A DNA stretch of 64,000 bases. It comes from a phage. This document shows, piece after piece, positions 1 through 64,000 of the stretch. The notes under the pieces are model-generated. The model worked only from the letters and a program-made list of their open reading frames with translations. It was not told the DNA's origin and did no database searches. How positions within the stretch are numbered: position 1 is the first letter of the stretch; the number at the start of each line of letters is the position of its first letter. The stretch is taken from assembly GCA_036253035.1 (NCBI GenBank), contig GCA_036253035.1_4123.1. One strand, 5' to 3'. The position numbers and the translations under genes are program-made.

Positions 1-310
1 AAAATCTTGTCCCTAGCGTAGTTTAAATCACCCTTGTATAAGTTAGAGTGCGTAACTAACTCACCAGTGTACATCCATGTCCTTGCACAAAATTCATTAT
101 ATTTTATTTCCATCTTAATCTCTACTATAATTAATAAGGTAAACTCCAATATAAGGAGAACGTTCGGCGGCGGGGTATTTTTTGTTTCAGGAAACATGAA
201 CTGTACTCTGAAAAACACAATATAAAACTTTATATTAAACATATACCTTAGCATGTTTTTCAGCGGAAATTTTTTTGACCCCCCCTGCGGCCTGTCAAAA
301 TGAAACGTCT

Positions 311-547
311 CTATTTATTCAGCCTAGAAACCTTGATTTCTTCAATCCTTTTCATTGCACAAAGCCTTCGACTCGTCCTCTCGTATATATTCAATACTCG
401 CTGTAATGCATTGTCCTGATATTCCCTCACTGTTGCACGCTCAGGATTGTGTACTAAACACGAACTCTTCAAAATCGAATCCATCATGAATTCAAAACCT
501 TTCATCGTATATGGACTCATTGTTTCTGGTTCTTCAAACGTAATCAT
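311..547 (-). CDS. hypothetical protein (78 aa)
   Basis: Track ORF; co-oriented and tightly packed with neighbouring minus-strand genes; no recognisable motif. Confidence 0.45.
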   Translation of the reverse strand: MITFEEPETMSPYTMKGFEFMMDSILKSSCLVHNPERATVREYQDNALQRVLNIYERTSRRLCAMKRIEEIKVSRLNK

Positions 548-737
548 TATACCAATCCCCTATTCCCTCTAACCTTCTAAGATATCTTGCGTAAATTATT
601 TCGAAATATCTGTGCAACGAAATTACGGATTGCTCATAATCATCATTCCTGTACATTGTGCATGTCAGAAAATCATTTAACCCAAAATCTAAACTGCACT
701 TGAACTTCTCCTTAGCAACATCTCTAAAATTATTCAT
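534..737 (-). CDS. hypothetical protein (67 aa)
   Basis: Track ORF; start ATG overlaps stop of upstream small ORF (coupled). Confidence 0.45.
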   Translation of the reverse strand: MNNFRDVAKEKFKCSLDFGLNDFLTCTMYRNDDYEQSVISLHRYFEIIYARYLRRLEGIGDWYNDYV

Positions 738-891
738 AATATGTCCTCTGTACAGCGTAGGTGTACTGTGAACTCAGCACCACCAATAGGTAATCAATAT
801 TGTAAGCACGATTTCCTCGTTGACTGGCACGACTGGAATAAAGAATATTATCCACATATGTATTGAACTGATCTTCAAATAACTCTTTCAT
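730..891 (-). CDS. hypothetical small protein (53 aa, below track cutoff)
   Basis: Manually translated ATG..TAA ORF filling the 737-913 gap; stop overlaps start of 534..737; weak GGGA RBS. Confidence 0.3.
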   Translation of the reverse strand: MKELFEDQFNTYVDNILYSSRASQRGNRAYNIDYLLVVLSSQYTYAVQRTYYE

Positions 892-912
892 TAGCATCAT
901 CCCATCACAAAA

Positions 913-1455
913 TCATACATTAACAACTTTATCGATGTAATCTTCTAACATATCAATATATATGGTATTGGTTCTAACTAAAAGGTATGCAAATCCAGAG
1001 AACTCCTGTGTATAATGCTTTACAGCGTACATACAACGAAGCTTATCATTGTCATACATTGTACTGTACTGAAACAAACTCTCGTCTGATAGCTCTAATA
1101 ACGCTTGGGCTTCACTTCTCGTGAACTTCATAGGGTCATGTACTGCATCACAAAAACAAACCTGTGTCTCGCTATTGAAACCCTGTGATAGATATATACC
1201 TTCACACTCGGAACGCACCGATACGGCATTATAACTATGTGTTGCCCCCATCATATCTGAACTCAAAACTAAAATCAACCCATTTTTATTTTTAATCAAC
1301 AAATCTGACTTAAGGGATTTGATCTCCGTATGGGAAATATCACCAAATCTTCCGGGAACCTCAAACTTATCAACGTTGTATACAATCTTTTGTACTTGCT
1401 CTTTTAAACGCTTAATTGCACTTCTGTCTTTTTCTAATGTATCTAATAAACTCAT
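913..1455 (-). CDS. hypothetical protein, EEFFQ-motif paralog family
   Basis: Motif ESLFQYSTMYDND; start moved to internal ATG (MSLLDT) preceded by AAGGAAAG, which removes overlap with upstream gene. Confidence 0.55.
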   Translation of the reverse strand: MSLLDTLEKDRSAIKRLKEQVQKIVYNVDKFEVPGRFGDISHTEIKSLKSDLLIKNKNGLILVLSSDMMGATHSYNAVSVRSECEGIYLSQGFNSETQVCFCDAVHDPMKFTRSEAQALLELSDESLFQYSTMYDNDKLRCMYAVKHYTQEFSGFAYLLVRTNTIYIDMLEDYIDKVVNV

Positions 1456-1465
1456 TGTACTTTCC

Positions 1466-1807
1466 TTACATATTTGTATCGAACAATACGGAACTGCGAA
1501 CGTCATTGATCGACAATTCATGTACATATATATTTTGTCTGAACAAAGGAACTAATTGAACTAAACTTTGTTGCATAATAATATGCATATGTACATTGTC
1601 ATATGCCGTTTCGTATTGGAAACGTGCTGCTTCATCTTCTATGAAATTAGGAACTTGGACTGGATTTTCAAAATTTGTTCTTGAACTGAACTGCACATCA
1701 TTGTCCTGTACTTTAATACCATATGCATTATCATCATCATATACATCTAATTCAATTAAACTACCATCACTTTTTATGTTTACCACACAAACCGAAAATC
1801 GACTCAT
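1466..1807 (-). CDS. hypothetical protein, EEFFQ-motif family (divergent)
   Basis: Track ORF; motif ARFQYETAYDN resembles family core. Confidence 0.5.
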   Translation of the reverse strand: MSRFSVCVVNIKSDGSLIELDVYDDDNAYGIKVQDNDVQFSSRTNFENPVQVPNFIEDEAARFQYETAYDNVHMHIIMQQSLVQLVPLFRQNIYVHELSINDVRSSVLFDTNM

Positions 1808-2319
1808 AAACCTATTTCCTCTAAATCTTTGACAAATGTATCATAATCCGATAATGACAAAAATATGTCTGTACTGATGTTCTGACGTAATGTATTAAAC
1901 AAATTATGTACCTGTAATAAATCAGGTGAATAAATCAGGGATTGCTGGAAATACGATTCTTCTGTATCTAATATATCCCTGCACTCAATTTCACGAACTC
2001 GTTGGTATATTGAATTTAATAATACATTTTCATCTTTGAGCATTGGAAGGTATCGGATGTACATGTTCTCCATCAACTCATCTTGGATTGAACCCCTGAA
2101 CTGCAACACGTATTCAAAACACATCACTACATCTTGTAGGTAATTGGCACTGTACTGATTACTATACACGATTTTATGACAACTGAACTCGGAATCATTT
2201 CTGAACCAATTGTTACCCTCTTTCCTGTACTTATGACTAAGCTTCCCATCCTCCAACGCTCGAATAAACTTCATAATGTTAATTGCAAAATCATATGAAT
2301 GATGCTTGTGTTGATGCAT
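1804..2319 (-). CDS. hypothetical protein, EEFFQ-motif family
   Basis: Motif EESYFQQSLIYSPD; 4-nt overlap with downstream gene. Confidence 0.6.
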   Translation of the reverse strand: MHQHKHHSYDFAINIMKFIRALEDGKLSHKYRKEGNNWFRNDSEFSCHKIVYSNQYSANYLQDVVMCFEYVLQFRGSIQDELMENMYIRYLPMLKDENVLLNSIYQRVREIECRDILDTEESYFQQSLIYSPDLLQVHNLFNTLRQNISTDIFLSLSDYDTFVKDLEEIGL

Positions 2320-2327
2320 TTTTTACC

Positions 2328-2522
2328 TCAATTCTGTCCGAAAAAATAACCAAAATGTTTAAAGCAAGAAAGCATTACTATGTTCATCACTCTATCATCA
2401 AATTCATCTTGTGTTTCTGCACATAATGTTTCACTGATATTCATATGTAATAATTCAAGCTGGAAACTATCGGTGAACCAATCAAACTTACGGTATTTTT
2501 GTTTAATATCAATTATAAGCAT
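2328..2522 (-). CDS. hypothetical protein (64 aa)
   Basis: Track ORF fitting gap between flanking genes. Confidence 0.4.
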   Translation of the reverse strand: MLIIDIKQKYRKFDWFTDSFQLELLHMNISETLCAETQDEFDDRVMNIVMLSCFKHFGYFFGQN

Positions 2523-2523
2523 A

Positions 2524-3147
2524 CTATATATCCAACCCTTTTACAACATCTACGAAATGTTCAAACACTTCTTTTGAAAAATAACCTCCTTCACAAAAAA
2601 GCATACTAAACGGTGGCAGCATGTCCGATAACTCTTTAGCTAAATTGATTTCTGCTCTTAACTCTTGAACATCAATGATATCATGTACTAAAGATAATTG
2701 AAACATGAATGCATCTACATCTTCATTCATTTCTGAATTGTAATATAACTCTTCAGGGAATTTGTCGGTTTCGTAATAATAAAAAACTTTATTGTTGAAC
2801 ACACCACTAATAGGAACATCATTTTCATCTTTCTTTGAAATGTTTGTTTCCCATGACTCGATGTTATTAGGAACAAAAAAATCATAGGCTGATTTAGAAC
2901 CCTGTACTGAATCCAACTTTATTCCATAATATTCCGTATCCATGTATTTCTGCTGCAATGTAATACCACGTGTACTGACATTCACTTGGAATATATCATC
3001 TTTATCTGGAACACTAAATGGAATACATAACACTGAATTCTCAGGGTATTTGGCAATGAATGCATCCAGCACTTTATTAAGCACTGGAATGGCAATTTTA
3101 CTGTACTGCATCAAATCATACATTTTAATTCTGGTCATATCATTCAC
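2524..3147 (-). CDS. hypothetical protein, EEFFQ-motif family
   Basis: Motif MFQLSLVHDIIDV. Confidence 0.6.
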   Translation of the reverse strand: MNDMTRIKMYDLMQYSKIAIPVLNKVLDAFIAKYPENSVLCIPFSVPDKDDIFQVNVSTRGITLQQKYMDTEYYGIKLDSVQGSKSAYDFFVPNNIESWETNISKKDENDVPISGVFNNKVFYYYETDKFPEELYYNSEMNEDVDAFMFQLSLVHDIIDVQELRAEINLAKELSDMLPPFSMLFCEGGYFSKEVFEHFVDVVKGLDI

Positions 3148-3667
3148 CTGTGTATGTTTTCACCCTTAGCGATTCAAAATCCCATACATCACTGATTGTA
3201 CCATTGTGCCTGTAATCATAATATTCTACTAATACATTATACAATAACTTCAACGATACAAATTCATGATTCCACGGAGCTTTATTCTCATGAACACATT
3301 TGGTGATATAAGGTATAATATATAAACTAAACAACACTAATGGTGAATGTATACATTGCATTTGAAAATATTCTTCTTCTTGCATACAATGTTCAGGAAT
3401 AATTAGATCATAATGTGTCTCAAATAAATGTAAACCTATTGTGGTTTTTTTCGTATCACATGCGTACCATATTGTACTATCCGAAATAAATGGAATGATA
3501 CCATTATTGTTTGCAATGTACATCATATGGTAAGAGCGATTTGTCTTGTTAAATATCTCGATACTTTCGATATTACTACAAATCATGTATTCAAGACAAT
3601 CAATGATCTTATCTTTAAATGCACCAATTTCATTGAATGTCATTGATTTCTGCACGTCACTGCTCAT
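3140..3667 (-). CDS. hypothetical protein, EEFFQ-motif family
   Basis: Motif EEEYFQMQCIHSPL. Confidence 0.6.
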   Translation of the reverse strand: MSSDVQKSMTFNEIGAFKDKIIDCLEYMICSNIESIEIFNKTNRSYHMMYIANNNGIIPFISDSTIWYACDTKKTTIGLHLFETHYDLIIPEHCMQEEEYFQMQCIHSPLVLFSLYIIPYITKCVHENKAPWNHEFVSLKLLYNVLVEYYDYRHNGTISDVWDFESLRVKTYTGE

Positions 3668-4206
3668 ATGTTCTCCTTAAAAAAATTCAAATACTCTTCA
3701 TTGAAAGCATATGTATCATCTTTTTTGTTATGCACCACATAATCATAAAGAGCTATGAATGCAGGGATTATGATCTTACATGATTTATTATTGTATTTGT
3801 ACTGCTCCAAATCAACGGTATTCAATTTAGCAATAAGCATAGCAACAAAGATATCTTCATGGCGGTGTACTGTACTGTACTGAAAATATTCATCCTCTCC
3901 AATATCAGGATGATATAACGGTATATCCAAATTATTACGAATTGACATTTTATATTTTTGTAATGCAGCTAAATGCATGAACCACAATCTATCTTCATTG
4001 AAATATGGAAAAATAATTTGGTCTGTGCTAACAAAAATTTCCTCATTTTTATCGTATTCCACAAGAGGTGCATACATTTTATTTTTTGCAGATCTAATAA
4101 TTAAATTAAAAATATAATGAATCTTATGAACTGCACTTGATGCATCTTCGTATGTACTTGGGATTATGAAACTCACTATATGTTCTCCTTTAAAATGATT
4201 ACACAT
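3664..4206 (-). CDS. hypothetical protein, EEFFQ-motif family
   Basis: Motif EDEYFQYSTVHRHE; start moved to internal ATG (MCNHF) to avoid 80-nt overlap; alternative GTG start with AAAGGAG RBS 30 nt further downstream. Confidence 0.5.
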   Translation of the reverse strand: MCNHFKGEHIVSFIIPSTYEDASSAVHKIHYIFNLIIRSAKNKMYAPLVEYDKNEEIFVSTDQIIFPYFNEDRLWFMHLAALQKYKMSIRNNLDIPLYHPDIGEDEYFQYSTVHRHEDIFVAMLIAKLNTVDLEQYKYNNKSCKIIIPAFIALYDYVVHNKKDDTYAFNEEYLNFFKENI

Positions 4207-4258
4207 GATAACAGCTTTGCACTTCTTTGTCAATACCAAAACGAAAAAAGCCCATATC

Positions 4259-4765
4259 TTACGATACAGGCGTGCTGGGAATGTTGATTTGGATTTCATT
4301 GTACAAATCATCAATATATAGACATGAAAAAAACACACTATCTTTTAATATATTGTTGTGATAAAGCATTTTAAATACTACATAAAAAAATAAATCAATA
4401 TCATCATGGACTAAATTCTGTTGAAACCACCACTCTTCCGTTAAATCTTCGGCATTAAAATCATCAGGAACTACAAGGGATGACATATCACCATCTTTTG
4501 TGTAATCAAACCACATGTCGTCATTCGGATAACGTTCATGCTTCTCTGGGTAACAATTGCTGGGATTAAATGTTAAAATATTAAACCCCGTAGAGCAACG
4601 TTCTTTGTTTAGAAATGTATTATTCCATACCTGATATTTTTCACCAACATCAAGCTCTTCTGTTACTGATTTTATTGCACATAATGTACTGTATATTGTT
4701 TCTATCTTGTGAACAAATTTAAAGGCAGCATCTAAGCTGAACTCTAAATCATACATGTACTGCAT
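4259..4765 (-). CDS. hypothetical protein, EEFFQ-motif family
   Basis: Motif TEEWWFQQNLVHDDIDL. Confidence 0.6.
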   Translation of the reverse strand: MQYMYDLEFSLDAAFKFVHKIETIYSTLCAIKSVTEELDVGEKYQVWNNTFLNKERCSTGFNILTFNPSNCYPEKHERYPNDDMWFDYTKDGDMSSLVVPDDFNAEDLTEEWWFQQNLVHDDIDLFFYVVFKMLYHNNILKDSVFFSCLYIDDLYNEIQINIPSTPVS

Positions 4766-5085
4766 AAAATTACCTCAACTAAAGCAAGGACTGTATTGAA
4801 TTCCAAATTACTTGTAATTCCTTGAAGGTACATATACTTTGCTACTACATATTTCTGTACTAAATTATAATTATTAAATTCCTCAAAATTGTAATTTAGA
4901 ACAAAATCTGTACTCAAAAATAACTTATGCATCTCTAATGCACTTTGATAATACGCGTACAACTCACTGATATCAATACTGGTTAAATTATATTGTTCAT
5001 ATCTATGATATGGGATGGCTTCAATTTCAATACTATAAAACCATTCTCTTAACTTATTAATATCAAATGTATTATTCAGCTTCAT
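4744..5085 (-). CDS. hypothetical protein
   Basis: Track ORF; partial family resemblance (YNFEEFNNYNLV). Confidence 0.5.
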   Translation of the reverse strand: MKLNNTFDINKLREWFYSIEIEAIPYHRYEQYNLTSIDISELYAYYQSALEMHKLFLSTDFVLNYNFEEFNNYNLVQKYVVAKYMYLQGITSNLEFNTVLALVEVILCSTCMI

Positions 5086-5629
5086 AACTCAATACCTCCA
5101 TTAAACACTCATACACACCATCAATCGCATAAGCACAAAAATTGAAATTAATTTTGTGATTCTTGTGTAATGGACTATTGTGTACTGTACTAATAAGGAC
5201 ATTATAAAACAACAAACGCACTGGCACAAGCAATGAACCTTGGAAAAATTCTTCCTCTGATTTATATGTATTGTACTCTATTGTTTTATTCGTTTCTGTA
5301 TCATATTTTACCATTACTAACGGGGCATTTTTATTATACCATGTGTACTCTAAATCATTCTTTCCAATAACAGCACCAGGTGCGAAATCCAAAAGACCAA
5401 TAACACTACTGGCATTTGGGGTATCAGGTGTATTGAATCGTTTATCAAAATGACTCGTGCACGCAATATATGTATTGTACTTCGATGGAATAATACCAAT
5501 ACATTTGTGAATATGACGCTTGTAATCTTTCTGTGCATTATATAAGGCTGCAACAATACAAGCTAACTTTTGTCCCATAAGGATTGCATTAGCGTAGGTG
5601 TACTGAATTTCATTGTACTTCCAGATCAT
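5072..5629 (-). CDS. hypothetical protein, EEFFQ-motif family
   Basis: Motif SEEEFFQGSLLVPV. Confidence 0.6.
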   Translation of the reverse strand: MIWKYNEIQYTYANAILMGQKLACIVAALYNAQKDYKRHIHKCIGIIPSKYNTYIACTSHFDKRFNTPDTPNASSVIGLLDFAPGAVIGKNDLEYTWYNKNAPLVMVKYDTETNKTIEYNTYKSEEEFFQGSLLVPVRLLFYNVLISTVHNSPLHKNHKINFNFCAYAIDGVYECLMEVLSYEAE

Positions 5630-5927
5630 GGAACATCCCCATTTTACCTGAATTATTTTGGATTATGAATTCATTAACCGCTTTCTGAATATTCCTTAAT
5701 AATAGCAAATCAAATCCATTTGTATCAAGCACAAATTGCATTTGGAAAAATTCTTCTTCTGATAATGTATTAAAATCGACAAAATTATCTATTATTACGT
5801 CATTATCCAAATGTGCCATGTACCATGTATTTCTATCGTGTCGTTTAATAAAATTCCATCCATCTGAATAATCGGATTCTAATTCTACATATACCCCTGA
5901 TACTGTATTAAGCATTTTATACTTCAT
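5610..5927 (-). CDS. hypothetical protein, EEFFQ-motif family
   Basis: Motif LSEEEFFQMQFVLD. Confidence 0.6.
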   Translation of the reverse strand: MKYKMLNTVSGVYVELESDYSDGWNFIKRHDRNTWYMAHLDNDVIIDNFVDFNTLSEEEFFQMQFVLDTNGFDLLLLRNIQKAVNEFIIQNNSGKMGMFHDLEVQ

Positions 5928-6462
5928 AACTATATCCTTGCATTAATAAATCATAAACTACATGGACTAAATTCAATTGAATATAAAATTTTAAACCTTT
6001 AATTAATGGATTCAAATGCATTGTACTGAATAACATTAGATACATCATCTCATGCGGTTTTGTGATTAATGATTTTTGAAATACTTCAGCTTCATCATAA
6101 GGGTCTATGAACTGAAATTTGTCTTCATCATAATTTGTATTGGAATGCTGATATATAAAATAATCATCATTGGTATTGTACCACAAATACCCTTCGAATC
6201 CTGTACTAACACCTTTGGTCAATGGGGATGCTGATACTGGATTTGAACTGATTAATGCACCTACATCAACCTTTCCTGATGCATCACTGTTCTCGATTTC
6301 AATATCAATGTAATTCCTTGCGATAACCTCTGTTAATGTCAAATATAAACTACCACCTGTCCTCTGACTCAGGATTCCATCTATCTGCGATATAGGATGG
6401 TTGTTATTTAGGATAAGCATTATTGTACTAATCTTGTGTGCTAATAATTCTATCTCATTCAT
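5917..6462 (-). CDS. hypothetical protein, EEFFQ-motif family
   Basis: Motif DEAEVFQKSLITKP. Confidence 0.6.
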   Translation of the reverse strand: MNEIELLAHKISTIMLILNNNHPISQIDGILSQRTGGSLYLTLTEVIARNYIDIEIENSDASGKVDVGALISSNPVSASPLTKGVSTGFEGYLWYNTNDDYFIYQHSNTNYDEDKFQFIDPYDEAEVFQKSLITKPHEMMYLMLFSTMHLNPLIKGLKFYIQLNLVHVVYDLLMQGYSYEV

Positions 6463-6470
6463 AATTCGCC

Positions 6471-6662
6471 TTATGGATTCGGGTGCAATAAATGATCTTG
6501 GTATATTAAATGCTCTTGCGATATTGTACTCAAATAATAACTAAAATTTTCAATACCACCATTTAAATGAATTTTATAATATAAATTTATACTCACCAAT
6601 AAAGAATCATTTAAAACATTTATCGTTTTTGTATTTTTGTGCTCTTTGTGCGGTGTGTGCAT
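6471..6662 (-). CDS. hypothetical protein (63 aa), uncertain
   Basis: Track ORF in AT-rich gap; ATG preceded by AAGAGAAG; low-complexity composition. Confidence 0.3.
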   Translation of the reverse strand: MHTPHKEHKNTKTINVLNDSLLVSINLYYKIHLNGGIENFSYYLSTISQEHLIYQDHLLHPNP

Positions 6663-6810
6663 TAATGTTCTTCTCTTAAAAAGCGTTTGATGGCATAATC
6701 TAAATAAAATTCATAACACATACTATCTCTGTTCTTTATCCATATTTTGTAATCGGATTTTATATTACGCAACAAATAATTTGTATTAATTGTGTAATAA
6801 TCTAATCGCC

Positions 6811-7197
6811 CTAATCGTTCCATTTAATAGGATACTCCTTTCCTTGTACTATGTACGACAAAATCCATCCGTAATGAATAGGATGATTTTTGTCTGAATC
6901 AGGAATAAAATATAAAGCTGTACTTGGATTATGACTGAATAAATCTTTATTGTCAAATGTAAAATGTGATAATATAATTTTCCTTGTAATTGGACGAATA
7001 ACATTCTTAACACTGAACTCTGATCCTTTGTATTTTTCCGATAATTCAAATAATGCATCTGTAATTAAATCACTGAACTCTTGAATTACAAAATTCTGAT
7101 AAAATGCATTAATCTCTTTAAACTCTGTATACATTTCACTTCTTGTATTCAAAAGGAATATTACTTGTTTAAGATCCTGTACTATTGTTGGGTTCAT
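6811..7197 (-). CDS. hypothetical protein (128 aa)
   Basis: Track ORF; preferred over alternate-frame 6849..7058. Confidence 0.5.
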   Translation of the reverse strand: MNPTIVQDLKQVIFLLNTRSEMYTEFKEINAFYQNFVIQEFSDLITDALFELSEKYKGSEFSVKNVIRPITRKIILSHFTFDNKDLFSHNPSTALYFIPDSDKNHPIHYGWILSYIVQGKEYPIKWND

Positions 7198-7435
7198 ATT
7201 TGTTTATCTCATTATGTACCTTAAGCATCAAAATTTGCATATGAATTTTTTGTTCAAGGTGCTTGATAAATTTCTGTGCCATTTCTTCTTGTTCCGATGT
7301 ACCAAGATAAAATAACAGATTAAATTCTGATAATCGCAAAGAAAAATCTTCATCACCACCCTTTAAACAAAAATCCCTGTACTTTGTAGCGTACAAATAT
7401 TGGTTTACTTTTTTATAATACCCTGTGTTTTGCAT
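7169..7435 (-). CDS. small protein, LGTNYQE-family outlier
   Basis: Motif FYLGTSEQEEMAQKFIKHL matches the 9.8-15.4 kb array family. Confidence 0.5.
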   Translation of the reverse strand: MQNTGYYKKVNQYLYATKYRDFCLKGGDEDFSLRLSEFNLLFYLGTSEQEEMAQKFIKHLEQKIHMQILMLKVHNEINKYEPNNSTGS

Positions 7436-7620
7436 ACGATCTCCGTTCGCAATGAACTTATATAATAATGAATGTATTGTTCCTGTGAACGTGTTCCAAG
7501 AAAAATAAACATATCAAACTCTGTTCTTTTTAAATTCAATGCATCTTTTGTTAAACTAGTACTGAATTCCCTGTACTTTTGGGTCTTCCATTCTTGATTA
7601 ATTGTCTTGTACATTGACAT
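7405..7620 (-). CDS. small protein, LGTNYQE-family outlier
   Basis: Motif IFLGTRSQEQYIHYYISSL. Confidence 0.5.
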   Translation of the reverse strand: MSMYKTINQEWKTQKYREFSTSLTKDALNLKRTEFDMFIFLGTRSQEQYIHYYISSLRTEIVCKTQGIIKK

Positions 7621-7918
7621 ATATGGTTCTTCCTTGTGTGCCTTGTATTAGCCTATCAAACACATCGAGCATCACTTTTTGAATATTAATTAGTACTGGC
7701 ATCGTGCAAATATCAATGTCATATACTAAGCTGTACTGGAATAATTCATCTTCCTGCATTTGTACTAAATTAGGTAAAGGATAATTGTCTGCCTCTTCAT
7801 CCTGGTACTTGAAATGCATAACACCATCCTTTTTGTACAATAGAATGTCAAGATCACCTAACTCATCAGCATAACCAAATATACATACATTAGATGTTTT
7901 TGCTATATTAAATTTCAT
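7598..7918 (-). CDS. hypothetical protein, EEFFQ-motif family
   Basis: Motif QEDELFQYSLVYDIDI. Confidence 0.55.
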   Translation of the reverse strand: MKFNIAKTSNVCIFGYADELGDLDILLYKKDGVMHFKYQDEEADNYPLPNLVQMQEDELFQYSLVYDIDICTMPVLINIQKVMLDVFDRLIQGTQGRTIYVNVQDN

Positions 7919-8724
7919 GATTTATATTGTTCCTTAAAAACACCACAATGATAATTTTTATTGTATTGTGTAATACTATAATCACACGGCATTGTCCCGC
8001 ACGAAGCTCTGTGTTTTAAACGTTCCAATACCTTATCGTAATCTTTACTGAAAATGCCATTTTCATTAGGCGTAGCAATCATTAATGCTTGCTCATATAA
8101 ATCTTTTGTTCTTGTTGAACCATGCGAATGTTTGTTAAAATAAAATACATATTCAACTTCCCAATTACTTCTTAAATAGGATATTCCGTAATTGGTAATC
8201 ATATAATAATGTAAATCCTTGTAATAATTGAATGTCTTATCTGTATTAATCAAAATATATGAAGAACTATCATTGTCCTTAATAACAAATAAACGACCAA
8301 TCTTATTTTCTTTATCTTTAACTAATTGTCTAATTTCATCACCTTCTTCAAATTTACGATGCACTTCAATTACAGATTTAGCAATCCCAGTCTGTACTAA
8401 AGATTCATATGCTGCGTACATAAAATCACTTACATGACCTAAACCAACATCTTCTTTTCTTGGTGTCTCTGTTGTATTGACAAACATATTCAATAACTTT
8501 TCAATTGAAAAATCAGTACTGCAATCTTTATTAATTTTAATTTTTTCTCGAATCTCTTCCTTTAATGCATTAATATATTGCTCTTGTGCTGCTTCCTGAT
8601 AATTTGTACCAAGATATAAACTCAAGGCAACTGAACCTTTGTAAGATGCTGATTTCTTTAAATCACCAGAACTAAATTTTTTCATAATCAAATTGGTTGC
8701 TTCAGATTCTGTTAAAAATTTCAT
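7915..8724 (-). CDS. hypothetical protein with N-terminal LGTNYQE-family module fused to larger C-terminal domain
   Basis: N-terminal 60 aa contains LYLGTNYQEAAQEQYINALKEEI; 269 aa total. Confidence 0.6.
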   Translation of the reverse strand: MKFLTESEATNLIMKKFSSGDLKKSASYKGSVALSLYLGTNYQEAAQEQYINALKEEIREKIKINKDCSTDFSIEKLLNMFVNTTETPRKEDVGLGHVSDFMYAAYESLVQTGIAKSVIEVHRKFEEGDEIRQLVKDKENKIGRLFVIKDNDSSSYILINTDKTFNYYKDLHYYMITNYGISYLRSNWEVEYVFYFNKHSHGSTRTKDLYEQALMIATPNENGIFSKDYDKVLERLKHRASCGTMPCDYSITQYNKNYHCGVFKEQYKS

Positions 8725-8832
8725 ATCATTGTACCTTATCTTAAAATTGAATAGGTAAACATGTTAACACTATTCAAATGGAGTGTCAACATTGATCTTC
8801 ATTCTGTGAATATTAAATTTCATATTCTTCTC

Positions 8833-9183
8833 TTATATGTGGAATTCACATACGTGTTGAACAAAATTCTTTGGAAGATGACAATGTGCAATCATCTGCT
8901 GTTGCACTTTCTTCATATCTTCTAATGTAAAACCTAAAGAATCATCGTGTACTAACATGTACTGAAACTCTTCTTCTTCAGAGATAGAACATAAATTCGG
9001 TACTGAAATTGTATTTGTTTTTCTTGCACCTAATTTCCAATGAAAAGAATTATTACATTTTCTGTACTCAAATATCTTCAACCCAGAACCCGTATTAAAA
9101 TCAGCTACTACAATGTAACATGAATTCTTACGTACAATACAATTGAATTTACGCATTATCTCCACCTCACTCCGTCTGTACAA
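8833..9183 (-). CDS. hypothetical protein, EEFFQ-motif family
   Basis: Motif SEEEEFQYMLVHDDSL. Confidence 0.55.
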   Translation of the reverse strand: MYRRSEVEIMRKFNCIVRKNSCYIVVADFNTGSGLKIFEYRKCNNSFHWKLGARKTNTISVPNLCSISEEEEFQYMLVHDDSLGFTLEDMKKVQQQMIAHCHLPKNFVQHVCEFHI

Positions 9184-9401
9184 GAGTACTGGTACGTTGT
9201 CGTTAGGGTAGGGACCATGTTCGTAATTGGCATGTTGTTAACAATAACCGTAACAGGCATAAGAATCGTCTCTACTCTACTCTGTCCTGTCCTTGTGCAA
9301 TTCATCTTCTGCATTTCATCTGAATCCATGAAATACAATACAAATGGTGCAATCCCAAGAACAATACACAAGACGATAAGGAAATTTAAAAAATTCAACA
9401 T
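9156..9401 (-). CDS. hypothetical protein with hydrophobic N-terminus
   Basis: ATG start; own promoter-like TTGACA-N17-TATAGT just upstream; N-terminal MLNFLNFLIVLCIVLGIAPFVLYF. Confidence 0.45.
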   Translation of the reverse strand: MLNFLNFLIVLCIVLGIAPFVLYFMDSDEMQKMNCTRTGQSRVETILMPVTVIVNNMPITNMVPTLTTTYQYSCTDGVRWR

Positions 9402-9430
9402 AATCTGTACCCTATGATTAACGTTGGTGC

Positions 9431-9459
9431 ACTATATCAGTAATGAAAAGTACTGTCAA
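9431..9459 (-). promoter_or_regulatory. sigma70-like promoter (TTGACA-N17-TATAGT)
   Basis: Minus-strand -35 at 9454-9459 and -10 at 9431-9436, upstream of gene 9156..9401. Confidence 0.45.
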
Positions 9460-9491
9460 GAACATTTGTACTCTCAGTACTATCAGAACTC

Positions 9492-9833
9492 TTAATACTC
9501 AATAATGTGTTCTTCATAATCACCATTAGGCTCCTGTTTAGATTCTTTCATTAGTACTATCATCTTATGTACTAATGGCATAGGGAACTCTAAATCCCAT
9601 ACTAATGATTCCTGGAAGTATTCCTCTGGTGATAAAGTACTTAAATCTTCAATGTCAATGTGTTCGTACATATTATTTTCGTAATTAGCAAAAGAGATAT
9701 ATAAACCTCCTGTTAAACTGTAAGTAACTGTGAATGGTTTACCTTTGTAGTCCATTACATCTTTACATAGACTACTTTTAACGTATATATTTTCATACGA
9801 TATGTATACCCTGAGTTGAATTTTAGTTTTCAT
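9492..9833 (-). CDS. hypothetical protein, EEFFQ-motif family
   Basis: Motif SPEEYFQESLVWDLEF; start abuts stop of last array gene. Confidence 0.55.
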   Translation of the reverse strand: MKTKIQLRVYISYENIYVKSSLCKDVMDYKGKPFTVTYSLTGGLYISFANYENNMYEHIDIEDLSTLSPEEYFQESLVWDLEFPMPLVHKMIVLMKESKQEPNGDYEEHIIEY

Positions 9834-10083
9834 TTTTATATTTCTTCGCTTTCTGAGTTTTGGAATTAATCAATTCAATTAAAGTAATTAAGTACAACTT
9901 CAAATAATAATCTTGTTCATTCGTACCTAATGATACAAATAACTTATGCTCATAAATTAATACCTGTTTCACTACAAAGGGACACTTAATCCTCTGTATA
10001 GGTTTAAGTAAATGATAGTACTTATTAAATCTATGATACATTTCTAATTCTGTCAGTACTTTCATATTAAACACATACTCCAT
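9823..10083 (-). CDS. LGTNYQE-family small protein
   Basis: Core VSLGTNEQDYY; tandem array member. Confidence 0.6.
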   Translation of the reverse strand: MEYVFNMKVLTELEMYHRFNKYYHLLKPIQRIKCPFVVKQVLIYEHKLFVSLGTNEQDYYLKLYLITLIELINSKTQKAKKYKNEN

Positions 10084-10288
10084 TAGCAGTAGCAGTACTT
10101 AAAGCACTCAAATACCTCTGTACGGCTTGCTCTTGATGATCTGTACCTAAAAGTATATACACCCATAATTCATTGTAGTGTACATCTTCTGTATAAGGGT
10201 TGTTGTAACTTTTTGATAATATAGCATCAAATTCAGATGCATAATCCCTTGTGAACTTAAACATATCTTGTTGTGTTATGATTCTCAT
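10067..10288 (-). CDS. LGTNYQE-family small protein
   Basis: Core LLGTDHQEQ; start overlaps upstream stop. Confidence 0.65.
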   Translation of the reverse strand: MRIITQQDMFKFTRDYASEFDAILSKSYNNPYTEDVHYNELWVYILLGTDHQEQAVQRYLSALSTATANGVCV

Positions 10289-10500
10289 AACTTTTCCTGT
10301 ATAAGCTTCTTAAGTATTTCTATGTGTGAATTAACAGTTCTTTCTTGATGCTGTGTTCCTAAGAGTGTCAGTACTATCATCTCTGAACGCAAAAGATTTT
10401 TTTCAAGTTCACTTATATCAGTTCTTGAATCAAGTGCCATATATTTGTGATTATTCTTCCTGAATAGTGCCAAGTACTCTTGATTTGATATTATCTTCAT
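10285..10500 (-). CDS. LGTNYQE-family small protein
   Basis: Core LLGTQHQER; 4-nt start/stop overlaps both sides. Confidence 0.65.
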   Translation of the reverse strand: MKIISNQEYLALFRKNNHKYMALDSRTDISELEKNLLRSEMIVLTLLGTQHQERTVNSHIEILKKLIQEKL

Positions 10501-10712
10501 AGTTTACTTTGAATTTCCATTAAAAGTGCTCTAATATGCTCATTGACAAATCTCTCTTGGGAATCTGTGTCTAGGGTGAGAAGCATTCTTAATTCTGAAC
10601 CTCTGATGGTATATTCTAAATCATTCTTTGATTCTCGCATAAGTTTCTGAAAGGATGAGAAGTGTAATCCCATGAGTTCAATGTATTCTGCTGTTCCTAG
10701 TGGTTTTGGCAT
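10497..10712 (-). CDS. LGTNYQE-family small protein
   Basis: Core TLDTDSQER; coupled. Confidence 0.65.
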   Translation of the reverse strand: MPKPLGTAEYIELMGLHFSSFQKLMRESKNDLEYTIRGSELRMLLTLDTDSQERFVNEHIRALLMEIQSKL

Positions 10713-10924
10713 TTTAGTTCAATCGCTCGTTTAAGTGTATTAATATAATCATTAATATTGCATTCTTGATAGTTAGTCCCTAGTGTAGCTTGAACATAGA
10801 TTTCATTTCTCTTAATAATTTTATCCATATCTGGTATATCTGATGTGTTAATAACAAACAACTTCAAAAACAATCCATTTATAATTGTTAGGTATTCTTC
10901 GTCGGTAATCATTCGCATTTGCAT
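10697..10924 (-). CDS. LGTNYQE-family small protein
   Basis: Core TLGTNYQEC; coupled. Confidence 0.65.
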   Translation of the reverse strand: MQMRMITDEEYLTIINGLFLKLFVINTSDIPDMDKIIKRNEIYVQATLGTNYQECNINDYINTLKRAIELKCQNH

Positions 10925-11130
10925 CTTCTCAGTACTGATTCTTTAAGTTCATCAATGTAGTACTCTACATATTCTTCTTGTAGGTTTGTTCCGAGATGTA
11001 ACAGTACTCTTAAATCTGCTCTCAGTACTTCTTTATCATCTTCATCTATATCAGACAGTGTTATGTTTAAGAATTTACTTGAACTCTCTATAAGTAATAT
11101 TACTGAATCACCTTTGCTTAAAATTTTCAT
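10909..11130 (-). CDS. LGTNYQE-family small protein
   Basis: Core HLGTNLQEE; coupled. Confidence 0.65.
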   Translation of the reverse strand: MKILSKGDSVILLIESSSKFLNITLSDIDEDDKEVLRADLRVLLHLGTNLQEEYVEYYIDELKESVLRRCKCE

Positions 11131-11338
11131 AATCTCTTTTTGCTTTCCTCGCCAAAAGGTACATATACGATTCTTCGTATTGTGCTTGGTAGTTTGTGTT
11201 TAAGAGTCGAAACAACTTCTGTTCTGCTAGAACTAGTTGCTTATCTTCATAACAACGATAGCGTATCAACTTTTTGTATTCGATGTTGATTACATCCATT
11301 ACTATAAGCCCATGTTCATCATCTGTCAAGTGTTTCAT
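11108..11338 (-). CDS. LGTNYQE-family small protein
   Basis: Core LLNTNYQAQ; coupled. Confidence 0.6.
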   Translation of the reverse strand: MKHLTDDEHGLIVMDVINIEYKKLIRYRCYEDKQLVLAEQKLFRLLNTNYQAQYEESYMYLLARKAKRDYENFKQR

Positions 11339-11564
11339 GTATCTTTTCCTTAATAGTGATTTTAAGAGATTTAATTATACGTTCAACGTGATACTCCTGC
11401 CTATCAGTTCCAAGAAGGTATGGTAGTGCTTGGAATAGAGCTTCCGCATTCTTTTCCTCTGGGGTTTGGTTTGGGTTGTGAGGAAGTTGATTTGTATATC
11501 TCTTGGCACTAACTAATCTCTCGACGTATTCATTATATGTTAAGTATATCATTTCATTTTGCAT
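11319..11564 (-). CDS. LGTNYQE-family small protein
   Basis: Core LLGTDRQEY; N-terminus MQNEMIY identical to next copy. Confidence 0.65.
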   Translation of the reverse strand: MQNEMIYLTYNEYVERLVSAKRYTNQLPHNPNQTPEEKNAEALFQALPYLLGTDRQEYHVERIIKSLKITIKEKIHETLDR

Positions 11565-11784
11565 TTACTTTTTCCTTAATACTCATCATAAGATGTTCAA
11601 TCATATTTTGAACCATAAATTCTTGTTTATCAGTTCCAAGAACGTATGGTAACTTCTGAAACAATACATTTGCAGATACTTCATATATTGATTGATTTGG
11701 AACGAACTTAAGATTAATGTTTTTTGTTTTTAACATCTTCTCTTGAAATTCTTCATTCGTTATGTATATCATTTCATTTTGCAT
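11554..11784 (-). CDS. LGTNYQE-family small protein
   Basis: Core VLGTDKQEF; N-terminus MQNEMIY. Confidence 0.65.
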   Translation of the reverse strand: MQNEMIYITNEEFQEKMLKTKNINLKFVPNQSIYEVSANVLFQKLPYVLGTDKQEFMVQNMIEHLMMSIKEKVNAK

Positions 11785-12000
11785 TTACATTCTCTCATAT
11801 ATATTTTGGGTTAAAAGGTCAATCCAGATTTCCACATATCGTTGTTGGTGTTGCGTCCCTAACAGTACACCCAACTTAGCTTCACACTCTAATAACAATC
11901 TGGTTTTGTATGGTAGACTTTGAAATCCTATTGTAGCATCTAATTTGGAAATTGCATAGTTGATGCGTATGAACCTTTCTTGTAATGTGATGTTAATCAT
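11785..12000 (-). CDS. LGTNYQE-family small protein
   Basis: Core LLGTQHQQR. Confidence 0.65.
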   Translation of the reverse strand: MINITLQERFIRINYAISKLDATIGFQSLPYKTRLLLECEAKLGVLLGTQHQQRYVEIWIDLLTQNIYERM

Positions 12001-12259
12001 TCCTAGTACACCTTAGTGGGCGGGTCATTTGATGAAAGTACAGCTTACCTCTGATTTCCATTAGTAATTCATTTAATACGAGTTGTACCTCTTGTTCTTG
12101 ATAGTTAGTTCCTAGCATAGCACCCATTATCAACTCACGTATCATAATCATCTTCTTGTCGTGTTTGATTTCTTCGCTGTAATAGATTTCGGTGCGTTTA
12201 GTTGAGATTTTTGCACGTCGCTCGTTATATTCATCTTTACTTAAATTGATCATTTTCAT
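11993..12259 (-). CDS. LGTNYQE-family small protein
   Basis: Core MLGTNYQEQ; start moved to ATG of MKMINLSKDEY (track start is TTG within upstream gene). Confidence 0.6.
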   Translation of the reverse strand: MKMINLSKDEYNERRAKISTKRTEIYYSEEIKHDKKMIMIRELIMGAMLGTNYQEQEVQLVLNELLMEIRGKLYFHQMTRPLRCTRND

Positions 12260-12260
12260 G

Positions 12261-12491
12261 TTAATTACCCTTACATTTATTTTCAATACTATTCATGAGT
12301 TCTTTAAGATAGTTTTTTACCTTACCTGCCTGATAGTTCGTCCCTAGAAAGTTGCACAACTCTGCTTCTATGATTTTGATTTTCCTGATATCAGGCTTCA
12401 ATCTTTTGTTATTGAATATTTGAATCCTTATATCTCTGGATGCATTTAAACGTTTTTGATATTCATGGTAAGTTAAATTAATCATTTTCAT
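12261..12491 (-). CDS. LGTNYQE-family small protein
   Basis: Core FLGTNYQAG; N-terminus MKMINL. Confidence 0.65.
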   Translation of the reverse strand: MKMINLTYHEYQKRLNASRDIRIQIFNNKRLKPDIRKIKIIEAELCNFLGTNYQAGKVKNYLKELMNSIENKCKGN

Positions 12492-12706
12492 TTACGTTTA
12501 ACCTCTCGCTGGAGGGAATCAATTAACATCAGTACCGCATTCTCTTGATAGTTTGTTCCTAAGACTGAAAGCATCTTTATCTCATTTACTAAAATCAACT
12601 TCTTTGAGGGTTCAATAATGTGACTATCATAAACGGCCTTACGTGCTGGATAAGTTTTCGCCAGTATAACATAAAATTCGTCTTTACTTAAATTAATCAT
12701 TTGCAT
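12488..12706 (-). CDS. LGTNYQE-family small protein
   Basis: Core VLGTNYQEN; N-terminus MQMINL. Confidence 0.65.
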   Translation of the reverse strand: MQMINLSKDEFYVILAKTYPARKAVYDSHIIEPSKKLILVNEIKMLSVLGTNYQENAVLMLIDSLQREVKRK

Positions 12707-12915
12707 TTACTTTTAACCTCTTTCTGTAGTGCATCGATCCATAGGTCTACATAAGTGTGTTGATAGTTTGTGCCTAAGAGTGTTAAGACATAAAGTTCAG
12801 TTATCATTATATACTTTCGTTCTTCGGCAATTTTTTTATCCTTTTGAATCATTCTCCTTCTGATTCCACAGGTTTGTAGAAGCTTAACATATTCGAAACC
12901 TATTAATTTTCTCAT
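12697..12915 (-). CDS. LGTNYQE-family small protein
   Basis: Core LLGTNYQHT; start moved to ATG of MRKLIGFEY abutting upstream stop. Confidence 0.6.
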   Translation of the reverse strand: MRKLIGFEYVKLLQTCGIRRRMIQKDKKIAEERKYIMITELYVLTLLGTNYQHTYVDLWIDALQKEVKSKCK

Positions 12916-13127
12916 TTTAAACTCACCGACTTCAGACGTAAGCTGCTTAACCATGCGTCTATGTAGATACTTTGATAGTTTGTCCCAATGAAGAGTAATA
13001 GCTTCATTTCAGCTATTATAACACATCGGTCCGCTTCTGCAATAGAATTATCTAAAAAAGTCCACGAGACTTTTCCTTGTATAGTTCTTAACCTATTGTA
13101 ATACTCATGCTCAGTCAGGATTTTCAT
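12912..13127 (-). CDS. LGTNYQE-family small protein
   Basis: Core FIGTNYQSI; start moved to ATG of MKILTEHEY, preceded by GGAGA. Confidence 0.6.
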   Translation of the reverse strand: MKILTEHEYYNRLRTIQGKVSWTFLDNSIAEADRCVIIAEMKLLLFIGTNYQSIYIDAWLSSLRLKSVSLK

Positions 13128-13374
13128 TCTCACGTCTCCATATCTCGGTTCTAATGTGTTGGCAGTGTGCATCGATGAACATATCTATAGATTTGGTAAT
13201 TGCTGTTTTATCAGTGCCTGTCATCAGTACAAGCATCTCTGCCTCACTATGAATTAAACGCATGATATCATAGGGTAATATTTCAGATACTGTATCATAG
13301 TGTTTTTGTCCTAGATTCTGTAATAGTTTAAAATACATTTTGTGATTTAGTCTTTGTTGCATTGTCTCTTCCAT
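13111..13374 (-). CDS. LGTNYQE-family small protein (divergent)
   Basis: Same size and position in array; core degenerated to LMTGTDKTA; start uncertain. Confidence 0.5.
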   Translation of the reverse strand: MEETMQQRLNHKMYFKLLQNLGQKHYDTVSEILPYDIMRLIHSEAEMLVLMTGTDKTAITKSIDMFIDAHCQHIRTEIWRRENENPD

Positions 13375-13598
13375 TCTCTTTGGGCTTGGCGGGTTTTATC
13401 TGATATTTCGTTTCTCAGTGCAGAGATATATCGTTGAGTGAACAGTTCTTGATAGTTTGTTCCAATGAATTTCATAAGATAAACATCACCGTTGATAACA
13501 TCCAATTCAGGTGCACCATGTAATGCATAGTTTTTTCTAAGGGTGTTAAGAAGAGAGAAGAGGGCAGTCTGATACTCAGTGCTTGATAAAGTCTTCAT
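13347..13598 (-). CDS. LGTNYQE-family small protein
   Basis: Core FIGTNYQEL; start moved to ATG of MKTLSSTEY. Confidence 0.55.
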   Translation of the reverse strand: MKTLSSTEYQTALFSLLNTLRKNYALHGAPELDVINGDVYLMKFIGTNYQELFTQRYISALRNEISDKTRQAQREWKRQCNKD

Positions 13599-13833
13599 AT
13601 TTTTCCACAATTCGTTCATTTAGTTTTATCTGTATAAGATCCATTAGTTGTTCAAGATAATCGGTACAATATTTCTCTTGATATTGGGTTCCCACAAAGT
13701 ACAGCAACCATAGCTCATGAACTTTAACTTTCATCTCGTTCCATGAAAGTTCACCGTCATCGTAGATTAGTCTTGCTTCTGGGGTGAGCTTTCGAATTCT
13801 AAGTGAATATTCATCGTTCGTCAAGTGTTTCAT
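13576..13833 (-). CDS. LGTNYQE-family small protein
   Basis: Core FVGTQYQEK; N-terminus MKHLTNDEY. Confidence 0.65.
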   Translation of the reverse strand: MKHLTNDEYSLRIRKLTPEARLIYDDGELSWNEMKVKVHELWLLYFVGTQYQEKYCTDYLEQLMDLIQIKLNERIVEKYEDFIKH

Positions 13834-13988
13834 TTACATTTATCCCTTATTAGATTTGTGAGTGCAACTATGTGTTCATGGACATAAAAATTCTGATGAG
13901 AAGTTCCAAGAAAGTACAGCATCCATCCCTCACTCTGCTCGACTTTTAGTTTAGTATCGAGTTGGTCAGATATGTTAATGAAAACCAT
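13830..13988 (-). CDS. LGTNYQE-family small protein, N-terminally shortened (52 aa, below track cutoff)
   Basis: Manually translated MVFINISDQLDTKLKVEQSEGWMLYFLGTSHQNFYVHEHIVALTNLIRDKCK; start and stop overlap both neighbours. Confidence 0.5.
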   Translation of the reverse strand: MVFINISDQLDTKLKVEQSEGWMLYFLGTSHQNFYVHEHIVALTNLIRDKCK

Positions 13989-14212
13989 TAGTTCTTTTCC
14001 TTTCTTTCTATTTGTTTCATAAGAACATTGATATACTCACCCGCAAACCTATTCTGATACTGCGTCCCCATGAATTCCAACATCCATACTTCAGCAACCT
14101 TTTCTTCAATTTCAGTCCATTGTAAGTACATCATAGTGAAGTAAATGGTGTTCTCTTTTTTTCTGGCACTCTTAGCACGGGCCTCGTATTCAAAGTTATT
14201 AATGATGTTCAT
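13988..14212 (-). CDS. LGTNYQE-family small protein
   Basis: Core FMGTQYQNR. Confidence 0.65.
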   Translation of the reverse strand: MNIINNFEYEARAKSARKKENTIYFTMMYLQWTEIEEKVAEVWMLEFMGTQYQNRFAGEYINVLMKQIERKEKN

Positions 14213-14426
14213 TACATTTGTCCATTATGTAATTAGTGAGTGCAACGATGTGCTCATGAACATAGCCTTCTTGGAAGTTAGTCCCCAGTACAGCCAACAT
14301 GCGAATCTCGGTGGTGTTTATCCTGTGTTCCCTTATAGATAAACATTCTTTTTGTGGAAGTGTAAAATATTTGTTTATTACAGCAATGATAATTTTATTC
14401 TTCTCTATATTACTTAAATGTTTCAT
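14199..14426 (-). CDS. LGTNYQE-family small protein
   Basis: Core VLGTNFQEG. Confidence 0.65.
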   Translation of the reverse strand: MKHLSNIEKNKIIIAVINKYFTLPQKECLSIREHRINTTEIRMLAVLGTNFQEGYVHEHIVALTNYIMDKCNEHH

Positions 14427-14638
14427 AGTTTGCTCCTGACGTATTTCTCAAGAGATGACAAATACTTTTCCTCATAATACTCCTGATAGTCTGTTCCCAA
14501 GAATGCACCCAAAAGTATTTCATTTTCCAATACCTCGGCTAAGTTTAAATCAGAAGTCTCTTCGTATATTATGAGGATTTCAAGTTGTCTGGCAGCGATG
14601 CGTTCAGTATATTGATATGATTTTTCTAGAATAATCAT
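14423..14638 (-). CDS. LGTNYQE-family small protein
   Basis: Core FLGTDYQEY; near-duplicate of next copy (MIIL...). Confidence 0.65.
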   Translation of the reverse strand: MIILEKSYQYTERIAARQLEILIIYEETSDLNLAEVLENEILLGAFLGTDYQEYYEEKYLSSLEKYVRSKL

Positions 14639-14847
14639 AGTTTACTCTTAATGTGGTTCTGAAGTGCAATAAAGTATTCTCCTACATAATACTCCTGAAA
14701 GTCTGTATCCAAAAATGCACCCATAAGTAAATCCTTCTCCATTACCCTTGATAAGTTAAGATCTGCATTTGAAAGGTATATAAGTAATATTTCAGCCTGG
14801 ACAGATTTAAAACGTTTCTTATATTCTTCAGGTGTTAATATAATCAT
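14635..14847 (-). CDS. LGTNYQE-family small protein
   Basis: Core FLDTDFQEY. Confidence 0.65.
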   Translation of the reverse strand: MIILTPEEYKKRFKSVQAEILLIYLSNADLNLSRVMEKDLLMGAFLDTDFQEYYVGEYFIALQNHIKSKL

Positions 14848-15053
14848 AGTTTACTCTTAATATCTTCTATTAAAAATCGAATCCAATCTTGAACATACTC
14901 TTCCTGATGGTTTGTGTTCAGTACAGCCAACATACGGATCTCTGCTCTTGCAACTTCAATTTCAGTTTTAGGAAGGTCTTTGCTGATATCCACCATTAAG
15001 TCCATGTATTTCAAGATAAGACCGTATGATTGGGTTCGTGTTATAGTTTTCAT
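14844..15053 (-). CDS. LGTNYQE-family small protein
   Basis: Core VLNTNHQEE. Confidence 0.65.
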   Translation of the reverse strand: MKTITRTQSYGLILKYMDLMVDISKDLPKTEIEVARAEIRMLAVLNTNHQEEYVQDWIRFLIEDIKSKL

Positions 15054-15250
15054 TGTTTCCTCGTGGACAAAATTTCATTTTTCAATGTATCCACATATTT
15101 CGTTACCCATGCATCCTGATAGTTAGTTCCCAATGTAATCAAAAGGTATAACTCCATTCGTTCTACGTGTGAGTCTGTATTATAAATCTTTGTGAAGTTT
15201 TTACGTAACAGTGCTTGATATTCTTTTTCGGTTAATTTACGCATTTTCAT
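15050..15250 (-). CDS. LGTNYQE-family small protein
   Basis: Core TLGTNYQDA. Confidence 0.65.
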   Translation of the reverse strand: MKMRKLTEKEYQALLRKNFTKIYNTDSHVERMELYLLITLGTNYQDAWVTKYVDTLKNEILSTRKQ

Positions 15251-15444
15251 AGTTTACTCGTTACATCTTCAATTAAATACCAAATCCAATCCTTGACATA
15301 CCTTTCCTGATAGTTAGTCCCAATGAATAGTGCCATAATTAATTCACGCTTATAGGCAATACCACGGTCATGTGACTTATACATTATCATAGCCATGTTA
15401 TTGATAAGTCTTTCGTGGTGTTCTGCTTGAGTTAAAATACGCAT
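15247..15444 (-). CDS. LGTNYQE-family small protein (first gene of array)
   Basis: Core FIGTNYQER; start moved to ATG of MRILTQAEH with AAGGGAG RBS 5 nt upstream; track start lies inside the promoter. Confidence 0.6.
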   Translation of the reverse strand: MRILTQAEHHERLINNMAMIMYKSHDRGIAYKRELIMALFIGTNYQERYVKDWIWYLIEDVTSKL

Positions 15445-15474
15445 AGGGACTCCCTTGAAAATAATATCAATCAT

Positions 15475-15502
15475 ATAATATATGAATTGTATAAAAAGTC
15501 AA
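15475..15502 (-). promoter_or_regulatory. sigma70-like promoter for the LGTNYQE array (TTGACT-N16-TATTAT)
   Basis: Minus-strand -35 at 15497-15502, -10 at 15475-15480; only promoter-like site upstream of the 26-gene array. Confidence 0.5.
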
Positions 15503-15693
15503 TAACATTTTATTCGTAATACCCCTTTATCGAAGTCGCTAAGGTTACCCGCCCTTTAGCCCCCTACGCATTTTGCCATAGTCCAATCCCTTTTATTTTA
15601 AAAAAGTCAAGGGATTACCTATGCATTTTTTTAACGCATTATTTTAAAAACGCCTTGACTTTTTTCTGAATCAGTACTAGATCCCTTTACGCA

Positions 15694-15903
15694 TTAATCC
15701 TTCGTTACGCTAACGATTATCTGTGTATCCCCGTAGTCCTGCCATACTTCCACGCCATCCGTCGCCCTGGTTAGTCGTGCTGTCATCTGCTTAACAGTCT
15801 TAGGCTTTAGTGGAACCTGTTGCAGTACTGTACGCATAGCATCACTGACGTTATCATGTACGCCAGCAATAGTACCTAGAACGCTGTATACTGTATAGAA
15901 CAT
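15694..15903 (-). CDS. hypothetical protein (69 aa)
   Basis: ATG with AGGAGG RBS 8 nt upstream. Confidence 0.6.
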   Translation of the reverse strand: MFYTVYSVLGTIAGVHDNVSDAMRTVLQQVPLKPKTVKQMTARLTRATDGVEVWQDYGDTQIIVSVTKD

Positions 15904-15971
15904 ATGTATGCCCTCCTGATATAGTTAAGGCCGCTAGAGAGCGGCCTATGATGTTTGGTGATGTGTAATGC

Positions 15972-16373
15972 TTACAGCCCTAAGATAGTGCGTGCTTCGT
16001 TACGTTCCGTCCATAGCTGCATGATGTGAGCAAGTAAGTCCTTACTAATGTATCCGGTGTTCATAGCTTCACGGATAGATACATCATAAGCACCGAACCC
16101 CGTGCGAACGATACGCACATCATTTAGGTTAGTGTTATAGATACCGCCAAGATCAACGGCTTCGAATACTGCATCAACTGAATACTCATTGTTACCATCG
16201 TTGAAGTTTTCTAGTGCAATAGTATTGGATACCGCCCAACGTTTGCAGTTTCCAATGATGCGGCATTGTTCCGGTTGGAGAGTGCCATTACTTACAGCGT
16301 ACTCCAGTGCATCTTTACCAAAAGTCCGAGCCAGTACTAAAACGTCAGCGAAGGAAGTGATTGAGAAGGTCAT
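15972..16373 (-). CDS. hypothetical protein (133 aa)
   Basis: Start moved to ATG of MTFSITSF with AAGGAG RBS; track N-terminal extension runs through 5' hairpin. Confidence 0.6.
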   Translation of the reverse strand: MTFSITSFADVLVLARTFGKDALEYAVSNGTLQPEQCRIIGNCKRWAVSNTIALENFNDGNNEYSVDAVFEAVDLGGIYNTNLNDVRIVRTGFGAYDVSIREAMNTGYISKDLLAHIMQLWTERNEARTILGL

Positions 16374-16462
16374 GATAAAACTCCTTAATTTAGGAGGGAG
16401 AACCATTTCCCCCTCTCTATGTAAAACATTATACTTGATTCTAAGTACAATGCAAGTACTTT

Positions 16463-16789
16463 TTACATTTTAATTCCTGGATTCAGGTAACGATGTGATC
16501 CGTATTCTGGATCGGTTTCGGTCCAGTACTGTAAATCGATAGTACCTTTAGCGTTAATCTTGTCTACCAGCTTATTCATCTTACTGTAGACTACTTCGCT
16601 AGGGATGTAGTGTAATCCTTTATTATAGAAGTAGTGGTTAGCTTCACTATCGTTTAAGATATAGCGTGCACCGTTTGCGGTTTGTGCAACAATGAAAGAG
16701 TATTCTACTTCCCGATCATTACCATCAACAGTAATGCGGTCGAAATTGGTACGGATGAAAGCTTTAACGATAGCGATTGAAGTACTCAT
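16463..16789 (-). CDS. hypothetical protein (108 aa)
   Basis: ATG with AGGAG RBS; upstream GC hairpin and TTGACA promoter. Confidence 0.6.
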   Translation of the reverse strand: MSTSIAIVKAFIRTNFDRITVDGNDREVEYSFIVAQTANGARYILNDSEANHYFYNKGLHYIPSEVVYSKMNKLVDKINAKGTIDLQYWTETDPEYGSHRYLNPGIKM

Positions 16790-16889
16790 GGTGAATCTCC
16801 TAACTTTGTGGGCCGTCGCACCATTGCCGCCCTACGAGATACATTATTGCAGTACTGATATACTTTGTCAATACTTTTTCTATTAAAAT

Positions 16890-17105
16890 TTATTTACAGA
16901 ACTGTAGCCCGACTGTGTTCGGATAGTACACACATCTTTCACGCTTACCGCTAAACGCAGATATCCAGGATAATTTGTATGCCACTGGTTCCGGTGCAAG
17001 AGGATTATTTGAATAATCGAGAACTTTAACAATTAAACGGTCCCCAACATACCAGCCAGTTGACTCTTTGATACGGTCGATAATTTCTTGTTTGGTTAAC
17101 GCCAT
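16890..17105 (-). CDS. hypothetical protein (71 aa)
   Basis: Start moved to ATG of MALTKQEI; track GTG start lies inside 5' hairpin. Confidence 0.5.
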   Translation of the reverse strand: MALTKQEIIDRIKESTGWYVGDRLIVKVLDYSNNPLAPEPVAYKLSWISAFSGKRERCVYYPNTVGLQFCK

Positions 17106-17322
17106 TTTATATCTCGCTCTTTTGGAGGTGGGCTGCACTATTGCCGCCCTACGAGATACATTATCTCAGTACTGATATACTTTGTCAATACTTTTTTTGA
17201 AATAGTTTTGAGTACTGGCATTACATCCACCAGCAGATAGTTACTCACCGTTATTAACTATCTTATAGATACTTCTCTGCACCCTGTGGGCTAGTTTTTG
17301 TCTATGCGTATATAATAGCAAA

Positions 17323-17352
17323 GGGACTGACCGGAGTCAATCCCTTTTTTTT
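17323..17352. terminator. intrinsic terminator hairpin (GGGACTGACCGGAGTCAATCCC + T8) with embedded minus-strand TTGACT-N17-TATTAT
   Basis: 9-bp stem with one mismatch, CGGA loop, T-run on plus side; member of 6-copy element family. Confidence 0.55.
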
Positions 17353-17363
17353 ATTCTTTTTTG

Positions 17364-17564
17364 TTAGATGATTCTCCAATCTTCTACCAGGATTTTAATA
17401 TACCGTACCAGTGATTCGAGTGATTCCACTTCCCGATAATCGGTAGCCGTTTGCACTGTACAAGTACAGCCGATCAAGCCATTGCCAAGCTCTTTGATCT
17501 GTACATCGATGCAGTTGGCTTTTGCTTCATTCAGTACTGCAACCAATTCGTTAGCGATTGACAT
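17364..17564 (-). CDS. hypothetical protein (66 aa)
   Basis: ATG with AGGAG RBS; 5' hairpin GCGGGAGAACTATTCCCCCGC and promoter upstream. Confidence 0.6.
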   Translation of the reverse strand: MSIANELVAVLNEAKANCIDVQIKELGNGLIGCTCTVQTATDYREVESLESLVRYIKILVEDWRII

Positions 17565-17652
17565 AATGTTTTACTCCTAAAGGTGCGGGAGAACTATTCC
17601 CCCGCTCTATGTAAAACATTATACATTATCTTGTAGTACTGTCAAATAGTTT

Positions 17653-17910
17653 TTATGAAATATCTTCGATATAGTCGGCCCATGTCATTTGTTCAGTACT
17701 ATCTAGTGCACCAGGATTATTTGGATCAAACCATTCGCCATCCCCTAAGTACATTGCAGCCGCTACCGCTTTATAGCCATTATAGGCGTTATTCCACTGC
17801 ATAGCACGATAGATACGGCCTTTGATTGGTGTCTGTACTGGTAATGTTTTATGGTCTTCTACGTAGGCCATAGCTTGAGGATTTACCCGATATTGTGTGA
17901 ACTGTTCCAT
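17653..17910 (-). CDS. hypothetical protein (85 aa)
   Basis: Start moved to ATG of MEQFTQYRV with AAGGGGA RBS; TTGACA-N17-TGTAAT upstream. Confidence 0.55.
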   Translation of the reverse strand: MEQFTQYRVNPQAMAYVEDHKTLPVQTPIKGRIYRAMQWNNAYNGYKAVAAAMYLGDGEWFDPNNPGALDSTEQMTWADYIEDIS

Positions 17911-17985
17911 TATGTTTCCCCTTGTAGTTAGTAAAGTTATTACATCAGTACTATCACGCATTGTCAATAGTACTGAAATAAAACT

Positions 17986-18210
17986 TTAGATTAGATTATT
18001 GATGCCGTTGATGGTAGACTCGCTTTCTTCTTTCTCCCATTGGCGGTAATACTTCCATGCTTCATGATAGGTGGCGATCAGTTCATCTTTTTGATCCTGA
18101 GTACATGCCAGTACTGAATCACTGTAAGCGGTGTTATAGATAGAATCAAATGATTTCTTCTCTTCTGCCAGGGTAGCTACTTCCCGCATCAGTTCATCAA
18201 AGTTAGCCAT
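17986..18210 (-). CDS. hypothetical protein (74 aa)
   Basis: ATG with AAGGAG RBS; 5' hairpin GGGGGAGGATATCTCCCCC. Confidence 0.6.
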   Translation of the reverse strand: MANFDELMREVATLAEEKKSFDSIYNTAYSDSVLACTQDQKDELIATYHEAWKYYRQWEKEESESTINGINNLI

Positions 18211-18293
18211 TTTAGTACTCCTTATTAGTGGGGGAGGATATCTCCCCCTATGTAAAACATTATACTTTGTTTTACTTACAATGCAAGTACTTT

Positions 18294-18485
18294 TTAAATT
18301 TTATTTCCGATATAGTCCGGCCTGTTCTTTTCGGTCATACGCTTAAGCATTTTTTGCATATGGCTTATTGCTTGTAGTGTATCCTCTTCCAGCGATGAAT
18401 CAAGATAATCAGGATCATTCTTCACCTTACAATGATTATGATAGCGTAGTACTGCCAGTACTTTTTTAACTTCTTCTACTGTCAT
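18294..18485 (-). CDS. hypothetical protein (63 aa)
   Basis: Start overlaps stop of upstream gene (ATGA). Confidence 0.5.
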   Translation of the reverse strand: MTVEEVKKVLAVLRYHNHCKVKNDPDYLDSSLEEDTLQAISHMQKMLKRMTEKNRPDYIGNKI

Positions 18486-18754
18486 AATAAGTATTCCACT
18501 TCGTTTGCTTTCAGGTTAGTATCAATCATCAGTGGTTTTTTGTAGTCCACAAAACGATTAGTTTTCTCGATAGCGAAGCCCATATAATCCAGTTTGCTTA
18601 CAGTACATTCATTCTTAAAAACTTCTTTCGCTGCATTGATGGCTGATTCAATTGATAACCGCCCATCTAAATTAATGTTACCAAATGATCCACCAGCAGA
18701 AGTAGGATTACCGTTCATATCTTTAATAATCATAGTAGCGGAGTAGCTGGACAT
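18482..18754 (-). CDS. hypothetical protein (90 aa)
   Basis: ATG downstream of promoter and hairpin. Confidence 0.6.
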   Translation of the reverse strand: MSSYSATMIIKDMNGNPTSAGGSFGNINLDGRLSIESAINAAKEVFKNECTVSKLDYMGFAIEKTNRFVDYKKPLMIDTNLKANEVEYLL

Positions 18755-18776
18755 AATTTTGTTTCCTTTTATTGGT

Positions 18777-18836
18777 GGGGAGAGCTATTCTCCCCTTGAT
18801 GTAAACTATTATACAGTACTGATATACTTTGTCAAT
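18777..18836 (-). promoter_or_regulatory. early-type promoter (TTGACA-N16-TATAAT) plus 5'-proximal GC stem-loop
   Basis: -35 at 18831-18836, -10 at 18809-18814, hairpin GGGGAGAGCTATTCTCCCC at 18777-18795 about 7 nt after predicted TSS; no U tract follows. Confidence 0.6.
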
Positions 18837-18838
18837 AC

Positions 18839-19060
18839 TTAATTACGTTTAAAATGATATGTACCGTTATCATCCTGTACGCCCCATACTGATTTACCAT
18901 CAACACCAGTGAAGCCGGATTGTAATTCAATATGGAAACCGTTAGCATCAACGACGAAAACTTTTTTATTTTCATCCCGATAGCATTGATATTCTTCACC
19001 TGCTTTAAATGCTGCATCATTCAGAAGATTTGAAGCGTGAACGCAGGTCATAGTAGTCAT
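18839..19060 (-). CDS. hypothetical protein (73 aa)
   Basis: Start moved to ATG of MTTMTCVHAS with AAAAGGA RBS; track extension runs through hairpin. Confidence 0.55.
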   Translation of the reverse strand: MTTMTCVHASNLLNDAAFKAGEEYQCYRDENKKVFVVDANGFHIELQSGFTGVDGKSVWGVQDDNGTYHFKRN

Positions 19061-19248
19061 CGTCTTGATTCCTTTTAGTACCAGGGAGAACCATTTCCCC
19101 CTCTCGATATAAAACATTATACGCTCATTGAGATAGTTTGCAAGTACTTTTTATAAAATAGTTTTCAGTACTGAATACTTATATAATAGATACACTTCCG
19201 CACCCTATGGGTCAGTGAGTTATCTCTCAATGAATATATAATAGCAAA

Positions 19249-19276
19249 GGGACTGACTGGAGTCAATCCCTTTTTT
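19249..19276. terminator. intrinsic terminator hairpin with embedded minus-strand promoter
   Basis: GGGACTGACTGGAGTCAATCCC + T6; same element family as 17323. Confidence 0.5.
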
Positions 19277-19284
19277 AATCTTTT

Positions 19285-19869
19285 TTATCGTGTTATAGTT
19301 ATCGCGTTAACATCACGTTTTTTATAGTACTGATTCCAGATATTGCGGGTTAAACCGTAATCAAGTACTTTAATCAAGCCGTTGCGATCCTGGCCGATAT
19401 TCTGTTTTCTGATATCTCTTATCGTTAGTGTGGATAATGTATCATCAACGTGATTGAGAGCATCAGCGAAATGGTGATGGCGTTCTACCGTATTACGTTT
19501 AATATTGTACTTTAACTCATTGCACGCGTTTACATGCTTTACACTGCCTTTGCTTGCAGTACTCAAACGATCCATAACAATAAACAGATTATCAGGATCG
19601 CATAAATGCATATGCACTTTAGCAAAGTACTGTTTAAGGTGCGGACGGTCATAATCTAAAAAATTCCATACCTTACATTCAGTTTCATTTTGTTCTACAC
19701 CCGCATCACAATTCGCGACCTTAATCACTAACCGATCATTTAAAGCGAATACAATACGGGAAGAACCCGCACCGACGATCTCCAGTCCAGCTAACCGACA
19801 AGCTGAAAGGATCTCTTTGTTGGTTTCCATTGCATGAAGTGAACGGATGAATTTAGTATAGTTACGCAT
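19285..19869 (-). CDS. putative protein kinase-like protein (194 aa)
   Basis: Gly-rich loop GAGSSRIVF, VIKVA lysine, catalytic-loop-like IRDIRKQNI, DFG-like VLDYGL; start moved to ATG of MRNYTKF with AAGGAG RBS. Confidence 0.55.
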   Translation of the reverse strand: MRNYTKFIRSLHAMETNKEILSACRLAGLEIVGAGSSRIVFALNDRLVIKVANCDAGVEQNETECKVWNFLDYDRPHLKQYFAKVHMHLCDPDNLFIVMDRLSTASKGSVKHVNACNELKYNIKRNTVERHHHFADALNHVDDTLSTLTIRDIRKQNIGQDRNGLIKVLDYGLTRNIWNQYYKKRDVNAITITR

Positions 19870-19900
19870 TGTGTTGACTCCTTGAGTTAATGAAACTATA

Positions 19901-20143
19901 TTACAGTACTTTACTATCAATGGCAACTACTTTTTTTACTTGAACTGCGTGGAATACTTCACGCGTATTTTTAGTACTGAATACTTTTGCCGTACCTTGT
20001 TCGACCGCAATACGATAGCGACCGTTAACGTCCACCATATTGATAAAGTCCGGTGTACTGAATGGAGTTACCCGGCATTTAAGAACGGTTAACAGTTCCA
20101 CCAGCGTTGTAGTCTCTTTGATACGTTTTTCTAAAGTAATCAT
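19901..20143 (-). CDS. hypothetical protein (80 aa)
   Basis: Start moved to ATG of MITLEKRI downstream of TTGACA-N17-TACTAT; track extension reads through the promoter. Confidence 0.55.
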   Translation of the reverse strand: MITLEKRIKETTTLVELLTVLKCRVTPFSTPDFINMVDVNGRYRIAVEQGTAKVFSTKNTREVFHAVQVKKVVAIDSKVL

Positions 20144-20196
20144 TTTGTTTTCCCCGTGTTGGTATGCATTCATAGTACTAAAACATTTGAGTACTG

Positions 20197-20451
20197 TCAA
20201 CGTGATATTAGTTTTATTTTTTTATTGTATTGTTGGTGTTCATATAGATTAATTTTTCCAGTACTCTCGATCACTATTCTATTGTTAGTGTCTACATCGA
20301 TAACACGTAGTTTCCCGTTGCTTAACTTCCTGGGTAATAGACTACCATTAATAAACTCATTAGCAAGCTGTACGGCCTTTGTGATGATTCTCTGTGGGGC
20401 TTTATAGTGTACCCGTAATACATTATCGTTTGATAGTTGAACCTTAATCAT
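20197..20451 (-). CDS. hypothetical protein (84 aa)
   Basis: ATG immediately downstream of terminator hairpin. Confidence 0.5.
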   Translation of the reverse strand: MIKVQLSNDNVLRVHYKAPQRIITKAVQLANEFINGSLLPRKLSNGKLRVIDVDTNNRIVIESTGKINLYEHQQYNKKIKLISR

Positions 20452-20463
20452 TTTGTTTATCCT

Positions 20464-20490
20464 ATAAAAAAGGCGGGAACTATTCCCGCC
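20464..20490 (-). terminator. rho-independent terminator (minus strand)
   Basis: GGCGGGAACTATTCCCGCC followed on minus strand by U6; downstream of gene 20514..20909. Confidence 0.6.
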
Positions 20491-20513
20491 GTGTTGTTAG
20501 TACTGCAAAGTTA

Positions 20514-20909
20514 TTAGATAACCTGGCGGCGTTTACTGTATACTGTTACACGGTTTCCTTTACGGTCATGACGGATCTCTTTCTGGTTACGAATCAGTTC
20601 ACTTGGACGCTTAAGGTTTGCCAGGTGATCCGCGTGAGTCCATGCATTTGCGTTAACTGTAACTTCAATATCAGAACCTTTCAAAAAGTCATCTTGAGCG
20701 TTCAGTACTTCAGCCAGTTCTTGAGCTTGCTTTAGTTCTGCTGCTGTAAGTACAGGCTCAGGTGAATTCACAATATCAGAGATCTCTTTGAACTGTACCG
20801 CCCAGCGTTGTCCTTTCGGTGCATCTTTGCCCATGTCTTTAAATGTTTCACCTTCTTCACGGGCAACGATGCGAGCTTGTTCACGGGTAGCGAAGAATTT
20901 AGTAATCAT
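20514..20909 (-). CDS. hypothetical protein; paralog of 33264..33530
   Basis: Shares FATRExARIxAR..TFKDMG..RWAV and C-terminal HDRKGNRVTVYS with 33264 gene; TTGACA-N17-TATAAT upstream. Confidence 0.65.
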   Translation of the reverse strand: MITKFFATREQARIVAREEGETFKDMGKDAPKGQRWAVQFKEISDIVNSPEPVLTAAELKQAQELAEVLNAQDDFLKGSDIEVTVNANAWTHADHLANLKRPSELIRNQKEIRHDRKGNRVTVYSKRRQVI

Positions 20910-21008
20910 GGTGTACATCCTATTAGTTAAGTTAATTAGTACTACAAGTTAGAGTCTATTATAAAGTACTATCTGGGCAATGTCAAATAGTACTTTAAAT
21001 GGATTCTA

Positions 21009-21332
21009 TTACATGTCTTTCTTACGTTTTACATCGTAGTAGCGAACTGTAATTTCTTTGTTGATCTCTTCCTCGATGCGGTGAATAACTTTTTCTTTCG
21101 GGTTGAAACCTATTACAGTTTCTTTAATGATCTCCAAGCCCGTGTATTCGCCTTGTGTACCGTAACCGTAAGTAAAGGTTTCATGTCCCAGGTCTTCCCA
21201 GCGGTCACCAATCAATGCAGACACGTAGCATGAGTGGTAAGTATTGCCGTGGCTATCAGTCCACCGATTAACTTTAATGTCAAAGGAAGTTACAATTTTC
21301 ATTTCTACTTTCTGGGTAAGGATCATAGTCAT
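21009..21332 (-). CDS. hypothetical protein; paralog of 28216..28560
   Basis: Shares GNTY(H/F)S, YGYG and C-terminal DVKRKKD with 28216 gene; AGAGAG RBS. Confidence 0.65.
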   Translation of the reverse strand: MTMILTQKVEMKIVTSFDIKVNRWTDSHGNTYHSCYVSALIGDRWEDLGHETFTYGYGTQGEYTGLEIIKETVIGFNPKEKVIHRIEEEINKEITVRYYDVKRKKDM

Positions 21333-21419
21333 TTTAATTTCTCTCTTTTAGTTAGGAGGGGAACCATTCCCCTGCCTTGATGTAAACTATTATACAGTAC
21401 TAAGATACTTTGTCAATAC

Positions 21420-21695
21420 TTAAGTATTGTAAATGTCGTGAATAGTGATAAAGTTTTTACGACCGTAAACATGTAAATCAGTATCAATGTAGTGCTTATC
21501 AAGTACATCCTCGACGCTTAAAGCCGTGTCGTGAATATCTTCATAGAATTGTGGATCTACAATCTTACTTAAATCATCCGGCGTTAACTTATCATTGAGC
21601 CATTGCACCGCCTGGATATCTGCATCACGTTTCCAGTCTTCCAGGTTAGTAGTCAGTACTTGCTCGATTTCGTTAGCTGTCAGTAGAATCCGCAT
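21420..21695 (-). CDS. hypothetical protein (91 aa)
   Basis: ATG with AAGAGAG RBS; 5' hairpin GTGGGGAACTATTCCCCAC. Confidence 0.6.
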   Translation of the reverse strand: MRILLTANEIEQVLTTNLEDWKRDADIQAVQWLNDKLTPDDLSKIVDPQFYEDIHDTALSVEDVLDKHYIDTDLHVYGRKNFITIHDIYNT

Positions 21696-21784
21696 TTTAA
21701 TTTCTCTCTTTGTTAGGTGGGGAACTATTCCCCACTTGATGTAAAATATTATACAGTACTAAAAACTATTGTCAAACTATTTTA

Positions 21785-21985
21785 TCAAATTGTTTCCCAT
21801 TTCATGTTACCCGCTTTACGCTGTGAAACAGGAATAAACATGTTATTAATGTTACTAATATAACCGACCTGTAAGTCACGCTGTGAACCATACGCCCGAC
21901 TTGCTGCATTTTTAGCACCGCGTTCTGATTTATAAACGCCGCTGGATACTGTAAAGCCTACTACACCGAAAGTAAAATGTTTCAT
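21785..21985 (-). CDS. hypothetical protein (66 aa)
   Basis: ATG with AGAGGA RBS; TTGACA-N16-TATAAT upstream. Confidence 0.6.
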   Translation of the reverse strand: MKHFTFGVVGFTVSSGVYKSERGAKNAASRAYGSQRDLQVGYISNINNMFIPVSQRKAGNMKWETI

Positions 21986-22270
21986 TTTGTATTCCTCTTT
22001 GTGGTTGATGTAAGTATTATACTCGTTTAATTTCTATTGTCAAACTATTTTATCAGGGGAGGTTTTCGTATGTCTTACTCCTGGACTACTTAACGGGGTT
22101 ACTTATTTCGTTCCCCGTCCTGATGTAAAACATTATACTTGATTCTAAGTACAATGCAAGTACTTTTTAAAAATAGTTTTCAGTACTTGATAGTACTAGC
22201 CACCAGCATATAATAGATACATTTATGCACCCTGTGGGTTAGATTGTTTCTATGCATATATAATAGCAAA

Positions 22271-22298
22271 GGGACTGACCGGAGTCAATCCCTTTTTT
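22271..22298. terminator. intrinsic terminator hairpin with embedded minus-strand promoter
   Basis: GGGACTGACCGGAGTCAATCCC + T6. Confidence 0.5.
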
Positions 22299-22306
22299 AA
22301 ATCTTT

Positions 22307-22456
22307 TTAAACTTGTTTTGGGTTGCGATATGTGATAGCGTTCGGGTACATTTGTTTAATGTTATTCCATGCCTGGTTAACATTGTAACCACTTGATCGA
22401 ATCAGTTGGTTACTTCCTACGCCCTGGAACACTACTTCGAATAAGAATTCTTTCAT
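22307..22456 (-). CDS. hypothetical small protein (49 aa, below track cutoff)
   Basis: Manually translated MKEFLFEVVFQG...; start overlaps stop of upstream small ORF. Confidence 0.4.
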   Translation of the reverse strand: MKEFLFEVVFQGVGSNQLIRSSGYNVNQAWNNIKQMYPNAITYRNPKQV

Positions 22457-22623
22457 GCTGCAATCCCCTCTGATTTACCTTTACGCCAGGCGTTAGCCAG
22501 TTCATTACGTTGCCATACATCCAATGCAATGTATAGTTTAGCAGTATCCCCTTTAGGGTATTCGCCAGTAGTGCCTAACCGATAAAACAGATCTTTCAGT
22601 ACTGATAATTCTACTTGGATCAT
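22453..22623 (-). CDS. hypothetical small protein (56 aa, below track cutoff)
   Basis: Manually translated MIQVELSVLKDLFYRLG...; ATGA overlaps on both sides. Confidence 0.4.
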   Translation of the reverse strand: MIQVELSVLKDLFYRLGTTGEYPKGDTAKLYIALDVWQRNELANAWRKGKSEGIAA

Positions 22624-22712
22624 TGTATTACTCCTGATTGTGTTAGTACTTCTACGATGGCATGAATGATCATAAGTACAGCTAACACAACAATCATCGG
22701 ATTCATTTGCAT
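22620..22712 (-). CDS. hypothetical hydrophobic peptide (30 aa)
   Basis: MQMNPMIVVLAVLMIIHAIVEVLTQSGVIQ; AAGGAG RBS 8 nt upstream. Confidence 0.35.
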   Translation of the reverse strand: MQMNPMIVVLAVLMIIHAIVEVLTQSGVIQ

Positions 22713-22729
22713 AAGCTGTACTCCTTCTA

Positions 22730-22942
22730 TTAATCTTTCAGCCAATGATCTTGAATGAATTTTTCACAGAATCCCTGTTTCATAGATTCTAACAGGCGTT
22801 CACGGTGAGCGGCGGCATATTGCTCAGTACTATGCGTTACGCCAGGTTGATAACGTGAAACACCGTCCGGTCCGATATATTGAACATCCCACGGTTTTTC
22901 GTTAGTATCAGACCATTTACGAACGATTAGTTGACCTTGCAT
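22730..22942 (-). CDS. hypothetical protein (70 aa)
   Basis: ATG with AGAGGAAA RBS; 5' hairpin with 8-bp stem; TTGACA-N16-TATAAT. Confidence 0.6.
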   Translation of the reverse strand: MQGQLIVRKWSDTNEKPWDVQYIGPDGVSRYQPGVTHSTEQYAAAHRERLLESMKQGFCEKFIQDHWLKD

Positions 22943-23025
22943 GTTTCTTTCCTCTTAGTGGGGAGAATCATTTCTCCCCTTCATGTAAACTATTATACAG
23001 TACTAGATTACATTGTCAATAGTTT

Positions 23026-23349
23026 TTATTCACCTTGTTTGAATTTAGTTTTCTCCATTGATTCCATGATTGCAACCAATACAGCATGGATCTCACTTAA
23101 CGCGGCATCACTAAAAGCATTAATGAATAGGCAATCATTCTCGCGAATATTTTTAATGTACTTATCAGCAGTGGTTGCGAATTCATTCAACGGCAGATCA
23201 AATGCTTTATCCCATAATGGATGGCGTAACTGTAACAGTACTGGATTATCACGGTCACCAGGTGAGAAAGTGCCTGTAATGAAACATACACCAGGGATAC
23301 TTTCGAATTGACAACGAACTTCTTTTGTGATAGTAGTATGAATATACAT
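23026..23349 (-). CDS. hypothetical protein (107 aa)
   Basis: ATG with AGAGGA RBS. Confidence 0.55.
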   Translation of the reverse strand: MYIHTTITKEVRCQFESIPGVCFITGTFSPGDRDNPVLLQLRHPLWDKAFDLPLNEFATTADKYIKNIRENDCLFINAFSDAALSEIHAVLVAIMESMEKTKFKQGE

Positions 23350-23376
23350 TTATTTTTATCCTCTATTAAATTAATA

Positions 23377-23565
23377 TTACAGTTTATGAATCAATTCTTT
23401 ATCTAAGCGATAGCGAACATTATTGATTGTAACTGCATTGTTTTTAATGCTACGCTGTACAGGTCCACCAGCAATAACAAACGTTGCCTTATTGCCCCGA
23501 ACGATGATAGCACTTCCAGGATTACCAAAATCATCTTGTACTAAAATACTTGATAAGTTTTGCAT
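23377..23565 (-). CDS. hypothetical protein (62 aa)
   Basis: ATG with AAGGAAA RBS; hairpin; TTGCAT-N16-TATAAT. Confidence 0.6.
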   Translation of the reverse strand: MQNLSSILVQDDFGNPGSAIIVRGNKATFVIAGGPVQRSIKNNAVTINNVRYRLDKELIHKL

Positions 23566-23644
23566 TTGTCTTTCCTTGTAGTGGGGAGAACTATTCTCCC
23601 CTTCATGTAAACTATTATACAGTACTTAAAACTAAATGCAAGTA

Positions 23645-24001
23645 CTAGGATAAAATCATTATAGGATATTCACAGTTAATCAGTACTTCAAAACCAAAAC
23701 TTTCATACCATTCTTTAAGATTAAACTCGTTATCTTCTCCCGTATCGCATTCTAAGATGATACAATCTGAATCATCGGCGGCATCAATAAAGGCATTCAT
23801 TAATTCAGTACCTTCACCGTTACCGCGATTATCGGGATCAACATAAAGAGAATCAATAAACGCTACACGATCATAATCAAGATCCGGTGCAACAATGCCA
23901 CGTTTAACAAACCAGTACTGCAATTGTGCTACTTTGCCTTGTACTTGATAGCCAGTGATCTCACCATTGTCTGTAGTACGCGTGATATGTTGTATACCCA
24001 T
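23645..24001 (-). CDS. putative GNAT-family N-acetyltransferase
   Basis: Motif-A-like SLYVDPDNRGNGEGTELMNAFIDAA; TTGACA-N16-TATAAT upstream. Confidence 0.5.
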   Translation of the reverse strand: MGIQHITRTTDNGEITGYQVQGKVAQLQYWFVKRGIVAPDLDYDRVAFIDSLYVDPDNRGNGEGTELMNAFIDAADDSDCIILECDTGEDNEFNLKEWYESFGFEVLINCEYPIMILS

Positions 24002-24064
24002 GATTTCAATCCTCAGTTAAGATATAAAATATTATACACTAACTAACAGCACTGTCAATACTTT

Positions 24065-24322
24065 TTATCTCATAGATCTATGCCAACAATTACGGGGATT
24101 GCGTTTGAATATGCTATCATGATCAGCCTGGCAAGTGATGCAGTACTTACACCCCTTAACGGCCAGGCGGCGATTCTCAGGGATTTTATCGCCGCAGTCG
24201 AGGCAATGTATCAGTGATTCTATTTGTGCGTTAATTTGCGTTCTAGCGTGGTTTACAGCGGCCTGAATCACTGCGTTAATCTCGTCTTGCTCGGCCCCGT
24301 CCTTCGCGAATCCAACAGCCAT
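24065..24322 (-). CDS. DksA/TraR-family C4 zinc finger protein
   Basis: CLDCGDKIPENRRLAVKGCKYCITCQ = C-x2-C-x17-C-x2-C with IP..RR signature. Confidence 0.65.
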   Translation of the reverse strand: MAVGFAKDGAEQDEINAVIQAAVNHARTQINAQIESLIHCLDCGDKIPENRRLAVKGCKYCITCQADHDSIFKRNPRNCWHRSMR

Positions 24323-24485
24323 TATTTTAACCTCATTATAAAAATACTATAGTACTGTAATGCTACAATAATACTACTAGTACTGATTTTATTCAAACCG
24401 TATGATACTACATATTCCCCAGCATTACCACGAATGGTAACGCCTTTGTACTTTCTATATAATTTCAACTACGTTTATTGCCTTT

Positions 24486-24556
24486 GATCAAGATTTGATC
24501 AGAATTATACGCCTTATGCTAAATTGATCCAGTACTTTTTTGATCATTTATTGATC
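24486..24556. promoter_or_regulatory. GATC cluster (5 sites in 71 bp) in long 5' leader
   Basis: GATC at 24486, 24497, 24526, 24542, 24553; two embedded in TGATCA palindromes. Confidence 0.5.
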
Positions 24557-24618
24557 GATATTATATAGTTACATTTGTGCACCCTATGGGTTAGTGACGT
24601 TCTCGTCTTGATGTAAGT

Positions 24619-24647
24619 ATTATGCCAGTACTGGCATAATTTGTCAA
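24619..24647 (-). promoter_or_regulatory. sigma70-like promoter (TTGACA-N17-CATAAT)
   Basis: -35 at 24642-24647, -10 at 24619-24624; leader contains conserved dyad ACCCATAGGGTGC. Confidence 0.5.
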
Positions 24648-24651
24648 TAGA

Positions 24652-24849
24652 TTATTTTAACTTTTTTCTGTCATTGATTAATGCTTTCAGTACTATACTA
24701 ATGATCTGCAATGATTCATCAATGACTATAAAATTATTTTCTTTCATTAGATGATAGTTACCATTGATTGTATATTCTAAGGAGTACTGTTTACGTTTAA
24801 TTTTTGATAATGTTTCTATTTGTTTTTGTACTGATTTCATGCTAATCAT
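24652..24849 (-). CDS. hypothetical protein (66 aa)
   Basis: Start moved to ATG of MISMKSVQ. Confidence 0.45.
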   Translation of the reverse strand: MISMKSVQKQIETLSKIKRKQYSLEYTINGNYHLMKENNFIVIDESLQIISIVLKALINDRKKLK

Positions 24850-24943
24850 TGTTAAACGTCCTGTAACGCATTCTAACGAGTTAAACGGTTTAGTACTGGC
24901 TAAAGGATTAAAGCCCACCAGCGTTAACCAGTGGGCTATAATC

Positions 24944-25087
24944 TTACATCTTGCGGATAATCTTAACAGTATCTTTCACCGATTTACCGTCTTGCTGACA
25001 TTGTTCGATCATCGCGTATTGTTCTGCGGTCAGATCCTCGCCAGTTTTTGCCAGTACTGCGTCGATGAATGAATCCAGTGCGATCAT
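24944..25087 (-). CDS. hypothetical small protein (47 aa, below track cutoff)
   Basis: Manually translated MIALDSFIDAVLAKTGEDL...; AGAGAG RBS; TTGACA-N16-TATAAT upstream. Confidence 0.4.
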   Translation of the reverse strand: MIALDSFIDAVLAKTGEDLTAEQYAMIEQCQQDGKSVKDTVKIIRKM

Positions 25088-25186
25088 TTTGTTTCTCTCT
25101 TAGGTTAAGTTAACTACTGTTTATAAAACTTATTATACAGTACTATCAAACTATGTCAATATCTTTAATAGTACTGGTAATATATT

Positions 25187-25366
25187 TTAGCGGTAGTCGT
25201 CGTATGCTTTATTCACCTGGCGAATGTAACTTTCAAAGGCTTCGTCTACCGTTTCATACTCCCGAACATAATCACCATAGGAAACTACATACATCCCTTT
25301 TTGATCTTCAAACGTCATGATGATAGAATCCAGGCCGATGATTTCAGTTTTTGCGATAATAGCCAT
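25187..25366 (-). CDS. hypothetical small protein (59 aa, below track cutoff)
   Basis: Manually translated MAIIAKTEIIGLDSII...; AAGGAA RBS; promoter upstream. Confidence 0.45.
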   Translation of the reverse strand: MAIIAKTEIIGLDSIIMTFEDQKGMYVVSYGDYVREYETVDEAFESYIRQVNKAYDDYR

Positions 25367-25449
25367 TTTAGTATTCCTTAGTAGTGTAGTTGATAAAAGT
25401 TATTATGCCAGTACTATCAATCATTGTCAATAGTACTGTGATAATATTT

Positions 25450-25662
25450 TTAGTTAATGATAGTCAGTGTAAAATTGTAATCCCCTGCCTGGTATAGTAC
25501 TTTGTCGCCGAATGTACCAACACGTTTCATATTGCAATAGATACCCATAACACTTTTTACATCTTTGATATTCCGAACGCCTGTGATATCCTTGTTGAAA
25601 TTTTCATGATCAGAAAATAAAACTTGTTTTGCATTTTTCAGTACAGTGCAGATATTAGCCAT
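25450..25662 (-). CDS. hypothetical protein (70 aa)
   Basis: ATG with AGAGAG RBS; 5' hairpin GGGGAGAACTATTCTCCCC; TTGACA-N16-TATAAT. Confidence 0.6.
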   Translation of the reverse strand: MANICTVLKNAKQVLFSDHENFNKDITGVRNIKDVKSVMGIYCNMKRVGTFGDKVLYQAGDYNFTLTIIN

Positions 25663-25755
25663 TTTGATTTCTCTCTGTTTGTGGGGAGAACTATTCTCCC
25701 CTTGATGTAACTTATTATACAGTACTATAATCTATTGTCAAACTATTTTTTAATA

Positions 25756-26097
25756 TTATTCAAAATCTTCTGGACCGGACTGATAATCATCTTCACCGTA
25801 TGCACTTTCTAACTTCTCGCCAGTGTGATCATCAGTTAGTGAGTCATCCTCATAGTTCACGTCTACGCCTACAATGTAAAACTGGCTATCGTCTGGATCA
25901 TTGAAATTAATTTTCTGAATGTTTACAATAACGGTATTGATGCCCAGGACACCGCCATCAGCAGTTACAAAGTACTGATATTTTTCACAACCGCCTGAAT
26001 TGAAACCGTAATTAATTTCGGCCCGACCATCATTTAAACGCAGTGCCTGGGCGATGATTTCATTTTCAAAGTTAGATTGAGCAATTGAGATAGTCAT
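25756..26097 (-). CDS. hypothetical protein with strongly acidic C-terminal tail
   Basis: C-terminus rich in D/E (DDDSLTDDHTGEKLESAYGEDDYQSGPEDFE); ATG with AAGGAAA RBS; hairpin. Confidence 0.6.
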   Translation of the reverse strand: MTISIAQSNFENEIIAQALRLNDGRAEINYGFNSGGCEKYQYFVTADGGVLGINTVIVNIQKINFNDPDDSQFYIVGVDVNYEDDSLTDDHTGEKLESAYGEDDYQSGPEDFE

Positions 26098-26281
26098 GAT
26101 TTGTTTCCTTATTACCAGGGGAAACCGTTTCCCCTTTCGATGTAAAACATTATACGCTTATTGAGATAGTTTGCAAGTACTTTTTAAAAATAGTTTTCAG
26201 TACTCAAACATTATATAATAGATACACTTATGCACCCTGTGGGCTAGTGAGCTATCTCTCAATGAATATATAATAGCAAAA

Positions 26282-26309
26282 TGGCTGACCGGAGTCAACC
26301 ACTTTTTTC
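26282..26309. terminator. intrinsic terminator hairpin (element family variant)
   Basis: GGCTGACCGGAGTCAACC + T6. Confidence 0.45.
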
Positions 26310-26537
26310 ATTTATTTTTAGCTTTTAGAATCGCCGCCTTTCGCGTCATGCCTTGCTTGATGTATTCCTGTACTTTCGCTTTACGTGCATTCGCTTTATT
26401 TGCTTTCGTAAACGCCGAACAACTTTTATAATTTAAGCCTGTTGGATTCATTTAAATCACCATAAAGAATAGATAGGTTACTAACAATGCCGCGATCAAT
26501 GCACCGACCAGGGCCGAACTATAGTAAGCTAATGATT

Positions 26538-26690
26538 TCATTTTTTAGCCTGAAAGTAATGTTTAATTTGTGCGGCGGTCAGTGCACAATTACGCAGGAA
26601 GTTTTCTGTATAACTGCGGCGAGTACTGAAAGAGAATTGACCTTTGCCGTTACCGATAGTAACATCAAACCGAGCGTTGTATTGTTTCAT
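26538..26690 (-). CDS. hypothetical small protein (50 aa)
   Basis: Start moved to ATG of MKQYNARF with AGGAGA RBS; track extension runs through hairpin. Confidence 0.5.
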   Translation of the reverse strand: MKQYNARFDVTIGNGKGQFSFSTRRSYTENFLRNCALTAAQIKHYFQAKK

Positions 26691-26776
26691 TTTGATTCTC
26701 CTGTTATTGGGGAGAACCATTTCTCCCCTCTATGTAAAACATTATACGCGTTTAAAAACTAATTGCAAGTATTATT

Positions 26777-27028
26777 TTAAACTTTGTATTTTAAACTTTG
26801 TGCGACTAATTTCGCACGGTCAATCATATTCTGCCATTTTTGGATCTCTTCTGGTAGAAAACGATATTCACCAATTACAATAGTGATACACTGGTCAGCC
26901 TTGTCGATGTATGTGGTATCAATCTCTACTTGAACGGGTACACGTTCGCCGTACTCAGTCCCTGGGATAATGCAATCATTATCATAAGTTACAGTAGTAG
27001 CAGTGTCTTTGATTAAAATTGTTTCCAT
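26777..27028 (-). CDS. hypothetical protein (83 aa)
   Basis: ATG with GAGGAAAG RBS; 5' hairpin AGGGGAACGTTTTCCCCT. Confidence 0.6.
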   Translation of the reverse strand: METILIKDTATTVTYDNDCIIPGTEYGERVPVQVEIDTTYIDKADQCITIVIGEYRFLPEEIQKWQNMIDRAKLVAQSLKYKV

Positions 27029-27110
27029 TATACTTTCCTCGTTAGGTGTAAGGGGAACGTTTTCCCCTTCATGTAAACTATTATACAGTACTAAAAACTA
27101 ATTGCAAGTA

Positions 27111-27257
27111 CTATTTTTTAGATTTACGCAAACTTTCTACCATCTCAGGAGTAAGGCCAGGCGGGTAGGAAACCACTTCATCAACGAAACGTAAAGGGAA
27201 TACCCCAGCGAAAGGTGAACGTGCTTTCTTAGTATTACTCTTTTTTGATGCTTTCAT
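27111..27257 (-). CDS. hypothetical basic small protein (48 aa, below track cutoff)
   Basis: Manually translated MKASKKSNTKKARSPF...; hairpin and TTGCAA-type promoter upstream. Confidence 0.45.
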   Translation of the reverse strand: MKASKKSNTKKARSPFAGVFPLRFVDEVVSYPPGLTPEMVESLRKSKK

Positions 27258-27326
27258 TTCATATTCCTTAATTAGTGGGGAGAATCATTTCTCCCCTTCA
27301 TGTAAAACATTATACGCGTTTAAAAA

Positions 27327-27536
27327 CTAATTGCAAGTACTATTTGAAAGTAAATGCTCATACGCTGCATTAACTACGTTTTCAATAACCGACTGTACAG
27401 AAAGATCCCCCACGTCCTGGCTATAGTAGAAATCGCTTACAGTGGTGTCATCGTATGCAAATACTTTACCAGGTACTGCATCAATCACATACATATTAAC
27501 CTTTAAGATGTCGATCTTATCCTGTACAGTAAGCAT
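27327..27536 (-). CDS. hypothetical protein (69 aa)
   Basis: ATG with AAAGGT RBS, adjacent to upstream stop. Confidence 0.5.
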   Translation of the reverse strand: MLTVQDKIDILKVNMYVIDAVPGKVFAYDDTTVSDFYYSQDVGDLSVQSVIENVVNAAYEHLLSNSTCN

Positions 27537-27541
27537 ATTAA

Positions 27542-27814
27542 TTAACCTTTTAAGTACTGGCTTAAGTAGTCTTGTTGATCTTCGGTGATTGCAGCCATCT
27601 TCCCTAGTACTGGATTGATGATATAATCCCCTGTAACGTCCTGTAACGCATTCTCAGGCGGTTTAACGGCTGGGGTAGCCATAGCCATTGCCTGGACTTG
27701 TTCGACGCTGTAACGCTCATAAAGGCGGCATTCTTCCGGTGTTAACATAGCATCAGTACGCTTCATCGGTTTAATGATGCTTTCGATCTCATTCAGTACT
27801 TGATTAACGTTCAT
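27542..27814 (-). CDS. hypothetical protein (90 aa)
   Basis: ATG with GGGGA RBS. Confidence 0.55.
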   Translation of the reverse strand: MNVNQVLNEIESIIKPMKRTDAMLTPEECRLYERYSVEQVQAMAMATPAVKPPENALQDVTGDYIINPVLGKMAAITEDQQDYLSQYLKG

Positions 27815-27865
27815 GGTATAATCCCCAATATAAGCGGCCTAAATCGACCGCTAACGATGTTTTGA

Positions 27866-28135
27866 TTAATAGGTGTATGGTTGACGCTCAAACAATGATT
27901 GCACGTTGTACGCCCCGCTAATGGGCTTTGCTGGCAAATCAATTTTATATTGTTCACGCTTAAAAATAATAAAACGGCAATTGTTTTTAACATCAAAATT
28001 GATTGAACGTTCCAATAGCTTTCCTTCGTGTACAAATACAAGATAACCGCTTGCTACTTGTTTTGTAGTACTGGTTGCAACCATTGACCGACGAACATGA
28101 GTACCTGCATCGATTAAAGTACTGATATTTTTCAT
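27866..28135 (-). CDS. hypothetical protein (89 aa)
   Basis: ATG with AGAGGA RBS; preferred over overlapping alternate-frame 27811..28041. Confidence 0.55.
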   Translation of the reverse strand: MKNISTLIDAGTHVRRSMVATSTTKQVASGYLVFVHEGKLLERSINFDVKNNCRFIIFKREQYKIDLPAKPISGAYNVQSLFERQPYTY

Positions 28136-28215
28136 TTTACTATCCTCTTAATTTGATTTAATTTCTTTCCCCTATGCAGACACTATATCAAAGTATCTGC
28201 ATAAAGTAAAGCTAA

Positions 28216-28560
28216 TTAAAGATCTTTTTTGCGTTTAACATCAGTTACCGAACTGTAAACAGTGATATTATTGTCACGGCAAAAACGGGAAAGATAAGAA
28301 CCGCGTAAAAACTCTTTATCTTCCATATTAATAACCTTGCTAAATTCTTCCATTGCTACAGTGTCAAAGTGATCCCCGTATCCATATTGGAACGGCACGT
28401 TTACTACTTCAATAAAATTACCATCAATTTCTACGTCTACACTTAAAGAGAAATAAGTGTTACCATATGAAGCCTGGAACCAACGCCGAGCGGCAATATG
28501 TACAACTTCAACAGAAGACAGGTTGATATTTTGTGCTGAGATAGTGTTGATGTTAGCCAT
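28216..28560 (-). CDS. hypothetical protein; paralog of 21009..21332
   Basis: Shared GNTY(H/F)S, YGYG, DVKRKKD; AGAGGAAA RBS; TTGACA-N17-CATAAT. Confidence 0.65.
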   Translation of the reverse strand: MANINTISAQNINLSSVEVVHIAARRWFQASYGNTYFSLSVDVEIDGNFIEVVNVPFQYGYGDHFDTVAMEEFSKVINMEDKEFLRGSYLSRFCRDNNITVYSSVTDVKRKKDL

Positions 28561-28641
28561 TTTAATTTCCTCTTAGTTGTCTTGATAAAATCTATTATGC
28601 CAGTACTATCAATCTATGTCAATAGTACTGTGATAATAATT

Positions 28642-28854
28642 TTACTTACTTTGCTTTGATGCTTTATGTTGTGCAACTGCCATCACTACATCAGTACGAA
28701 CAAAGTTAGCAACCGTATCAGTATAATATTTGATTGCATCGTCAATATCTGCGAACATCCGATACATTCCGCACCATGATACTTTATAACCCGCTTTCAC
28801 TTGTTCAAGTTTAACCAGTGAATTGTTTACTTTGATTTTTGTAATGATAGCCAT
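28642..28854 (-). CDS. hypothetical protein (70 aa)
   Basis: ATG with AGAGGAAA RBS; promoter/UTR is ~85-bp direct duplicate of the one upstream of 28216..28560. Confidence 0.6.
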   Translation of the reverse strand: MAIITKIKVNNSLVKLEQVKAGYKVSWCGMYRMFADIDDAIKYYTDTVANFVRTDVVMAVAQHKASKQSK

Positions 28855-28936
28855 TTTCTTTTTCCTCTTAGTTGTCTTGATAAAATCTATTATGCCAGTA
28901 CTATCAATCTATGTCAATAGTACTGTGATAATAATT

Positions 28937-29080
28937 TTACTTACTTTTTGCTTTCTTTACAGCTTCCACCTGGTCGGCCCACTCTTTACCCCATACTTGA
29001 GCGTTATAGTGATACTGACAAAGAGCAACGCCCCGTTTCAAACCAGTGATAGATTTTTTACCACATTGACAAGTTTTCAT
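28937..29080 (-). CDS. hypothetical Cys-containing small protein (47 aa, below track cutoff)
   Basis: Manually translated MKTCQCGKKSITGLKRGVALCQYHYN...; 5' hairpin and promoter upstream. Confidence 0.45.
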   Translation of the reverse strand: MKTCQCGKKSITGLKRGVALCQYHYNAQVWGKEWADQVEAVKKAKSK

Positions 29081-29166
29081 TTTTAGTTTCCTCTTAGTGG
29101 GGAGAATCATTTCTCCCCTTGATGTAATGTATTATACTTTATCTGATTTACTTTGCAAGTACTTTT

Positions 29167-29394
29167 TTAATTTAATTCATCCAGGCAAAGGATACGATCT
29201 ACACCTAAATCAGTTAAGCTAATAGACGGCACTTGATAGGTTTCAATGTATTCTACACTAGCCCACTGACCGAACTCATTCACCGCCCAGGTATTCATTG
29301 CAAAATGTAATTCCGCACCTTTCTTATTAGTAATTACAGCAACAGTGCTAGAAGTGCCAGTAGTGCCAGATACGTAAGTAATGATGATAGCCAT
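29167..29394 (-). CDS. hypothetical protein (75 aa)
   Basis: ATG with AGAAGGA RBS; TTGACA-N16-TATAAT. Confidence 0.6.
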   Translation of the reverse strand: MAIIITYVSGTTGTSSTVAVITNKKGAELHFAMNTWAVNEFGQWASVEYIETYQVPSISLTDLGVDRILCLDELN

Positions 29395-29463
29395 TTTTTA
29401 AATCCTTCTCAGTAGTTGATGTAAAATATTATACAGTACTTAAAACTATTGTCAAACTATTTT

Positions 29464-29616
29464 TTAAAGACTATCTACGATAGCTGCCGTTTCAATAATA
29501 GACTTACCTTTTTTTGAACATGCAATAACTGCTTTAAATTCCTTTGATGACCAATCTTTCTTGCTGCATACTGACATTACTTGTAACGTGAAACAATCCA
29601 GTTCATAAGTATTCAT
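29464..29616 (-). CDS. hypothetical small protein (50 aa, below track cutoff)
   Basis: Manually translated MNTYELDCFTLQVMSVCSKK...; GAGGA RBS; TTGCAC-N16-TATAAT. Confidence 0.45.
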   Translation of the reverse strand: MNTYELDCFTLQVMSVCSKKDWSSKEFKAVIACSKKGKSIIETAAIVDSL

Positions 29617-29848
29617 CTTTAAATCCTCAGTTAGTTAAGGTGTCTTGCCTTGATGTAACTAATTATACGCCTTTCTCTTAATCGTGCAAGTACTTTTTAT
29701 TACTTTTTGCAAAATACTTTAAACGCTCTCAATCGCATTCTAACGGCCTTAACTCCACCAGCTAGGGCGATGCATCAGATAATCAGTTTAATGCGTTAGA
29801 ATCGATTCTATGAGGTGCTGACGGCATGGAATACTATAGACACAAAAA

Positions 29849-29869
29849 AGCCCACTGTATAAGTGGGCT
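29849..29869 (-). terminator. rho-independent terminator (minus strand)
   Basis: AGCCCACTTATACAGTGGGCT followed on minus strand by U6; downstream of gene 29891..30373. Confidence 0.65.
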
Positions 29870-29890
29870 AGTGATTCAGTACTTTAAATG

Positions 29891-30373
29891 TTATGCTTCA
29901 ATTTTGCGGTGAGATTCGATCCATTCCTCGCGAGTCATACCGCTTTCTTTGATTGCATCCAGTACTACCGCAATGCAGTTACCGCGTACAGGAATCAAAT
30001 GTTCTTCCCCGTTATCAAGGACAACAGTAACACGTTCTTGAATCCATTTTTTAGGCTTAGATTCCGGCTTATCTTCACCGTACTTAACCGCCAGGGCTTT
30101 ATGTGCCATTTCAATAACCACTTCCAGATCTAAACCAGACACCGCCGCCTGAATACTTTCTATTGTTGCTTGCAGTTCTGCTTCACGGGCTTTTTTCTGT
30201 TCTTCCAGTTCTGCTACCTTTTTGGCTTGTAGTTCTTTCGCTTCACTGTAAGCAATGTTAAAATTGTTGCGTACTGCTTTCATGGTATCATTATCCAGGT
30301 CAGCCAGCAATTCAGCAGCAATAACAGTATCGTTAGAAATCAGTGCTTTCAGAAATGATTTTACATTAGCCAT
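29891..30373 (-). CDS. hypothetical coiled-coil-rich protein (160 aa)
   Basis: Start moved to ATG of MANVKSFL with GAGGA RBS; long conserved leader upstream. Confidence 0.6.
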   Translation of the reverse strand: MANVKSFLKALISNDTVIAAELLADLDNDTMKAVRNNFNIAYSEAKELQAKKVAELEEQKKAREAELQATIESIQAAVSGLDLEVVIEMAHKALAVKYGEDKPESKPKKWIQERVTVVLDNGEEHLIPVRGNCIAVVLDAIKESGMTREEWIESHRKIEA

Positions 30374-30574
30374 TTTATAAATCCTCAATTAAAGTTTAAG
30401 TTAGTTTATCAAAGTTTGTTTGACGTGTCCAGTTTTTCATTCGACTTACTGGCGGTCTACTTAATGTTCCCCGTCTTGATGTAATACATTCTACGCTTTT
30501 CCCTGGTAATGTCAACTACTTTTTTAAAACTATTTTCAAAGTATACCAGTACTACGATACTACAAAAACAAAAA

Positions 30575-30595
30575 AGCCCACTGTATAAGTGGGCT
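30575..30595 (-). terminator. rho-independent terminator (minus strand)
   Basis: Identical hairpin to 29849 copy, U-run on minus strand; downstream of gene 30613..30912. Confidence 0.65.
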
Positions 30596-30612
30596 AGTGA
30601 TTCAGTACTATA

Positions 30613-30912
30613 TTATAAACAATTAATTACGCCAGTGAATGTAACTTTCTCTGTATCCATTACAGTGACAGAACCGCGTTTACTTTTTGCATCGTAATAG
30701 ATGGTCGTGCTACCCTGATCATCTTCTTCATGGTACGGGCCATTAGCAAACATTGCAGGGGCCAGTTCCAGGGATTTGGTAACGATCTCAGCCGTTTCCT
30801 CGTTAGTCATTGCAACAGTGCACTGAATGAATTTTTCTTTCGGTACATCAACGGAAGCGTTAACAGCGAAAGAGGAAACAGATAAAGCCAGGGCGATGAT
30901 TGCAGTTTTCAT
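30613..30912 (-). CDS. putative secreted/periplasmic protein with N-terminal signal peptide
   Basis: MKTAIIALALSVSSFAVNA = basic n-region, hydrophobic core, AxA-like cleavage site; TTGATA-N16-TATAAT. Confidence 0.6.
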   Translation of the reverse strand: MKTAIIALALSVSSFAVNASVDVPKEKFIQCTVAMTNEETAEIVTKSLELAPAMFANGPYHEEDDQGSTTIYYDAKSKRGSVTVMDTEKVTFTGVINCL

Positions 30913-31024
30913 TTGTATATCCTTTGTTAGTACTAGGGAGTATTCCCGATTAGATGTAAAACATTATACGCATTTAAAAACTATTATCAAGTACTTTAAT
31001 ATAAAAGTATTTGAAAAAAAAGTC

Positions 31025-31053
31025 TTGACAACTGCATCCAGTACTGGCATAAT
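31025..31053 (+). promoter_or_regulatory. plus-strand sigma70-like promoter (TTGACA-N17-CATAAT)
   Basis: -35 at 31025-31030, -10 at 31048-31053; downstream transcript would carry dyad ACCCACAGGGTGC and end at hairpin 31134-31151. Confidence 0.5.
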
Positions 31054-31059
31054 ACTTAC

Positions 31060-31160
31060 ATAAAGACGAGATAGTCACTAACCCACAGGGTGCATAGATC
31101 CGTCTATTAAATGATTCAGTACTGCAAAATAAAGGGGATCGTTTGATCCCCTCTGTATTA
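31060..31160 (+). ncRNA. candidate small non-coding RNA (~100 nt)
   Basis: Region between plus-strand promoter and hairpin/U-rich tract; no ORF; contains family dyad motif. Confidence 0.3.
31134..31151. terminator. bidirectional terminator hairpin
   Basis: GGGGATCGTTTGATCCCC flanked by A/T-rich tracts on both sides; downstream of minus gene 31158..31379. Confidence 0.5.
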
Positions 31161-31379
31161 CTTAGTAAGATATAAACAAAAATCACCTTTCTTTGCTACG
31201 CCGCCAGTGTAACGCGATGAATAGTTAGAAACGTCTTGCACTTCTGCAATGACGAGCGTATCATCATTTATTTCGTCGCAAAAACATACTGCGGGATCTT
31301 CTACGCCAATATTGTCAGCATGTGCCCGCATAGATTTAACCAGTGCTTCAAGCTGGGAAAGAGTAGTGATATTAGCCAT
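31158..31379 (-). CDS. hypothetical protein (73 aa)
   Basis: ATG with AAGGAG RBS; hairpin; TTGCAA-N16-TATAAT. Confidence 0.6.
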   Translation of the reverse strand: MANITTLSQLEALVKSMRAHADNIGVEDPAVCFCDEINDDTLVIAEVQDVSNYSSRYTGGVAKKGDFCLYLTK

Positions 31380-31466
31380 TGTAAAACTCCTTATTAGTGG
31401 GGAGAACCATTTCTCCCCTTGATGTAAACTATTATACAGTACTGGAAACTAATTGCAAGTACTTTT

Positions 31467-31670
31467 TTAATTTAATTGCTTTAAAACATAATCAAAGACA
31501 CCACGCACATCATTGATCATCGCCTGGCGGTTAGCAGGTAACGCATCAGGATCGCCACTATCCCAGGCATTAATGAAGCCACCTAAATCATGGAATACTT
31601 TATTCCGTAACCCGATCAACTGCAATTCTTTTTCTTCAAGCTCTTTGATACGTTTAATTAAATCACTCAT
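31467..31670 (-). CDS. hypothetical protein (67 aa)
   Basis: Start moved to ATG of MSDLIKRI with GAGGA RBS. Confidence 0.55.
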   Translation of the reverse strand: MSDLIKRIKELEEKELQLIGLRNKVFHDLGGFINAWDSGDPDALPANRQAMINDVRGVFDYVLKQLN

Positions 31671-31687
31671 TAGATAATCCTCAGTAC

Positions 31688-31972
31688 TCAATTGTAAGAT
31701 CCGCAACGGTCGCAGTAGTGCCCGTCCTCGTCATCTTCTACCACTTGCCCGATGAAATGATCTACTTTCGCTTTCAGGTTATTATAATCGTTTTCTACTT
31801 CCTTTAAACGCTTCTGGTAGTATTCCAGTGCTTTAAGATATGCCGCATCAGTAGTTTTCTCCTGCATAGCTAAATTCATGCCACGCGTTTCATCGTACAG
31901 CCAAAAACCATCGGTGCACTCACTTATAGACAATGACTTGCTTAACACATTGTACTTTATTACTTTACTCAT
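31688..31972 (-). CDS. hypothetical protein with C-terminal CxxC (94 aa)
   Basis: ATG with GAGGA RBS; ends ...HYCDRCGSYN. Confidence 0.6.
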   Translation of the reverse strand: MSKVIKYNVLSKSLSISECTDGFWLYDETRGMNLAMQEKTTDAAYLKALEYYQKRLKEVENDYNNLKAKVDHFIGQVVEDDEDGHYCDRCGSYN

Positions 31973-32057
31973 TAGATAATCCTCAGTAAAGGCGGGAACT
32001 ATTCCCGCTCTCGATATAAAGTATTATACGTTAATCTAATTACTTTGCAAGTACTTT

Positions 32058-32294
32058 TTAGTGCTTTTTATAAAACATCTCAGCGGTGATATTTTTACCC
32101 GTTGGTTGTACTTTATCCAGGATCTTTTGGTGTGCACTACGCCCGAAAGAATAAGAACCGTAAACCGTTAGCCAGTAGTCGCCATTTTGGTTTACATGTA
32201 CCGCACAATAGGGAACGCCCCGCGAATCGTCACCAATGAAGTGTGATACTGTACCCGTTACGTTTGGTGTTGTAGTTTTGATTTGTTCGATCAT
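32058..32294 (-). CDS. hypothetical protein (78 aa)
   Basis: Start moved to ATG of MIEQIKTT with AGGAG RBS. Confidence 0.55.
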   Translation of the reverse strand: MIEQIKTTTPNVTGTVSHFIGDDSRGVPYCAVHVNQNGDYWLTVYGSYSFGRSAHQKILDKVQPTGKNITAEMFYKKH

Positions 32295-32352
32295 TTCTCT
32301 TACTCCTGGGATATAGGCGGGAACCATTCCCCGCCATTGATTCAGTACTGAA

Positions 32353-32964
32353 TTAATATGCGATAGATTCTACTACATCGTCGATAACGTTAAATTGATA
32401 TTCGTTACCCTCGATCAGTGCTACAATGTTTTCAGTAGTAAACTGGTCTTCATAAGCATTTTCTAAATCACGGTACAGCTTACAAGATAATTCTCGGATA
32501 GTATCAGTCAGTAAGTTTTCCAGATCCTCAGCTAATGCAGCCTGTTTTACAGTTAAATCAGTGTAGCGAGTATCAACGCAACCGCCTACCGTGTTTTCGT
32601 GTGCATAACGCGATTGGGAACGTTCTACACTCATTTCCAAATCATCTTCGTTCAACAGGTGACGGATGGAACGATATTTCGTTAACGCCTTAACCTTGCG
32701 TAAAAACTTCTCAGCGTCAACGTGGTCAGTACTGATTGATGCACCGTCACCTTGCGACCAAAAACCACTGTATTGCAATTCAGCTTCATCTATGCCGTAT
32801 TCTGGTAGTACTGTTTCTTTATAGTATTCCAGTACTGATTCAGCAAAGAAATTATCCTCACTTGCACGTTCCCGATCCCGAACCAGTTCGATAGCCGCCG
32901 TTTGTTGTTCTGCGTTCAGTTCAGAAAAAGCCATAACAAAAGTAGTAGTAGTGATAGTTTTCAT
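32353..32964 (-). CDS. hypothetical acidic protein (203 aa)
   Basis: Start moved to ATG of MKTITTTT with GAGGGT RBS; D/E-rich; conserved long leader upstream. Confidence 0.6.
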   Translation of the reverse strand: MKTITTTTFVMAFSELNAEQQTAAIELVRDRERASEDNFFAESVLEYYKETVLPEYGIDEAELQYSGFWSQGDGASISTDHVDAEKFLRKVKALTKYRSIRHLLNEDDLEMSVERSQSRYAHENTVGGCVDTRYTDLTVKQAALAEDLENLLTDTIRELSCKLYRDLENAYEDQFTTENIVALIEGNEYQFNVIDDVVESIAY

Positions 32965-33263
32965 TTTGTAACCCTCATTCATTAGTTGATGTAAGTATTA
33001 TACGCTTTTACTTTCTATTGTCAAACTATTTTATCAGGGGAGTTTTTCATACGTCTTACTCCTGGACTACTTAACAGGGAGTTACTTATTTCATTCCCCG
33101 TCCTGATGTAAAACATTATACGCCTTTAAACATAGTTTGCAAGTACTTTTTGAAAATAGTTTTTAGTACTTTCCTATAGATACACTCCCGCACCCTATGG
33201 GCTATCGCCTTGTGTCCGGCTTGTAAGTATTATCTCACTAAGCCGGATAACGGTCAAGTACTT

Positions 33264-33530
33264 TTATTCAAGTACTGCAATCTTTTTAGTACTGTACACT
33301 GTAACGCGGTTGCCCTTGCGGTCGTGCTTTATTTCTACCACGCGACGCGATACACTATCAGGACGCTTTAAAGCAGATAGCCAGTACTGAATTGATCGGG
33401 CTGTACTTTGCTTTACTACGGCCCAACGTTTACCACGTTCAGATTGTACGCCCATATCTTTAAACGTCGCCCCGTCCTGGCGTGCGGCAATCCGAGCAAG
33501 TTCACGCGTTGCAAAGTATATAATATTCAT
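33264..33530 (-). CDS. hypothetical protein; paralog of 20514..20909
   Basis: Start moved to ATG of MNIIYFATREL; shares FATRE..ATFKDMG..HDRKGNRVTVYS. Confidence 0.6.
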   Translation of the reverse strand: MNIIYFATRELARIAARQDGATFKDMGVQSERGKRWAVVKQSTARSIQYWLSALKRPDSVSRRVVEIKHDRKGNRVTVYSTKKIAVLE

Positions 33531-33612
33531 GCTGTTACCCCTATCGTTGTTGTATAAAAGAAATCTATTATAAAGTACTATCACCGTGCAATAGTACTTT
33601 TAATCTATTCTC

Positions 33613-33852
33613 TTACATTCCAACCATCGCCGCACGGATCGCAGTAGTGCTATACTTAAAGCCGTCCGGTGTTTTATCTTGTCCAGTCTGTTCTAAAAAT
33701 AGCATCATATGACGGGCCGCATCATTACGATTAGTGTTAGCGGCAATAAAGTCCTGGGCCAACCGGTATAATGATTCGTCGTTATTAATCCAAAGGCTTA
33801 CATTCCATTGAGTTTTGTTTTTGTGACCTAAGAACATTTTTGATTTAGCCAT
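33613..33852 (-). CDS. hypothetical protein (79 aa)
   Basis: Start moved to ATG of MAKSKMFLG with AGAGGA RBS. Confidence 0.55.
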   Translation of the reverse strand: MAKSKMFLGHKNKTQWNVSLWINNDESLYRLAQDFIAANTNRNDAARHMMLFLEQTGQDKTPDGFKYSTTAIRAAMVGM

Positions 33853-33945
33853 TTTTTTAATCCTCTTATATAGTGGGGAACTATTCCCCACCTGATGTAA
33901 AACATTATACGCTTTTAAACTTAGTTTGCAAGTACTTTATTAAAC

Positions 33946-34308
33946 TTATTCGTAAATCTTTCCACTATCAGCCCATACCAGGAAACGAGGCATATTATCC
34001 CATGCATCTTGTTTTAAGTTTAAGCCGTGCAATACTTCTGTACTTTCCATTCCTGGTACTGGCTTGCTATACACTGCAAACATTTCGCCCATGTACTGAT
34101 AAGCCATCGTTAAATCAGTCTGGATCATCTTATGTATCATTGCGTCCAGCATTGCAGTAGCTGCATACTGTTCACGCTTAAGCGGTAACATTGCAATCAA
34201 TTCCCGATAAGCTGCAATGTGAATCCGTACAGTCTCAGCGGGAAGATCTTTCATCTCTTCACGGAAAGAAACCAGGTTAAGCATGATAGTATTGATTTGA
34301 GTCGCCAT
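33946..34308 (-). CDS. hypothetical protein (120 aa); first gene of early minus-strand block
   Basis: ATG with AAGAGA RBS; hairpin CGGGAGCGTATCCCCCG; TTGCAA-N16-TAGAAT. Confidence 0.6.
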   Translation of the reverse strand: MATQINTIMLNLVSFREEMKDLPAETVRIHIAAYRELIAMLPLKREQYAATAMLDAMIHKMIQTDLTMAYQYMGEMFAVYSKPVPGMESTEVLHGLNLKQDAWDNMPRFLVWADSGKIYE

Positions 34309-34618
34309 CGTTTTAATCTCTTTTAAAAGTGAGTCGGGAGCGTATCCCCCGTCTCGATGTAAAACATTCTACACCTTTCCCAATACTTTGCAAGTACTTT
34401 CTACAAATACTTTTAAAATAGTTTTCTTTCTATATAGGGGAACTATCTTTCAGTACTGAATCAACCAAATCACTACTATACACCCCATAAAACGGCCTCA
34501 GCCGCTTTCTAACGCATTAATACACCTAAGCTATACATTTGCACCGCCACCAGCTAACCAGGGCTTTACGGGCCGTTTAAACGCGTTAAATTATTTTCAA
34601 TTATTTTGTTTTTAGCTA

Positions 34619-34646
34619 TTGACTCAGCACCGAAAAAGCGTATAAT
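34619..34646 (+). promoter_or_regulatory. plus-strand sigma70-like promoter (TTGACT-N16-TATAAT)
   Basis: -35 at 34619-34624, -10 at 34641-34646; reads into non-coding hub carrying family leader motifs. Confidence 0.5.
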
Positions 34647-35086
34647 TACTACATAGACGCGAGAAAGCGGATACCCCTGGGGGGTGCGGAATTACGCCCA
34701 AAATTCATATAATTTAAAAAGGATACACTCCCGCACCTTAGCAGGTCATAGCACTTTCTCAGTACTGAATAATAGTATCATAGTACGCCCCAGGATGGCA
34801 AGCAAATTAATTAAAACTTTTTGCGTTTAGGGTATTGCTTTATTTTTTCAGTACTGCTATAATATTTTCATCAAGTCGAGAAAGACTCAAGCCCACCGGG
34901 TGCATAGTTACGCCCAAAATTCAGTACTGAAAAAAATTTTAAAAATATCCGTCCAGGCCGTTGACATTGCCCCCAGTTTATAAGATAATGATTCCAGATT
35001 CAGAAAAATCTAACTCCAGATACTGCGGGGAAACTATCCCCACGCGGTAGGGGAACTATTGGAAAAAACAAAATAAAATTTTGATT

Positions 35087-35200
35087 TAGCCGTCTATACT
35101 TCCAGACGTGTAACCATCTAGCCGTTTAGCCGTCCAAACGTCTAGCCATCCAGCCATCCAGAAATCTAGCCGTCTAGCCGTCTAGATGGATAGCCATCTT
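35087..35200. repeat. iteron-like direct repeats, ~10 copies of TAGCC(G/A)TC
   Basis: ttagccgtctat / ctagccgtttagccgtcc / tctagccatccagccatccag / ctagccgtctagccgtctagatggatagccatc. Confidence 0.6.
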
Positions 35201-36051
35201 TACTTCCAGACTTCTGGAGGGCTAGACATATCTACGTCCAAAATCCATCCAGGGTAACTACGCCCAAAATCCGTCAGTACTATACCATAGATCTATCTTG
35301 TGAAAGGAGTATTCAGTACTGCCATCATAGCCCTCACTATGTTACCCTAGGAGGATGAAGACTATCATGTAGTACTGAATACTGTTAGAGGGAATCCACC
35401 AGCACAAGCTGGTGGCATAATGCTTTAGATTAAAATCAGTACTGACACCATTCTGTTAATATCAGTACTGTTATTACGATTTTCATATGAGGTTCAAAAA
35501 GATGTACCACCACAGGAGGAACTATCTTTTCTGTACTGTCTCACGACAGGAGGTAGAGTAAATGAATTGTTGGCAGCAACTCATCTCTCTATGTAGAACA
35601 TTATACAGTACTGAATCATAATGTCAATAACTTTCTTTCATTATTCAGTACTGATATTCTTGAGAACTACCCGTCTACAAACATCATTATATCCCACAAA
35701 TCATAAACGTCCCAACGTAAATTTCAACTTTCGAAGATCCAACTTTTATTTCATAGGTACTCCAAAATTTTTAGGATCGAGATTTAGGATGGAGTACTAA
35801 CCAACTTTTTGCTGGAGCCTCAAGGGGTAATGGAATTTTACCCCGAAGGGTAAAAGGGTAATTGTAATTAAGGTGAAAGTAATAATTCAGTACTAATCAT
35901 TGCGTGATTACTTTTGATTACATTTGATGTAATTTGCAAAATGGAAAAGGAGCTTGGAAACTACAAAGTACGGCAGACTTCCTCTGCCTACTTAGTGGCA
36001 TATCAGTACTGCTACGTTCTTGATTAAACGTGAACATTCCTGTACTCTAGT

Positions 36052-36140
36052 ACTCACTACTGATCACTACTGATCACTACAGTGATTATAAATGATTACT
36101 TAAATGTTTATATATGATTACTTATGACTACCTATGATTA
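36052..36140. repeat. short tandem direct repeats (CACTACTGAT x3; ATGATTAC x3)
   Basis: ctcactactgatcactactgatcactacagtgattataaatgattacttaaatgtttatatatgattacttatgactacctatgattac. Confidence 0.55.
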
Positions 36141-36255
36141 CGGGGTTTAGCCTGGGGAGAATCCTAGTGATCGCATTTGTCCAGGCTGAATTTTAACAAT
36201 TCGCCTGTACATAAAGGTTGTTCACTAGGAGCTTCCCCTGTCTACTTGTGTTTAA

Positions 36256-36447
36256 TTACTTCCTATATATAAGCATTAAGATATAGTAGTACTGATTATA
36301 CTGTACATTCTCTTTAATATTATAAGGGTCTATAGCAATCTCGGTACATCTGTTAAATGCATATCTATTAAATGCCAGTGGAATTATAGATCTAATCCAT
36401 ACTTGTTCATTTTCTTTTAGTTTACTTATATAGAAGTTTTTATACAT
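36256..36447 (-). CDS. MHKEYY-family small protein
   Basis: MYKNFYISKL...ILMLIYRK; last gene of tandem array. Confidence 0.55.
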   Translation of the reverse strand: MYKNFYISKLKENEQVWIRSIIPLAFNRYAFNRCTEIAIDPYNIKENVQYNQYYYILMLIYRK

Positions 36448-36462
36448 AGTATTCTCTATTAA

Positions 36463-36645
36463 TTAATATGATAGTACTAGTGTTAGTACTGAGCACAATT
36501 GTTCTTTATAGTTCTTAGGGTATATAGAATCTTTTATGCACTCATTGAAGTGCCATAGGTATAATCTTGGGTCGCATTCTTTATATATTCTTACGGGGAC
36601 GAATGTTAGTTTTCTTATATAGAATTCTTTATGTTCTTTATTCAT
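36463..36645 (-). CDS. MHKEYY-family small protein
   Basis: MNKEHKEFYIRKL... Confidence 0.55.
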   Translation of the reverse strand: MNKEHKEFYIRKLTFVPVRIYKECDPRLYLWHFNECIKDSIYPKNYKEQLCSVLTLVLSY

Positions 36646-36650
36646 ATTAG

Positions 36651-36836
36651 TTAGTGTCTGTATATAAGTAATAGTAAGAATACGTACTGCACATCTTCAT
36701 CTTTAGTATTGAGTACTGTACGTATTGCGTCATTAAACAAGAATATAGTACTTGGGTCATGAGAATTTAAAGGGGTTCTGGGTACGGCATGTTTGTAGTT
36801 CCCTTTAACAAATTGTGTGTAGTATTCTCTATGCAT
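36651..36836 (-). CDS. MHKEYY-family small protein
   Basis: MHREYYTQFVKGNYKH...LLLLIYRH. Confidence 0.6.
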   Translation of the reverse strand: MHREYYTQFVKGNYKHAVPRTPLNSHDPSTIFLFNDAIRTVLNTKDEDVQYVFLLLLIYRH

Positions 36837-36837
36837 A

Positions 36838-37023
36838 TTAGTACCTATATATTAGGGCGAGAATGTAGTACAATTCATATGGAATGTAATTTGGGGTGAT
36901 CGCACACTGTGTATGGTAAATGAATTGTTCGGTATTTTTCTTATCCTTGATATCTATTGGGATTAGTGGTATAAGCATTTGGGAGTTTAGATCCAGATGG
37001 CTTAAGTAGAATTCTTTATGCAT
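36838..37023 (-). CDS. MHKEYY-family small protein
   Basis: MHKEFYLSHL...ILALIYRY. Confidence 0.6.
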   Translation of the reverse strand: MHKEFYLSHLDLNSQMLIPLIPIDIKDKKNTEQFIYHTQCAITPNYIPYELYYILALIYRY

Positions 37024-37032
37024 ATTGTTCTC

Positions 37033-37221
37033 TTAGAATACGAAAGCTAGGTACAGGGTATGATACAGTACTCGATGATAGCTGTCAAAATCTAGTATAC
37101 ATGCTTTAGTGCACATAGTAAAATACACTTTATCATTTTGTGCATTGATACCGCGAGGTTTATCTAATAGATTAGTTCTGAGGTACATTGGGAAATATTT
37201 TGTGTAGTATTCTTTATGCAT
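37033..37221 (-). CDS. MHKEYY-family small protein
   Basis: Start moved to ATG of MHKEYYTKYFPMYL abutting upstream stop. Confidence 0.55.
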   Translation of the reverse strand: MHKEYYTKYFPMYLRTNLLDKPRGINAQNDKVYFTMCTKACILDFDSYHRVLYHTLYLAFVF

Positions 37222-37222
37222 G

Positions 37223-37405
37223 TTAGTACCTGAATATAAGTAGGATAGTGTTATATAGCTGGTCATAACTACTACTATTTTCTATACTTCGTTCTATGCA
37301 GTTATTGAATCCCAGTACTGCCAAATCGTTATCCAGGGGGACTTTGTATCTGGCGTAGTGTTCAAAAATGCTGGGGAGAAATTGTGTGTAGTATTCTTTG
37401 TGCAT
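37223..37405 (-). CDS. MHKEYY-family small protein
   Basis: MHKEYYTQFLPSIFEHY...ILLIFRY. Confidence 0.6.
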   Translation of the reverse strand: MHKEYYTQFLPSIFEHYARYKVPLDNDLAVLGFNNCIERSIENSSSYDQLYNTILLIFRY

Positions 37406-37406
37406 A

Positions 37407-37592
37407 TTAGTACCTATATATTAGTAAAAGGATGTGATACAGTACTCGATTATAGTCTTCAATATATATCGAGGATTTAGTGCACTGAATGAAGTAGTCT
37501 TTTTCGTAGTTTTTTTCTATACCCAATGGTTCTGTTGGTACAAGGTGTTGGAGATACATTGGGAGTTTCTCTATGTAGTATTCTTTATACAT
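37407..37592 (-). CDS. MHKEYY-family small protein
   Basis: MYKEYYIEKLPMYLQHLVPTEPLGI...LLLIYRY. Confidence 0.6.
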   Translation of the reverse strand: MYKEYYIEKLPMYLQHLVPTEPLGIEKNYEKDYFIQCTKSSIYIEDYNRVLYHILLLIYRY

Positions 37593-37593
37593 G

Positions 37594-37776
37594 TTAGTAC
37601 CTGAATGTTAACATTACTACGTAGTACAGCATATATGGATTATCATCGTATATGAGCGTGTACTTAGTACATTGTTGAAACATTATCTTTGCGTGATCTT
37701 TTATTCCTATTGGTTCTGTTGGTATATGGTGCTGGAGATGCATTGGGAGATGTTCCCTGTAGTATTCTTTATACAT
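37594..37776 (-). CDS. MHKEYY-family small protein
   Basis: Start moved to ATG of MYKEYYREHLPMHLQHHIPTEPIGI. Confidence 0.55.
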   Translation of the reverse strand: MYKEYYREHLPMHLQHHIPTEPIGIKDHAKIMFQQCTKYTLIYDDNPYMLYYVVMLTFRY

Positions 37777-38440
37777 AGTTTGTAATATACGTAATGAGGT
37801 GATGCATTTTCTTATTAGTACTGATAAGTTCCTGTACATGTTTTGTCAGATTGTACGCGTTTTTATAGAGTACTGGATTATCGATTACAGTACTGTACAT
37901 GAATAGTTCTTCTTCCTGTAGTTCTTTGTGTTCTAGTTCTTTGAGGAATTGTAGTACTGTATCAGTTTCTTCTGTACGTTGTGCTTGCCAGAAGTGCATA
38001 TTCTCGTGTACTTTTTCTGCATCAGTAGAGTATATGCCACCCATTTGGAATTGTGCTGTATTGACATCGTGGGAGGTGTTACAATTCCCGAAGAAGTATG
38101 TATTCCCGAAGTATAGCATTAAAGTGCACGGGGTATTATCCAACTGCATATTGATGATGAAGGATGCGTTCTTTAGTACCTTTGTGCTCGTATTAGTACT
38201 CAATACTTTTAAATCAGTATTATAGATATTCATATAATGAACAGCTATATTATTTTTCTTCATGTACAATTCAAGGTTCTTTGATACGTTAACTCCATTT
38301 GTACTGGATTTTTCCTTTTTATTTCGTTTCTTTAGTACATTCGGGTGATACGTATATGCAGATGTAACTGATTCTGCCTGAATACTATTGAGGTACTTAA
38401 AGTGCTTAAGGTATTGTTTGCTGTGTGCATTAAGTTTCAT
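37769..38440 (-). CDS. hypothetical protein, EEFFQ-motif family (dispersed copy)
   Basis: Motif EEELFMYSTVIDNPVLY inside the MHKEYY array. Confidence 0.55.
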   Translation of the reverse strand: MKLNAHSKQYLKHFKYLNSIQAESVTSAYTYHPNVLKKRNKKEKSSTNGVNVSKNLELYMKKNNIAVHYMNIYNTDLKVLSTNTSTKVLKNASFIINMQLDNTPCTLMLYFGNTYFFGNCNTSHDVNTAQFQMGGIYSTDAEKVHENMHFWQAQRTEETDTVLQFLKELEHKELQEEELFMYSTVIDNPVLYKNAYNLTKHVQELISTNKKMHHLITYITNYV

Positions 38441-38450
38441 TTGGTTTCCT

Positions 38451-38630
38451 TTATATAGATGCCAGGGCGAGGATTTCCCTGTAGGGATTATCTTGTGTTA
38501 GTACAGCATAAATGCAGCTATTGAGATTAATATTTTTAGTACTTTTTGTTCCTAGTTTGTAGTACTTCACGAAGGTGTCGTACATGAAACGGTCTTTTAT
38601 GGTTATACGTTCTCTATAGAATTGTTGCAT
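38451..38630 (-). CDS. MHKEYY-family small protein (59 aa, below track cutoff)
   Basis: Manually translated MQQFYRERITIKDRFMYDTF...; AAGGAA RBS. Confidence 0.45.
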   Translation of the reverse strand: MQQFYRERITIKDRFMYDTFVKYYKLGTKSTKNINLNSCIYAVLTQDNPYREILALASI

Positions 38631-38638
38631 AGTATTCC

Positions 38639-38821
38639 TTAAATAGCGATTAGTTTCATTACTTCTCTGTATGTGTACTTTTCGTTTTGTGCATCTCTTG
38701 TGACGACATATAGGAAGGTGTGTTTATCTTTTTTGTTCCCGCAATTGTAGAAAATATTGAACTTATTGAAGTTGAATCTTTCGGCGTGTTGTAGTTTAGT
38801 TAAATAGAATTCTATGTTCAT
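38639..38821 (-). CDS. MHKEYY-family small protein
   Basis: MNIEFYLTKL...KYTYREVMKLIAI. Confidence 0.55.
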   Translation of the reverse strand: MNIEFYLTKLQHAERFNFNKFNIFYNCGNKKDKHTFLYVVTRDAQNEKYTYREVMKLIAI

Positions 38822-38829
38822 TTTCTTCC

Positions 38830-39015
38830 TTACATTTCAATAAGTTTAATTACTGCTCGGTACGTGTACTTAGTTGTCAGTGCTTCTTTAATAGAAATAC
38901 AGAAGTAATGTTGTTTGTCTCTTATACTGCCGCGTTTGTAGTACCACACATGGGAGTTGTGACTGTACTTGTCTCTGTCGGATAGTTGTTGGTAGTAGTA
39001 GCTTATATGATTCAT
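38830..39015 (-). CDS. MHKEYY-family small protein
   Basis: MNHISYYYQQL...KYTYRAVIKLIEM. Confidence 0.55.
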   Translation of the reverse strand: MNHISYYYQQLSDRDKYSHNSHVWYYKRGSIRDKQHYFCISIKEALTTKYTYRAVIKLIEM

Positions 39016-39067
39016 TATAATGTAATTAGCCTTACTATATTAAAGTACTCAGTTCCTGTTGCACCTT

Positions 39068-39262
39068 TTAGAACTTAAAGATGAGGTTCAGGATAGAGCG
39101 GTACTTAGTTTCAGGGAACGTATGTTCTATTGCATAACGTGTCACCATCCTGAAATCGTAATTATAATACAGATTATCCTTTCTCATAGGTGGTGCTAAA
39201 GAGAATGATAGCTGTTCTTGTTTGGGTAGTTTACTACAATAGAAATCTTTATGATTATTCAT
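39068..39262 (-). CDS. MHKEYY-family small protein
   Basis: MNNHKDFYCSKL... Confidence 0.55.
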   Translation of the reverse strand: MNNHKDFYCSKLPKQEQLSFSLAPPMRKDNLYYNYDFRMVTRYAIEHTFPETKYRSILNLIFKF

Positions 39263-39464
39263 AGAAATATATTAGTCCTATTAAACCTGAGTACATAATA
39301 TTTTTGTTATTACATTCGATTGCTTCTAGAGTACTACGTATACAATTATTAAAGCAATCTCTGGCGTGTGGTGTATCTATACTTAAAGGTGATACACTCC
39401 TTAGAAACAATTGTTCTTCGTTGCTAAGGTATTTGGTGTAGAATTCTTTATGTTCAGTATTCAT
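39255..39464 (-). CDS. MHKEYY-family small protein
   Basis: MNTEHKEFYTKYL... Confidence 0.55.
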   Translation of the reverse strand: MNTEHKEFYTKYLSNEEQLFLRSVSPLSIDTPHARDCFNNCIRSTLEAIECNNKNIMYSGLIGLIYFYE

Positions 39465-39465
39465 A

Positions 39466-39669
39466 TTAGTACTCGATTAAAAGGGCAAGGATATAATAGT
39501 ATTGCATACTTTCTGCCCCTTGTAAAGCATTTCTTATGATATTACTCCTGTACGAGTTCAGGAGTTTAGGACAACGTTTGTAGTGTATAAAAGTATTTTG
39601 TGTATACAGTAGGCTTTCTCGTAGACCTTTTGTTGGTAGTGCATCGATGTAGTACTGTTCAATGTTCAT
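39466..39669 (-). CDS. MHKEYY-family small protein
   Basis: MNIEQYYIDAL... Confidence 0.5.
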   Translation of the reverse strand: MNIEQYYIDALPTKGLRESLLYTQNTFIHYKRCPKLLNSYRSNIIRNALQGAESMQYYYILALLIEY

Positions 39670-39893
39670 ATAGATAGCAGTACTAAGATTTTTGATAATT
39701 GTTTATTGCTATCCCCGCAGATGTTGCTGTGTAAAATACTCACAATGAGGGTATCAATTGCATTGTTCATCATAAGGGTGCATCCTGGACTATTATAATT
39801 TTTTAGCTCAATTAGCCACGAACTATCCGAGAGAAATTCCCCGTACTCTAGTTCATTTAGAGTATTGAGGTAGTACTTAAGAGTATTTGTCAT
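39666..39893 (-). CDS. small protein, first gene of MHKEYY array
   Basis: MTNTLKYYLNTL...; ATG with AAGGAGAA RBS downstream of promoter. Confidence 0.5.
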   Translation of the reverse strand: MTNTLKYYLNTLNELEYGEFLSDSSWLIELKNYNSPGCTLMMNNAIDTLIVSILHSNICGDSNKQLSKILVLLSI

Positions 39894-39918
39894 GTGTAGT
39901 TCTCCTTATATTCCTTCT

Positions 39919-39947
39919 ATAGTACACCAGTACTGAAAGGATGTCAA
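39919..39947 (-). promoter_or_regulatory. sigma70-like promoter (TTGACA-N17-TACTAT) for MHKEYY array
   Basis: -35 at 39942-39947, -10 at 39919-39924; divergent from plus-strand array promoter. Confidence 0.5.
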
Positions 39948-39959
39948 GGGTTTTCTTTT

Positions 39960-39995
39960 TGTATTAAATATAGTATAATGAATAAGGAGGGATTT
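39960..39995 (+). promoter_or_regulatory. plus-array promoter-like box (ATAGTATAATGAATAA) plus AGGAGG SD
   Basis: TATAAT at 39974-39979, no convincing -35; same module as between all downstream array genes. Confidence 0.5.
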
Positions 39996-41198
39996 ATGTT
40001 ACCTTTTGGAAGAATGATTAAGTACGCAAATATTGCACCAGGTCCAGAACCTGTAGAGTTCTCAGATGTTTTACAACAACATTATACAAACTGTATGTAT
40101 CTACATAACCCAACTAATACTTTATATGGTTATGGTAGTAATAACATGTATCAATTTGGTCTTGGGAATTCAGCAGCAGTTTCGTCATTTACAGTACTTG
40201 CAAGGAACTGTGCAGCCTTTTGGCTTGGTGTTCAAGGTTCATTGATGATTGATTTGGATAATAAAATATACTACACTGGGTCGGTTGGTGCATTTTCTGA
40301 TTATGGAGATGCAACACCTGTTAATGGTTATTTGACAACATGGACTGATGTTACTGTTGCATTTAATAAAATAGGTGTTATGGCTAATATGATCAAGAGT
40401 GTATATATAGGTGAAAGTACTAGAATATTATTAACCGATGGTAGAGTAATTGCGTGTGGAAGAAATACTAATGGTGAATGTGGCTCTGGTAATAAAAATT
40501 CCATCCCTACACTCACAGTTATGACTAATATGGGTGAAGTTACACATATGGCATGTTCATTACAAGGAACGCACTATATCAAATCAAATAAAGATGCATG
40601 GTTTTGTGGTAAGGATAACTTTGGTGAAAGTGGATGTGGTGGTAGTTCTGTTGTATATTTGAACAAATTCGTGATTAGTAATGTAGAACATATTAGTACT
40701 ACATACGATGTTACTTGGTGGTTTACTACTGGTGGGTCTGTATATTATAGCGGGGTTAACAGTACTGGACAAGCTGGTAATGGTACGACTACATCGGTAA
40801 ATCAGCTAACACCAATTAGGAACACATCGGTCACGGTTGATGTAAGTAAGTACAGTACTTTTATTTGTCCAAGTAATATGGGAAATGCATCAATTGGTGC
40901 ACCTATGGCACAATACGCACCATATGTTAGAAGTAGTGGTGCTAACTCATATGGTCAAGAAGGTAATGGAACTAATACATTAGTTAGAACTTGGAATATT
41001 TTTAATCTTAGTGCAATAAGTGGTGGTTATGACAATGTTCTTATGGCATCTAAAGATTGGAGCAGAACCATAATAATTACTAAAGATTATAAATTATATG
41101 CATGTGGTGGCTGGAATGGAAATGGTGGTAGATTGCCAGATGGCACTTATAGTATTACTACACTAACATTAATGCCAACGCAGTTATGGCAACAATAG
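39996..41198 (+). CDS. RCC1-like beta-propeller repeat protein with conserved N-terminal leader
   Basis: Starts MLPFGRMIKYANIAPGP; repeated G-x-N-x-x-G-Q/E-x-G-x-G motifs; AGGAGG RBS. Confidence 0.8.
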   Translation: MLPFGRMIKYANIAPGPEPVEFSDVLQQHYTNCMYLHNPTNTLYGYGSNNMYQFGLGNSAAVSSFTVLARNCAAFWLGVQGSLMIDLDNKIYYTGSVGAFSDYGDATPVNGYLTTWTDVTVAFNKIGVMANMIKSVYIGESTRILLTDGRVIACGRNTNGECGSGNKNSIPTLTVMTNMGEVTHMACSLQGTHYIKSNKDAWFCGKDNFGESGCGGSSVVYLNKFVISNVEHISTTYDVTWWFTTGGSVYYSGVNSTGQAGNGTTTSVNQLTPIRNTSVTVDVSKYSTFICPSNMGNASIGAPMAQYAPYVRSSGANSYGQEGNGTNTLVRTWNIFNLSAISGGYDNVLMASKDWSRTIIITKDYKLYACGGWNGNGGRLPDGTYSITTLTLMPTQLWQQ

Positions 41199-41206
41199 GA
41201 GGGAAT

Positions 41207-42316
41207 ATGTTACCTTTTGGAAGAATGATTAGGTATGGAAATATTGTCCCTGGTCCTAAAAAAATAATTAAAGTTGGTGCTTCTACCCAAGGCCAATTCT
41301 TATTGACTGATTCACATGATTTATATTACATAGGTAGAAATCAAGGTGGTGAATCTGGAAATGGTAATACCAACACGGTGTCTTCGTGGACATTAGTAAG
41401 TGCAGATGTTTCTAATTTTTTCGTGGGTGATCGTACACTTGTTATTATTAAAAATGATAATACGATATGGACATCAGGTCAAACGTACTGGTTCTCATCT
41501 TCTACAACTACTTCTTACAGTACTGTATTAGTTGAAAGAACTAATTGGTTTACCAATGCTATACCAGTAAGTGAAATTGCTAATATTGTATGTACAAATG
41601 GTTTAATATTTGTACTTAGCACTAATTCAGTACTCTATGGTGCAGGAGATAATGGATATCGTGGTTCTTTGGGTATTGGTTCCTCATCAATTTACACATT
41701 AACTCAATGTGCTACGAACGTTCGTAAAGTAATGACCAATGCGAATGATAGTATGTATCTTACATTAGATAATAAGCTATATAGTTCTGGATGGAATAGT
41801 AGTGGGCAGCATGGTACGGGGAACCAAACACAAATTAACACTTGGGGATTGCGTAGTTCTGGTGTAATCGATGCAGCCATTGGTGGTAATGCATTAAATT
41901 ACTATAATGGTACATCATATTTCGTATGTGGTCAAACTCCAAACTTTCTTAGTTCAGGCACGACTACATTCCGTGCCGTTCCTGTAAGTACTTTGCCTAA
42001 TAGTTCTCCGTTGTTTATGACGAATTCACCTGCCTTAAATACTGCTACACAAATGGTAATTACTAGTACATATCAGAAGGGTGTTGGGGCGAACCGTGGT
42101 TTGGGATTAAACAATTCTCAAACTGGTGCTATATATAGTGCTACCAATTTACAATTACCCGTTGAAGTTAGTGAGATTAGGGATGTTCTTTTTAGTGATG
42201 GTTTGACATCGATATTAACCAAAAATGGAGATGTGTATAGTACTGGATCGTATTACGCCATTCCAGGTGCAATCGAGGATGTTGCAGTCTTTACTAAAAT
42301 TGATTTACCAAAATAA
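41207..42316 (+). CDS. beta-propeller-like repeat protein with conserved N-terminal leader
   Basis: Starts MLPFGRMIRYGNIVPGP; Gly/Ser/Thr/Asn-rich repeats; coupled to upstream gene. Confidence 0.8.
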   Translation: MLPFGRMIRYGNIVPGPKKIIKVGASTQGQFLLTDSHDLYYIGRNQGGESGNGNTNTVSSWTLVSADVSNFFVGDRTLVIIKNDNTIWTSGQTYWFSSSTTTSYSTVLVERTNWFTNAIPVSEIANIVCTNGLIFVLSTNSVLYGAGDNGYRGSLGIGSSSIYTLTQCATNVRKVMTNANDSMYLTLDNKLYSSGWNSSGQHGTGNQTQINTWGLRSSGVIDAAIGGNALNYYNGTSYFVCGQTPNFLSSGTTTFRAVPVSTLPNSSPLFMTNSPALNTATQMVITSTYQKGVGANRGLGLNNSQTGAIYSATNLQLPVEVSEIRDVLFSDGLTSILTKNGDVYSTGSYYAIPGAIEDVAVFTKIDLPK

Positions 42317-42387
42317 CATAATGCCAGTACAGAGTACTGGCTTTCTTATTTGTATTAAATATAGTATAATGAATAAAGGAGGGAAAT
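42317..42387 (+). promoter_or_regulatory. intergenic module: terminator hairpin, T-run, TATAAT box, AGGAGG
   Basis: Hairpin GCCAGTACAGAGTACTGGC 42323-42341 + T-run; TATAAT 42365-42370. Confidence 0.6.
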
Positions 42388-43527
42388 ATGTTACCTTTTG
42401 CAAGAATGGTTAAGTACGGGAATATCGCACCTGAACTGATTCTACCTAAAAACAGGTTACAATGTTCTGCTGATGCCAAATTTTATTTACACACAAATGG
42501 CAATCTATATTGGTTTGGTTCTTCAGCATATGGACAAAGTGGTAATGGTTCATTGGACTCTTCAACTGAATGGACTCTTGTCAACTCAAATGTTACACGA
42601 TATTGGGGTGGGGTACAAGGAACAATTGCTATAAAGAAAGATGGTACTATTTGGTACACTGGTAGACGTACTGTTATTCCAATACTATCTTCAAACACTA
42701 ACGGCGTTTGGGTTGATATAACACAGAACTTTACTGATTTCGGTGTCAGTGCAGATGATATTGATAGTGTTGTGATATCTTCGTGTATGCGTGTATTTTT
42801 AAAAAATGGAAAGTGGTTCTACTGTGGTGCTGGTACTGGTGGTGTTTTTGGGAATGGATCAACTTCAAGCGTTTCACGATTCACCTATAGTACAATAGAA
42901 AATGTTATCAGTGCTGGTTGTGCAATATATAGTACTGGATTAGTACTAAATGATGGTTCATATTGGTATGCAGGTAGAACGTTTGTATCAGGAACGACGA
43001 CACAAAACTTGCTCACATTTACACAAGATACTTCGATTAGTAATGCAATTAAAGCAGTCAATACAAATGAAACTTCTTATATATTTCTTAATGATGGTAA
43101 TGTTAAAGTTGCATCTATTAACGACTATGGACAAGCAGGTACAGGAAATAGGTCAGTAGCCCCAATGAGTACATTAATTCCAAATTTATCATTCCAAGGA
43201 GAAGTGGAGTTGGTGGGTGAGCTTGGGACAAACCTTACCGGACCATCCTGTATAATTAATAATAATAATAAGTTATTTTCATGTGGCCTTAATTCAAATG
43301 GTCAATGTGGTATTGGTACAACTGATATGTATATAACATCATTCGCTGAAATGGATCTTACTGCATTAGAAGGTAGTAATCTTAGTAGTTTTTGTAAGAG
43401 CTATTCTTATACGATGTTAGTTGACGAATATAATAATTTATACACATGTGGTGTACCCAATCTTACTGGAATGTCTTCAACTACTGTACCAACAAGGGTT
43501 CCTGATTCACTTCTACCGTGGAAATAA
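42388..43527 (+). CDS. RCC1-like beta-propeller repeat protein with conserved N-terminal leader
   Basis: Starts MLPFARMVKYGNIAP; YGQSGNGS, YGQAGTGN, NGQCGIGT repeats. Confidence 0.8.
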   Translation: MLPFARMVKYGNIAPELILPKNRLQCSADAKFYLHTNGNLYWFGSSAYGQSGNGSLDSSTEWTLVNSNVTRYWGGVQGTIAIKKDGTIWYTGRRTVIPILSSNTNGVWVDITQNFTDFGVSADDIDSVVISSCMRVFLKNGKWFYCGAGTGGVFGNGSTSSVSRFTYSTIENVISAGCAIYSTGLVLNDGSYWYAGRTFVSGTTTQNLLTFTQDTSISNAIKAVNTNETSYIFLNDGNVKVASINDYGQAGTGNRSVAPMSTLIPNLSFQGEVELVGELGTNLTGPSCIINNNNKLFSCGLNSNGQCGIGTTDMYITSFAEMDLTALEGSNLSSFCKSYSYTMLVDEYNNLYTCGVPNLTGMSSTTVPTRVPDSLLPWK

Positions 43528-43598
43528 TATAATGCCAGTACACTGTACTGGCTTTCTTATTTGTATTAAATATAGTATAATGAATAAAGGAGGGAAAT
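43528..43598 (+). promoter_or_regulatory. intergenic terminator/promoter/SD module
   Basis: Hairpin 43534-43552 + T-run; TATAAT 43576-43581; near-identical to 42317 copy. Confidence 0.6.
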
Positions 43599-44747
43599 AT
43601 GTTACCTTTTGCAAGAATGATGAATTATGGGAATATTGCCCCTGGTAAGGATAGGCGTTTTAAAATATATTCAAGTGATTCTATGTATCTCCATGATACT
43701 TATACTAATAAGTTGTATGCATCTTCTGCGACGAATTGGGGTACTGGTACAGGTGTAGCATCGAGTAAATTTATTCTTTGTGCAGAGAATGTTAAACGAG
43801 TTCTATTGGAAGATAACAGTAGTAGTTGTCAAATGTATGAAGAGAAAGGTACTGGAAAAGTTTTTATCACTGGTAACACGAAGGCATTCACTGGTGTAAC
43901 TGATACAAAAACTTTGTGGACGGACTGTACTACGTGGATAACATCAGGTGGTATTAATGTTTCTGATATAAAATACATGAGTAGTTTTAATGATATGAAG
44001 GTGAATTTGATAACAAACGATGGTACGTTGTATTGTTGTGGAGTTAACAATAACTCGAACCTATCATCATTTGGTGATGGTACAAACATTAATTCTTTTA
44101 ACACATTCAAAAGGGTAGATACTATAACTTCGGTTAAAAAGGCAGTTGGTAACATATACCTAAAAGAAGATAATACTTTATGGGGTTGTGGTTTTAACTA
44201 TTACTATCAGTTAGGTACAGGTAATCAAACTTCTATTACTGGGGTGACGATGATTGCTTCAGATGTTATAGATTTTGATGTAAGTTATCAGAGTACATTT
44301 TTTATTAAATCGGATAATAATTTGTACGCTTGTGGTAAACAGTTCGGTGCACAATACGGGAACGAATTTGGCACAGGTGGTACTTCTTCATCTACCGATA
44401 TACAATACAAAACTCCGACATTATTGAGTTCAGGAGTTTATACTCTATATACGTGTGTTAGTAACATGGCATCACATATAGCTAAAGGTGATGAAGTTCT
44501 ATACGCATCTGGGTCGAATGGATTTGGTCAATTAGGTGTTGGTAATAATATTAATCAGTACTCATATACTCCTTCGTATACTTCGTTTAATAGTTCGTGT
44601 AATTTGGTACGCACTCCATCTGGTTCACTTATACTTACGGACACTGAGCAATTATATTATTGTGGGTATGCTATGGTAGTAATGGGGGGAATTGCTGGAC
44701 AAAACATTCTTAGTTATACAGAAGTTGATATGTCATTTATACAATGA
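43599..44747 (+). CDS. RCC1-like beta-propeller repeat protein with conserved N-terminal leader
   Basis: Starts MLPFARMMNYGNIAP; close paralog of 46888..48036. Confidence 0.8.
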   Translation: MLPFARMMNYGNIAPGKDRRFKIYSSDSMYLHDTYTNKLYASSATNWGTGTGVASSKFILCAENVKRVLLEDNSSSCQMYEEKGTGKVFITGNTKAFTGVTDTKTLWTDCTTWITSGGINVSDIKYMSSFNDMKVNLITNDGTLYCCGVNNNSNLSSFGDGTNINSFNTFKRVDTITSVKKAVGNIYLKEDNTLWGCGFNYYYQLGTGNQTSITGVTMIASDVIDFDVSYQSTFFIKSDNNLYACGKQFGAQYGNEFGTGGTSSSTDIQYKTPTLLSSGVYTLYTCVSNMASHIAKGDEVLYASGSNGFGQLGVGNNINQYSYTPSYTSFNSSCNLVRTPSGSLILTDTEQLYYCGYAMVVMGGIAGQNILSYTEVDMSFIQ

Positions 44748-44818
44748 TTTAATGCCAGTACTCTGTACTGGCTTTCTTATTTGTATTAAATATAGTATAA
44801 TGAATAAAGGAGGAATTT
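44748..44818 (+). promoter_or_regulatory. intergenic terminator/promoter/SD module
   Basis: Same ~70-bp module. Confidence 0.6.
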
Positions 44819-46006
44819 ATGTTACCTTTTGCAAGAATGATGAATTATGGGAATATTGCCCCAGTACCACTTCAAATTAAGAAAATAATCCCAACTGATT
44901 TAGATGTTGTGGTTCTGTATACGGATGGTCAACTATATGCACGTGGGAATAATAGTTTTGGGAAATTCGGTAGAGGAAACAACACTGCATTAAAATCATG
45001 GACATTAATTAGAGAAAACGTTAACGATTGCTGGCTTACACAAGGAACTTTATTAGTAAAAGACAATGACTCAAATTATTATTACTGTGGATATGGTAGT
45101 CATATTGGTTTATCAACTAGTACTACTACGTTTTTAAGTTATAACCAATATATTCAAAATTTGTACACACAAAGTTCAAGTACTTCAATTAAACAGATGT
45201 ATGGAGGTACTACGTGGTTTACTGTGTTAATGGATAATAATACAATATGGAGTACAGGGTGGAACAGTGCTAGACAATTCGCAGATGGTACAGGAACTAC
45301 TTATGAAATAACCGATGGTTCATTTGTAAAAGCGGTCACACCTAATGTTGATATTGCACAAATACAGTCAACAAATAACTGTGTATTGTTGTTTGATAAA
45401 CAAAATAATTTATATATTGGTGGTGTTACATCCGGTATAAGTTCCGCGACTACATGGACTTCATATAATGAATATACTTTATATCAACCAAATACAACAT
45501 ACACAAAAACGTTACAATACACAGGATGCTCAACTGGTGCAGTAAGTGCTTTAGTTGAAAATCCAAATACAGGAGCACGTCAGTTCCTTGTCGGTGGGTT
45601 AGCTAATAATGGGGCATGGGGAAATAACACTACATCTAGCTCTGTTAATGGAGTTTTAGGAAATAACAGTACTACGTTACCACCCGGTACTTTGTATTCA
45701 ATTCATACTGGATACCCACCACAATCTAGTATACTAATTACGAGTACTGGTGTATATGCAACTGGTTTAAATGCCAGTAGTTATGCTGGTTCATTGGGTA
45801 TTGGTACTAGTGCAACTGTTGGTAAGTTTACTGCATGTCCAATGCCTACACAAATAACATATTCTATGTATGATAAAATAAAAATATATAGAGGTTCATA
45901 TCGTACATTTCTAACTGATATGAAAAATATATATTCAACCGGAACTTATGATGATGGTGGTCCTAGTACAACTAGATATGTACTAGATACACCCCGACAA
46001 TTATAA
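44819..46006 (+). CDS. beta-propeller-like repeat protein with conserved N-terminal leader
   Basis: Starts MLPFARMMNYGNIAP. Confidence 0.8.
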   Translation: MLPFARMMNYGNIAPVPLQIKKIIPTDLDVVVLYTDGQLYARGNNSFGKFGRGNNTALKSWTLIRENVNDCWLTQGTLLVKDNDSNYYYCGYGSHIGLSTSTTTFLSYNQYIQNLYTQSSSTSIKQMYGGTTWFTVLMDNNTIWSTGWNSARQFADGTGTTYEITDGSFVKAVTPNVDIAQIQSTNNCVLLFDKQNNLYIGGVTSGISSATTWTSYNEYTLYQPNTTYTKTLQYTGCSTGAVSALVENPNTGARQFLVGGLANNGAWGNNTTSSSVNGVLGNNSTTLPPGTLYSIHTGYPPQSSILITSTGVYATGLNASSYAGSLGIGTSATVGKFTACPMPTQITYSMYDKIKIYRGSYRTFLTDMKNIYSTGTYDDGGPSTTRYVLDTPRQL

Positions 46007-46078
46007 TATAATAGCCAGTACTCAGTACTGGCTTTTCTTTTTGTATTAAATATATTATAATGAATAAAGGAGGGAATT
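46007..46078 (+). promoter_or_regulatory. intergenic terminator/promoter/SD module
   Basis: Same module (variant). Confidence 0.55.
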
Positions 46079-46816
46079 ATGTTACCTTTTGGAAGAATGA
46101 TTAAGTACGGGAATGAAATTGAATATAAGCCACATGGTGAACAATTAATCACGACAATAGGAACAACACAATTTACAGTTCCTGCTGGCGTTACCGAAAT
46201 ATCAGTATGTGTTATTTCGCCGGGTGGTCAACGTGGTGCTGGCGGCGGCTTATCGTGGCGTAATAATATTCCGGTTACTAGTGGTGAGTACTTAAGTGTT
46301 TCTCTTACACATCCCAACACTACTACAGCAGTTGAAAACGGTTTATATCGTGGAACTGAAAAACTATGTGTTAGCTTCACTGGTGAATATAGGGTTGGTG
46401 GACTAGGTGGGAAAGCTGCTAACGCTATTAATGATGGTGGTGGTAATGGGGGCAACGCTGGTGTAAGTGGTGGTGCAGTCATTGGTGGTGGTGCTGGTGG
46501 CTACACTGGTAAAGGTGGTAACGGAGATGCAATCACTGGTGAAAATGGTGCTGGCGGCGGCGGTGGTGGTGGTGCATTCTATAATACCTCGTTCATTGGT
46601 ACGGGTGGTGGTACTGGTATCATTGTTCAAGGTGCTAATGGTATTGGCGGTAGATACGATGGTTCATATAATGGTGGTGCTGGTAGTGGTGGTGCTGGTA
46701 AGATGTATGGTGGTGGTGGTAGTATATGGGATAATTTTTCTTATACGGCTGCTGGTGGTGGTGCTGTGCGAATAATATGGGGACGTGGGAGATATTATCC
46801 TAACAATTCAGTCTAA
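46079..46816 (+). CDS. glycine-rich repeat protein with conserved N-terminal leader
   Basis: Starts MLPFGRMIKYGN; C-terminal two-thirds dominated by GGxGG/GGAGG repeats. Confidence 0.75.
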   Translation: MLPFGRMIKYGNEIEYKPHGEQLITTIGTTQFTVPAGVTEISVCVISPGGQRGAGGGLSWRNNIPVTSGEYLSVSLTHPNTTTAVENGLYRGTEKLCVSFTGEYRVGGLGGKAANAINDGGGNGGNAGVSGGAVIGGGAGGYTGKGGNGDAITGENGAGGGGGGGAFYNTSFIGTGGGTGIIVQGANGIGGRYDGSYNGGAGSGGAGKMYGGGGSIWDNFSYTAAGGGAVRIIWGRGRYYPNNSV

Positions 46817-46887
46817 AATATAGGCCAGTACTTGATACTAGCATTCTTATTTGTATTAAATATAGTATAATGAATAAGGAGGGAAAT
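46817..46887 (+). promoter_or_regulatory. intergenic terminator/promoter/SD module
   Basis: Same module. Confidence 0.55.
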
Positions 46888-48036
46888 ATGTTACCTTTTG
46901 TTAGAATGATTAAGTACGGGAATATTGCACCTAACCCGCCTGATCCTAGTACACGTTTTAAAATATATTCCGGCGGTAGTGCTATGTATTTTCATGATAC
47001 ATACACGAAAAATTTGTATGCATCAGCGGCAGTCAGTCAGGGTACTGGAACTGGTGTTTCGTCGAGTAAATTTATTCTTAGTGCGACTAATGTTAAAAGA
47101 GTCCTTTTGGAAAATAACAGTAGTGGTTGTCAATTATATGAAGAAGACGGTACTGGAAAAGTGTTTATAACTGGAAGTCCGAGTGCGTTTTCTGGTTCAG
47201 GTGCATATTATAACACGTGGACAGATTGTACTTCATGGATAACATCCAGTGGTATTAATGTTTCTGATATAAAATACATGAGTAGTTACAGTGATCTTAA
47301 AGTGAATTTGATAACAACTGATGGTACTTTATATTGCTGCGGAACAAACAGCACATCAACCAGATCATCTTTTGGTAATGGCACAAATACAAATTCATTT
47401 AACGCCTTTGTTAAGATTGAAGCCATATCATCGGTAAAAAAAGCTGTTGGTAACATATACCTAAAAGAAGATAATACATTATGGGGTTGTGGTATTAACA
47501 CTTACTATCAGTTAGGGACAGGCAATCAAACTGCTAGTACTGGAGTTGTTAGAATACAGACTAATGTTATAGATGTCGATGTAAGTTATCAGAGTACATT
47601 TTTTATTAAAGATGATAATAAATTGTACGCTTGTGGTACACAATATGGACTATCATATGGTAATGAATTCGGCACAGGCACAACACTTAAGCAATACACA
47701 ACACCAACTTTATTGAATTCGGATGTACAGAATATATACTGTTGTGTTGGTAATATGGCTTCACATATTCTCAGATTTGGGACTACAATATTTGCAACTG
47801 GGGTTAACACTGGTGGGCAATTGGGTGTTGGTAATCTTACAAATCAGTTCTATTATACCAAGTCTTATGAAAATTTTAATAGTTCTTACAGTTTAGTACT
47901 GAATAACATCGGTAGTTTGATTCTCACAGATGAAGGTAAGTTATTTTATACTGGTTTTTCCAATCTAGTAATGGGTGGAAGTTCTGGGCAGTACACTACA
48001 AGATATACCGAAGTTGATATGTCATTTATACAATGA
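46888..48036 (+). CDS. RCC1-like beta-propeller repeat protein with conserved N-terminal leader
   Basis: Starts MLPFVRMIKYGNIAP; paralog of 43599..44747 (both end ...YTEVDMSFIQ). Confidence 0.8.
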   Translation: MLPFVRMIKYGNIAPNPPDPSTRFKIYSGGSAMYFHDTYTKNLYASAAVSQGTGTGVSSSKFILSATNVKRVLLENNSSGCQLYEEDGTGKVFITGSPSAFSGSGAYYNTWTDCTSWITSSGINVSDIKYMSSYSDLKVNLITTDGTLYCCGTNSTSTRSSFGNGTNTNSFNAFVKIEAISSVKKAVGNIYLKEDNTLWGCGINTYYQLGTGNQTASTGVVRIQTNVIDVDVSYQSTFFIKDDNKLYACGTQYGLSYGNEFGTGTTLKQYTTPTLLNSDVQNIYCCVGNMASHILRFGTTIFATGVNTGGQLGVGNLTNQFYYTKSYENFNSSYSLVLNNIGSLILTDEGKLFYTGFSNLVMGGSSGQYTTRYTEVDMSFIQ

Positions 48037-48107
48037 ATTAAAGCCAGTACTTGATACTGGCATTTCTTTTTGTATTAAATATAGTATAATGAATAAAGGA
48101 GGGAATT
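48037..48107 (+). promoter_or_regulatory. intergenic terminator/promoter/SD module
   Basis: Same module. Confidence 0.55.
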
Positions 48108-49271
48108 ATGTTACCTTTTGCAAGAATGGTTAAGTACGGGAATATAGCACCAGCACCACCGAAATTTAAAAAAATACTCGCCAATAACTACAACGTTGCA
48201 GTTTTAACAAGCAGTGGGGATTTATATGTACGTGGTCAGAATTCAAATGGTCTTTTGGGTTTAGGTCACAAAGAAACCGTTACTACATGGACGTTAAGTA
48301 CTTCTGGTGTTGAAGATTTTTGGTTAAGTACCACTTCTTTGGTTATTAAGAAATTCAACAATGAAATATGGTACAGTGGTTCGTCAACTACTGTTGGTAT
48401 GACAGGGGCAGCCGTATCAGTGTGGACTTCTGCTATGCCAACATTCAATACATTAACATTACCAATATTAGATATGGCAGTTAGTAATCAGACTACAAGT
48501 GTATTACTTTCAGATCGAACAATATGGAGTACTGGGGCAGGGGCAGAAGGTCAGTTAGGTAATGGGACAACAACTAACAACGTTAATACTAAATTCGTCC
48601 AGAGCACAGTCTCTACTGAAGAAGACCAATTACCATTTAAATTGTTTGCAAGTAATCTAATGCATGGTTATGTTACTGCTAACGGTTGGTTATACTATAC
48701 AGGCCGTGTCAATGCAATTAGCACTAGTGGTACTTCTCTATATACAGTATACACTAGTGCTCCTACGAGTCTAAGGAGTGTAATTAATATCGAGTACTAT
48801 GTAAATAATAACAATTCAATGGCGATGGCTATTGGTACTGATCCAAATGGAAAAACCATAATTGCCAATGGTGGGGCGAAAAGATTTGGTGCACAGGCAG
48901 ATGGAGTGAATAGTACTGATATAAGAGCATTTGCTGTTCAAACTGCTTCCCTAATGCCACCAGGTGATGTACTCAGTATGGCCCATAATACTTCATATTA
49001 TAACCAAGTTATTGCTACAACAGATGGTATATATTGTTGTGGCTACAACCAATCAACACAAGCTGGTATGTTAGGTGTTGGTACATCTACTAACGCATTA
49101 GTATATACCAAAGCAATCGTACCTGATGGTTTTGATTATAGTAAATCACAAATGTCAGGTGGGTATAACCGTACTTATATAACTGATGGTAATTTTGTAT
49201 ATAGTACTGGGGCTGATGTCACATATGGTGGTATTAATAGCTTAGTATTTGTAATAGATTCACCATTTTAA
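48108..49271 (+). CDS. RCC1-like beta-propeller repeat protein with conserved N-terminal leader
   Basis: Starts MLPFARMVKYGNIAP; ends ...SLVFVIDSPF like the frameshifted copy. Confidence 0.8.
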   Translation: MLPFARMVKYGNIAPAPPKFKKILANNYNVAVLTSSGDLYVRGQNSNGLLGLGHKETVTTWTLSTSGVEDFWLSTTSLVIKKFNNEIWYSGSSTTVGMTGAAVSVWTSAMPTFNTLTLPILDMAVSNQTTSVLLSDRTIWSTGAGAEGQLGNGTTTNNVNTKFVQSTVSTEEDQLPFKLFASNLMHGYVTANGWLYYTGRVNAISTSGTSLYTVYTSAPTSLRSVINIEYYVNNNNSMAMAIGTDPNGKTIIANGGAKRFGAQADGVNSTDIRAFAVQTASLMPPGDVLSMAHNTSYYNQVIATTDGIYCCGYNQSTQAGMLGVGTSTNALVYTKAIVPDGFDYSKSQMSGGYNRTYITDGNFVYSTGADVTYGGINSLVFVIDSPF

Positions 49272-49342
49272 AAAGAATGCCAGTACTTGATACTGGCTTT
49301 CTTATTTGTATTAAATATAGTATAATGAATAAGGAGGGAATT
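49272..49342 (+). promoter_or_regulatory. intergenic terminator/promoter/SD module
   Basis: Same module; track ORF start lies inside it. Confidence 0.55.
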
Positions 49343-50494
49343 ATGTTACCTTTTGGAAGAATGGTTAAGTACGGGAATATTGCACCAGTTCCGGTAGTTC
49401 CTACAATAAAAGATTTTAAGATTGGCTTTTCACATGAAGTGTTATTGGACAGTGAAGGTGATGTGTGGGGTATTGGATATAATACCGCTGGTCAGTTGGG
49501 ATTTCTGGACGCTAACACAAATTCAATAGGAATGTGGTCTAAGATACATGAGAATGTTAGATTAATTGGCGTTACTACCAATTATACTGTAGTTGTTACA
49601 AATGATAATAGAATACTTTACGCCGGAAATAACTTAATTTCTAGTACTACAACGCTTGGGTGGAACGATATAACGTCTAGTATGGGAGCGGTTGTAGTGG
49701 ATAGCATCGATGCATTATATTGCACAGATGGCATGATGCATATTAAAACTGCTGATGGTTCTTTATACGCATATGGACGTAATATGAACGCAAACGCTGG
49801 AGTTACTGGTGTTTCTGGAGTTATTAGTGTTGCAACTAAAGTTAGTGGTTTACCATCGGCTGTGAAAGATATACGATATACGTTTAGTTATGGTACAATA
49901 CTATGTCAATTAGATACCACCTCGGTATATGGATGGGGAAGAAATGTCAATGGTGAATTAGGTCAGGGGAACGCAGCCGCAGTTCCTACCCCATCCCAAA
50001 GGGCGGGTGCTTCTATTGCTATAGGTACTTCGTATAATGCTACTGCAATTGTTTCCGGTACTGCATCGTTGGTTACATGTGGTGGACAAAATGATGGTCA
50101 GTTAGGTAATGGTATTACTACTGCTGGTAATGTATACACATATGGTGCTAGAGCATACCCAAGCGATCTTAATAATATAAGAAGTCCAGTGGATTGCAGT
50201 ACAACTTATACATCTGCATTTATGAGTCCAGATGGCATATATTACACGGGTTCGAACCGAAGTGTGTTTGGTGGTCCGAGCGGGGCTGCCACTGTTGCAT
50301 TATATACCAAATGTAGTGATTTACCAATATTATATTCTAATATAACACAGTGGTGTAGTGGTACTATTGGTGGTGCGATATGTAGCAGTACTGAATTATA
50401 TCAGTGTGGGACCGGTAGATACATTGCCGGAGATGGGCAGAACGCAACTAGGTATGGGTTTAGAAAGACACCATTACCTTGGGATGTTTATTGA
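49343..50494 (+). CDS. RCC1-like beta-propeller repeat protein with conserved N-terminal leader
   Basis: Start moved to MLPFGRMVKYGNIAP after AGGAGG. Confidence 0.8.
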   Translation: MLPFGRMVKYGNIAPVPVVPTIKDFKIGFSHEVLLDSEGDVWGIGYNTAGQLGFLDANTNSIGMWSKIHENVRLIGVTTNYTVVVTNDNRILYAGNNLISSTTTLGWNDITSSMGAVVVDSIDALYCTDGMMHIKTADGSLYAYGRNMNANAGVTGVSGVISVATKVSGLPSAVKDIRYTFSYGTILCQLDTTSVYGWGRNVNGELGQGNAAAVPTPSQRAGASIAIGTSYNATAIVSGTASLVTCGGQNDGQLGNGITTAGNVYTYGARAYPSDLNNIRSPVDCSTTYTSAFMSPDGIYYTGSNRSVFGGPSGAATVALYTKCSDLPILYSNITQWCSGTIGGAICSSTELYQCGTGRYIAGDGQNATRYGFRKTPLPWDVY

Positions 50495-50566
50495 CATAAA
50501 GCCAGTACTCAAGTACTGGCATTTCTTTTTGTATTAAATATAGTATAATGAATAAAGGAGGAATTT
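50495..50566 (+). promoter_or_regulatory. intergenic terminator/promoter/SD module
   Basis: Same module. Confidence 0.55.
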
Positions 50567-51742
50567 ATGTTACCTTTTGCAAGAATGGTTAAGTACGGGA
50601 ATGTTAAACCAGCACCTTCGGGTGTACTGAAGATTGCTACATCTACAACACATGTGGGTATGTTGTTCGATAGTGGCAATTTATATCTACGTGGTAATGG
50701 TGCACAATATAGGCTAGGAAATGATAGTACTGCGTATTTACAAAATGGATGGATACAGTGTCCATATAAAGTTGCTAATGTTTGGTGTTTATCCGCAGGG
50801 ACCATTATACTTACGACTGAAGGAGAATTTTACTTAGCAGGACAAATGGGATACCTTGGTGTGGTCAAATCGCCTGTTCCAGGATGGACAAATATTACAT
50901 CAATATTGTCTACAATACCAAGCCTTACTACAGTTCAAGATATAGCTTCTACTGAGACTGTCGCTTCAAATGGTACTTTATTAATTATGTTAAGCAATGG
51001 TGATTTATACGGGATAGGTAGTAATACTGGAGGTGAACTGGGTGTTTCTGGTGCAAAAGCGACACCGATTAAGATTGATACTGGTGTTACTATGATTGCT
51101 GGTACACACTTTGGTGGTGCTTTACATTATGTTAAAAATGGTCAATATTACAGATGTGGTAATAACGCAAGTTATAACCTAGGTACAAGTGCATCTAAAC
51201 TATCCACATTTACAGTAAGTACTGATATATCTGGAACAGTTATTGGTATTTCATGTACTAATTTGACGACTTCAGTACTTACATCGAATAAGGGTAATAT
51301 TAGAGTATATACTGCTGGGATAAACACTGATTATTGTTTAGGAATTGGGTATGGAGACACGAAGGTTACAATGAGTCCATTTAGTGCTACTCCCGAAATT
51401 AGTGGTATTATACCAGATGCTGGGTCGATGAACAATCACAGTTTGAATTATTTTATAATGGCAATGACACAGAATGGTAAACTTTATACATGTGGTAGTG
51501 GTGTTCCTCTTGGTTGGCCTGTTACTACTGCATCAGAAAGATCTTATTACCACCAGGTACAATATGAGGATATGGATGTTGCACCAGATGTTAATGCATT
51601 TTCAGTTCAAGGTGGTTCTGGTGTGTTATACGCGTTAGTGGGGACTAATGAGGTGTACTGGTGTGGTAACGGGTCTATGTTTCAGGAACAGAGTCCAGGT
51701 ACACAACAAGTTAAAATGAAGAAAATGATTTTACCAGAATAA
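50567..51742 (+). CDS. beta-propeller-like repeat protein with conserved N-terminal leader
   Basis: Starts MLPFARMVKYGNVKP. Confidence 0.8.
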   Translation: MLPFARMVKYGNVKPAPSGVLKIATSTTHVGMLFDSGNLYLRGNGAQYRLGNDSTAYLQNGWIQCPYKVANVWCLSAGTIILTTEGEFYLAGQMGYLGVVKSPVPGWTNITSILSTIPSLTTVQDIASTETVASNGTLLIMLSNGDLYGIGSNTGGELGVSGAKATPIKIDTGVTMIAGTHFGGALHYVKNGQYYRCGNNASYNLGTSASKLSTFTVSTDISGTVIGISCTNLTTSVLTSNKGNIRVYTAGINTDYCLGIGYGDTKVTMSPFSATPEISGIIPDAGSMNNHSLNYFIMAMTQNGKLYTCGSGVPLGWPVTTASERSYYHQVQYEDMDVAPDVNAFSVQGGSGVLYALVGTNEVYWCGNGSMFQEQSPGTQQVKMKKMILPE

Positions 51743-51826
51743 AATGTGAAATACAATGCATGTACTCTGTACTGGCTTTTCTTATTTATATTAAATATAG
51801 TATAATGAATAAAGGGGAGTAAAATT
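51743..51826 (+). promoter_or_regulatory. intergenic terminator/promoter/SD module (variant)
   Basis: Hairpin variant + TATAAT + AAGGGGAG. Confidence 0.5.
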
Positions 51827-53014
51827 ATGTTACCTTTCGGAAGAATGTTTGATTATGGGAATATTAAGCCTGTACCTGAACCTGAAGAGTTTGATGAAGT
51901 TTTACAGCAACAATATTACAATACACTATATTTGCATAAACCCACTAATACATTATATGGGTACGGATTAAACAGTAACAAACAGCTTAGTTTATTAATT
52001 GTACCTACTGAATTTATGGTACTGAGTACTGATTGTAAAAAATATTGGACTGGTGTGTTTGGTACATTGATGGTAAGTCTTTCGAACAAAATATACTACT
52101 GTGGTAGTAGAATTGCGTTCCCACAAGCGACTACCGCATCTAACACCGATGGGTGGAAATATGTAACTGAGTACTTTGACGCTTTAGGTGTAGTTGGTGA
52201 TGATATTAAGAGTGTATATATAGGTGCGAGTACTAGAGTATTATTAAATGATGGTCGAGTTATGTGTTGTGGTAACAATGCTTATGCTGAATGTGGTACG
52301 GGTGTTACTGGAGCAATTAATACTTTACAATTTGTACCACAATTTGGTACTGATGTAAAGAGTATGTATTGTTCGACATATGGTACGCATTATATTAACT
52401 CCAGAAACGAATCATATTTTGTTGGAGAAAATACAAATGGTACTAGTGGTACTGGAACTGCTAATGATTCTATTGTAGCTGCACATACATTAACTGCACG
52501 TAACGTAAAACACATTAGTACTAATTACAATACGACTTGGTGGTTTTTTGAAAATGGTGATATATATTGGTGTGGTCTGAATAATATGGGTCAGGCTGGT
52601 AATAATAGTGTTACTAGTGGGTATACGTTGTTAGCTGTTAAGAATACTGTACTTTCTGGTACAATTGATCTCCCGACATTGAAATCTCCTAGTAGTTTAT
52701 CAACGGGCTATGTGGGAGCACCAATTGCTTCATATTCATCACGAATTAGAAATGGTGGAATAAATGATCTTGGTCAACTAGGGTTGGGTACAATAACACC
52801 GTTCGAACGATCATGGATAGATATGAATATTAGTATTATTGGTACATATGATGATGTATTGACAATATCCAAAGATATTAGATCATCAATGATATTAACA
52901 AAAGATTATAAATTATATGCATGTGGTGGATATAATTCAAATGGTCAATCATTACCTGATGGATCATATGTTACCAGTACATTAAAATTAATGGCAAATA
53001 TGCCGTGGTATTAA
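51827..53014 (+). CDS. RCC1-like beta-propeller repeat protein with conserved N-terminal leader
   Basis: Starts MLPFGRMFDYGNIKP; paralog of first array gene 39996..41198. Confidence 0.8.
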   Translation: MLPFGRMFDYGNIKPVPEPEEFDEVLQQQYYNTLYLHKPTNTLYGYGLNSNKQLSLLIVPTEFMVLSTDCKKYWTGVFGTLMVSLSNKIYYCGSRIAFPQATTASNTDGWKYVTEYFDALGVVGDDIKSVYIGASTRVLLNDGRVMCCGNNAYAECGTGVTGAINTLQFVPQFGTDVKSMYCSTYGTHYINSRNESYFVGENTNGTSGTGTANDSIVAAHTLTARNVKHISTNYNTTWWFFENGDIYWCGLNNMGQAGNNSVTSGYTLLAVKNTVLSGTIDLPTLKSPSSLSTGYVGAPIASYSSRIRNGGINDLGQLGLGTITPFERSWIDMNISIIGTYDDVLTISKDIRSSMILTKDYKLYACGGYNSNGQSLPDGSYVTSTLKLMANMPWY

Positions 53015-53024
53015 GGAGAGAGAT

Positions 53025-64000: not shown

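Follow-up and report, generated by a model that had tools for sequence, protein, structure and literature searches.

Why should an intrinsic terminator stand directly before a start codon, in the midst of co-oriented early genes of a phage? The question arises in a 64,000-nt stretch of phage DNA (contig GCA_036253035.1_4123.1; hereafter the window), where an original prediction, made from the letters alone, saw at positions 20464–20490 a minus-strand terminator abutting a gene that could then be expressed only by read-through, and called the arrangement attenuator-like. The 1.3-kb stretch around the site matches 36 phage records, all of them 310–390-kb jumbo phages and, wherever a genus has been assigned, members of Asteriusvirus; Escherichia phage 121Q comes closest, with 98.1% identity. 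The minus-strand genes here are counterparts of 121Q genes 303–308, and the homologous region lies within the long terminal repeat in Muenster, CBB and vB_Ec-M-J.

Is the terminator itself convincing? Read directly, the minus strand at 20490..20472 is GGCGGGAATAGTTCCCGCC, which forms a perfect 8-bp stem with six G–C pairs around a TAG loop (GGCGGGAA-TAG-TTCCCGCC), and a run of six T residues adjoins its 3′ side at 20471..20466. Taking intrinsic terminators to have a G+C-rich stem of 5–14 bp, a loop of 3–8 nt and a U-tract of at least 4–6 residues within 0–2 nt of the stem, we find here such a stem and loop, the adjoining U-tract and a location after a stop codon on the coding strand, so that, judged by its sequence, the element is a canonical intrinsic (Rho-independent) terminator. 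A consensus terminator scan detects the site independently (8 pairs, 6 of them G–C, a 3-nt loop, tail TTTTTTATAG), and the hairpin folds at −13.1 kcal/mol alone and at −14.5 kcal/mol with short flanks; the perfect U6 terminator of the original prediction is thus confirmed. Under a strict definition (T6 directly behind a perfect stem of 7 bp or more, 5 or more of them G–C), the window holds four loci (20490, 29868 and 30594 on the minus strand, 56071 on the plus strand) against a mean of 0.01 in 100 dinucleotide-preserving shuffles of the window, which argues that the terminator at 20490 is real rather than a chance match. Two of the others, at 29868..29844 and 30594..30570 on the minus strand, are identical canonical terminators (AGTACTGAATCACTA-GCCCACTTATACAGTGGGC-TTTTTTGT), the former followed by at least 230 nt without any minus-strand ORF of 35 aa or more. 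A bidirectional role for the 20490 element was considered and rejected, as its plus-strand tail GTGTTGTTAG is poor and there are no plus-strand genes nearby. No tRNA, tmRNA or known RNA family was detected in the window, and Rfam riboswitch and leader matches were likewise absent.

The hairpin lies between two genes on its own strand. It begins 23 nt 3′ of the TAA of the upstream gene, a gp304 homologue (20514..20909, minus strand; 131 aa, phrog_8127), whose conserved parts, an N-terminal beta-alpha-beta-beta domain and a basic C-terminal beta-hairpin, are joined by a variable acidic linker, and which has no match in Pfam, NCBIfam or PDB. Downstream, the T-run is separated from the ATG at 20451 by ATAGGATAAACAAA (20465..20452), an interval of 14 nt rather than the 13 nt first proposed, in which a Shine–Dalgarno-like AGGA (20460..20463, minus strand) stands 8 nt 5′ of the ATG and is predicted to stay unpaired when the read-through RNA folds. 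This ATG opens the gp305 homologue (20197..20451, minus strand; 84 aa), which matches Pfam PF24732, a ParE-like toxin domain, with 40.4 bits where the curated cut-off requires 24.4 (E 3e-10), as well as phrog_1525, and has homologues in 70 phage records. The gene is therefore genuine, as had been assumed, and its start codon is fixed by the N-terminus M-[IK]-K-V-Q-L, which is conserved across genera. The family is small, with 19 representatives at E ≤ 1e-3 among 1.8 billion, and all 24 homologues compared share R58, H72 and Y75. The K64-1 and Muenster homologues are annotated as YafQ-like ribonuclease toxins (HHpred evidence is quoted in the Muenster record). An AlphaFold2 model of the protein (pLDDT 88.8) finds, by Foldseek, top PDB matches that are almost all YoeB, YafQ, ParE, RelK and HigB toxins, albeit weak ones (E 0.08–0.5), and the modelled protein is accordingly placed in the RelE/ParE toxin fold; it may be toxic. 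Searched against PDB sequences, the toxin-like profile matched only a designed protein, a hit that we regard as spurious.

How, then, would gp305 be transcribed? Upstream, the gp304 homologue has a sigma-70 promoter (20958..20986, minus strand; TTGACA-17-TATAAT) that matches the hexamer consensus at 12 of 12 positions, and this is the last of four consecutive 12/12 consensus promoters (22043, 21775, 21416 and 20986) with no terminator among them, the 20490 element being the first canonical terminator that transcripts from any of them would encounter. The RaK2-like phages, among which 121Q and its relatives are counted, have RpoD-type early promoters with UP-like elements and employ a T4 gp55-like sigma factor for their late genes (PMC5259590, on phage CBB), and early genes with RpoD-type promoters would be read by a host polymerase that responds to intrinsic terminators. 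The next promoter downstream is that of the gp307 homologue (20172..20200, minus strand; TTGACA-17-TACTAT), whose −35 hexamer TTGACA has the TGA stop of the toxin-like gene embedded in it (20197..20200); in 121Q this promoter is present twice, around an extra gene 306. A stop codon nested in the TTGACA of a following promoter is also seen in the unrelated phage ECML-606-1 (L039 945-950).

Between the T-run and the ATG there is no promoter, as originally noted; this is true but trivial, since 14 nt leaves insufficient room for one. A start site might instead lie in the T-run itself if a weak promoter, TTGCAG-18-AATAGT, overlapped the hairpin and gave gp305 a transcript of its own that bypassed the terminator. 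Although TTGCAG resembles the alternative −35 hexamer of this phage (TTGCAA), the consensus scan detects no promoter over the hairpin, the 18-nt spacer is G+C-rich, and the candidate −10 reads ATCAGT in most Asteriusvirus genomes, with only two of six consensus matches. Being weak and not conserved, this hidden promoter was rejected, and we consider it highly improbable that it drives the gene. A T4-like late promoter was also entertained: the sequence ATAAACA, one mismatch from the ATAAATA consensus reported for CBB (PMC5259590), lies 4 nt before the ATG, too near for its mRNA to include that codon. As gp305 has no promoter of its own, any mRNA that carries its ribosome-binding site and ATG would derive from polymerases that have passed the hairpin, and the protein is probably made only from such read-through, which lends support to the dependence originally proposed.

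A further element marks the approach to the hairpin. The palindrome AGTACT occurs at 20500..20505 (minus strand), 9 nt 5′ of the terminator, where it is invariant across 10 Asteriusvirus genomes, and it also stands 5′ of the K64-1 hairpin; it is similarly placed at the other promoter-less hairpins at 29868, 30594 and 32335. Around the gp304 promoter (20958..20986), copies occur 5′ of the −35, within the spacer and 3′ of the −10. Over the whole window AGTACT is 11.7-fold over-represented (237 copies against 20 expected, mostly at 16000–64000), in contexts that include promoter spacers (AGTACTgTATAAT), the alternative −35 context (aaAGTACTTGCAA) and hairpin stems (CCAGTACT...AGTACTGG), and it is found 8–9 nt 5′ of every promoter-less hairpin or terminator. 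Our literature search found no description of this motif.

Has selection kept the terminator? The six outer pairs of the stem (GGCGGG/CCCGCC) show a single change among 10 Asteriusvirus genomes, a C>T in TH47 that yields a G·U pair and so preserves pairing on the sense RNA only, while the T-run is 6 or 7 residues long in all ten. The four variable positions of the hairpin are all loop-proximal (AATAG, AATAT, ATCAG or TTCAG). A stem and T-run that are retained while changes gather near the loop form the pattern expected of a terminator hairpin under selection. Moreover, a terminator is already annotated at the homologous site, directly 5′ of the homologous gene, in the records of G17, UE-S1 and the distantly related Cronobacter phage GAP32; these annotations are ARNold-based, that of G17 reading ‘putative transcriptional terminator, -15.10, ARNOLD’.

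Taken together, these observations suggest, as the probable reading, a constitutive intrinsic terminator that insulates and throttles a potentially toxic gp305 between co-oriented early genes. Specifically, host sigma-70 polymerases would initiate at 20986 and at the further promoters 22043, 21775 and 21416, transcribe gp304 and meet the 8-bp GC stem and U6, where the majority would release their RNA at about 20467. The read-through minority alone would yield mRNA with the AGGA and ATG of the 84-aa RelE/ParE-like gene, and gp305 would thereby be shielded from the summed flux of the upstream promoters and held to a small and constant share of gp304 expression. That termination occurs at 20490, and with what efficiency, we infer from these features, as we do that low gp305 expression is a selected outcome; literature searches found no Asteriusvirus transcriptome.

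The word attenuator may also imply regulation, whereby a phage or host factor, or an RNA switch, would permit read-through and make gp305 a delayed-early gene in the manner of lambda N at tR1. A promoter-less gene behind a strong-looking terminator, the conservation of that arrangement, and a loop core (GAAUAGUUC) that is shared near many early transcript starts and could bind a protein would all suit such control. Folding argues against a switch: at −24.1 kcal/mol the terminator outranks its nearest competitor, at −14.3, by some 10 kcal/mol, its closing pair forms with a probability of 0.91–0.99 in the ensemble, and the sole upstream complement, CGCCGCC, falls within coding sequence, where PBECO4 and TH47 show a synonymous C>A change in it. 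Nor does the site resemble a 5′ leader, as a complete 131-aa gene lies between promoter and hairpin, and a ribosome at the gp304 stop, 23 nt off, would with its usual footprint not reach the stem. The loop sequence varies even inside the genus, and no Rfam riboswitch or leader matches anywhere in the window. We therefore think regulated read-through quite unlikely. Of the attenuator-like arrangement, the co-orientation of the terminator with the genes and the promoter-less gene behind it stand, whereas the regulated sense is unsupported because no antiterminator structure was found.

A different view of the hairpin comes from its neighbours, as the early minus-strand region (~16–35 kb) consists of stereotyped repeated units. 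Each has an A-rich tract, TTGACA or AGTACTTGCAA, a 16–17-nt spacer, TATAAT, some 12 nt, a stem-loop, a Shine–Dalgarno sequence and an ATG, and the stem-loops share a layout of a G-rich arm, a GAA-T/A-R-G-TTC core and a C-rich arm. The pattern GGGRRAATAGTTYYCCC, allowing up to 3 mismatches, occurs 30 times in the window against 0.68 expected. Twenty family hairpins fold at −10.9 to −15.0 kcal/mol and end 14–22 nt before a start codon (20 nt for the 20490 copy), and six of these twenty contain G·U pairs, which form on the sense strand only. About 20 stem-loops of the form GGGGAGAA-TAG/TGG-TTCTCCCC, together with variants with covarying stems, can be traced over 16394..33892 on the minus strand of the window (for example 21735..21717, 23601..23583, 25701..25683 and 32012..31989); they lie 8–13 nt after TATAAT, in the 5′ leaders of early mRNAs, without a U-tract, and similar leader hairpins are present in K64-1. 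A near-identical core (GCGGGAATAGTTCCCGC) stands at 32008 behind an ordinary TATAAT. A −10/−35 hexamer lies upstream of 18 of the 20 family copies, the exceptions being 20490 and 32335, and only the 20490 copy has a T-rich tail (7 of 8 residues, against 0–3 of 8 in the other 19). A hairpin close to a start codon is thus the local norm, and what is special at 20490 is the U-tract and the missing promoter. The second promoter-less hairpin, AGTACTgaatcaaTGGCGGGGAATGGTTCCCGCC at 32335..32316 (minus strand), lies 21 nt before an ATG and has no U-tract; being promoter-less, the gene behind it would need transcription from upstream.

Could the stem-loop, then, serve chiefly as an RNA element, acting in stability, processing, translation or protein binding, or as a 3′ stabilizer of the gp304 mRNA, with termination secondary? 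The 20 similar hairpins set 14–22 nt before start codons, with that at 20490 in register at 20 nt, and the sense-only G·U pairs in six of them would fit such a function. Against it as the chief role, the 20490 copy is the sole family member bearing a U-tract, this tract is U6 or U7 in all 10 Asteriusvirus genomes and is found again in GAP32, and what is established about intrinsic terminators leads one to expect E. coli polymerase to terminate where a U-tract is present. One role need not exclude the other, and since the other 19 family hairpins lack a U-tract, a further RNA-level role of the stem-loop is probable and may apply at 20490 as well; that such a role comes first there we think unlikely, even given the comparison across genera that follows.

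Beyond Asteriusvirus, gp304-like and gp305-like genes remain adjacent at 40–68% protein identity. The pair is conserved in Alcyoneusvirus (K64-1, Muenster, phiKp_21), in Munch-like phages, in Mimasvirus (GAP32, CBB, XbC2), in Eneladusvirus (fHe-Yen9-04, BF) and in several uncultivated jumbo genomes. A 10-sequence alignment served as the query in the search for related loci. A RNAalifold consensus across genera contained only 3 pairs, as MAFFT had left stems and loops of differing length out of register, and our comparison therefore rests on individual folds. In each of these genera a GC-rich hairpin lies between the gp304-like stop and the gp305-like start, with no room for a promoter, and its stems differ (GGCGGGAA, AGGGGCTT, GGGGGA, GGGGCAT, GGGGGC and CAGGGGG): the junction has kept the structure but not the stem sequence. 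In GAP32 and Munch such hairpins are absent from most other intergenic regions, and the hairpin is to that extent specific to the gp304/gp305 junction. The U-tract has a patchier distribution: it is canonical only in Asteriusvirus and in GAP32 (T6, 13 nt 5′ of the ATG), intermediate (TTTATT) in XbC2-like phages and fHe-Yen9-04, and weak or absent in K64-1, Munch, L025, BF, CBB and L033/L036, about half of the related genera. The feature conserved clade-wide is therefore the stem-loop, and not necessarily termination, and a hairpin that is conserved where its U-tract is not would suit an RNA element. Nor is the arrangement obligatory: in Xanthomonas phage XaC1 (L014 1159-1843) the toxin-like gene precedes its gp304-like neighbour, the reverse of the usual order, and the two are still adjacent, each with its own promoter-like site and with no GC hairpin between them.

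It is tempting to see in the two genes a single module, conserved among RaK2-like jumbo phages, of the terminal-repeat early region, in which an early RelE/ParE-like ribosome-dependent RNase, as toxin or host shut-off effector, and a partner or antidote of novel fold would have their ratio hard-wired by the terminator rather than by translational coupling, or in which read-through would be gated by a phage factor that recognizes the leader stem-loops. We regard this as a speculative and rather doubtful extension of the throttling terminator. For an antitoxin identity of the gp304 homologue, sequence and model give no support: it has no family match, and its AlphaFold2 model (pLDDT 74, pTM 0.35) has no meaningful Foldseek match. 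Two genes 3′ of the toxin-like gene there appears to be an early kinase: the gp308 homologue (19285..19869, minus strand) has weak, sub-threshold protein-kinase Pfam matches, and its homologues are annotated as protein kinases in K64-1, Muenster and several Asteriusvirus records.

Distant gp305 homologues also occur in unrelated, smaller phages, where no gp304-like neighbour is found beside them. In one of these, the 95-kb phage ECML-606-1 (L039 945-1006), a hairpin (CCTCACC-AACCCAA-GGTGAGG) with T6 lies directly before the ATG of the toxin-like homologue; its 3′ arm holds the Shine–Dalgarno sequence, and the start site of a TTGACA-17-TAATAT promoter would fall in its 5′ arm. With this layout, transcripts arriving from upstream would either end at the hairpin or reach the gene with a masked ribosome-binding site, a fate that those begun at its own promoter would escape.

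The leader units are not the only repeated cassettes in the region. A fusion of terminator and promoter starts at 17347, 19273, 22295 and 26305 on the minus strand of the window, and is also seen at L004 2275-2360, L007 2730-2820 and L006 2200-2290. It consists of an A-run, a hairpin that carries a −35 (TTGACT) in its 5′ arm and then TATTAT; between it and the next promoter comes a non-coding stretch (..CCCACAGGGTGCATAAATGTATCTATTATAT..) that is conserved. The cassette is conserved in K64-1, GAP32 and Munch and could be a short early non-coding RNA; it has no match in Rfam.

How does the arrangement at 20490 compare with systems already known? Terminators within operons are familiar from E. 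coli, in the attenuator between rplL and rpoB and in T1 before dnaG in rpsU-dnaG-rpoD, and the likeness is close, with a GC stem and U-tract between co-oriented genes and a promoter-less downstream gene expressed at a lower level by read-through. An intra-operon terminator that throttles its downstream gene is therefore an already known design, and the homologous terminator was already annotated in relatives; what differs is the setting, in the early region of a jumbo phage, with stacked consensus promoters and a repeated family of leader hairpins. If termination does take place, the site would be a clean natural case of a phage intra-operon terminator insulating a potentially toxic early gene from such promoters, and it could be put to use in better operon and expression annotation of therapeutic jumbo coliphages and as a short, naturally conserved terminator part. 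In the delayed-early control of phage lambda, the terminators tR1 and tL1 are overcome by N-nut antitermination; gp305 is likewise a promoter-less gene behind a terminator in an early phage operon, but at gp304/gp305 neither a nut-like site nor an alternative structure was found.

With the type II toxin–antitoxin systems (RelBE, ParDE, YefM-YoeB, DinJ-YafQ) the pair shares the predicted RelE/ParE fold of gp305, with its conserved Arg, His and Tyr, and a small conserved partner gene directly upstream, the adjacency being kept even in the inverted order of XaC1. It differs from them in that the gp304 partner lacks a recognizable antitoxin or DNA-binding fold, in that the two genes do not overlap but are separated by 62 nt that hold a terminator, and in that distant gp305 homologues in other phages have no partner. 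What would point to a toxin–antitoxin pair is thus the modelled fold and the adjacency.

The closest parallel for the cassettes themselves is with the PeSLs (promoter-early stem-loops) of T4-type phages (Arbiol et al., 2010, PMC2839356; Comeau et al., 2014, PMC4122927). A PeSL comprises a strong sigma-70 promoter, an AT-rich upstream region, a polyG/polyC stem-loop and a Shine–Dalgarno sequence with ATG, and its stem-loop was proposed, with a lacZ reporter test, to act as a terminator or attenuator against over-expression from upstream cassettes (PMC2839356). The window cassettes share the AT-rich element, the sigma-70 promoter, the polyG/polyC stem-loop, the Shine–Dalgarno sequence and the ATG, and they too are repeated among small genes of unknown function, with one gene indel bracketed by cassettes. 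Specifically, a 219-bp gene, gp306, is present in several phages, 121Q and G17 among them, but absent from this window and from EC.P1, and ~60 bp of promoter and leader stand as a direct repeat on either side of the 276-bp indel (window 20200 against 121Q L001 1845-2173), which suggests PeSL-style recombination between regulatory cassettes. Such mobile regulatory cassettes, described in T4-like phages and not in RaK2-like jumbo phages, would thereby be extended to the RaK2/121Q jumbo group. The geometry differs, as the PeSL stem-loop lies mostly between the −35 and −10 or over the −10, whereas in the window it follows the −10 by 8–13 nt in type A and contains the −35 in type B. At 20490 the G-tract/C-tract stem-loop followed by AGGA and ATG is likewise PeSL-like, but no −35/−10 hexamer lies upstream and a U-tract is present: the copy before gp305 is, in these terms, a PeSL-like cassette without its promoter half and with a gained U-tract.

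Follow-up and report, generated by a model that had tools for sequence, protein, structure and literature searches.

Three stretches of leader sequence on the minus strand of an Escherichia jumbo phage are shown here to be copies of a single structured RNA domain, 60-75 nt long, that is discrete and specific to phages. The domain is closed by a helix that engages the first nucleotides of the transcript, and has at its core an H-type pseudoknot whose third loop is rich in A. Of the approximately 28 near-identical host-type (σ70) early promoters in this DNA, 3 give transcripts with this domain at the 5' end, the start sites being predicted. The motif constitutes an RNA family that is widespread, specific to phages, and undescribed; its best-studied carrier is the leader of T7 promoter A1, and no description of the motif was found in the literature searched. 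It could nevertheless perform a function of a known kind, such as stabilization of the leader or protection from Rho.

For fifty years, transcription has been studied with T7 promoter A1 and its leader as a model system. The presence of a conserved double-pseudoknot domain within that leader is unexpected, as is the presence of the same domain at the 5' ends of early transcripts in jumbo, rV5-like, and phi92-like phages. The motif points to an interaction with the host that would be made by RNA only and would be needed in the first minutes of infection. It also provides a new family for RNA annotation, since it is found in more than 550 phage genomes, where it is unannotated or lies under spurious 'hypothetical protein' calls, and it is relevant to the engineering of phage early expression.

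The early region and the three copies

The window (the whole 64,000-nt stretch of contig GCA_036253035.1_4123.1 that was analysed) is 99-100% identical to the Escherichia jumbo phages vB_EcoM_phAPEC6 and 121Q, members of the genus Asteriusvirus with genomes of approximately 350 kb. Between approximately 16.4 and 35.7 kb, its minus strand carries 28 near-identical σ70-type promoters (TTGCAA or TTGACA, a 16-nt spacer, and TATAAT), with a predicted start, 'AUC...', 7 nt past each of them; in related records this early region sits within the direct terminal repeat. About 21 of these promoters are followed by a plain G-rich hairpin that begins at approximately +6 (for example, GGGGAGAA-AUGG-UUCUCCCC) and then by a ribosome-binding site and a small gene of unknown function. 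In T4-type phages, the PeSL cassettes consist of an early promoter together with a stem-loop that acts as a transcription terminator (PMC4122927). The window resembles the PeSL systems (PMC2839356, PMC4122927) in having strong early promoter cassettes that are repeated between small ORFs in a plastic region with apparent gene shuffling. However, the stem-loops of the window lie 3' of +1 and lack U-tracts, and the motif is a conserved pseudoknot domain.

A preliminary description of this DNA had proposed that three promoters are followed by a shared leader of approximately 70 nt that precedes unrelated genes, and both parts of this proposal hold. The 54-mer that it quoted, at 22125-22072 on the minus strand, has a single exact occurrence (0 expected by chance). 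When a covariance model of the core is run over the 64 kb, it returns exactly three copies, all on the minus strand, with cores at 22095-22054 (copy 1, 55.1 bits), 30466-30425 (copy 2, 52.2 bits), and 33076-33035 (copy 3, 52.2 bits); the next match scores 8 bits. The full elements span 22124-22052 (73 nt), 30480-30408 (73 nt), and 33107-33033 (75 nt). Between copies 1 and 3 the identity is 92%, and both flanking promoters are shared. Copy 2 is only about 65% identical when aligned naively and has no hairpin P2 (see below), but shares a 43-nt core with the others. The genes 3' of the copies belong to the unrelated PHROG families 7744, 27871, and 5162, and have no Pfam domain.

Each copy begins at the predicted +1 of its own strong σ70 early promoter (TTGCAx or TTGACA, 16 nt, TATAAT or TAGAAT), with the motif starting 7 nt after the -10 element; start sites in the window were predicted by analogy with T7 A1. 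Upstream of copy 1, at 22132..22159, a -35 element TTGCAT (22159-22154) is separated by 16 nt from a -10 element TATAAT (22137-22132), and the predicted +1 is the A at 22124. The hexamers, the spacing, the 7-nt discriminator, and the 'AUC' at +1 are the same as those of the mapped T7 promoter A1, and this sequence probably acts as a promoter. A second promoter, TTGACA-16-TATAAT at 22016..22043, lies directly 3' of copy 1 and is predicted to serve a 66-aa gene (21985-21785) through a short, unstructured leader. Copy 3 is arranged in the same way: the upstream promoter at 33115..33142 (TTGCAA-16-TATAAT) has its predicted +1 at 33107, and a second promoter directly 3' of the copy, at 32997..33024 (TTGACA-16-TATAAT), is predicted to serve a 209-aa gene (32982-32353). 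Copy 2 is predicted to be transcribed from a promoter at 30488..30515 (TTGACA-16-TAGAAT, predicted +1 at 30480) and constitutes the only 5'UTR of a 160-aa gene (30373-29891). Its unit lies between two identical terminators, one upstream at 30575..30595 (AGCCCAC..GUGGGCU plus a U-tract) and the other at 29849..29869, a strong intrinsic terminator that ends the unit 560 nt downstream. The stretch that separates the motif from the next promoter or gene contains no terminator-like site.

Fold of the domain

The domain is closed by P1, in which the first nucleotides of the transcript pair with the 3' end of the domain. Within this closure lies P2, an optional hairpin that is the counterpart of the plain 5' hairpin found behind most of the other early promoters here. 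The invariant, single-stranded sequence UAAGUAG follows 3' of P2. P3 is a hairpin with a variable stem of 4-6 bp and a conserved loop of 14-17 nt, (U)AAG-N-C-R-N-A-Y-GAAAA. A pseudoknot of 3 bp is formed between the G-N-C that comes right after UAAGUA and a G-N'-C within the P3 loop. UAAGUAG, the GNC/GN'C pseudoknot, P3 with the loop AAGNCNNAYGAAAA, the closing helix, and a host-type early promoter directly upstream are seen in all three copies of the window.

In copy 1 (all coordinates are on the minus strand), P1 pairs 22124-22119 with 22057-22052 (AUCAGG/CCUGAU) and P2 pairs 22118-22113 with 22098-22093 (ACGGGG/CCCCGU). UAAGUAG occupies 22092-22086, the pseudoknot joins GUC at 22086-22084 to GAC at 22074-22072, and P3 is formed by GGAG (22081-22078) and CUCC (22061-22058). 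Copy 3 has the same P1 helix, AUCAGG/CCUGAU (33107-33102 with 33038-33033), a P2 of ACGGGGA (33101-33095) and UCCCUGU (33080-33074) with one G.U pair, UAAGUAG at 33073-33067, a pseudoknot between GUC (33067-33065) and GAC (33055-33053), and a P3 of GGAGU (33062-33058) and ACUCC (33043-33039). In copy 2, the closure consists of two parts, P1a (AUCAA 30480-30476 with UUGAU 30412-30408) and P1b (GACG 30475-30472 with CGUC 30425-30422); UAAGUAG is at 30463-30457, the pseudoknot pairs GAC (30457-30455) with GUC (30445-30443), and P3 pairs CCAGU (30452-30448) with ACUGG (30433-30429).

Internal complementarity of the leader had been noted previously and is real, although the folding energies of the single sequences of the window are unremarkable (z of -0.4 to -2.2). 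The support for the structure is the comparison with relatives; the three copies by themselves are insufficient.

Comparative support for the structure

An alignment of 27 distinct core sequences from at least five phage lineages (A1) provides a first measure of this support. In A1, 89.5% of the P3 cells are paired, versus 36-44% when the partner strand is slid, and three P3 pairs show full compensatory flips (CG/GC, CG/GC/UA, and UA/AU). When the GNC/GN'C pairing is counted together with P3, 92.6% of cells are paired versus 25-41% in the slid controls. The search pattern had left the pseudoknot positions unconstrained. Across the 27 cores, the middle pair of the pseudoknot is AU in 18, CG in 4, UA in 4, and something else in 1, with the flanking G-C and C-G pairs invariant; RNAalifold gives the same pseudoknot pairing unprompted. 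In the Enterobacter phage Entb_48, a second pseudoknot pair has also changed in a compensatory manner (GCU/AGC). Compensatory changes between the copies themselves, which the preliminary description had named as the evidence to look for, are present as well: relative to copies 1 and 3, copy 2 has them in P3, in the pseudoknot, and in P1 pair 5-86.

A second alignment (A2), of 17 T7-like sequences, contains four helices, namely a small hairpin, the pairing of its loop with the tail after P3, the pseudoknot, and P3. These are 92.3% paired versus 17-38% when slid, and 11 pairs have double-sided changes versus 2.6 in shuffles, with none of 500 shuffles reaching 11. The T7-like closure covaries at fixed positions (GUCAA/UUGAC, GUCGGU/ACCGAC, GUCAUC/GAUGAC, and GAUUAG/CUAAUC), and a further T7-like contig closes with GUCAC/GUGAC. 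Outside this group, the closing helix is AUCAGG/CCUGAU in window copies 1 and 3, AUCAA/UUGAU plus GACG/CGUC in copy 2, AUCAAGAC/GUCUUGGU in Entb_48, GUCAAG/CUUGAC in Aeromonas HJG, ACCGAA/UUCGGU in LIMEzero, and GCGGC/GUCGC in a jumbo contig (L060). The P1 helices are short, and a sequence-by-sequence test of them is individually non-significant (p = 0.007-0.68); the case for P1 is made because of covariation at fixed columns and recurrence across lineages. Taken together, the covariation supports P3, the pseudoknot, and the closure.

Five independent sequences, from Erwinia Hallingskeid, Pantoea LIMEzero, Salmonella 7t3, Aeromonas HJG, and Enterobacter Entb_48, lie outside both the model and the search pattern. 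They score 33-53 bits, and each has P3, the pseudoknot, and a closure of 4-8 bp that differs in sequence. The wobble pairs in A2 are strand-specific (G.U 9 versus A.C 1), so the selected structure is that of the sense RNA. Among close relatives the element is 72, 74, 75, or 76 nt long, and coding is therefore excluded. By these comparisons the structure is well supported, in agreement with the earlier suggestion of a structured-RNA element, which can now be specified as a closed junction plus a pseudoknot with strong covariation.

Distribution and the T7 A1 leader

The jumbo/rV5/phi92 version of the motif is present in approximately 54 records. As a single-copy unit of about 80 nt with 87-100% identity, it is found in some Stephanstirmvirinae (muut, EmilieFrey, and outra) and in some Vequintavirinae (A7_1, A5-4, A73, and W70); its presence within both subfamilies is patchy, and the flanking promoters and genes in these carriers are other than those of the window. 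Other Rak2-like jumbo carriers are Salmonella 7t3/Munch/PHA46, Erwinia Hallingskeid, and two metagenomic jumbo contigs. The T7 version is found in 502 records, with one copy per genome, and is almost always unannotated. Pattern scans and BLAST locate it in Autographiviridae that infect Yersinia, Klebsiella, Salmonella, Serratia, Citrobacter, and Aeromonas, and in T3-like phages; further carriers are Pantoea LIMEzero, Enterobacter Entb_48, and Aeromonas HJG. Scans of metagenomes and first scans of IMG/VR with a strict type-A pattern yielded nothing further.

In every case the motif is in the sense orientation, just 3' of a host-type promoter, and at the start of an early unit, and in no instance was a terminator of its own found. 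With start sites assigned by analogy with T7 A1, P1 begins at the predicted +1 in the three copies of the window and likewise in the majority of lineages. Gene order 3' of the motif differs between phages. In about 28 of 40 Autographiviridae instances, an exact boxA (GCUCUUUAACAA) is present 24-382 nt 3' of the motif, while no myovirus version has one; the window contains four boxA matches with two mismatches, versus 3.4 expected, and none of them is near the copies.

In T7 itself, the motif lies between the annotated and mapped promoters A1 (498) and A2 (626). It occupies nt 536-593, which corresponds to +39 to +96 of the A1 transcript, and ends at the -35 element of A2. The A1 leader (nt 498-625) is homologous to the window motif in sequence and structure: nt 536-593 contain UAAGUAG, a GAC/GUC pseudoknot, a P3 of GCCUG/CAGGU, the loop AUAAGUCGCACGAAAAA, and a closing helix, and A1, an annotated and mapped promoter for E. 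coli RNA polymerase, has the same promoter architecture and the same 'AUC' at +1. There are also differences. In contrast to the window, the 5' closing strand in T7-like phages lies in the loop of a small extra hairpin, which generates a second pseudoknot, and the T7 domain starts at +39, behind a separate 5' hairpin, and has a boxA downstream. No function assigned to T7 nt 536-593 was found in the literature searched.

A possible role in cis

The reading that we prefer, and to which we give roughly even chances, is that the motif is a cis-acting domain of the 5' leader that hides the 5' end of the transcript and docks a conserved host factor. It would act as RNA, in cis, and would fold as RNA polymerase clears the first 90 nt or so, with P2 forming first, the pseudoknot and P3 next, and P1 last. 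In E. coli, the lack of a free 5' end hinders attack on an RNA by RppH and by the 5'-end-dependent activity of RNase E. By burying the 5'-triphosphate end, P1 may thus protect the transcript from RppH and from 5'-end-dependent decay by RNase E. The pseudoknot would hold the invariant nucleotides of the junction and loop as a docking surface for a partner that is conserved across γ-proteobacterial hosts; such recognition is suggested because these nucleotides are invariant from E. coli phages to Aeromonas phages. Candidate partners are the elongating RNA polymerase with the Nus/Rho machinery, or another RNA-binding protein, and the outcome would be a higher yield of the first phage transcripts. 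A role in cis is favoured because of the position at the start of an operon, the sense orientation, the lack of an own terminator, the nearby boxA in T7-like phages, and the fact that copy 2 is a sole 5'UTR.

Several observations stand against this model. The motif is present at only 3 of the 28 early promoters. The second promoter behind copies 1 and 3 and behind the T7 motif yields transcripts that lack the motif, which is therefore not required in cis for the downstream genes. The approximately 21 plain leaders already have a 5' hairpin, and protection of the 5' end alone therefore fails to explain the invariant nucleotides. In addition, there is no boxA associated with the copies of the window, the P1 helices are short, and the pseudoknot is just 3 bp.

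Three known systems can be compared with a leader of this kind. A 5' stabilizer of the ompA type resembles the motif in that P1 pairs +1 to +6 and leaves no single-stranded 5' end; however, such a stabilizer needs only a helix, whereas the motif also has a pseudoknot and unpaired nucleotides that do not vary, and its T7 version lies away from the 5' end. The put RNA of HK022 is likewise phage-encoded, approximately 70 nt long, and located just 3' of early promoters, and it acts on host RNA polymerase without a phage protein. By description, put consists of two stem-loops, whereas the motif is a closed junction with an H-type pseudoknot, and the HK022 early region contains no sequence or structure match (with model R1 and filters off, the best score over HK022 nt 24000-40751 was 6.6 bits). 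Purified E. coli RNA polymerase terminates A1 transcripts at T7 TE, and a put-like read-through of intrinsic terminators is unlikely because of this stop and because a strong terminator ends the copy 2 unit. Finally, the λ nut and rrn leaders, with their boxB-boxA-boxC arrangement, share with the motif a leader hairpin, a large A-rich loop, and, in many Autographiviridae, the proximity of boxA. Unlike them, the window and the myovirus versions lack boxA, the rrnH leader is not matched, and no N-like protein is implied.

A broader proposal, in which we have slightly less than even confidence, is that one pseudoknot RNA serves as an early tool common to at least four unrelated groups of virulent phages (T7-, rV5-, phi92-, and Rak2-like). 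As an RNA-only device for takeover or counter-defence, swapped horizontally as a module of approximately 80 nt, it would be made from the strongest early promoters and would capture a conserved component of the host: the machinery of transcription elongation/termination, or else a factor involved in RNA binding or defence.

Other explanations

The strongest alternative to a role in cis, although we regard it as rather unlikely, is a trans-acting decoy or sponge RNA that is abundant in the first minutes of infection and sequesters or inhibits a host component, or binds a small signalling molecule. The upstream promoter would exist mainly for its production, and the next promoter would serve the gene. 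Such an RNA, either still attached to the mRNA or cleaved from it, would act on, for example, an RNase, an RNA chaperone, or a defence protein that senses RNA. This reading is favoured by the order promoter, motif, promoter, gene, found at copies 1 and 3, in T7, and in phages of the rV5-like and phi92-like groups, and by the movement of the motif between unrelated families as its 80-nt unit without the downstream gene. The patchiness within Vequintavirinae and Stephanstirmvirinae is like that of accessory or counter-defence functions, the invariance of the unpaired nucleotides over hosts from E. coli to Aeromonas fits a decoy as well as a docking site, and A/U-rich single-stranded sequence lies 3' of P1. 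However, the motif has no terminator of its own and no discrete 3' end is evident, and one gene has no 5'UTR other than copy 2. No host sequence is similar, so the RNA is not a sequence mimic. A search of the window for an antisense target of the loop found none besides the element's own opposite strand.

It is improbable that the motif is a riboswitch-like sensor, with the pseudoknot core as an aptamer for a metabolite or nucleotide signal that tunes early expression. Covarying stems, an invariant junction and loop, a compact H-type pseudoknot with an A-rich loop, and a position in the 5' leader are all typical of small aptamers, but an expression platform is missing: there is no terminator, P1 and P3 do not sequester a ribosome-binding site, and the next element is a promoter or boxA. 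Nor is an alternative pairing conserved across lineages, and Rfam 15 gives no match even at E <= 10 other than noise far below the gathering scores.

Still less probable is a neutral passenger, a functionless scar or spacer on mobile early-promoter cassettes that arose by recombination between repeated promoters in the manner of PeSL shuffling. The organization of the early region as approximately 28 repeated promoter cassettes, the two promoters shared by copies 1 and 3, the identical terminators on either side of copy 2, and the variable order of downstream genes could all have been left by such events. A neutral spacer would not covary, however, and the compensatory changes in four helices and the invariant unpaired nucleotides persist even though the flanking promoters and leaders have diverged beyond recognition; moreover, one copy per genome is kept in the 502 T7-like records.

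There is also very little to recommend either an element that acts as DNA (an operator or a single-stranded DNA signal) or a self-cleaving ribozyme. Inverted repeats do adjoin promoters and the conserved core is of ribozyme size, but wobble pairs are seen on the sense strand only, a structure of 60-75 nt with a pseudoknot is unlike an operator, no Rfam ribozyme family matches, and we know of no report of self-cleavage from decades of in vitro transcription from T7 A1 on native templates.

The remaining alternative is the leader-peptide organization that had been suggested earlier, in which AGGAG would serve as a Shine-Dalgarno sequence for an ORF of 9-14 codons beginning MKN, whose translation would control downstream structure. 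Copies 2 and 3 do contain an MKN-type ATG, which in copy 3 stands in the arrangement AGGAG-N7-ATG. Like the trp and his attenuators, these leaders thus contain a short ORF-like stretch, in two copies only; unlike attenuators, they have no conserved ORF, no regulatory codons, and no terminator/antiterminator pair. The ATG is missing from copy 1, and its place reads ACG in the copy 3 orthologue of 121Q, in the copy 2 orthologues of PBECO4 and two contigs, in every rV5-like and phi92-like version, in the majority of the T7-like ones, and in most of the 27 distinct cores. The ATG and its 'MKN' simply reflect a U at the Y position of the conserved loop A-Y-G-AAAAAC, and it is because this loop is conserved that two copies both 'encode' MKN. 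AGGAG, in turn, is the 5' strand of helix P3 and not a Shine-Dalgarno sequence: it is replaced by CCAGU, GCCUG, GCUUG, and others, and the opposite P3 strand changes to match (in copy 2, AGGAG becomes CCAGU and its partner ACUCC becomes ACUGG). With the ATG absent from nearly all members, AGGAG covarying as a helix strand, the peptides unconserved past the loop-encoded MKN, and no terminator or antiterminator hairpins with a U-tract 3' of the ORF, a leader-peptide attenuator is refuted by the comparison with orthologues and has almost no probability left.

Known RNA families and host sequences

Rfam 15 (4227 models, including riboswitches, ribozymes, c4, and phage leaders) places nothing over the motif at E <= 1 within 16-36.5 kb. 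Applied to a 301-nt window around copy 1 and to the T7, Pkp-1, A7_1, and muut loci, it returns noise only (E of 0.25-9, far under the gathering scores). Sub-threshold matches to the Rfam Trp_leader model are the two terminators that flank copy 2 and do not involve the motif. A BLAST search with the element found nothing similar in 5,426 E. coli genomes. Across 185,579 bacterial and archaeal genomes, one per species, a pattern scan gave 18 matches; one, a T3-like phage contig, has both P3 and the pseudoknot, and in the remaining 17 any stem at P3 reaches 4 bp at most and is not comparable.

The covariance model does not match the rrnH leader. Its best match in the rrnH operon is a linear 17-nt stretch of 16S (nt 868-884, approximately), at 11.7 bits and an E of about 0.009, where the implied pairing differs from the native 16S pairing. 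This match is probably due to chance: the P3 strands GCCUG (T7-type) and GGAGU (jumbo-type) share alignment columns and therefore cannot both be homologues of 16S. Separately, likenesses of the GUCGCA..ACGAAAA type to rRNA, the rrn leader, and tmRNA were spotted by eye.

Early promoters and associated non-coding elements

The early region of the window has 28 near-identical σ70 promoters, which lie on the minus strand between 16455 and 35627. These early promoters follow the pattern TTGCAA/TTGACA-16-TATAAT, with a predicted +1 of 'AUC'. Downstream of about 21 of the 28 lies a simple G-rich 5' hairpin that shows covariation in its stem (GGGGAGAA/UUCUCCCC, GUGGGGAA/UUCCCCAC, GCGGGAA/UUCCCGC, and others). 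Both the promoters and the initial transcribed sequence are similar to those of T7 A1 (AUCGAGAGGG...).

Besides the pseudoknot motif, another non-coding repeat, of about 110 nt, is present in four minus-strand copies (22310-22200, 26320-26210, 19290-19180, and 17362-17230), and an early promoter is found immediately downstream of each. The repeat opens with a 12-bp hairpin (AAAGGGAUUGACUCCGGUCAGUCCCUUU), which overlaps a promoter-like site (TTGACT-17-TATTAT), and then continues ..CCCACAGGGUGCA..UAUCUAUUAUAU; two of the four copies contain a Chi sequence (GCTGGTGG).

The unit formed by motif copy 2, its promoter, and a 160-aa gene is flanked by two identical intrinsic terminators, one on each side (30595-30575 and 29869-29849, minus strand). 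Between these terminators, the unit resembles an insulated cassette, which is possibly mobile. (The sub-threshold matches to the Rfam family 'Trp_leader' correspond to these same two terminators.)

The motif in relatives and in annotated records

In relatives, an exact boxA (GCTCTTTAACAA, usually ..AATCTGG) is located 24-382 nt after the motif in about 28 of 40 leaders, counted among T7-like, LIMEzero-like, and Aeromonas phages. Examples from the Autographiviridae, numbered within our comparison loci, are L039 (4110-4190), L085 (397-500), L086 (398-480), and T7 itself (L018, 431-450). Proteus phage Stubb carries the exact boxA as well, in its terminal repeat.

When the motif model is run against 5.5 kb containing the E. 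coli rrnH operon (locus L194), the top match (11.7 bits, E ~0.009) falls within 16S rRNA (CGUUAAGUCGACCGCCU.., L194 939-978, about nt 868-907 of the 16S), and copy 2 is identical to 16S UUAAGUnGACCGCC at 14 of 16 positions. This resemblance may be due to chance, because it is linear only and the native pairing of the 16S is different.

In some deposited records, annotated 'hypothetical protein' CDSs span the motif, and some of them run antisense to it (L004 1210-1608 and several other records). Because the motif shows covariation and contains indels of lengths not divisible by three, such CDSs are likely to be spurious.

Other repeats and tandem genes

Tandem repeats of 8 bp (CGTCTAGC / CATCCAGC-like) form an array at 35091-35242, near the early region's upstream end. 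Records in which the terminal repeats are present place this array about 1.2 kb from the inferred left genome end. An 87-nt repeat, found as a 100% identical pair (28566-28652 and 28861-28947) with more divergent copies at 25374 and 17911, bears another type of promoter, TTGACA-17-CATAAT with an extended TG. On the plus strand, 39950-55000 contains a tandem series of about 14 paralogous genes, which are about 1.2 kb long, have individual promoters (..GTATTAAATATAGTATAATG..) and share an N-terminus (MLPFGRMIKYGNI); two of their products were tested, and both are RCC1-repeat beta-propeller proteins.

Follow-up and report, generated by a model that had tools for sequence, protein, structure and literature searches.

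The question raised by this locus is whether three short, overlapping open reading frames on the minus strand, of 30, 56 and 49 aa, are genuine genes. An earlier note on the 64,000-nt stretch of phage DNA analyzed here (the window) had proposed that these three frames, hereafter the trio, and eight further small ORFs are coupled genes hidden only by the 60-aa cutoff of the ORF display. The ORFs exist as described, all of them on the minus strand and each running from an ATG to a single stop codon. For every one, a homologue is annotated as a CDS in some published relative, which bears out the proposal. We consider it highly probable that the trio are genuine protein-coding orthologues of genes gp298, gp299 and gp300 of phage 121Q, forming the last three cistrons of an early gp297–gp300 unit of Asteriusvirus. 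The small genes are real but already annotated as hypothetical proteins in published relatives, which makes the finding correct but ordinary; nothing in it would surprise a phage genomicist. The display cutoff conceals about a dozen real genes in the window, and the value of recovering them lies mainly in quality control.

To place the window, 21.4–23.6 kb and 15–40 kb were queried by megablast. The sole matches were Asteriusvirus jumbo coliphages and their Salmonella and Klebsiella relatives, including 121Q, phAPEC6, PBECO4, JP4 and vB_Ec-M-J, at 85–98% identity and in a mosaic pattern. Judged by these matches, the source of the window is an Asteriusvirus, a 121Q/PBECO4-like jumbo coliphage. 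At the trio, 121Q genes 298–300 (AIT14188–AIT14190) and their counterparts in phAPEC6, G17 and PBECO4 encode proteins 100% identical to those of the window, from DNA that is 99.1–99.8% identical, with the same gene order, the same overlaps and the same flanking gp297 and terminator. The trio shows no difference of substance from 121Q.

Public annotations of the trio locus disagree among relatives. The 121Q record (KM507819) carries genes 298 (93 nt), 299 (171 nt) and 300 (150 nt) at this position, and all three are likewise annotated in G17 and Turkey5. In phAPEC6, PBECO4, slurp01, A4, Ecwhy_1 and vB_Ec-M-J, the 56/57-aa and 49-aa genes are annotated and the 30-aa gene is not. UE-S1, which is without the 30-aa ORF, carries, besides the 49-aa gene, a CDS of 91 aa that spans the 57-aa ORF. 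The records of JP4 and ELP-22 hold the 30-aa and 57-aa genes together with plus-strand ORFs called over the intact 49-aa gene, which are probably mis-calls. PHROG families were found for six of the ten small proteins scanned, all categorised as “unknown function”, and Pfam returned nothing above threshold for ten of the small proteins.

Since hypothetical-protein annotation in GenBank is automatic, such records could also be explained by chance open frames in conserved non-coding DNA that were annotated in relatives by default. The genome is AT-rich (~37% GC), and the intergenic DNA adjoining the trio is conserved and repeated without coding and draws spurious ORF calls in JP4 and ELP-22. However, ORFs of at least 30 aa starting with ATG cover 92% of a 441-nt region here, against a shuffle mean of 15.5%, a coverage matched in only 5 of 20,000 shuffles. 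The substitution pattern also argues for coding, as seen in a locus alignment with 14 relatives at 75–99.9% identity. The 49-aa frame is open at exactly 49 codons in 14/14 relatives, with 107 of its 146 differences at third codon positions. The 56/57-aa frame is intact in 13 of the 14, the exception being CMSTMSU, an UNVERIFIED record with several 1–2-nt indels, and its third positions take 205 of 373 differences. Values of pN/pS, each summed over pairs of closely related genomes that are not independent, were 0.10 in frame versus 2.96 and 1.69 in the other frames for the 49-aa gene, 0.32 versus 0.98 and 2.83 for the 56-aa gene, and 0.12 versus ~2.8–3.0 for the orthologue of gp297, an annotated control gene; across the trio, the in-frame values of 0.10, 0.32 and 0.32 compare with an out-of-frame range of 0.44–5.6. 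The conservation in related genomes that had been named as a check is thus present in both the alignment and tblastn searches, with the frames kept and the substitutions of a coding type.

Protein families that hold a constant length at low identity, and across eight host genera, further oppose an origin of these frames by chance. The 56-aa protein aligns over residues 1–55 with positions 1–55 of the 58 in the phrog_10572 profile (E=3.4e-28), and an exhaustive profile search gathered 18 cluster representatives with identity down to ~30–35%, all of 53–65 aa. Positions G17, L34–D35 and G49 are invariant in an alignment of 22 members. By tblastn, the family is found in 62 phage records, whose names cover eight bacterial genera and among which are RaK2, K64-1, Muenster, GAP32, CBB, fHe-Yen9-03/04, Serratia BF and Erwinia pEa_SNUABM_44/47/49; in these named phages, the homologue is a stand-alone gene. 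The 49-aa protein matches the phrog_37188 profile over residues 1–49 of 49 (E=3.6e-40), and its family comprises four clusters at 76–98% identity, all of 49 aa. Only close Asteriusvirus relatives were matched in word-indexed homology searches. At the sequence level, the 56-aa protein is common to all Rak2-like jumbo phages and the 49-aa domain is confined to Asteriusvirus. ORF integrity, purifying selection at the protein level, family distribution and, for the two larger products, confident folds (described below) are all observed for the trio genes. For the 49-aa and 56-aa ORFs, the chance-frame explanation is largely refuted, and we give it next to no probability. On this comparative evidence, gp299 and gp300 are no longer just gene-caller output but small proteins with good support.

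Of the trio, the 30-aa ORF has the weakest support. It is 100% identical to an annotated CDS, AIT14188 (121Q gp298), but among 36 relatives with the locus it is present in 22 and absent in 14, and about half of its carriers leave it unannotated. In five of the 14 aligned relatives (ECO103, Ecwhy_1, vB_Ec-M-J, UE-S1 and CMSTMSU) a cassette of promoter plus hairpin takes its place; Turkey5 and A4 have both a homologue and the cassette. Its pN/pS, summed in the same way over non-independent pairs, is 0.32 in frame and barely below that of frame +1 (0.44), and no PHROG family matches it. These features would suit a locus with just two genes, the 56-aa and 49-aa ORFs, the 30-aa ORF being a dispensable open spacer. 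Three features of the ORF oppose a spacer. It has the strongest Shine–Dalgarno (SD) site of the unit (AAGGAG, at 8-nt spacing) and is joined to the next gene through ATGA. Second codon positions seldom change, taking 9 of 102 differences. The diverged homologue in Turkey5 and A4, at 37% nucleotide difference, is still open at 29 codons, keeps 24 of 29 BLOSUM-positive positions and retains the hydrophobic core (19-residue hydropathy of at least 2.1). In the window, the peptide has a Kyte–Doolittle 19-residue mean of 2.65 and is predicted to form a single hydrophobic helix, which is probably membrane-inserted. We regard the spacer as an unlikely explanation and a real membrane peptide as the likely one. 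An alternative TTG start 33 nt upstream would give 41 aa; 121Q annotates the ATG with AAGGAG.

The arrangement of the trio points to a single transcription unit read from the minus strand. Its first cistron is the 70-aa orthologue of 121Q gp297 (22730..22942), which exceeds the 60-aa cutoff. The 30-aa ORF (22620..22712; gp298) begins 17 nt past the gp297 stop and is followed by the 56-aa ORF (22453..22623; gp299, phrog_10572) and the 49-aa ORF (22307..22456; gp300, phrog_37188), the ATG of each of the latter two overlapping the preceding stop as ATGA (22620–22623 and 22453–22456). SD sites AAGGAG, AGGAG and GAGG(GG) lie 7–10 nt 5' of the respective start codons, those of the 56-aa and 49-aa cistrons being embedded in the preceding ORF. 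Upstream, a predicted sigma-70 promoter, TTGACA-16-TATAAT (22992..23019, minus strand), scores 12/12 in a promoter scan, with the gp297-like ATG following 49 nt downstream. A 5'-leader hairpin, GGGGAGAA-atga-TTCTCCCC (22960..22979, minus strand; predicted −13.9 kcal/mol), is followed by ACTAA and the SD AAGAGGAAA, so that the gp297 orthologue is preceded by ACTAAGAGGAAAGAAAC-ATG. A 25-mer of this GGGGAGAA/TTCTCCCC hairpin occurs in five copies in the window versus none expected. Upstream of the promoter lies an extra 107-aa gene (23026..23349), present in JP4 and ELP-22 and absent from 121Q and phAPEC6.

The unit ends at a 12-bp hairpin, AAAGGGATTGAC-tccg-GTCAGTCCCTTT (22268..22295, minus strand), at which the G17 record has an annotated terminator. 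Further copies stand at 26305..26278 and near 19290 and 17360, with compensatory changes in the stem. As the hairpin is without a clean U-tract, its termination efficiency is uncertain. It overlaps a second promoter, TTGACT-17-TATTAT (22288..22260). Across the unit, same-strand scans gave promoter-like sites of at least 10/12 only at 23019 and 22288 and a sole hairpin at 22295, with no promoter or terminator inside the trio. With the only strong upstream promoter at 23019..22992 and no internal signal of either kind, the trio is best read as the last three of four cistrons in one operon, for which termination–reinitiation coupling is predicted from the ATGA overlaps. Under this model, host sigma-70 RNA polymerase would initiate at the consensus promoter 23019..22992, and the mRNA would carry the stable GGGGAGAA/TTCTCCCC hairpin at its 5' end. 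Ribosomes would load at the gp297 SD and, 17 nt after that cistron, at the 30-aa cistron through its own strong SD; the 56-aa and 49-aa cistrons would be translated through coupling at the ATGA overlaps, and transcription would stop at hairpin 22295..22268.

The timing of expression is suggested by the genomic setting. The locus lies in a region of tightly packed small minus-strand genes with a near-consensus sigma-70 promoter ahead of each gene or short operon, and a promoter scan of 20.5–30.5 kb found nine sites with perfect TTGACA-16/17-TATAAT on the minus strand. The record of vB_Ec-M-J places the trio locus within the direct terminal repeat, and in Muenster and CBB the 56-aa homologue is annotated within theirs. 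Window positions 15,542..~36,000 align to the 21,525-bp right repeat of vB_Ec-M-J, and published terminal-repeat sizes of relatives are consistent with a direct terminal repeat of ~21 kb (PMC13070987). The unit lies in DNA homologous to this repeat and would probably be present in two copies per virion genome; both the repeat membership and the timing are read from relatives and not from this genome's own termini. CBB has a concentration of RpoD-like promoters among its short hypothetical ORFs that reaches into the terminal repeat, and the authors suspect a role in host takeover (PMC5259590). PA5oct, a Pseudomonas jumbo phage of the same clade, likewise has a long direct terminal repeat packed with early small genes. 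At 5 min, host RNA polymerase transcribes the genes of its 39-kb repeat at high levels, and 49 small CDSs that automatic calling had overlooked were added from RNA-seq (PMC7318152). The likeness of PA5oct to the trio is one of organisation, and the expression data come from PA5oct alone. From the position of the unit in terminal-repeat-homologous DNA and the published work on relatives, we infer that the trio is probably expressed early and in dependence on host RNA polymerase. As the region is likely the first to act in infection, gp299 and gp300 are reasonable candidates for host-takeover screens.

A similar organisation is known from the hyperplastic regions of T4-type phages, where promoter/stem-loop cassettes (PeSLs) flank tiny ORFan genes and mediate shuffling (Arbiol 2010, PMC2839356; Comeau 2014, PMC4122927). 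As in those regions, runs of tiny ORFan early genes in the window are split by near-consensus sigma-70 promoters, stem-loops and SD sites, and genes come and go between close relatives at the cassettes, as when the 30-aa gene is swapped for a cassette in five of them. In PeSLs, however, the stem-loop stands just upstream of the promoter and serves as terminator for the preceding gene (PMC4122927), whereas the 22295..22268 hairpin overlaps the −35 element and the commoner GGGGAGAA hairpin sits in the 5' leader, past the −10. Because the hairpins lie on the −35 or downstream of the −10 and not upstream of the promoter, we do not class these elements as PeSLs.

AlphaFold2 models were confident for both larger products of the trio, which again opposes chance frames. 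The 56-aa protein is modeled as a three-helix fold (pLDDT 90.1) and the 49-aa protein as a β-β-α-β fold (pLDDT 93.6). Foldseek against BFVD recovered 48–49-aa look-alikes of the latter, one of them from CBB (26% identity, TM 0.82). Against the PDB, neither model had a match with E<0.1. The trio products are too small for enzymes and are not mentioned in the text on the phAPEC6 virion proteome; they would most likely be small binding or modulating proteins acting in host takeover or counter-defence.

A more specific proposal would make the 49-aa protein an inhibitor of host RNA polymerase in the manner of T7 Gp2, and the trio a module for transcription shut-off. T7 Gp2 is a small early phage protein of the same size and the same β-β-α-β topology, the position of the trio among early genes would fit, and Foldseek aligned the model to 4lk0_M (T7 Gp2) with a probability of 0.96 (TMq 0.68, TMt 0.66). 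Yet this match is not significant (E=0.36), is accompanied by no sequence similarity (12% identity) and is equalled by crAss001 vertex proteins and archaeal ribosomal proteins. T7 Gp2 acts through an acidic surface, whereas the 49-aa protein is of opposite net charge, being net basic (5 K/R versus 2 D/E by direct count). We therefore judged the likenesses to T7 Gp2 and to the crAss001 vertex protein to be generic β-β-α-β matches and treat the former as a resemblance only; an inhibitor of the Gp2 type is very improbable, and the broader reading of small binding or modulating proteins is retained.

The eight other small ORFs are likewise orthologues of annotated small genes, their DNA matches falling at annotated CDSs of 121Q, ELP-22 or vB_Ec-M-J. 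Substitution counts are small and point in the same direction as in the trio. The earlier note had ascribed to all the small ORFs the same promoter/hairpin/SD context as their annotated neighbours, and this is true of two, each with its own promoter, GGGGAGAA hairpin and SD: the 48-aa ORF at 27111..27257 (minus strand), an orthologue of ELP22_0704 and EcMJ_617, and the 47-aa, Cys/His-containing ORF at 28937..29080 (minus strand), an orthologue of 121Q gp280, in which third codon positions take 10–11 of 13–14 differences. It is partly true of two more, which have a promoter and an SD and no leader hairpin: the 47-aa orthologue of 121Q gp291 (24944..25087, minus strand; phrog_34103), with its own TTGACA-16-TATAAT at 25159..25132, and the 59-aa orthologue of 121Q gp290 (25187..25366, minus strand; phrog_9374), with its own promoter at 25430..25402. 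The description does not apply to the trio or to three other ORFs, all of them internal cistrons that have no promoter of their own. These three ORFs are the 53-aa orthologue of 121Q gp361 (730..891, minus strand; phrog_29794); a 52-aa short member of a tandem array of ~70–90-aa paralogues (13830..13988, minus strand; phrog_4148), with stop/start overlaps on both sides; and a 59-aa member of a tandem array of ~60-aa paralogues, orthologous to 121Q gp255 (38451..38630, minus strand). Nor does it apply to the 50-aa ORF at 29464..29616 (minus strand), assigned by orthology to 121Q gp278 (86% identity), which has no promoter site of at least 10/12 within 400 nt upstream. No PHROG match was obtained for the ORFs at 27111, 28937 and 29464.

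The note had the listed ORFs filling gaps that would otherwise stand empty, but not every gap contains an ORF. The 320-nt gap directly downstream of the trio is non-coding and carries a repeated, promoter-driven and covarying two-hairpin element, CCCAYAGGGTGC. A composite terminator/promoter (22295..22260) starts 12 nt past the trio, the closing hairpin of the unit containing the −35 of TTGACT-17-TATTAT, and CCCACAGGGTGC lies ~25 nt downstream of the −10 of this promoter (22288..22260), which drives the element (22205..22263, minus strand). Over ~60 nt, the element is made up of a short leader hairpin, its loop rich in purines, and then a nearly invariant R-CCC-AYM-GGG-U-GC box. The box occurs eight times in the window versus 0.11 expected, and a covariance model added two more diverged, convergent copies at 34650–34772, in which the second helix is CCCC/GGGG and CCU/AGG. 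The ten copies all lie in terminal-repeat-homologous DNA, on both strands and in some cases as convergent pairs. A sigma-70-like promoter stands ahead of every copy, and most have a 3–5-bp purine-loop hairpin between start site and box.

Covariation in the element was assessed on 41 distinct copies, aligned without gaps and anchored on the box. The covarying first stem takes at least 12 different sequences. Both sides change in all four of its pairs, and the covariation score of 0.283 compares with 0.145±0.017 for shuffles (0/500 reach it) and 0.03–0.12 for slid partners. RNAalifold on a MAFFT alignment recovered the invariant CCC/GGG helix only, because the variable leader was misaligned there. 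An alternative helix between GGGUGC and a downstream RYNYRYCY is paired in 83% and shows one-sided changes only.

No Rfam family reached its gathering threshold anywhere in the window. Sub-threshold matches to Trp_leader and SR1 in 17–35.5 kb were taken as chance, and hammerhead, preQ1 and pistol-type motifs, none of them proposed by Rfam, were dropped when core nucleotides were found by eye to be missing. The searchable literature held nothing relevant on the box sequence, and the RaK2 genome paper is without a promoter or intergenic-motif analysis. We tentatively suggest, at somewhat less than an even chance, that the element represents a family not described before, either of phage small RNAs or of 5' leaders acting in cis. 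It might serve in the processing or stabilisation of RNA, in antitermination of a put/nut-like kind within an early region dense in terminators, or in priming replication from a transcript. Most matches from a 14-mer scan of IMG/VR were due to chance, and the full architecture appeared in jumbo-phage contigs only. The same order of promoter, hairpin and box follows the gp299 homologue, and recurs elsewhere, in RaK2, GAP32, CBB, fHe-Yen9-04, Serratia BF and uncultured jumbo contigs.

The gap downstream of the three small minus-strand genes at 22307..22712 (30-, 56- and 49-aa products) holds one copy of a non-coding repeat, the box element. Its order is a sigma-70 promoter, predicted from sequence, followed by a 'CAU' start, a hairpin of 3-5 bp with a purine-rich loop, and the motif R-CCC-AYM-GGG-U-GC. 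Ten copies were found in the window, every one within terminal-repeat-homologous DNA: 17257..17315, 19178..19236, 22205..22263, 24557..24615, 26210..26268, 33168..33226 and 34711..34772 on the minus strand, and 31057..31115, 34650..34709 and 34867..34925 on the plus strand, some of them forming convergent pairs. The box element is kept in RaK2, GAP32, CBB, Serratia BF, Yen9-04 and uncultured jumbo contigs, and its first stem covaries across at least 12 stem sequences (covariation of 0.283 vs 0.145±0.017 in shuffles). No match to it was found in Rfam or in the literature searched.

A second repeated design combines a terminator-like hairpin with a TTGACT-17-TATTAT promoter, the -35 (TTGACT) lying inside the stem and loop. 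Copies occur on the minus strand at 22268..22295, 26278..26305, ~19265..19294 and ~17335..17361, and are distinguished by compensatory stem changes (GGGA/TCCC vs GTGG/CCAT). RaK2 and Yen9-04 share the composite design with different stem sequences.

The palindromic hexamer AGTACT, which flanks the box element, is present in 237 copies across the whole window, compared with 20.4±4.4 expected. It is dense at 15.6-40 kb and absent from 1-7.5 kb, and about half of the copies lie in coding ORFs. Most of the predicted early promoters carry it within the spacer, as AGTACTGTATAAT or AGTACTGGCATAAT. A 25-nt 5'-leader hairpin, GGGGAGAAATGATTCTCCCCACTAA, precedes five different small genes or operons in near-identical form (22955..22979, 26704..26728, 27272..27296, 29094..29118 and 31394..31418, all minus strand), each time between the -10 and the SD; zero copies would be expected by chance.

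vB_Ec-M-J has a right direct terminal repeat of 21.5 kb, which aligns to window positions 15542..~36000; the inner boundary of this aligned stretch falls at a change in GC-skew sign near 36 kb. Tandem arrays of paralogous small genes are located at 13111..14638 and 38451..39669 (both minus strand). One paralogue family, of ~70-90 aa, matches phrog_4148 and has a common 'LGT..Q' motif, and a second comprises proteins of ~60 aa. RCC1-like 'DNA condensation' genes come next, in an array of their own (~40-57 kb, plus strand).

Cassette-type polymorphism distinguishes the relatives at two places, 22713..22729 and 23026..23349. ECO103, Ecwhy_1, vB_Ec-M-J, UE-S1 and CMSTMSU carry promoter TGTATAAT with a GGGGAA..TTCCCC hairpin instead of the 30-aa gene; Turkey5 and A4 have gene and cassette together. 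The 107-aa gene at 23026..23349 has a counterpart in JP4 and ELP-22 and is absent from 121Q and phAPEC6.

Beyond the small ORFs listed in the earlier note, the gaps hold more minus-strand ORFs of under 60 aa with an ATG and SD. One of 53 aa, at 6662..6823, is conserved in 121Q; those at 17138..17221, 26452..26541, 33021..33116 and 35918..36037 (27-39 aa) overlap intergenic DNA that is repeated, and they might not be genes. In JP4 (L002 2093..2471) and ELP-22 (L006 6334..6711), plus-strand ORFs 120 and 153 nt long are annotated across the non-coding element and the intact 49-aa gene, itself unannotated there; these calls are likely mis-annotations. Two Rfam Trp_leader matches, at 29842..29906 and 30568..30640 (minus strand), score 27 and 26 bits, below the gathering score of 41, and probably reflect chance or generic terminator similarity; one coincides with a terminator-like hairpin at 29869..29849.

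Follow-up and report, generated by a model that had tools for sequence, protein, structure and literature searches.

The open reading frame at positions 24065..24322 (minus strand) of the window, the 64,000-nucleotide stretch of phage DNA analysed here, is a real, functional and conserved gene of the DksA/TraR family. Judged by sequence comparison, the nearest characterised relative of its product, the zinc-finger protein, is YbiI rather than TraR or DksA. The protein probably binds the host RNA polymerase (RNAP), and on balance we favour the view that it is a TraR-like effector of the RNAP secondary channel that would shift transcription initiation independently of ppGpp. The family label was already known, and the kind of mechanism is established in other phages: reprogramming of host RNAP by phage TraR-like proteins was shown for lambda, P2 and Vibrio phages (PMC9239242). 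The zinc-finger protein and its relatives in T4-like phages, however, sit in the uncharacterised YbiI branch, and the part of the protein that would lie near the active site is altered.

The reading frame runs from an ATG at 24322-24320 to a TAA at 24067-24065 and fills the interval exactly, encoding a protein of 85 amino acids (MAVGFAKDGAEQDEINAVIQAAVNHARTQINAQIESLIHCLDCGDKIPENRRLAVKGCKYCITCQADHDSIFKRNPRNCWHRSMR). The preliminary description had recognised in it a DksA/TraR-type C4 zinc finger with a C-x2-C-x17-C-x2-C pattern and an IP-x-x-RR signature, and had proposed a profile search as a check. In this search the protein matched Pfam family PF01258 (zf-dskA_traR) with an E-value of 2.2e-11 and 44 bits, where the gathering score is 24.9, and PHROG 54, ‘DksA-like zinc-finger protein’, at 7e-19. 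The pattern corresponds to C40-x2-C43-x17-C61-x2-C64, and the signature to I47-P48-E49-N50-R51-R52. Eight key positions (C40, C43, I47, P48, R51, R52, C61 and C64) are invariant among 34 homologues and E49 is nearly so, while two further cysteines, at 58 and 80, are non-conserved or clade-specific. Both the family and the motif were thus borne out, the former by profile, sequence-to-PDB and fold evidence alike.

The window derives from an Asteriusvirus jumbo coliphage that is 121Q-like. The 3 kb around the zinc-finger gene are 97% identical to 121Q and 90-93% identical to many coliphages of 350-385 kb. The zinc-finger protein and 121Q gp294 have 100% identity, and the latter is named ‘DksA-like zinc-finger protein’ in RefSeq and ‘C-4 type zinc finger protein’ in GenBank; the family assignment is therefore right, yet it was already on record. 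Homologues of equal length with 60-75% identity were found in many T4-like phages of enterobacteria, whose hosts include Escherichia, Klebsiella, Enterobacter, Citrobacter, Yersinia and Kosakonia. In Dhakavirus VR5 the homologue belongs to the rI-mobD block and starts at an ATG that overlaps the MobD.3 stop codon. A PADLOC search for defence and anti-defence functions returned no matches for the zinc-finger protein or for the products of the two flanking frames described below, a 48-aa ORF and a GNAT acetyltransferase gene.

The gene is short, and one relative, CMSTMSU, carries a frameshifted copy, so that a chance reading frame or a decaying remnant with a fortuitous cysteine pattern might be considered. 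This copy, which comes from an UNVERIFIED record, is the sole exception among the siblings. The Pfam match at 2e-11, the presence of a Shine-Dalgarno sequence and a coupled start codon, and the conservation at 60-75% in distant T4-like phages all speak against such an origin. In addition, dN/dS against eight sibling genomes is 0.09-0.20, indicating purifying selection. The selection and conservation data already refute this explanation, to which we assign a negligible probability.

In order to place the protein within the family, we compared the results of searches against solved structures and curated subfamily models. Among solved structures, E. coli YbiI (2KGO, 3e-11) is the closest in sequence, with residues 1-69 aligned; TraR in its RNAP complexes (5W1S and 6N57) comes second at about 1e-5. 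The NCBIfam models rank the branches as the sequence-to-PDB search does, with YbiI first, and no curated cut-off is reached. The YbiI equivalog (NF008243/PRK11019) scores 79.2 against a cut-off of 96 and covers only residues 1-71, leaving the C-terminal tail unmatched. The corresponding scores are 50.1 against 59.7 for the TraR subfamily (TIGR02419), 30.4 against 108 for the TraR equivalog (NF010268) and 13.7 against 105 for DksA (NF033459).

The N-terminus, MAVGFAKDGAEQ, is near-identical to the YbiI-type sequences MAGGFAKDGAVQ or MASGWANDDAVN, and includes the signature MA-x-G-[FW]-x-x-D-G-A-x-Q. The C-terminal tail of the phage clade, FKRxPRNCWHRSMR, is invariant and stands where YbiI has YNRRGSKDSQLR. 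The termini of the zinc-finger protein are more conserved than the surface of the zinc knot, and both differ from TraR. A search of a representative protein library yielded 522 matches with E-values up to 1e-3, 17 of them up to 1e-10; this library holds one sequence per 50%-identity cluster, and the whole phage clade falls into a single representative. Its one addition was the metagenomic protein P0063, which ends in ...NRKVWHRSMR and has a tail intermediate between the YbiI and the phage types. The literature search on YbiI found one sentence (PMC2613031). No literature was found on the phage clade, and the genome papers of fEgEco12 and Sharanji are silent on the gene.

The structure of the zinc-finger protein was predicted with AlphaFold2 from an alignment of 34 sequences, at moderate confidence (mean pLDDT 70, pTM 0.38). 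In the model, one long helix (residues 5-32) precedes the zinc knot, and a short helix (62-68) is followed by a basic tail of low confidence (pLDDT about 50). When it was compared with the PDB using Foldseek, the top matches were YbiI and TraR-RNAP, followed by DksA-RNAP; the TraR-RNAP matches had target-normalised TM-scores of 0.59-0.61 and an rmsd of about 4 A. In a library of viral structures, DksA-like phage proteins were found at the top. The preliminary description had tied its assignment to a predicted architecture of coiled coil and zinc finger. In the AlphaFold model the zinc-finger architecture is present and the two-helix coiled coil of DksA is absent. This half-agreement is still compatible with the family, because TraR-type members have a single N-terminal helix, and the predicted architecture is TraR-type: the long helix N-terminal to the zinc knot, which would serve as the secondary-channel probe, is present in the model.

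Three functional regions of TraR have been defined in published work. A DxxDxA tip lies near the active site and a C-terminal helix on beta Si1, and in the globular domain R48, R49 and E46 touch the beta' rim helices and Si3 (PMC6970531, PMC9239242). TraR R48, which contacts the rim helices, and R49 and E46, which contact Si3, correspond to R51, R52 and E49 of the zinc-finger protein. The tip reads F5-A-K-D8-G-A10 (FxxDxA); all members of the clade have Phe or Trp where DxxDxA begins with Asp. When YbiI-type and TraR-type proteins are aligned together, D8 falls into the column of the second Asp, which is at least 90% conserved, and A10 into the column of the Ala (D6 and A8 of TraR). From D8 to the first Cys, members of the clade have a spacing of 31-33 residues, versus 31 in TraR, and two additional residues precede the tip on its N-terminal side. 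A counterpart of the C-terminal helix is not clearly visible in the model. In characterised homologues, substitutions of D3 and D6 cripple lambda Orf73, the absence of D3 in X. bovienii Gp34 is associated with weaker activity, and a suggested cause of reduced activity in VHML Orf8 is its N-terminal extension (PMC9239242). The zinc-finger protein thus retains the residues used for anchoring, along with part of the probe of the catalytic site, but is no canonical TraR.

The zinc-finger gene lies within a long run of small ORFs on the minus strand. We found 34 promoter-like sites in the window that match TTGACA-N16-18-TATAAT at 11 or more of 12 positions; 29 of these lie at 4-37 kb on the minus strand, and the sequence that follows their -10 element is AT-rich, typically AGTTTACATCAA. 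The gene upstream (24652..24849, minus strand) encodes a 65-aa protein and corresponds to 121Q gp292 (phrog_36844). Downstream, a perfect promoter, TTGACA-N16-TATAAT (24031..24058, minus strand), begins 7 nt past the zinc-finger stop codon and precedes a GNAT acetyltransferase gene (23645..24001, minus strand). No terminator was found between the zinc-finger stop and this promoter, and none was predicted nearby. In vB_Ec-M-J the zinc-finger homologue (12349-12606) is located inside an annotated direct terminal repeat of 21,525 bp. In the related phage CBB, a concentration of RpoD-like promoters ahead of short hypothetical ORFs was read as the early region (PMC5259590). Given the promoter-rich block of small ORFs, the terminal repeat of vB_Ec-M-J and the parallel with CBB, it is plausible that the zinc-finger gene is expressed early, as the preliminary description had placed it.

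The stop codon of the upstream gene, at 24652, is separated from the zinc-finger ATG by 329 nt, which the preliminary description took for an unusually long, GATC-rich leader. The GATC cluster is there, with five sites in 71 bp (24486-24556). A plain leader it is not: the interval is an insertion/deletion segment with a promoter and a 48-aa ORF. We aligned ten genomes, of which eight bear the segment and two, phAPEC6 and Sharanji, are segment-less. The segment of 330 bp (24321..24661, minus strand) is bounded by 11-bp direct repeats, GTTAAAATAAT, at 24651-24661 and 24321-24331. It is carried by 121Q-type and PBECO4-type phages. In phAPEC6 and Sharanji, where it is missing, the TAA of the upstream gene overlaps the zinc-finger ATG, which couples the two genes directly. 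EC22.5-2 and UE-S1 match in two pieces at 65% coverage, like the segment-less phages. The block that contains the zinc-finger gene has further gaps of 220-320 bp in the 121Q annotation.

At its upstream end the segment carries a putative sigma-70-type promoter, TTGACA-N17-CATAAT (24619..24647, minus strand; 11/12 matches, TG-extended), that is kept in all segment-bearing relatives and has a 12-bp palindrome, GCCAGTACTGGC, in its spacer (24624-24635). It is followed by a conserved transcribed box, GACGAGAACGTCACTAACCCATAGGGTGCAC (roughly 45 nt; 24577..24612, minus strand). The downstream part encodes the 48-aa ORF (24322..24468, minus strand), which has a TTG start and corresponds to 121Q gp293 (phrog_38664). 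Its TAA (24324-24322) overlaps the zinc-finger ATG as TAATG, a layout typical of translational coupling. The dN/dS of this ORF is 0.09-0.25 overall and 0.22-0.25 against PBECO4 and CRJP21 at a dS of 0.8-0.9; on the strength of such low values despite this divergence between 121Q-type and PBECO4-type phages, we count it as a real gene. A Shine-Dalgarno sequence, GAGG (24331..24334, minus strand), lies 8 nt before the zinc-finger ATG, within the 3' end of the 48-aa ORF; the same position reads AAAG in phAPEC6 and AAGG in Sharanji. No terminator was found between the promoter of the segment and the zinc-finger gene. With its dedicated strong promoter, its better Shine-Dalgarno sequence and the overlapping 48-aa ORF, the segment probably raises the expression of the zinc-finger gene.

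Other regulatory candidates in the region were considered and rejected. A structured leader RNA is not indicated, as the folding of 24465-24613 (z = -0.58) resembles that of shuffled sequences and only two short GATC hairpins are formed. An Rfam search over 23900-25000 gave no match to a riboswitch or other known RNA at E ≤ 1. By inspection, the TATAAT at 24335-24340, in the conserved 3'-terminal part of the 48-aa ORF, lacks a usable -35 element, and transcripts that started from it would miss the Shine-Dalgarno sequence.

The five GATC sites (24485..24556, minus strand) all read GATCAA on the gene strand and form the densest such cluster of the window. Five sites within 75 bp arose in 2 of 300 first-order Markov simulations; a window-wide enrichment was dismissed, with 147 sites observed versus 170 expected. 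Two inverted repeats, GATCA-N5-TGATC (24542-24556, minus strand) and TGATCAA-N3-TTGATCA (24485-24501, minus strand), account for four of the five sites and form two AT-rich hairpins. Between them lie a lone GATC (24526-24529, minus strand) and a TATAAT with a weak -35 element (24504-24509, minus strand). Each of the eight genomes with the segment keeps the three sites on the 5' side; PBECO4 and CRJP21 have lost the last two. Compared by eye, the GATCAA repeats do not fit the consensus of IHF sites or DnaA boxes. Sharanji was reported to encode an N6-adenine methyltransferase (PMC11895373).

The first ~85 bp of the segment, comprising the promoter and the box, have a paralogue in the 5' part of a free-standing unit at 31025-31155 (plus strand). 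This unit is made of promoter, box and hairpin, ends in the hairpin GGGGATCGTTTGATCCCC and is kept in the Alcyoneusvirus phages RaK2, K64-1 and KP13-7. It is small-RNA-like, and covariation in it is weak, with a double change in 1 of 12 pairs. Both GATC hairpins of the segment share an 11-bp GATC spacing with the terminator hairpin of the unit. We infer that the GATC richness reflects hairpin palindromes that descended from this terminator or resemble it. On this reading the segment hairpins would have lost the GC clamp, so that transcription would continue through the 48-aa ORF to the zinc-finger gene.

In the mechanism that we favour, the zinc-finger gene would be transcribed by the host-type (sigma-70) promoters of the early terminal-repeat region. 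The acidic N-terminal helix (residues 5-32), with D8 and A10 at its tip, would enter the secondary channel of E. coli RNAP, and the Cys4 zinc knot with its invariant I-P-x-x-R-R would dock on the beta' rim helices and Si3. Initiation kinetics would then be altered in the absence of ppGpp, as by TraR of the F plasmid and lambda Orf73. Host promoters with short-lived open complexes, such as those of rRNA and ribosomal protein genes, would be turned down, and the near-consensus phage promoters with AT-rich discriminators would be spared, so that polymerase would be shifted to phage genes. The gene, its family and fold type, the conserved contact residues, the selection, the promoter context and the insertion/deletion are shown by the analysis, and binding to the polymerase, the direction of the effect and its timing are what we infer. 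Points against this mechanism are the tip without the first Asp and its two-residue extension, a C-terminal segment modelled as a clade-specific basic tail of low confidence and not as a TraR-like helix, the scores under all curated cut-offs and the moderate confidence of the model. Precedents come from five phage TraR homologues that bind RNAP and regulate transcription, among which lambda Orf73 increases phage yield 3-4 fold (PMC9239242). For the YbiI branch, high-level YbiI was stated to rescue the auxotrophy of a dksA-null strain (PMC2613031, where the data are not shown).

That last statement bears on a different reading of the same contacts, by which the zinc-finger protein would plug the channel as an antagonist, excluding DksA-ppGpp and GreA/B and not mimicking TraR. 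Host RNAP may then be deaf to the stringent response that an infection can set off, and rRNA synthesis and translation capacity would be kept up for the phage. The FxxDxA tip in place of DxxDxA, together with the two-residue N-terminal extension, would suit a plug, as would the retention of the residues that contact the rim helices and Si3; moreover, TraR homologues with imperfect tips match TraR in RNAP binding but regulate more weakly (PMC9239242). Overexpressed YbiI, on the other hand, rescues the loss of dksA rather than mimicking it (PMC2613031, data not shown there). D8 and A10, the equivalents of the most critical tip residues of DksA and TraR, are conserved, and this counts against a plug because an inert one would have no need of them. 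We therefore regard an antagonist as quite improbable.

A role away from RNAP was also weighed, in which a YbiI-type zinc ribbon would serve in the handling of Fe or Zn, or would engage nucleic acid or another partner from phage or host through its invariant termini (MAVGFAKDGAEQ... and ...RNCWHRSMR). It draws on the best relative being YbiI, a protein without an assigned function that is encoded in an iron-regulated operon (PMC2613031), on termini that are better conserved than the zinc-knot surface and differ from TraR, and on the curated subfamily thresholds that the protein misses. All characterised PF01258 members of this architecture nevertheless act on RNAP. The RNAP-contacting IPxxRR residues are invariant and the acidic long helix is kept at a TraR-like length, and we consider a function independent of RNAP unlikely.

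Within the favoured assignment to the secondary channel, the YbiI-type clade, with its [FW]xxDxA tip, two-residue extension and invariant basic tail, might represent a functionally distinct class of secondary-channel effectors of strictly lytic T4-like and jumbo phages, encoded in the earliest-expressed terminal-repeat DNA. We put this forward as a doubtful, speculative extension. The effect of such a class could differ from that of TraR and DksA, either as a plug that blocks the stringent response or as a stronger ppGpp-independent shut-off, and, if the class were real, it would provide the first mechanism for chromosomal YbiI. More generally, the phage proteins of the YbiI branch bear on host takeover by lytic phages through the secondary channel and on the role of YbiI. 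Phages with the segment (121Q-type) and without it (phAPEC6-type) offer a natural comparison for the tuning of the expression of such a factor, and the correct annotation of the presumed leader avoids confusion with a regulatory untranslated region.

Among known systems, YbiI resembles the zinc-finger protein most closely. It is the best match by sequence, the top Foldseek match and the best NCBIfam model; the two share the N-terminal MA-x-G-[FW]-x-x-D-x-A-x-Q, the IPxxRR zinc knot, the length class (85 versus 88 aa) and a basic C-terminal tail with S-x-[LM]-R at its end. They differ in that YbiI is chromosomal and belongs to an iron-regulated operon (PMC2613031), whereas the phage gene is driven by promoters of a phage early type. 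The phage tail, FKRxPRNCWHRSMR, also departs from the YNRRGSKDSQLR of YbiI, and the phage protein scores under the equivalog cut-off.

TraR and its phage homologues (lambda Orf73, P2 Orf82, VP882 Orf61 and VHML Orf8) have ~30% identity to the zinc-finger protein. They have in common with it a single N-terminal helix and a Cys4 zinc knot, the CxxC-x17-CxxC spacing and I-P-E-x-R-R, and like it they are encoded on phages or mobile elements of proteobacteria with an RNAP that contains Si1 and Si3. In contrast to TraR, the zinc-finger protein lacks the first tip Asp (D3 of TraR) and has two more residues at its N-terminus, and the long C-terminal helix that reaches beta Si1 is not predicted in it. 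Furthermore, the homologues studied come from temperate phages or a plasmid, while the zinc-finger protein belongs to strictly lytic jumbo and T4-like phages. With E. coli DksA (151 aa) it shares the Pfam zinc-finger domain, and DksA-RNAP complexes (7KHI and 5VSW) are among its fold matches. It is, however, about half the size of DksA and has neither the two-helix coiled coil nor the C-terminal helix, and a TraR-like behaviour would be expected to make it independent of ppGpp.

The 85-aa zinc-finger protein of the DksA/TraR family is encoded at 24065–24322 on the minus strand, and directly downstream on the same strand lies a gene for a 118-aa GNAT-family acetyltransferase (23645–24001, phrog_1249) that has its own perfect promoter, TTGACA-N16-TATAAT. 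Most Asteriusvirus relatives that were examined keep the two genes adjacent; in Sharanji and PBECO4 another annotated ORF is found downstream of the zinc-finger gene. The zinc-finger gene of phage CMSTMSU (MH494197.1, 846–1103; an UNVERIFIED_ORG record) carries a frameshift after residue 37, which is probably a sequencing error and not the mark of a pseudogene.

The 5′ part of a free-standing unit at 31025–31155 on the plus strand recurs as a duplicate within the segment that precedes the zinc-finger gene (24321–24661, minus strand). This unit contains no ORF, is antisense to the genes around it, and is made up of a promoter of the form TTGACA-N17-CATAAT, the conserved box GACGAGATAGTCACTAACCCACAGGGTGCA and the hairpin GGGGATCGTTTGATCCCC. 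It is kept in Asteriusvirus and in the Klebsiella Alcyoneusvirus phages RaK2, K64-1 and KP13-7. Salmonella phage 7t3 and Klebsiella phage fENko-Kae01 also share its core, CACTAACCCAYNGGGTGC. Folding of the unit gave z = −3.0 and covariation was weak; no Rfam family was found for it. We consider it a candidate phage small RNA.

Likeness between near-consensus promoters extends past both hexamers. Many of those on the minus strand between 16871 and 35627 share a conserved start region, TATAAT-A(G/T)TTTACATCAA. Because several are near-identical copies (e.g. 16871 and 17188; 28622 and 28917), their sequences suggest that promoter and gene units of this minus-strand region were duplicated.

Another shared element is the hexamer AGTACT, which is absent from the first 7.5 kb of the window and occurs 237 times in the remainder (7558–64000), where base composition predicts about 22 copies. 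The heptamer CAGTACT is found 217 times versus 8.6 ± 3.3 expected, a count that none of 100 shuffles reached. AGTACT appears in three settings. Half of the 34 promoters with at least 11 of 12 matches to TTGACA-N16-18-TATAAT (17 of 34) are early-type promoters with the hexamer in their spacer, either as TTGACA-N9-AGTACTG-TATAAT or ending in AGTACTGG-CATAAT. A second setting is the stem of terminator-like hairpins, for example GCCAGTACT-N-AGTACTGGC with a T-run after it; the third is coding sequence, where AGTACT has a density of about 2.7 per kb. Several of the ~70-bp spacers in a plus-strand tandem array of about 15 similarly sized ORFs (39978–57290; roughly 300–400 aa each) combine an AGTACT hairpin terminator with a TATAAT. 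Annotation of the 121Q genome describes the counterparts of these ORFs as RCC1-like ‘regulator of chromosome condensation’ proteins.

The zinc-finger gene belongs to a block of small early-type genes, at about 15100–36700, that is homologous to positions 1–21525 of phage vB_Ec-M-J (OQ718158.1). In that phage the stretch is annotated as a direct terminal repeat of 21.5 kb; by this homology, the genes of the block would be present in two copies per packaged genome. In fENko-Kae01, a box element related to that of the 31025–31155 unit also lies inside the terminal repeat.

Follow-up and report, generated by a model that had tools for sequence, protein, structure and literature searches.

The window (the whole 64,000-nucleotide stretch of phage DNA analyzed here) comes from an Asteriusvirus, a 121Q-like jumbo coliphage. 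It shares 97.2% identity with Escherichia phage 121Q (Asteriusvirus, 348.5 kb), and ~70 related jumbo phages match it. The cluster of GATC sites considered here belongs to an accessory cassette of 329 bp (24323..24651, minus strand), which consists of promoters, GATC units, and a small gene. The elements of the cassette are arranged on the minus strand in the order P1 (a promoter), a 17-mer, GATC unit 1, P2 (a second, predicted promoter), GATC unit 2, and the gp293 gene.

The gp293 and DksA/TraR-like genes

A 48-aa gene of the gp293 family, which starts with TTG, occupies 24322..24468 on the minus strand; it is annotated in 121Q and belongs to phrog_38664. A weak ribosome-binding site is present upstream of this gene, and its stop codon overlaps the ATG of the following gene, which encodes a DksA/TraR-type C4 zinc-finger protein (24065..24322, minus strand; PF01258, E 2e-11; phrog_54). 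Homologues of gp293, all of which match phrog_38664, are found in PBECO4, Erwinia phage Hallingskeid, Pectobacterium phage CBB (where the gene is unannotated), and 8 metagenome clusters. The PBECO4-type ORF is equal in length to gp293 and is 65% identical to it, despite the divergence of the DNA. These sequence comparisons establish the small ORF as a genuine gene. The original prediction had described the region between the promoter and the DksA/TraR-like gene as a leader of ~290 nt; this is wrong in detail because the conserved 48-aa gene sits between the two. The annotation is thus corrected: the "leader" includes a genuine small gene as well as a second, predicted promoter, and the boundary of a mobile cassette can be defined.

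An AlphaFold model of gp293, made from a 12-sequence alignment, has a pLDDT of 90.6 and consists of four strands followed by a helix. The protein has no Pfam domain, and the best PDB match in a structure search (E 0.66) is not significant. An exhaustive search with the protein added just composition-biased repeat proteins (P0012-P0014), which were treated as spurious. The idea that gp293 is an autoregulator was rejected, given a model that lacks a DNA-binding fold, the lack of a Pfam domain, and the lack of the GATC sites in homologues of the CBB clade. The DksA-like gene is the downstream neighbor of the cassette and lies outside it, and its upstream neighbors in relatives are quite different. 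A link between the GATC cluster and the DksA-like gene was likewise discarded: distant homologues of this gene, including those of T4-like phages, have unrelated upstream genes and are without the cluster. Promoter-like sites closer to the DksA-like gene are present at 24396..24368.

An accessory cassette within the terminal repeat

At least 80% of the cassette is covered in 27 phage records, which form a group with 93-99% identity (121Q-type) and a group with ~78% identity (PBECO4-type Asteriusviruses). In phAPEC6, the cassette is absent, and the gp292 homologue ends in a stop codon that overlaps directly with the ATG at the start of the DksA-like gene. Matches in ph0011 and UE-S1 are ~300-320 bp shorter, which is similar to the length of the cassette. 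The indel is bracketed exactly by two copies of an 11-bp direct repeat, ATTATTTTAAC: the left copy (24321..24331) covers the last gp293 codons and the junction with the start of the DksA-like gene, and the right copy (24651..24661) covers the last codons and the stop of gp292. Terminal inverted repeats or another transposon-like structure were not found for the cassette, which has the 11-bp direct repeat only. Since phAPEC6-type phages are without the entire cassette, any control exerted by the cluster is non-essential.

T4-type phages have mobile early-promoter cassettes (PeSL), as reportedly described by Arbiol, Comeau and Krisch in 2010. Like the PeSL, the cassette is a short block that combines a tiny gene with one or more early promoters of its own, is present or absent among close relatives, has short repeats at the gene junctions, and appears in varied gene contexts across phages. 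However, in a PeSL the repeat is the promoter stem-loop itself, whereas here it is the 11-bp duplication at the junction. To our knowledge, neither the GATC units nor the 17-mer has a counterpart in T4.

In the related phage vB_Ec-M-J, the place homologous to the cluster is within an annotated direct terminal repeat of 21.5 kb. Mapped onto the window, this repeat extends from ~15.5 to 36.0 kb (~20 kb), with the left physical end of the genome near 35,990. Given the limits set by this mapping, the cluster lies ~11.5 kb inside the direct terminal repeat. The repeat is crowded with small minus-strand early genes, nearly each of which has its own σ70-type promoter. About 70 bp past the mapped left end, at 36056-36075, there is a tandem direct repeat (ACTACTGATC, two copies), which may be related to the formation of the terminus.

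Predicted promoters P1 and P2 and the 17-mer

P1, TTGACA-N17-CATAAT, is present on the minus strand (24619..24647) as a consensus match, as the original prediction had stated; it has 11 of the 12 positions of the σ70-type early promoter consensus. The promoter also contains a TG before the -10 element and an AGTACT in the spacer, and its start would lie near 24612. P1 is nearly invariant among all relatives, and a paralogous copy is present on the plus strand at 31025-31053. A perfect 22-bp palindrome, ATTATGCCAGTACTGGCATAAT (24619-24640), is centered on the AGTACT and spans the spacer and the -10 element of P1; part of it, AGTACTGGCATAAT, recurs at 25402-25415, 28594-28607, 28889-28902, and 31040-31053. 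AGTACT itself is found 237 times in the window (for example, at positions 24351, 24379, 24531, 24627, and 24689) and 903 times in 121Q versus ~118 expected, while the observed/expected ratio (o/e) of GTAC is 1.4-1.5. In early promoters the hexamer is placed just upstream of the -10 element (TTGACA-N9-AGTACTG-TATAAT), and it also occurs within ORFs.

The conserved 17-mer, CTAACCCATAGGGTGCA, lies at 24578..24594 (minus strand), +19 to +35 of P1. In many Rak2-like phages, the 17-mer is found 17-24 nt past the -10 element of a subset of early promoters; further copies in the window are at 22226-22242 (minus strand) and 31078-31094 (plus strand). In the gp293 cassettes, it always precedes the first GATC pair by 21 nt. 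The 17-mer (CTAACCCAYAGGGTGCA) is often followed by AAATGTATCTAT (loci L038-L051) and holds an 11-bp near-palindrome, ACCCAYAGGGT; it may be an operator, a promoter element, or an RNA hairpin. Another unit with P1 and the 17-mer, a paralogue at 31025-31160 on the plus strand, is 93% identical over 57 nt to 24578-24634. This unit is opposed to the flanking minus-strand genes, has no ORF, and ends in a hairpin, GGGGATCgtttGATCCCC; it looks like the gene for a small RNA of ~110 nt. Similar units of promoter, 17-mer, and terminator are also present in relatives (L038, L039, and L051).

P2, TGGATC-N16-TATAAT, was read from the sequence at 24504..24531 (minus strand), with a predicted start near 24497. 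It falls under the threshold of the promoter scan in the window because its -35 element matches at just 3 of 6 positions. Its homologues score 10/12, TTGATC-N16-TATAAT in PBECO4 and TTGACT-N17-AATAAT in Hallingskeid. We infer that P1 and P2 fire, that protein binds at the sites described below, and that their methylation is relevant. Transcript maps for Rak2/121Q-like jumbo phages were not found in the literature, and the literature found on Asteriusvirus or Rak2-like phages makes no mention of GATC clusters or of these promoters.

GATC sites in the cluster

The five GATC sites of the cluster begin at 24486, 24497, 24526, 24542, and 24553, with successive spacings of 11, 29, 16, and 11 bp, and thus fit within 71 bp. 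Four of them form two 15-bp units, each with two GATCs 11 bp apart. GATC unit 1 (GATCATTTATTGATC, 24542..24556) lies at about -59 to -45 of P2 and +57 to +71 of P1. GATC unit 2 (GATCAAGATTTGATC, 24486..24500), which has one non-A/T base in its center, overlaps the predicted start of P2 (-3 to +12) and is just upstream of the gp293 ribosome-binding site. The single GATC (24526..24529) is in the -35 hexamer of P2, which reads TGGATC here and TTGATC in PBECO4. TGATCA palindromes are present at three of the sites (24485, 24496, and 24541) rather than at the two originally counted. On the plus strand all five sites read TTGATC, accounting for 5 of the 19 TTGATC sequences in the window; on the transcribed minus strand, they read GATCAA.

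The original prediction that GATC is enriched at this locus holds. In the window as a whole there are 147 GATCs (1 per 435 bp), while dinucleotide shuffles yield 170 +/- 14, so a general excess of GATC is absent. The genome-wide count, which had been named as the test that could refute the enrichment, was made with the full record of 121Q, the closest relative of the window. The complete 348.5-kb genome contains 620 GATCs (1 per 562 bp; o/e 0.52-0.57), a density far below that of the cluster. Elsewhere in the window there are at most 3 GATCs per 100 bp; a density of 4 or more per 100 bp is reached in the window only by the cluster and in 121Q only by the homologous locus. For the 329-bp stretch, base composition predicts 0.9 GATC, and 5 are observed. 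With uniform placement, the probability of any cluster of 5 in 71 bp is 0.0024 for the window and 0.006 for the whole 121Q genome.

GATC is not evenly distributed along the genome. A comparison of the terminal repeat (~15500-36000 in the window; 135.2-156.6 kb in 121Q) with the rest reveals an o/e of 0.49 outside, a depletion of about two-fold, and of 0.88-1.2 inside, where there is 1 GATC per 243 bp. The density in the repeat is ~2.5x that in the rest of the genome. When this GATC-richer region (92 sites in 22 kb) is taken as the background, the probability of the cluster is 0.003 (order-3 Markov) to 0.016 (uniform), and the cluster by itself is only moderately significant. These local values, together with the higher GATC density of the repeat, would fit a cluster that arose as a chance or neutral by-product of an AT-rich, palindrome-prone intergenic stretch in a region where GATC is not avoided, its GATCs being without function. 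Furthermore, conservation of the sites within the 121Q-type group is not significant, because only ~6 columns vary nearby. However, the cluster persists in three clades amid sequence turnover, new GATC units are found at different positions of one promoter, and the spacing of unit 1 is fixed (see below). A neutral origin of the cluster is thus quite unlikely.

The original prediction also held that such clusters are typical of origins. A replication origin or transcription-primed DNA-unwinding element, as at T4 origins, with GATCs that serve for sequestration by SeqA as at oriC and P1 oriR, would be consistent with the presence of promoters ahead of a non-coding, AT-rich stretch that holds several GATCs and with the T4-like replication genes that are present in the phage. 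However, a consensus DnaA box is absent within 250 bp (the best sequence, TTATTCAAA, has one mismatch), as are iterons, and the GC skew has no inflection at the cluster; it changes sign only once, near 36 kb, where the genome ends. In addition, the entire block is missing from phAPEC6-type phages. The claim of an origin-type cluster is thus not borne out, and we regard an origin here as highly improbable.

Clusters of TGATCA/G hexamers are also known from packaging. At P1 pac, two groups of TGATC(A/G) hexamers flank the terminase cut at which packaging starts. As described by Sternberg and Coulby in 1990, methylation of these hexamer clusters is said to gate the cleavage. The hexamer TGATC(A/G) fits four of the five sites in the phage cluster, as a terminase/packaging site of the P1 pac type with methylation-gated cleavage would demand. 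However, the mapping of vB_Ec-M-J places the cluster ~11.5 kb from the physical end of the genome, the block is dispensable, and the genome ends of relatives are fixed, with direct repeats of ~21 kb that restriction digestion has confirmed (PMC13070987). We consider a pac-type site to be extremely improbable.

GATC units across clades

Upstream regions of the 121Q type contain five GATCs, as in the window. In PBECO4-type phages, with 78% identity, three of the GATCs are kept, unit 2 is lost, and one GATC is gained beside unit 1. This extra GATC, 5 bp after unit 1, and the GATC in the P2 -35 element make a further GATCA-N5-TGATC over the -35 element. In the Hallingskeid clade, which comprises Hallingskeid and ~10 distinct metagenome sequences, P1 and the 17-mer are followed by unit 1 after exactly 21 nt. 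Here the -10 element of P2 is enclosed in a second unit, GATC-AATAAT-T-GATC, and a GATC is present at -5 to -2 of both P1 and P2. Unit 1 is kept in the 121Q, PBECO4, and Hallingskeid clades, and unit 2 is found only in the 121Q-type group. In the CBB clade, gp293 homologues are preceded by a plain promoter that lacks GATC units.

In more than 15 distinct sequences, unit 1 does not vary and keeps a constant distance from the 17-mer; its distance to the P2 -10 element is 45-48 nt in all clades that carry the units. Unit 1 is therefore shared by phages that infect different host genera; an E. coli phage and an Erwinia phage have 56 bp in common at 87.5% identity. The second unit is at about +5, -36, and -9 of P2 in the three clades and so arose or moved at least three times. 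Its constant location within the core of P2 is what an occluding operator would show and suggests that overlap with the promoter, rather than a fixed sequence, has been under selection. All four independent pairs have the form GATCA-N5-TGATC, with an invariant A following the first GATC and an invariant T preceding the second, and across the clades 11 of the 13 GATC sites read GATCAA on the transcribed strand. In the 121Q genome, the only other GATCA-W5-TGATC is at 215908-215922; this unit, GATCAAAAAATGATC, is identical to unit 1 of PBECO4 and is intergenic, upstream of gp467 and beside TATATAAG.

A conserved motif that is longer than GATC (GATCAA in 11/13 sites and GATCA...TGATC in every pair) would be expected if the units were operators of a protein, phage-encoded or another one of the host, that recognizes TGATCA/GATCAA, with the Dam target being incidental. 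That the units, the 17-mer, and gp293 travel as one module between distant phages also fits such a protein. However, no candidate for the binder was found, and gp293 has neither a match to a DNA-binding fold nor a Pfam domain. Moreover, GATC is counter-selected elsewhere in the genome; that 4-5 copies are nevertheless kept here suggests that the tetranucleotide itself matters. Operators of this kind are possible, although we consider them rather unlikely.

The direction of the motif, GATCAA on the transcribed strand, raises the question of whether it acts as RNA. In this case, the 5' UTR of the P1 transcript would carry five GAUCAA repeats or hairpins that control the translation or stability of the gp293 mRNA or titrate an RNA-binding protein. 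Each pair could form a hairpin of 5-7 bp, and unit 2 abuts the ribosome-binding site. However, the potential of the pairs to form hairpins follows from the palindromic nature of the sites, and the fold of the leader is no better than that of shuffled sequences (z = -0.71). A consensus fold receives no support from covariation (the covariation term is +0.99, and a double change is seen in 1 of 17 pairs), and the structure is broken in PBECO4. Furthermore, Rfam yields no match for 23900-25100, where the best hit has an E of 0.8, or for 30950-31250. An RNA element is therefore very unlikely.

Candidate readers of the sites

The 15-bp units resemble binding sites for Fis. The consensus for this protein is GnTYAWWWWWTRAnC, with critical positions 1, 4, 5, 11, 12, and 15 (PMC4278767; PMC2816674), and high-affinity Fis sites are a minority of the consensus matches (PMC2816674). 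The sequence GATCA-N5-TGATC agrees with the consensus at positions 1, 3, 4, 5, 11, 12, 13, and 15. Unit 1 has the bases that define a Fis site (G1, Y4, A5, T11, R12, and C15 in 24542-24556) and is the only exact match to the consensus in the 64-kb window; the units of PBECO4 and of the Hallingskeid clade also fit. In 121Q there are three exact matches, two of which are GATC pairs. In E. coli, GATCs within Fis sites are under-methylated (PMC10653831). The strict presence of GATC where Fis accepts other bases (positions 2, 4, 12, and 14) points to the Dam target itself. No match to the IHF sequence WATCAANNNNTTR was found at the cluster.

The other candidates act on GATC directly. Enterobacterales hosts possess Dam and SeqA. 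In addition, 121Q encodes, at a position outside of the window, a Dam-family adenine methyltransferase (gp417, 173 aa, 193985-194506; PF05869, E 7e-32); a C5-cytosine methyltransferase (gp91, 62483-63343; PF00145) is also encoded outside of the window. SeqA dimers bind to hemimethylated GATCs that are arranged in tandem along the same helix face (PMC2691817), and the GATC-rich dnaA promoter is repressed by SeqA (PMC10073500). The 11-bp GATC pairs, which have both sites on the same face, recur in all three clades and agree with the spacing used by SeqA. Consequently, of the original proposal of a promoter regulated by Dam and SeqA, the enrichment of GATC is real, the hosts have both proteins, and gp417 of 121Q is a further candidate enzyme, while the control by Dam/SeqA itself is plausible. 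The proposal is also incomplete, because GATC alone leaves the conserved adjacent A and T unexplained. Neither Fis alone nor SeqA/Dam alone is sufficient: Fis has no need for a strict GATC, and SeqA/Dam have none for the flanking A/T.

Comparison with known systems

The closest likeness in architecture is to the inside end of IS50 (Tn5), which contains the same 15-bp GATCA-N5-TGATC (GATCAGATCTTGATC), fits the Fis consensus, and has Dam targets in both half-sites. The IS50 sequence GATCAGATCTTGATC was verified in more than 230 plasmids, where it lies beside aph(3')-IIa. Fis at the inside end reportedly binds only the unmethylated form, according to work by Weinreich and Reznikoff in 1992. However, the inside end controls the use of a transposase end in a transposon, whereas the phage units are at a predicted promoter.

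In the SeqA-bound regions of oriC and of the dnaA promoter, as in the phage cluster, GATCs are dense, same-face pairs are about one turn apart, and the sites overlap a promoter (PMC2691817; PMC10073500). These regions differ in having 8-11 sites versus the 4-5 in phage, and the phage cluster is without DnaA boxes. Furthermore, the flanking A/T is not required by SeqA, and a chromosomal locus tied to the cell cycle is unlike a cassette in a lytic phage.

At a number of Dam-sensitive promoters (IS10 pIN, Mu mom/OxyR, agn43/OxyR, pap/Lrp, and sci1/Fur), GATCs lie in the core promoter or in the site of a regulator, as they are predicted to in the phage. For Mu mom, where the GATCs are in the promoter/regulator site for OxyR, expression depends on methylation. 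For IS10 pIN, agn43, pap, and sci1, the methylation state also alters expression (PMC10073500, table). Unlike these promoters and repressor sites, the phage units are symmetric 15-mers with GATCs 11 bp apart in register, and phase variation is not expected for a lytic phage.

A possible methylation-sensitive control region

The cluster is most likely a methylation-sensitive control region. It would constitute a conserved and previously undescribed cis-regulatory module whose kind of element is nevertheless known, namely Dam targets in putative protein-binding sites at a promoter; this, too, is the most likely classification. The fuller description, in which the cluster controls a small early-gene cassette, mobile and dispensable, through methylation-sensitive operators, is one that we favor tentatively and to which we give a little less than an even chance.

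In this control region, transcription of the minus strand would proceed from P1, a strong promoter of the host type, through the 17-mer, unit 1, P2, and unit 2 into gp293, with the DksA-like gene translationally coupled behind it. A dimeric DNA-binding protein would use the 15-bp palindromic units as operators, which it would occupy to a degree set by Dam methylation of the GATCs within them; host Dam, the phage Dam-family enzyme, or both would carry out this methylation. Host Fis would be the best candidate to read the unmethylated sites, because both units fit the Fis consensus, and SeqA could bind the same-face pairs once replication has left the GATCs hemimethylated. With a protein bound to it, the unit in the P2 core would silence P2 and interfere with transcription arriving from P1; assistance or cooperation might come from the upstream unit, which is centered near -52. 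Expression of gp293 and of the genes downstream would then be tied to the methylation/replication state of the phage DNA and to the growth state of the host. It is also possible that methylation acts directly on RNA polymerase.

A more elaborate version of this control is a portable "methylation-state sensor", in which Fis (at unmethylated sites) and SeqA (at hemimethylated sites) read the Dam marks on phage DNA as it enters or replicates, to time the synthesis of gp293 and the DksA-like factor, and the module moves between distant jumbo phages of Dam-positive hosts. We consider this version unlikely. If it is correct, gp293 would be a small host-takeover protein whose expression is timed or gated. 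A conserved operator module with Dam targets embedded in Fis-type sites, as in the favored reading, would provide an easily testable case of a lytic phage that times an early gene through host methylation and nucleoid proteins. Such a module would also account for the retention of GATC at the cluster, in contrast to its purging elsewhere in the genome. A change of GATC to GTTC, which retains the Fis consensus and destroys the Dam site, is the discriminating mutation. Were the GATCs to prove inert, the finding would shrink to that of an ordinary AT-rich promoter region.

Another tetranucleotide

GCGC occurs 0 times in the window, where 53-61 copies are expected, and 0 times in the 348.5 kb of 121Q, although the trinucleotides GCG and CGC are both frequent. 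The examined loci of Rak2-like phages (L002, L004-L006, L037-L053, and L062-L066), which include phages of E. coli, Klebsiella-type, Pectobacterium, and Erwinia, all lack it as well. This looks like the total, clade-wide avoidance of one palindrome.
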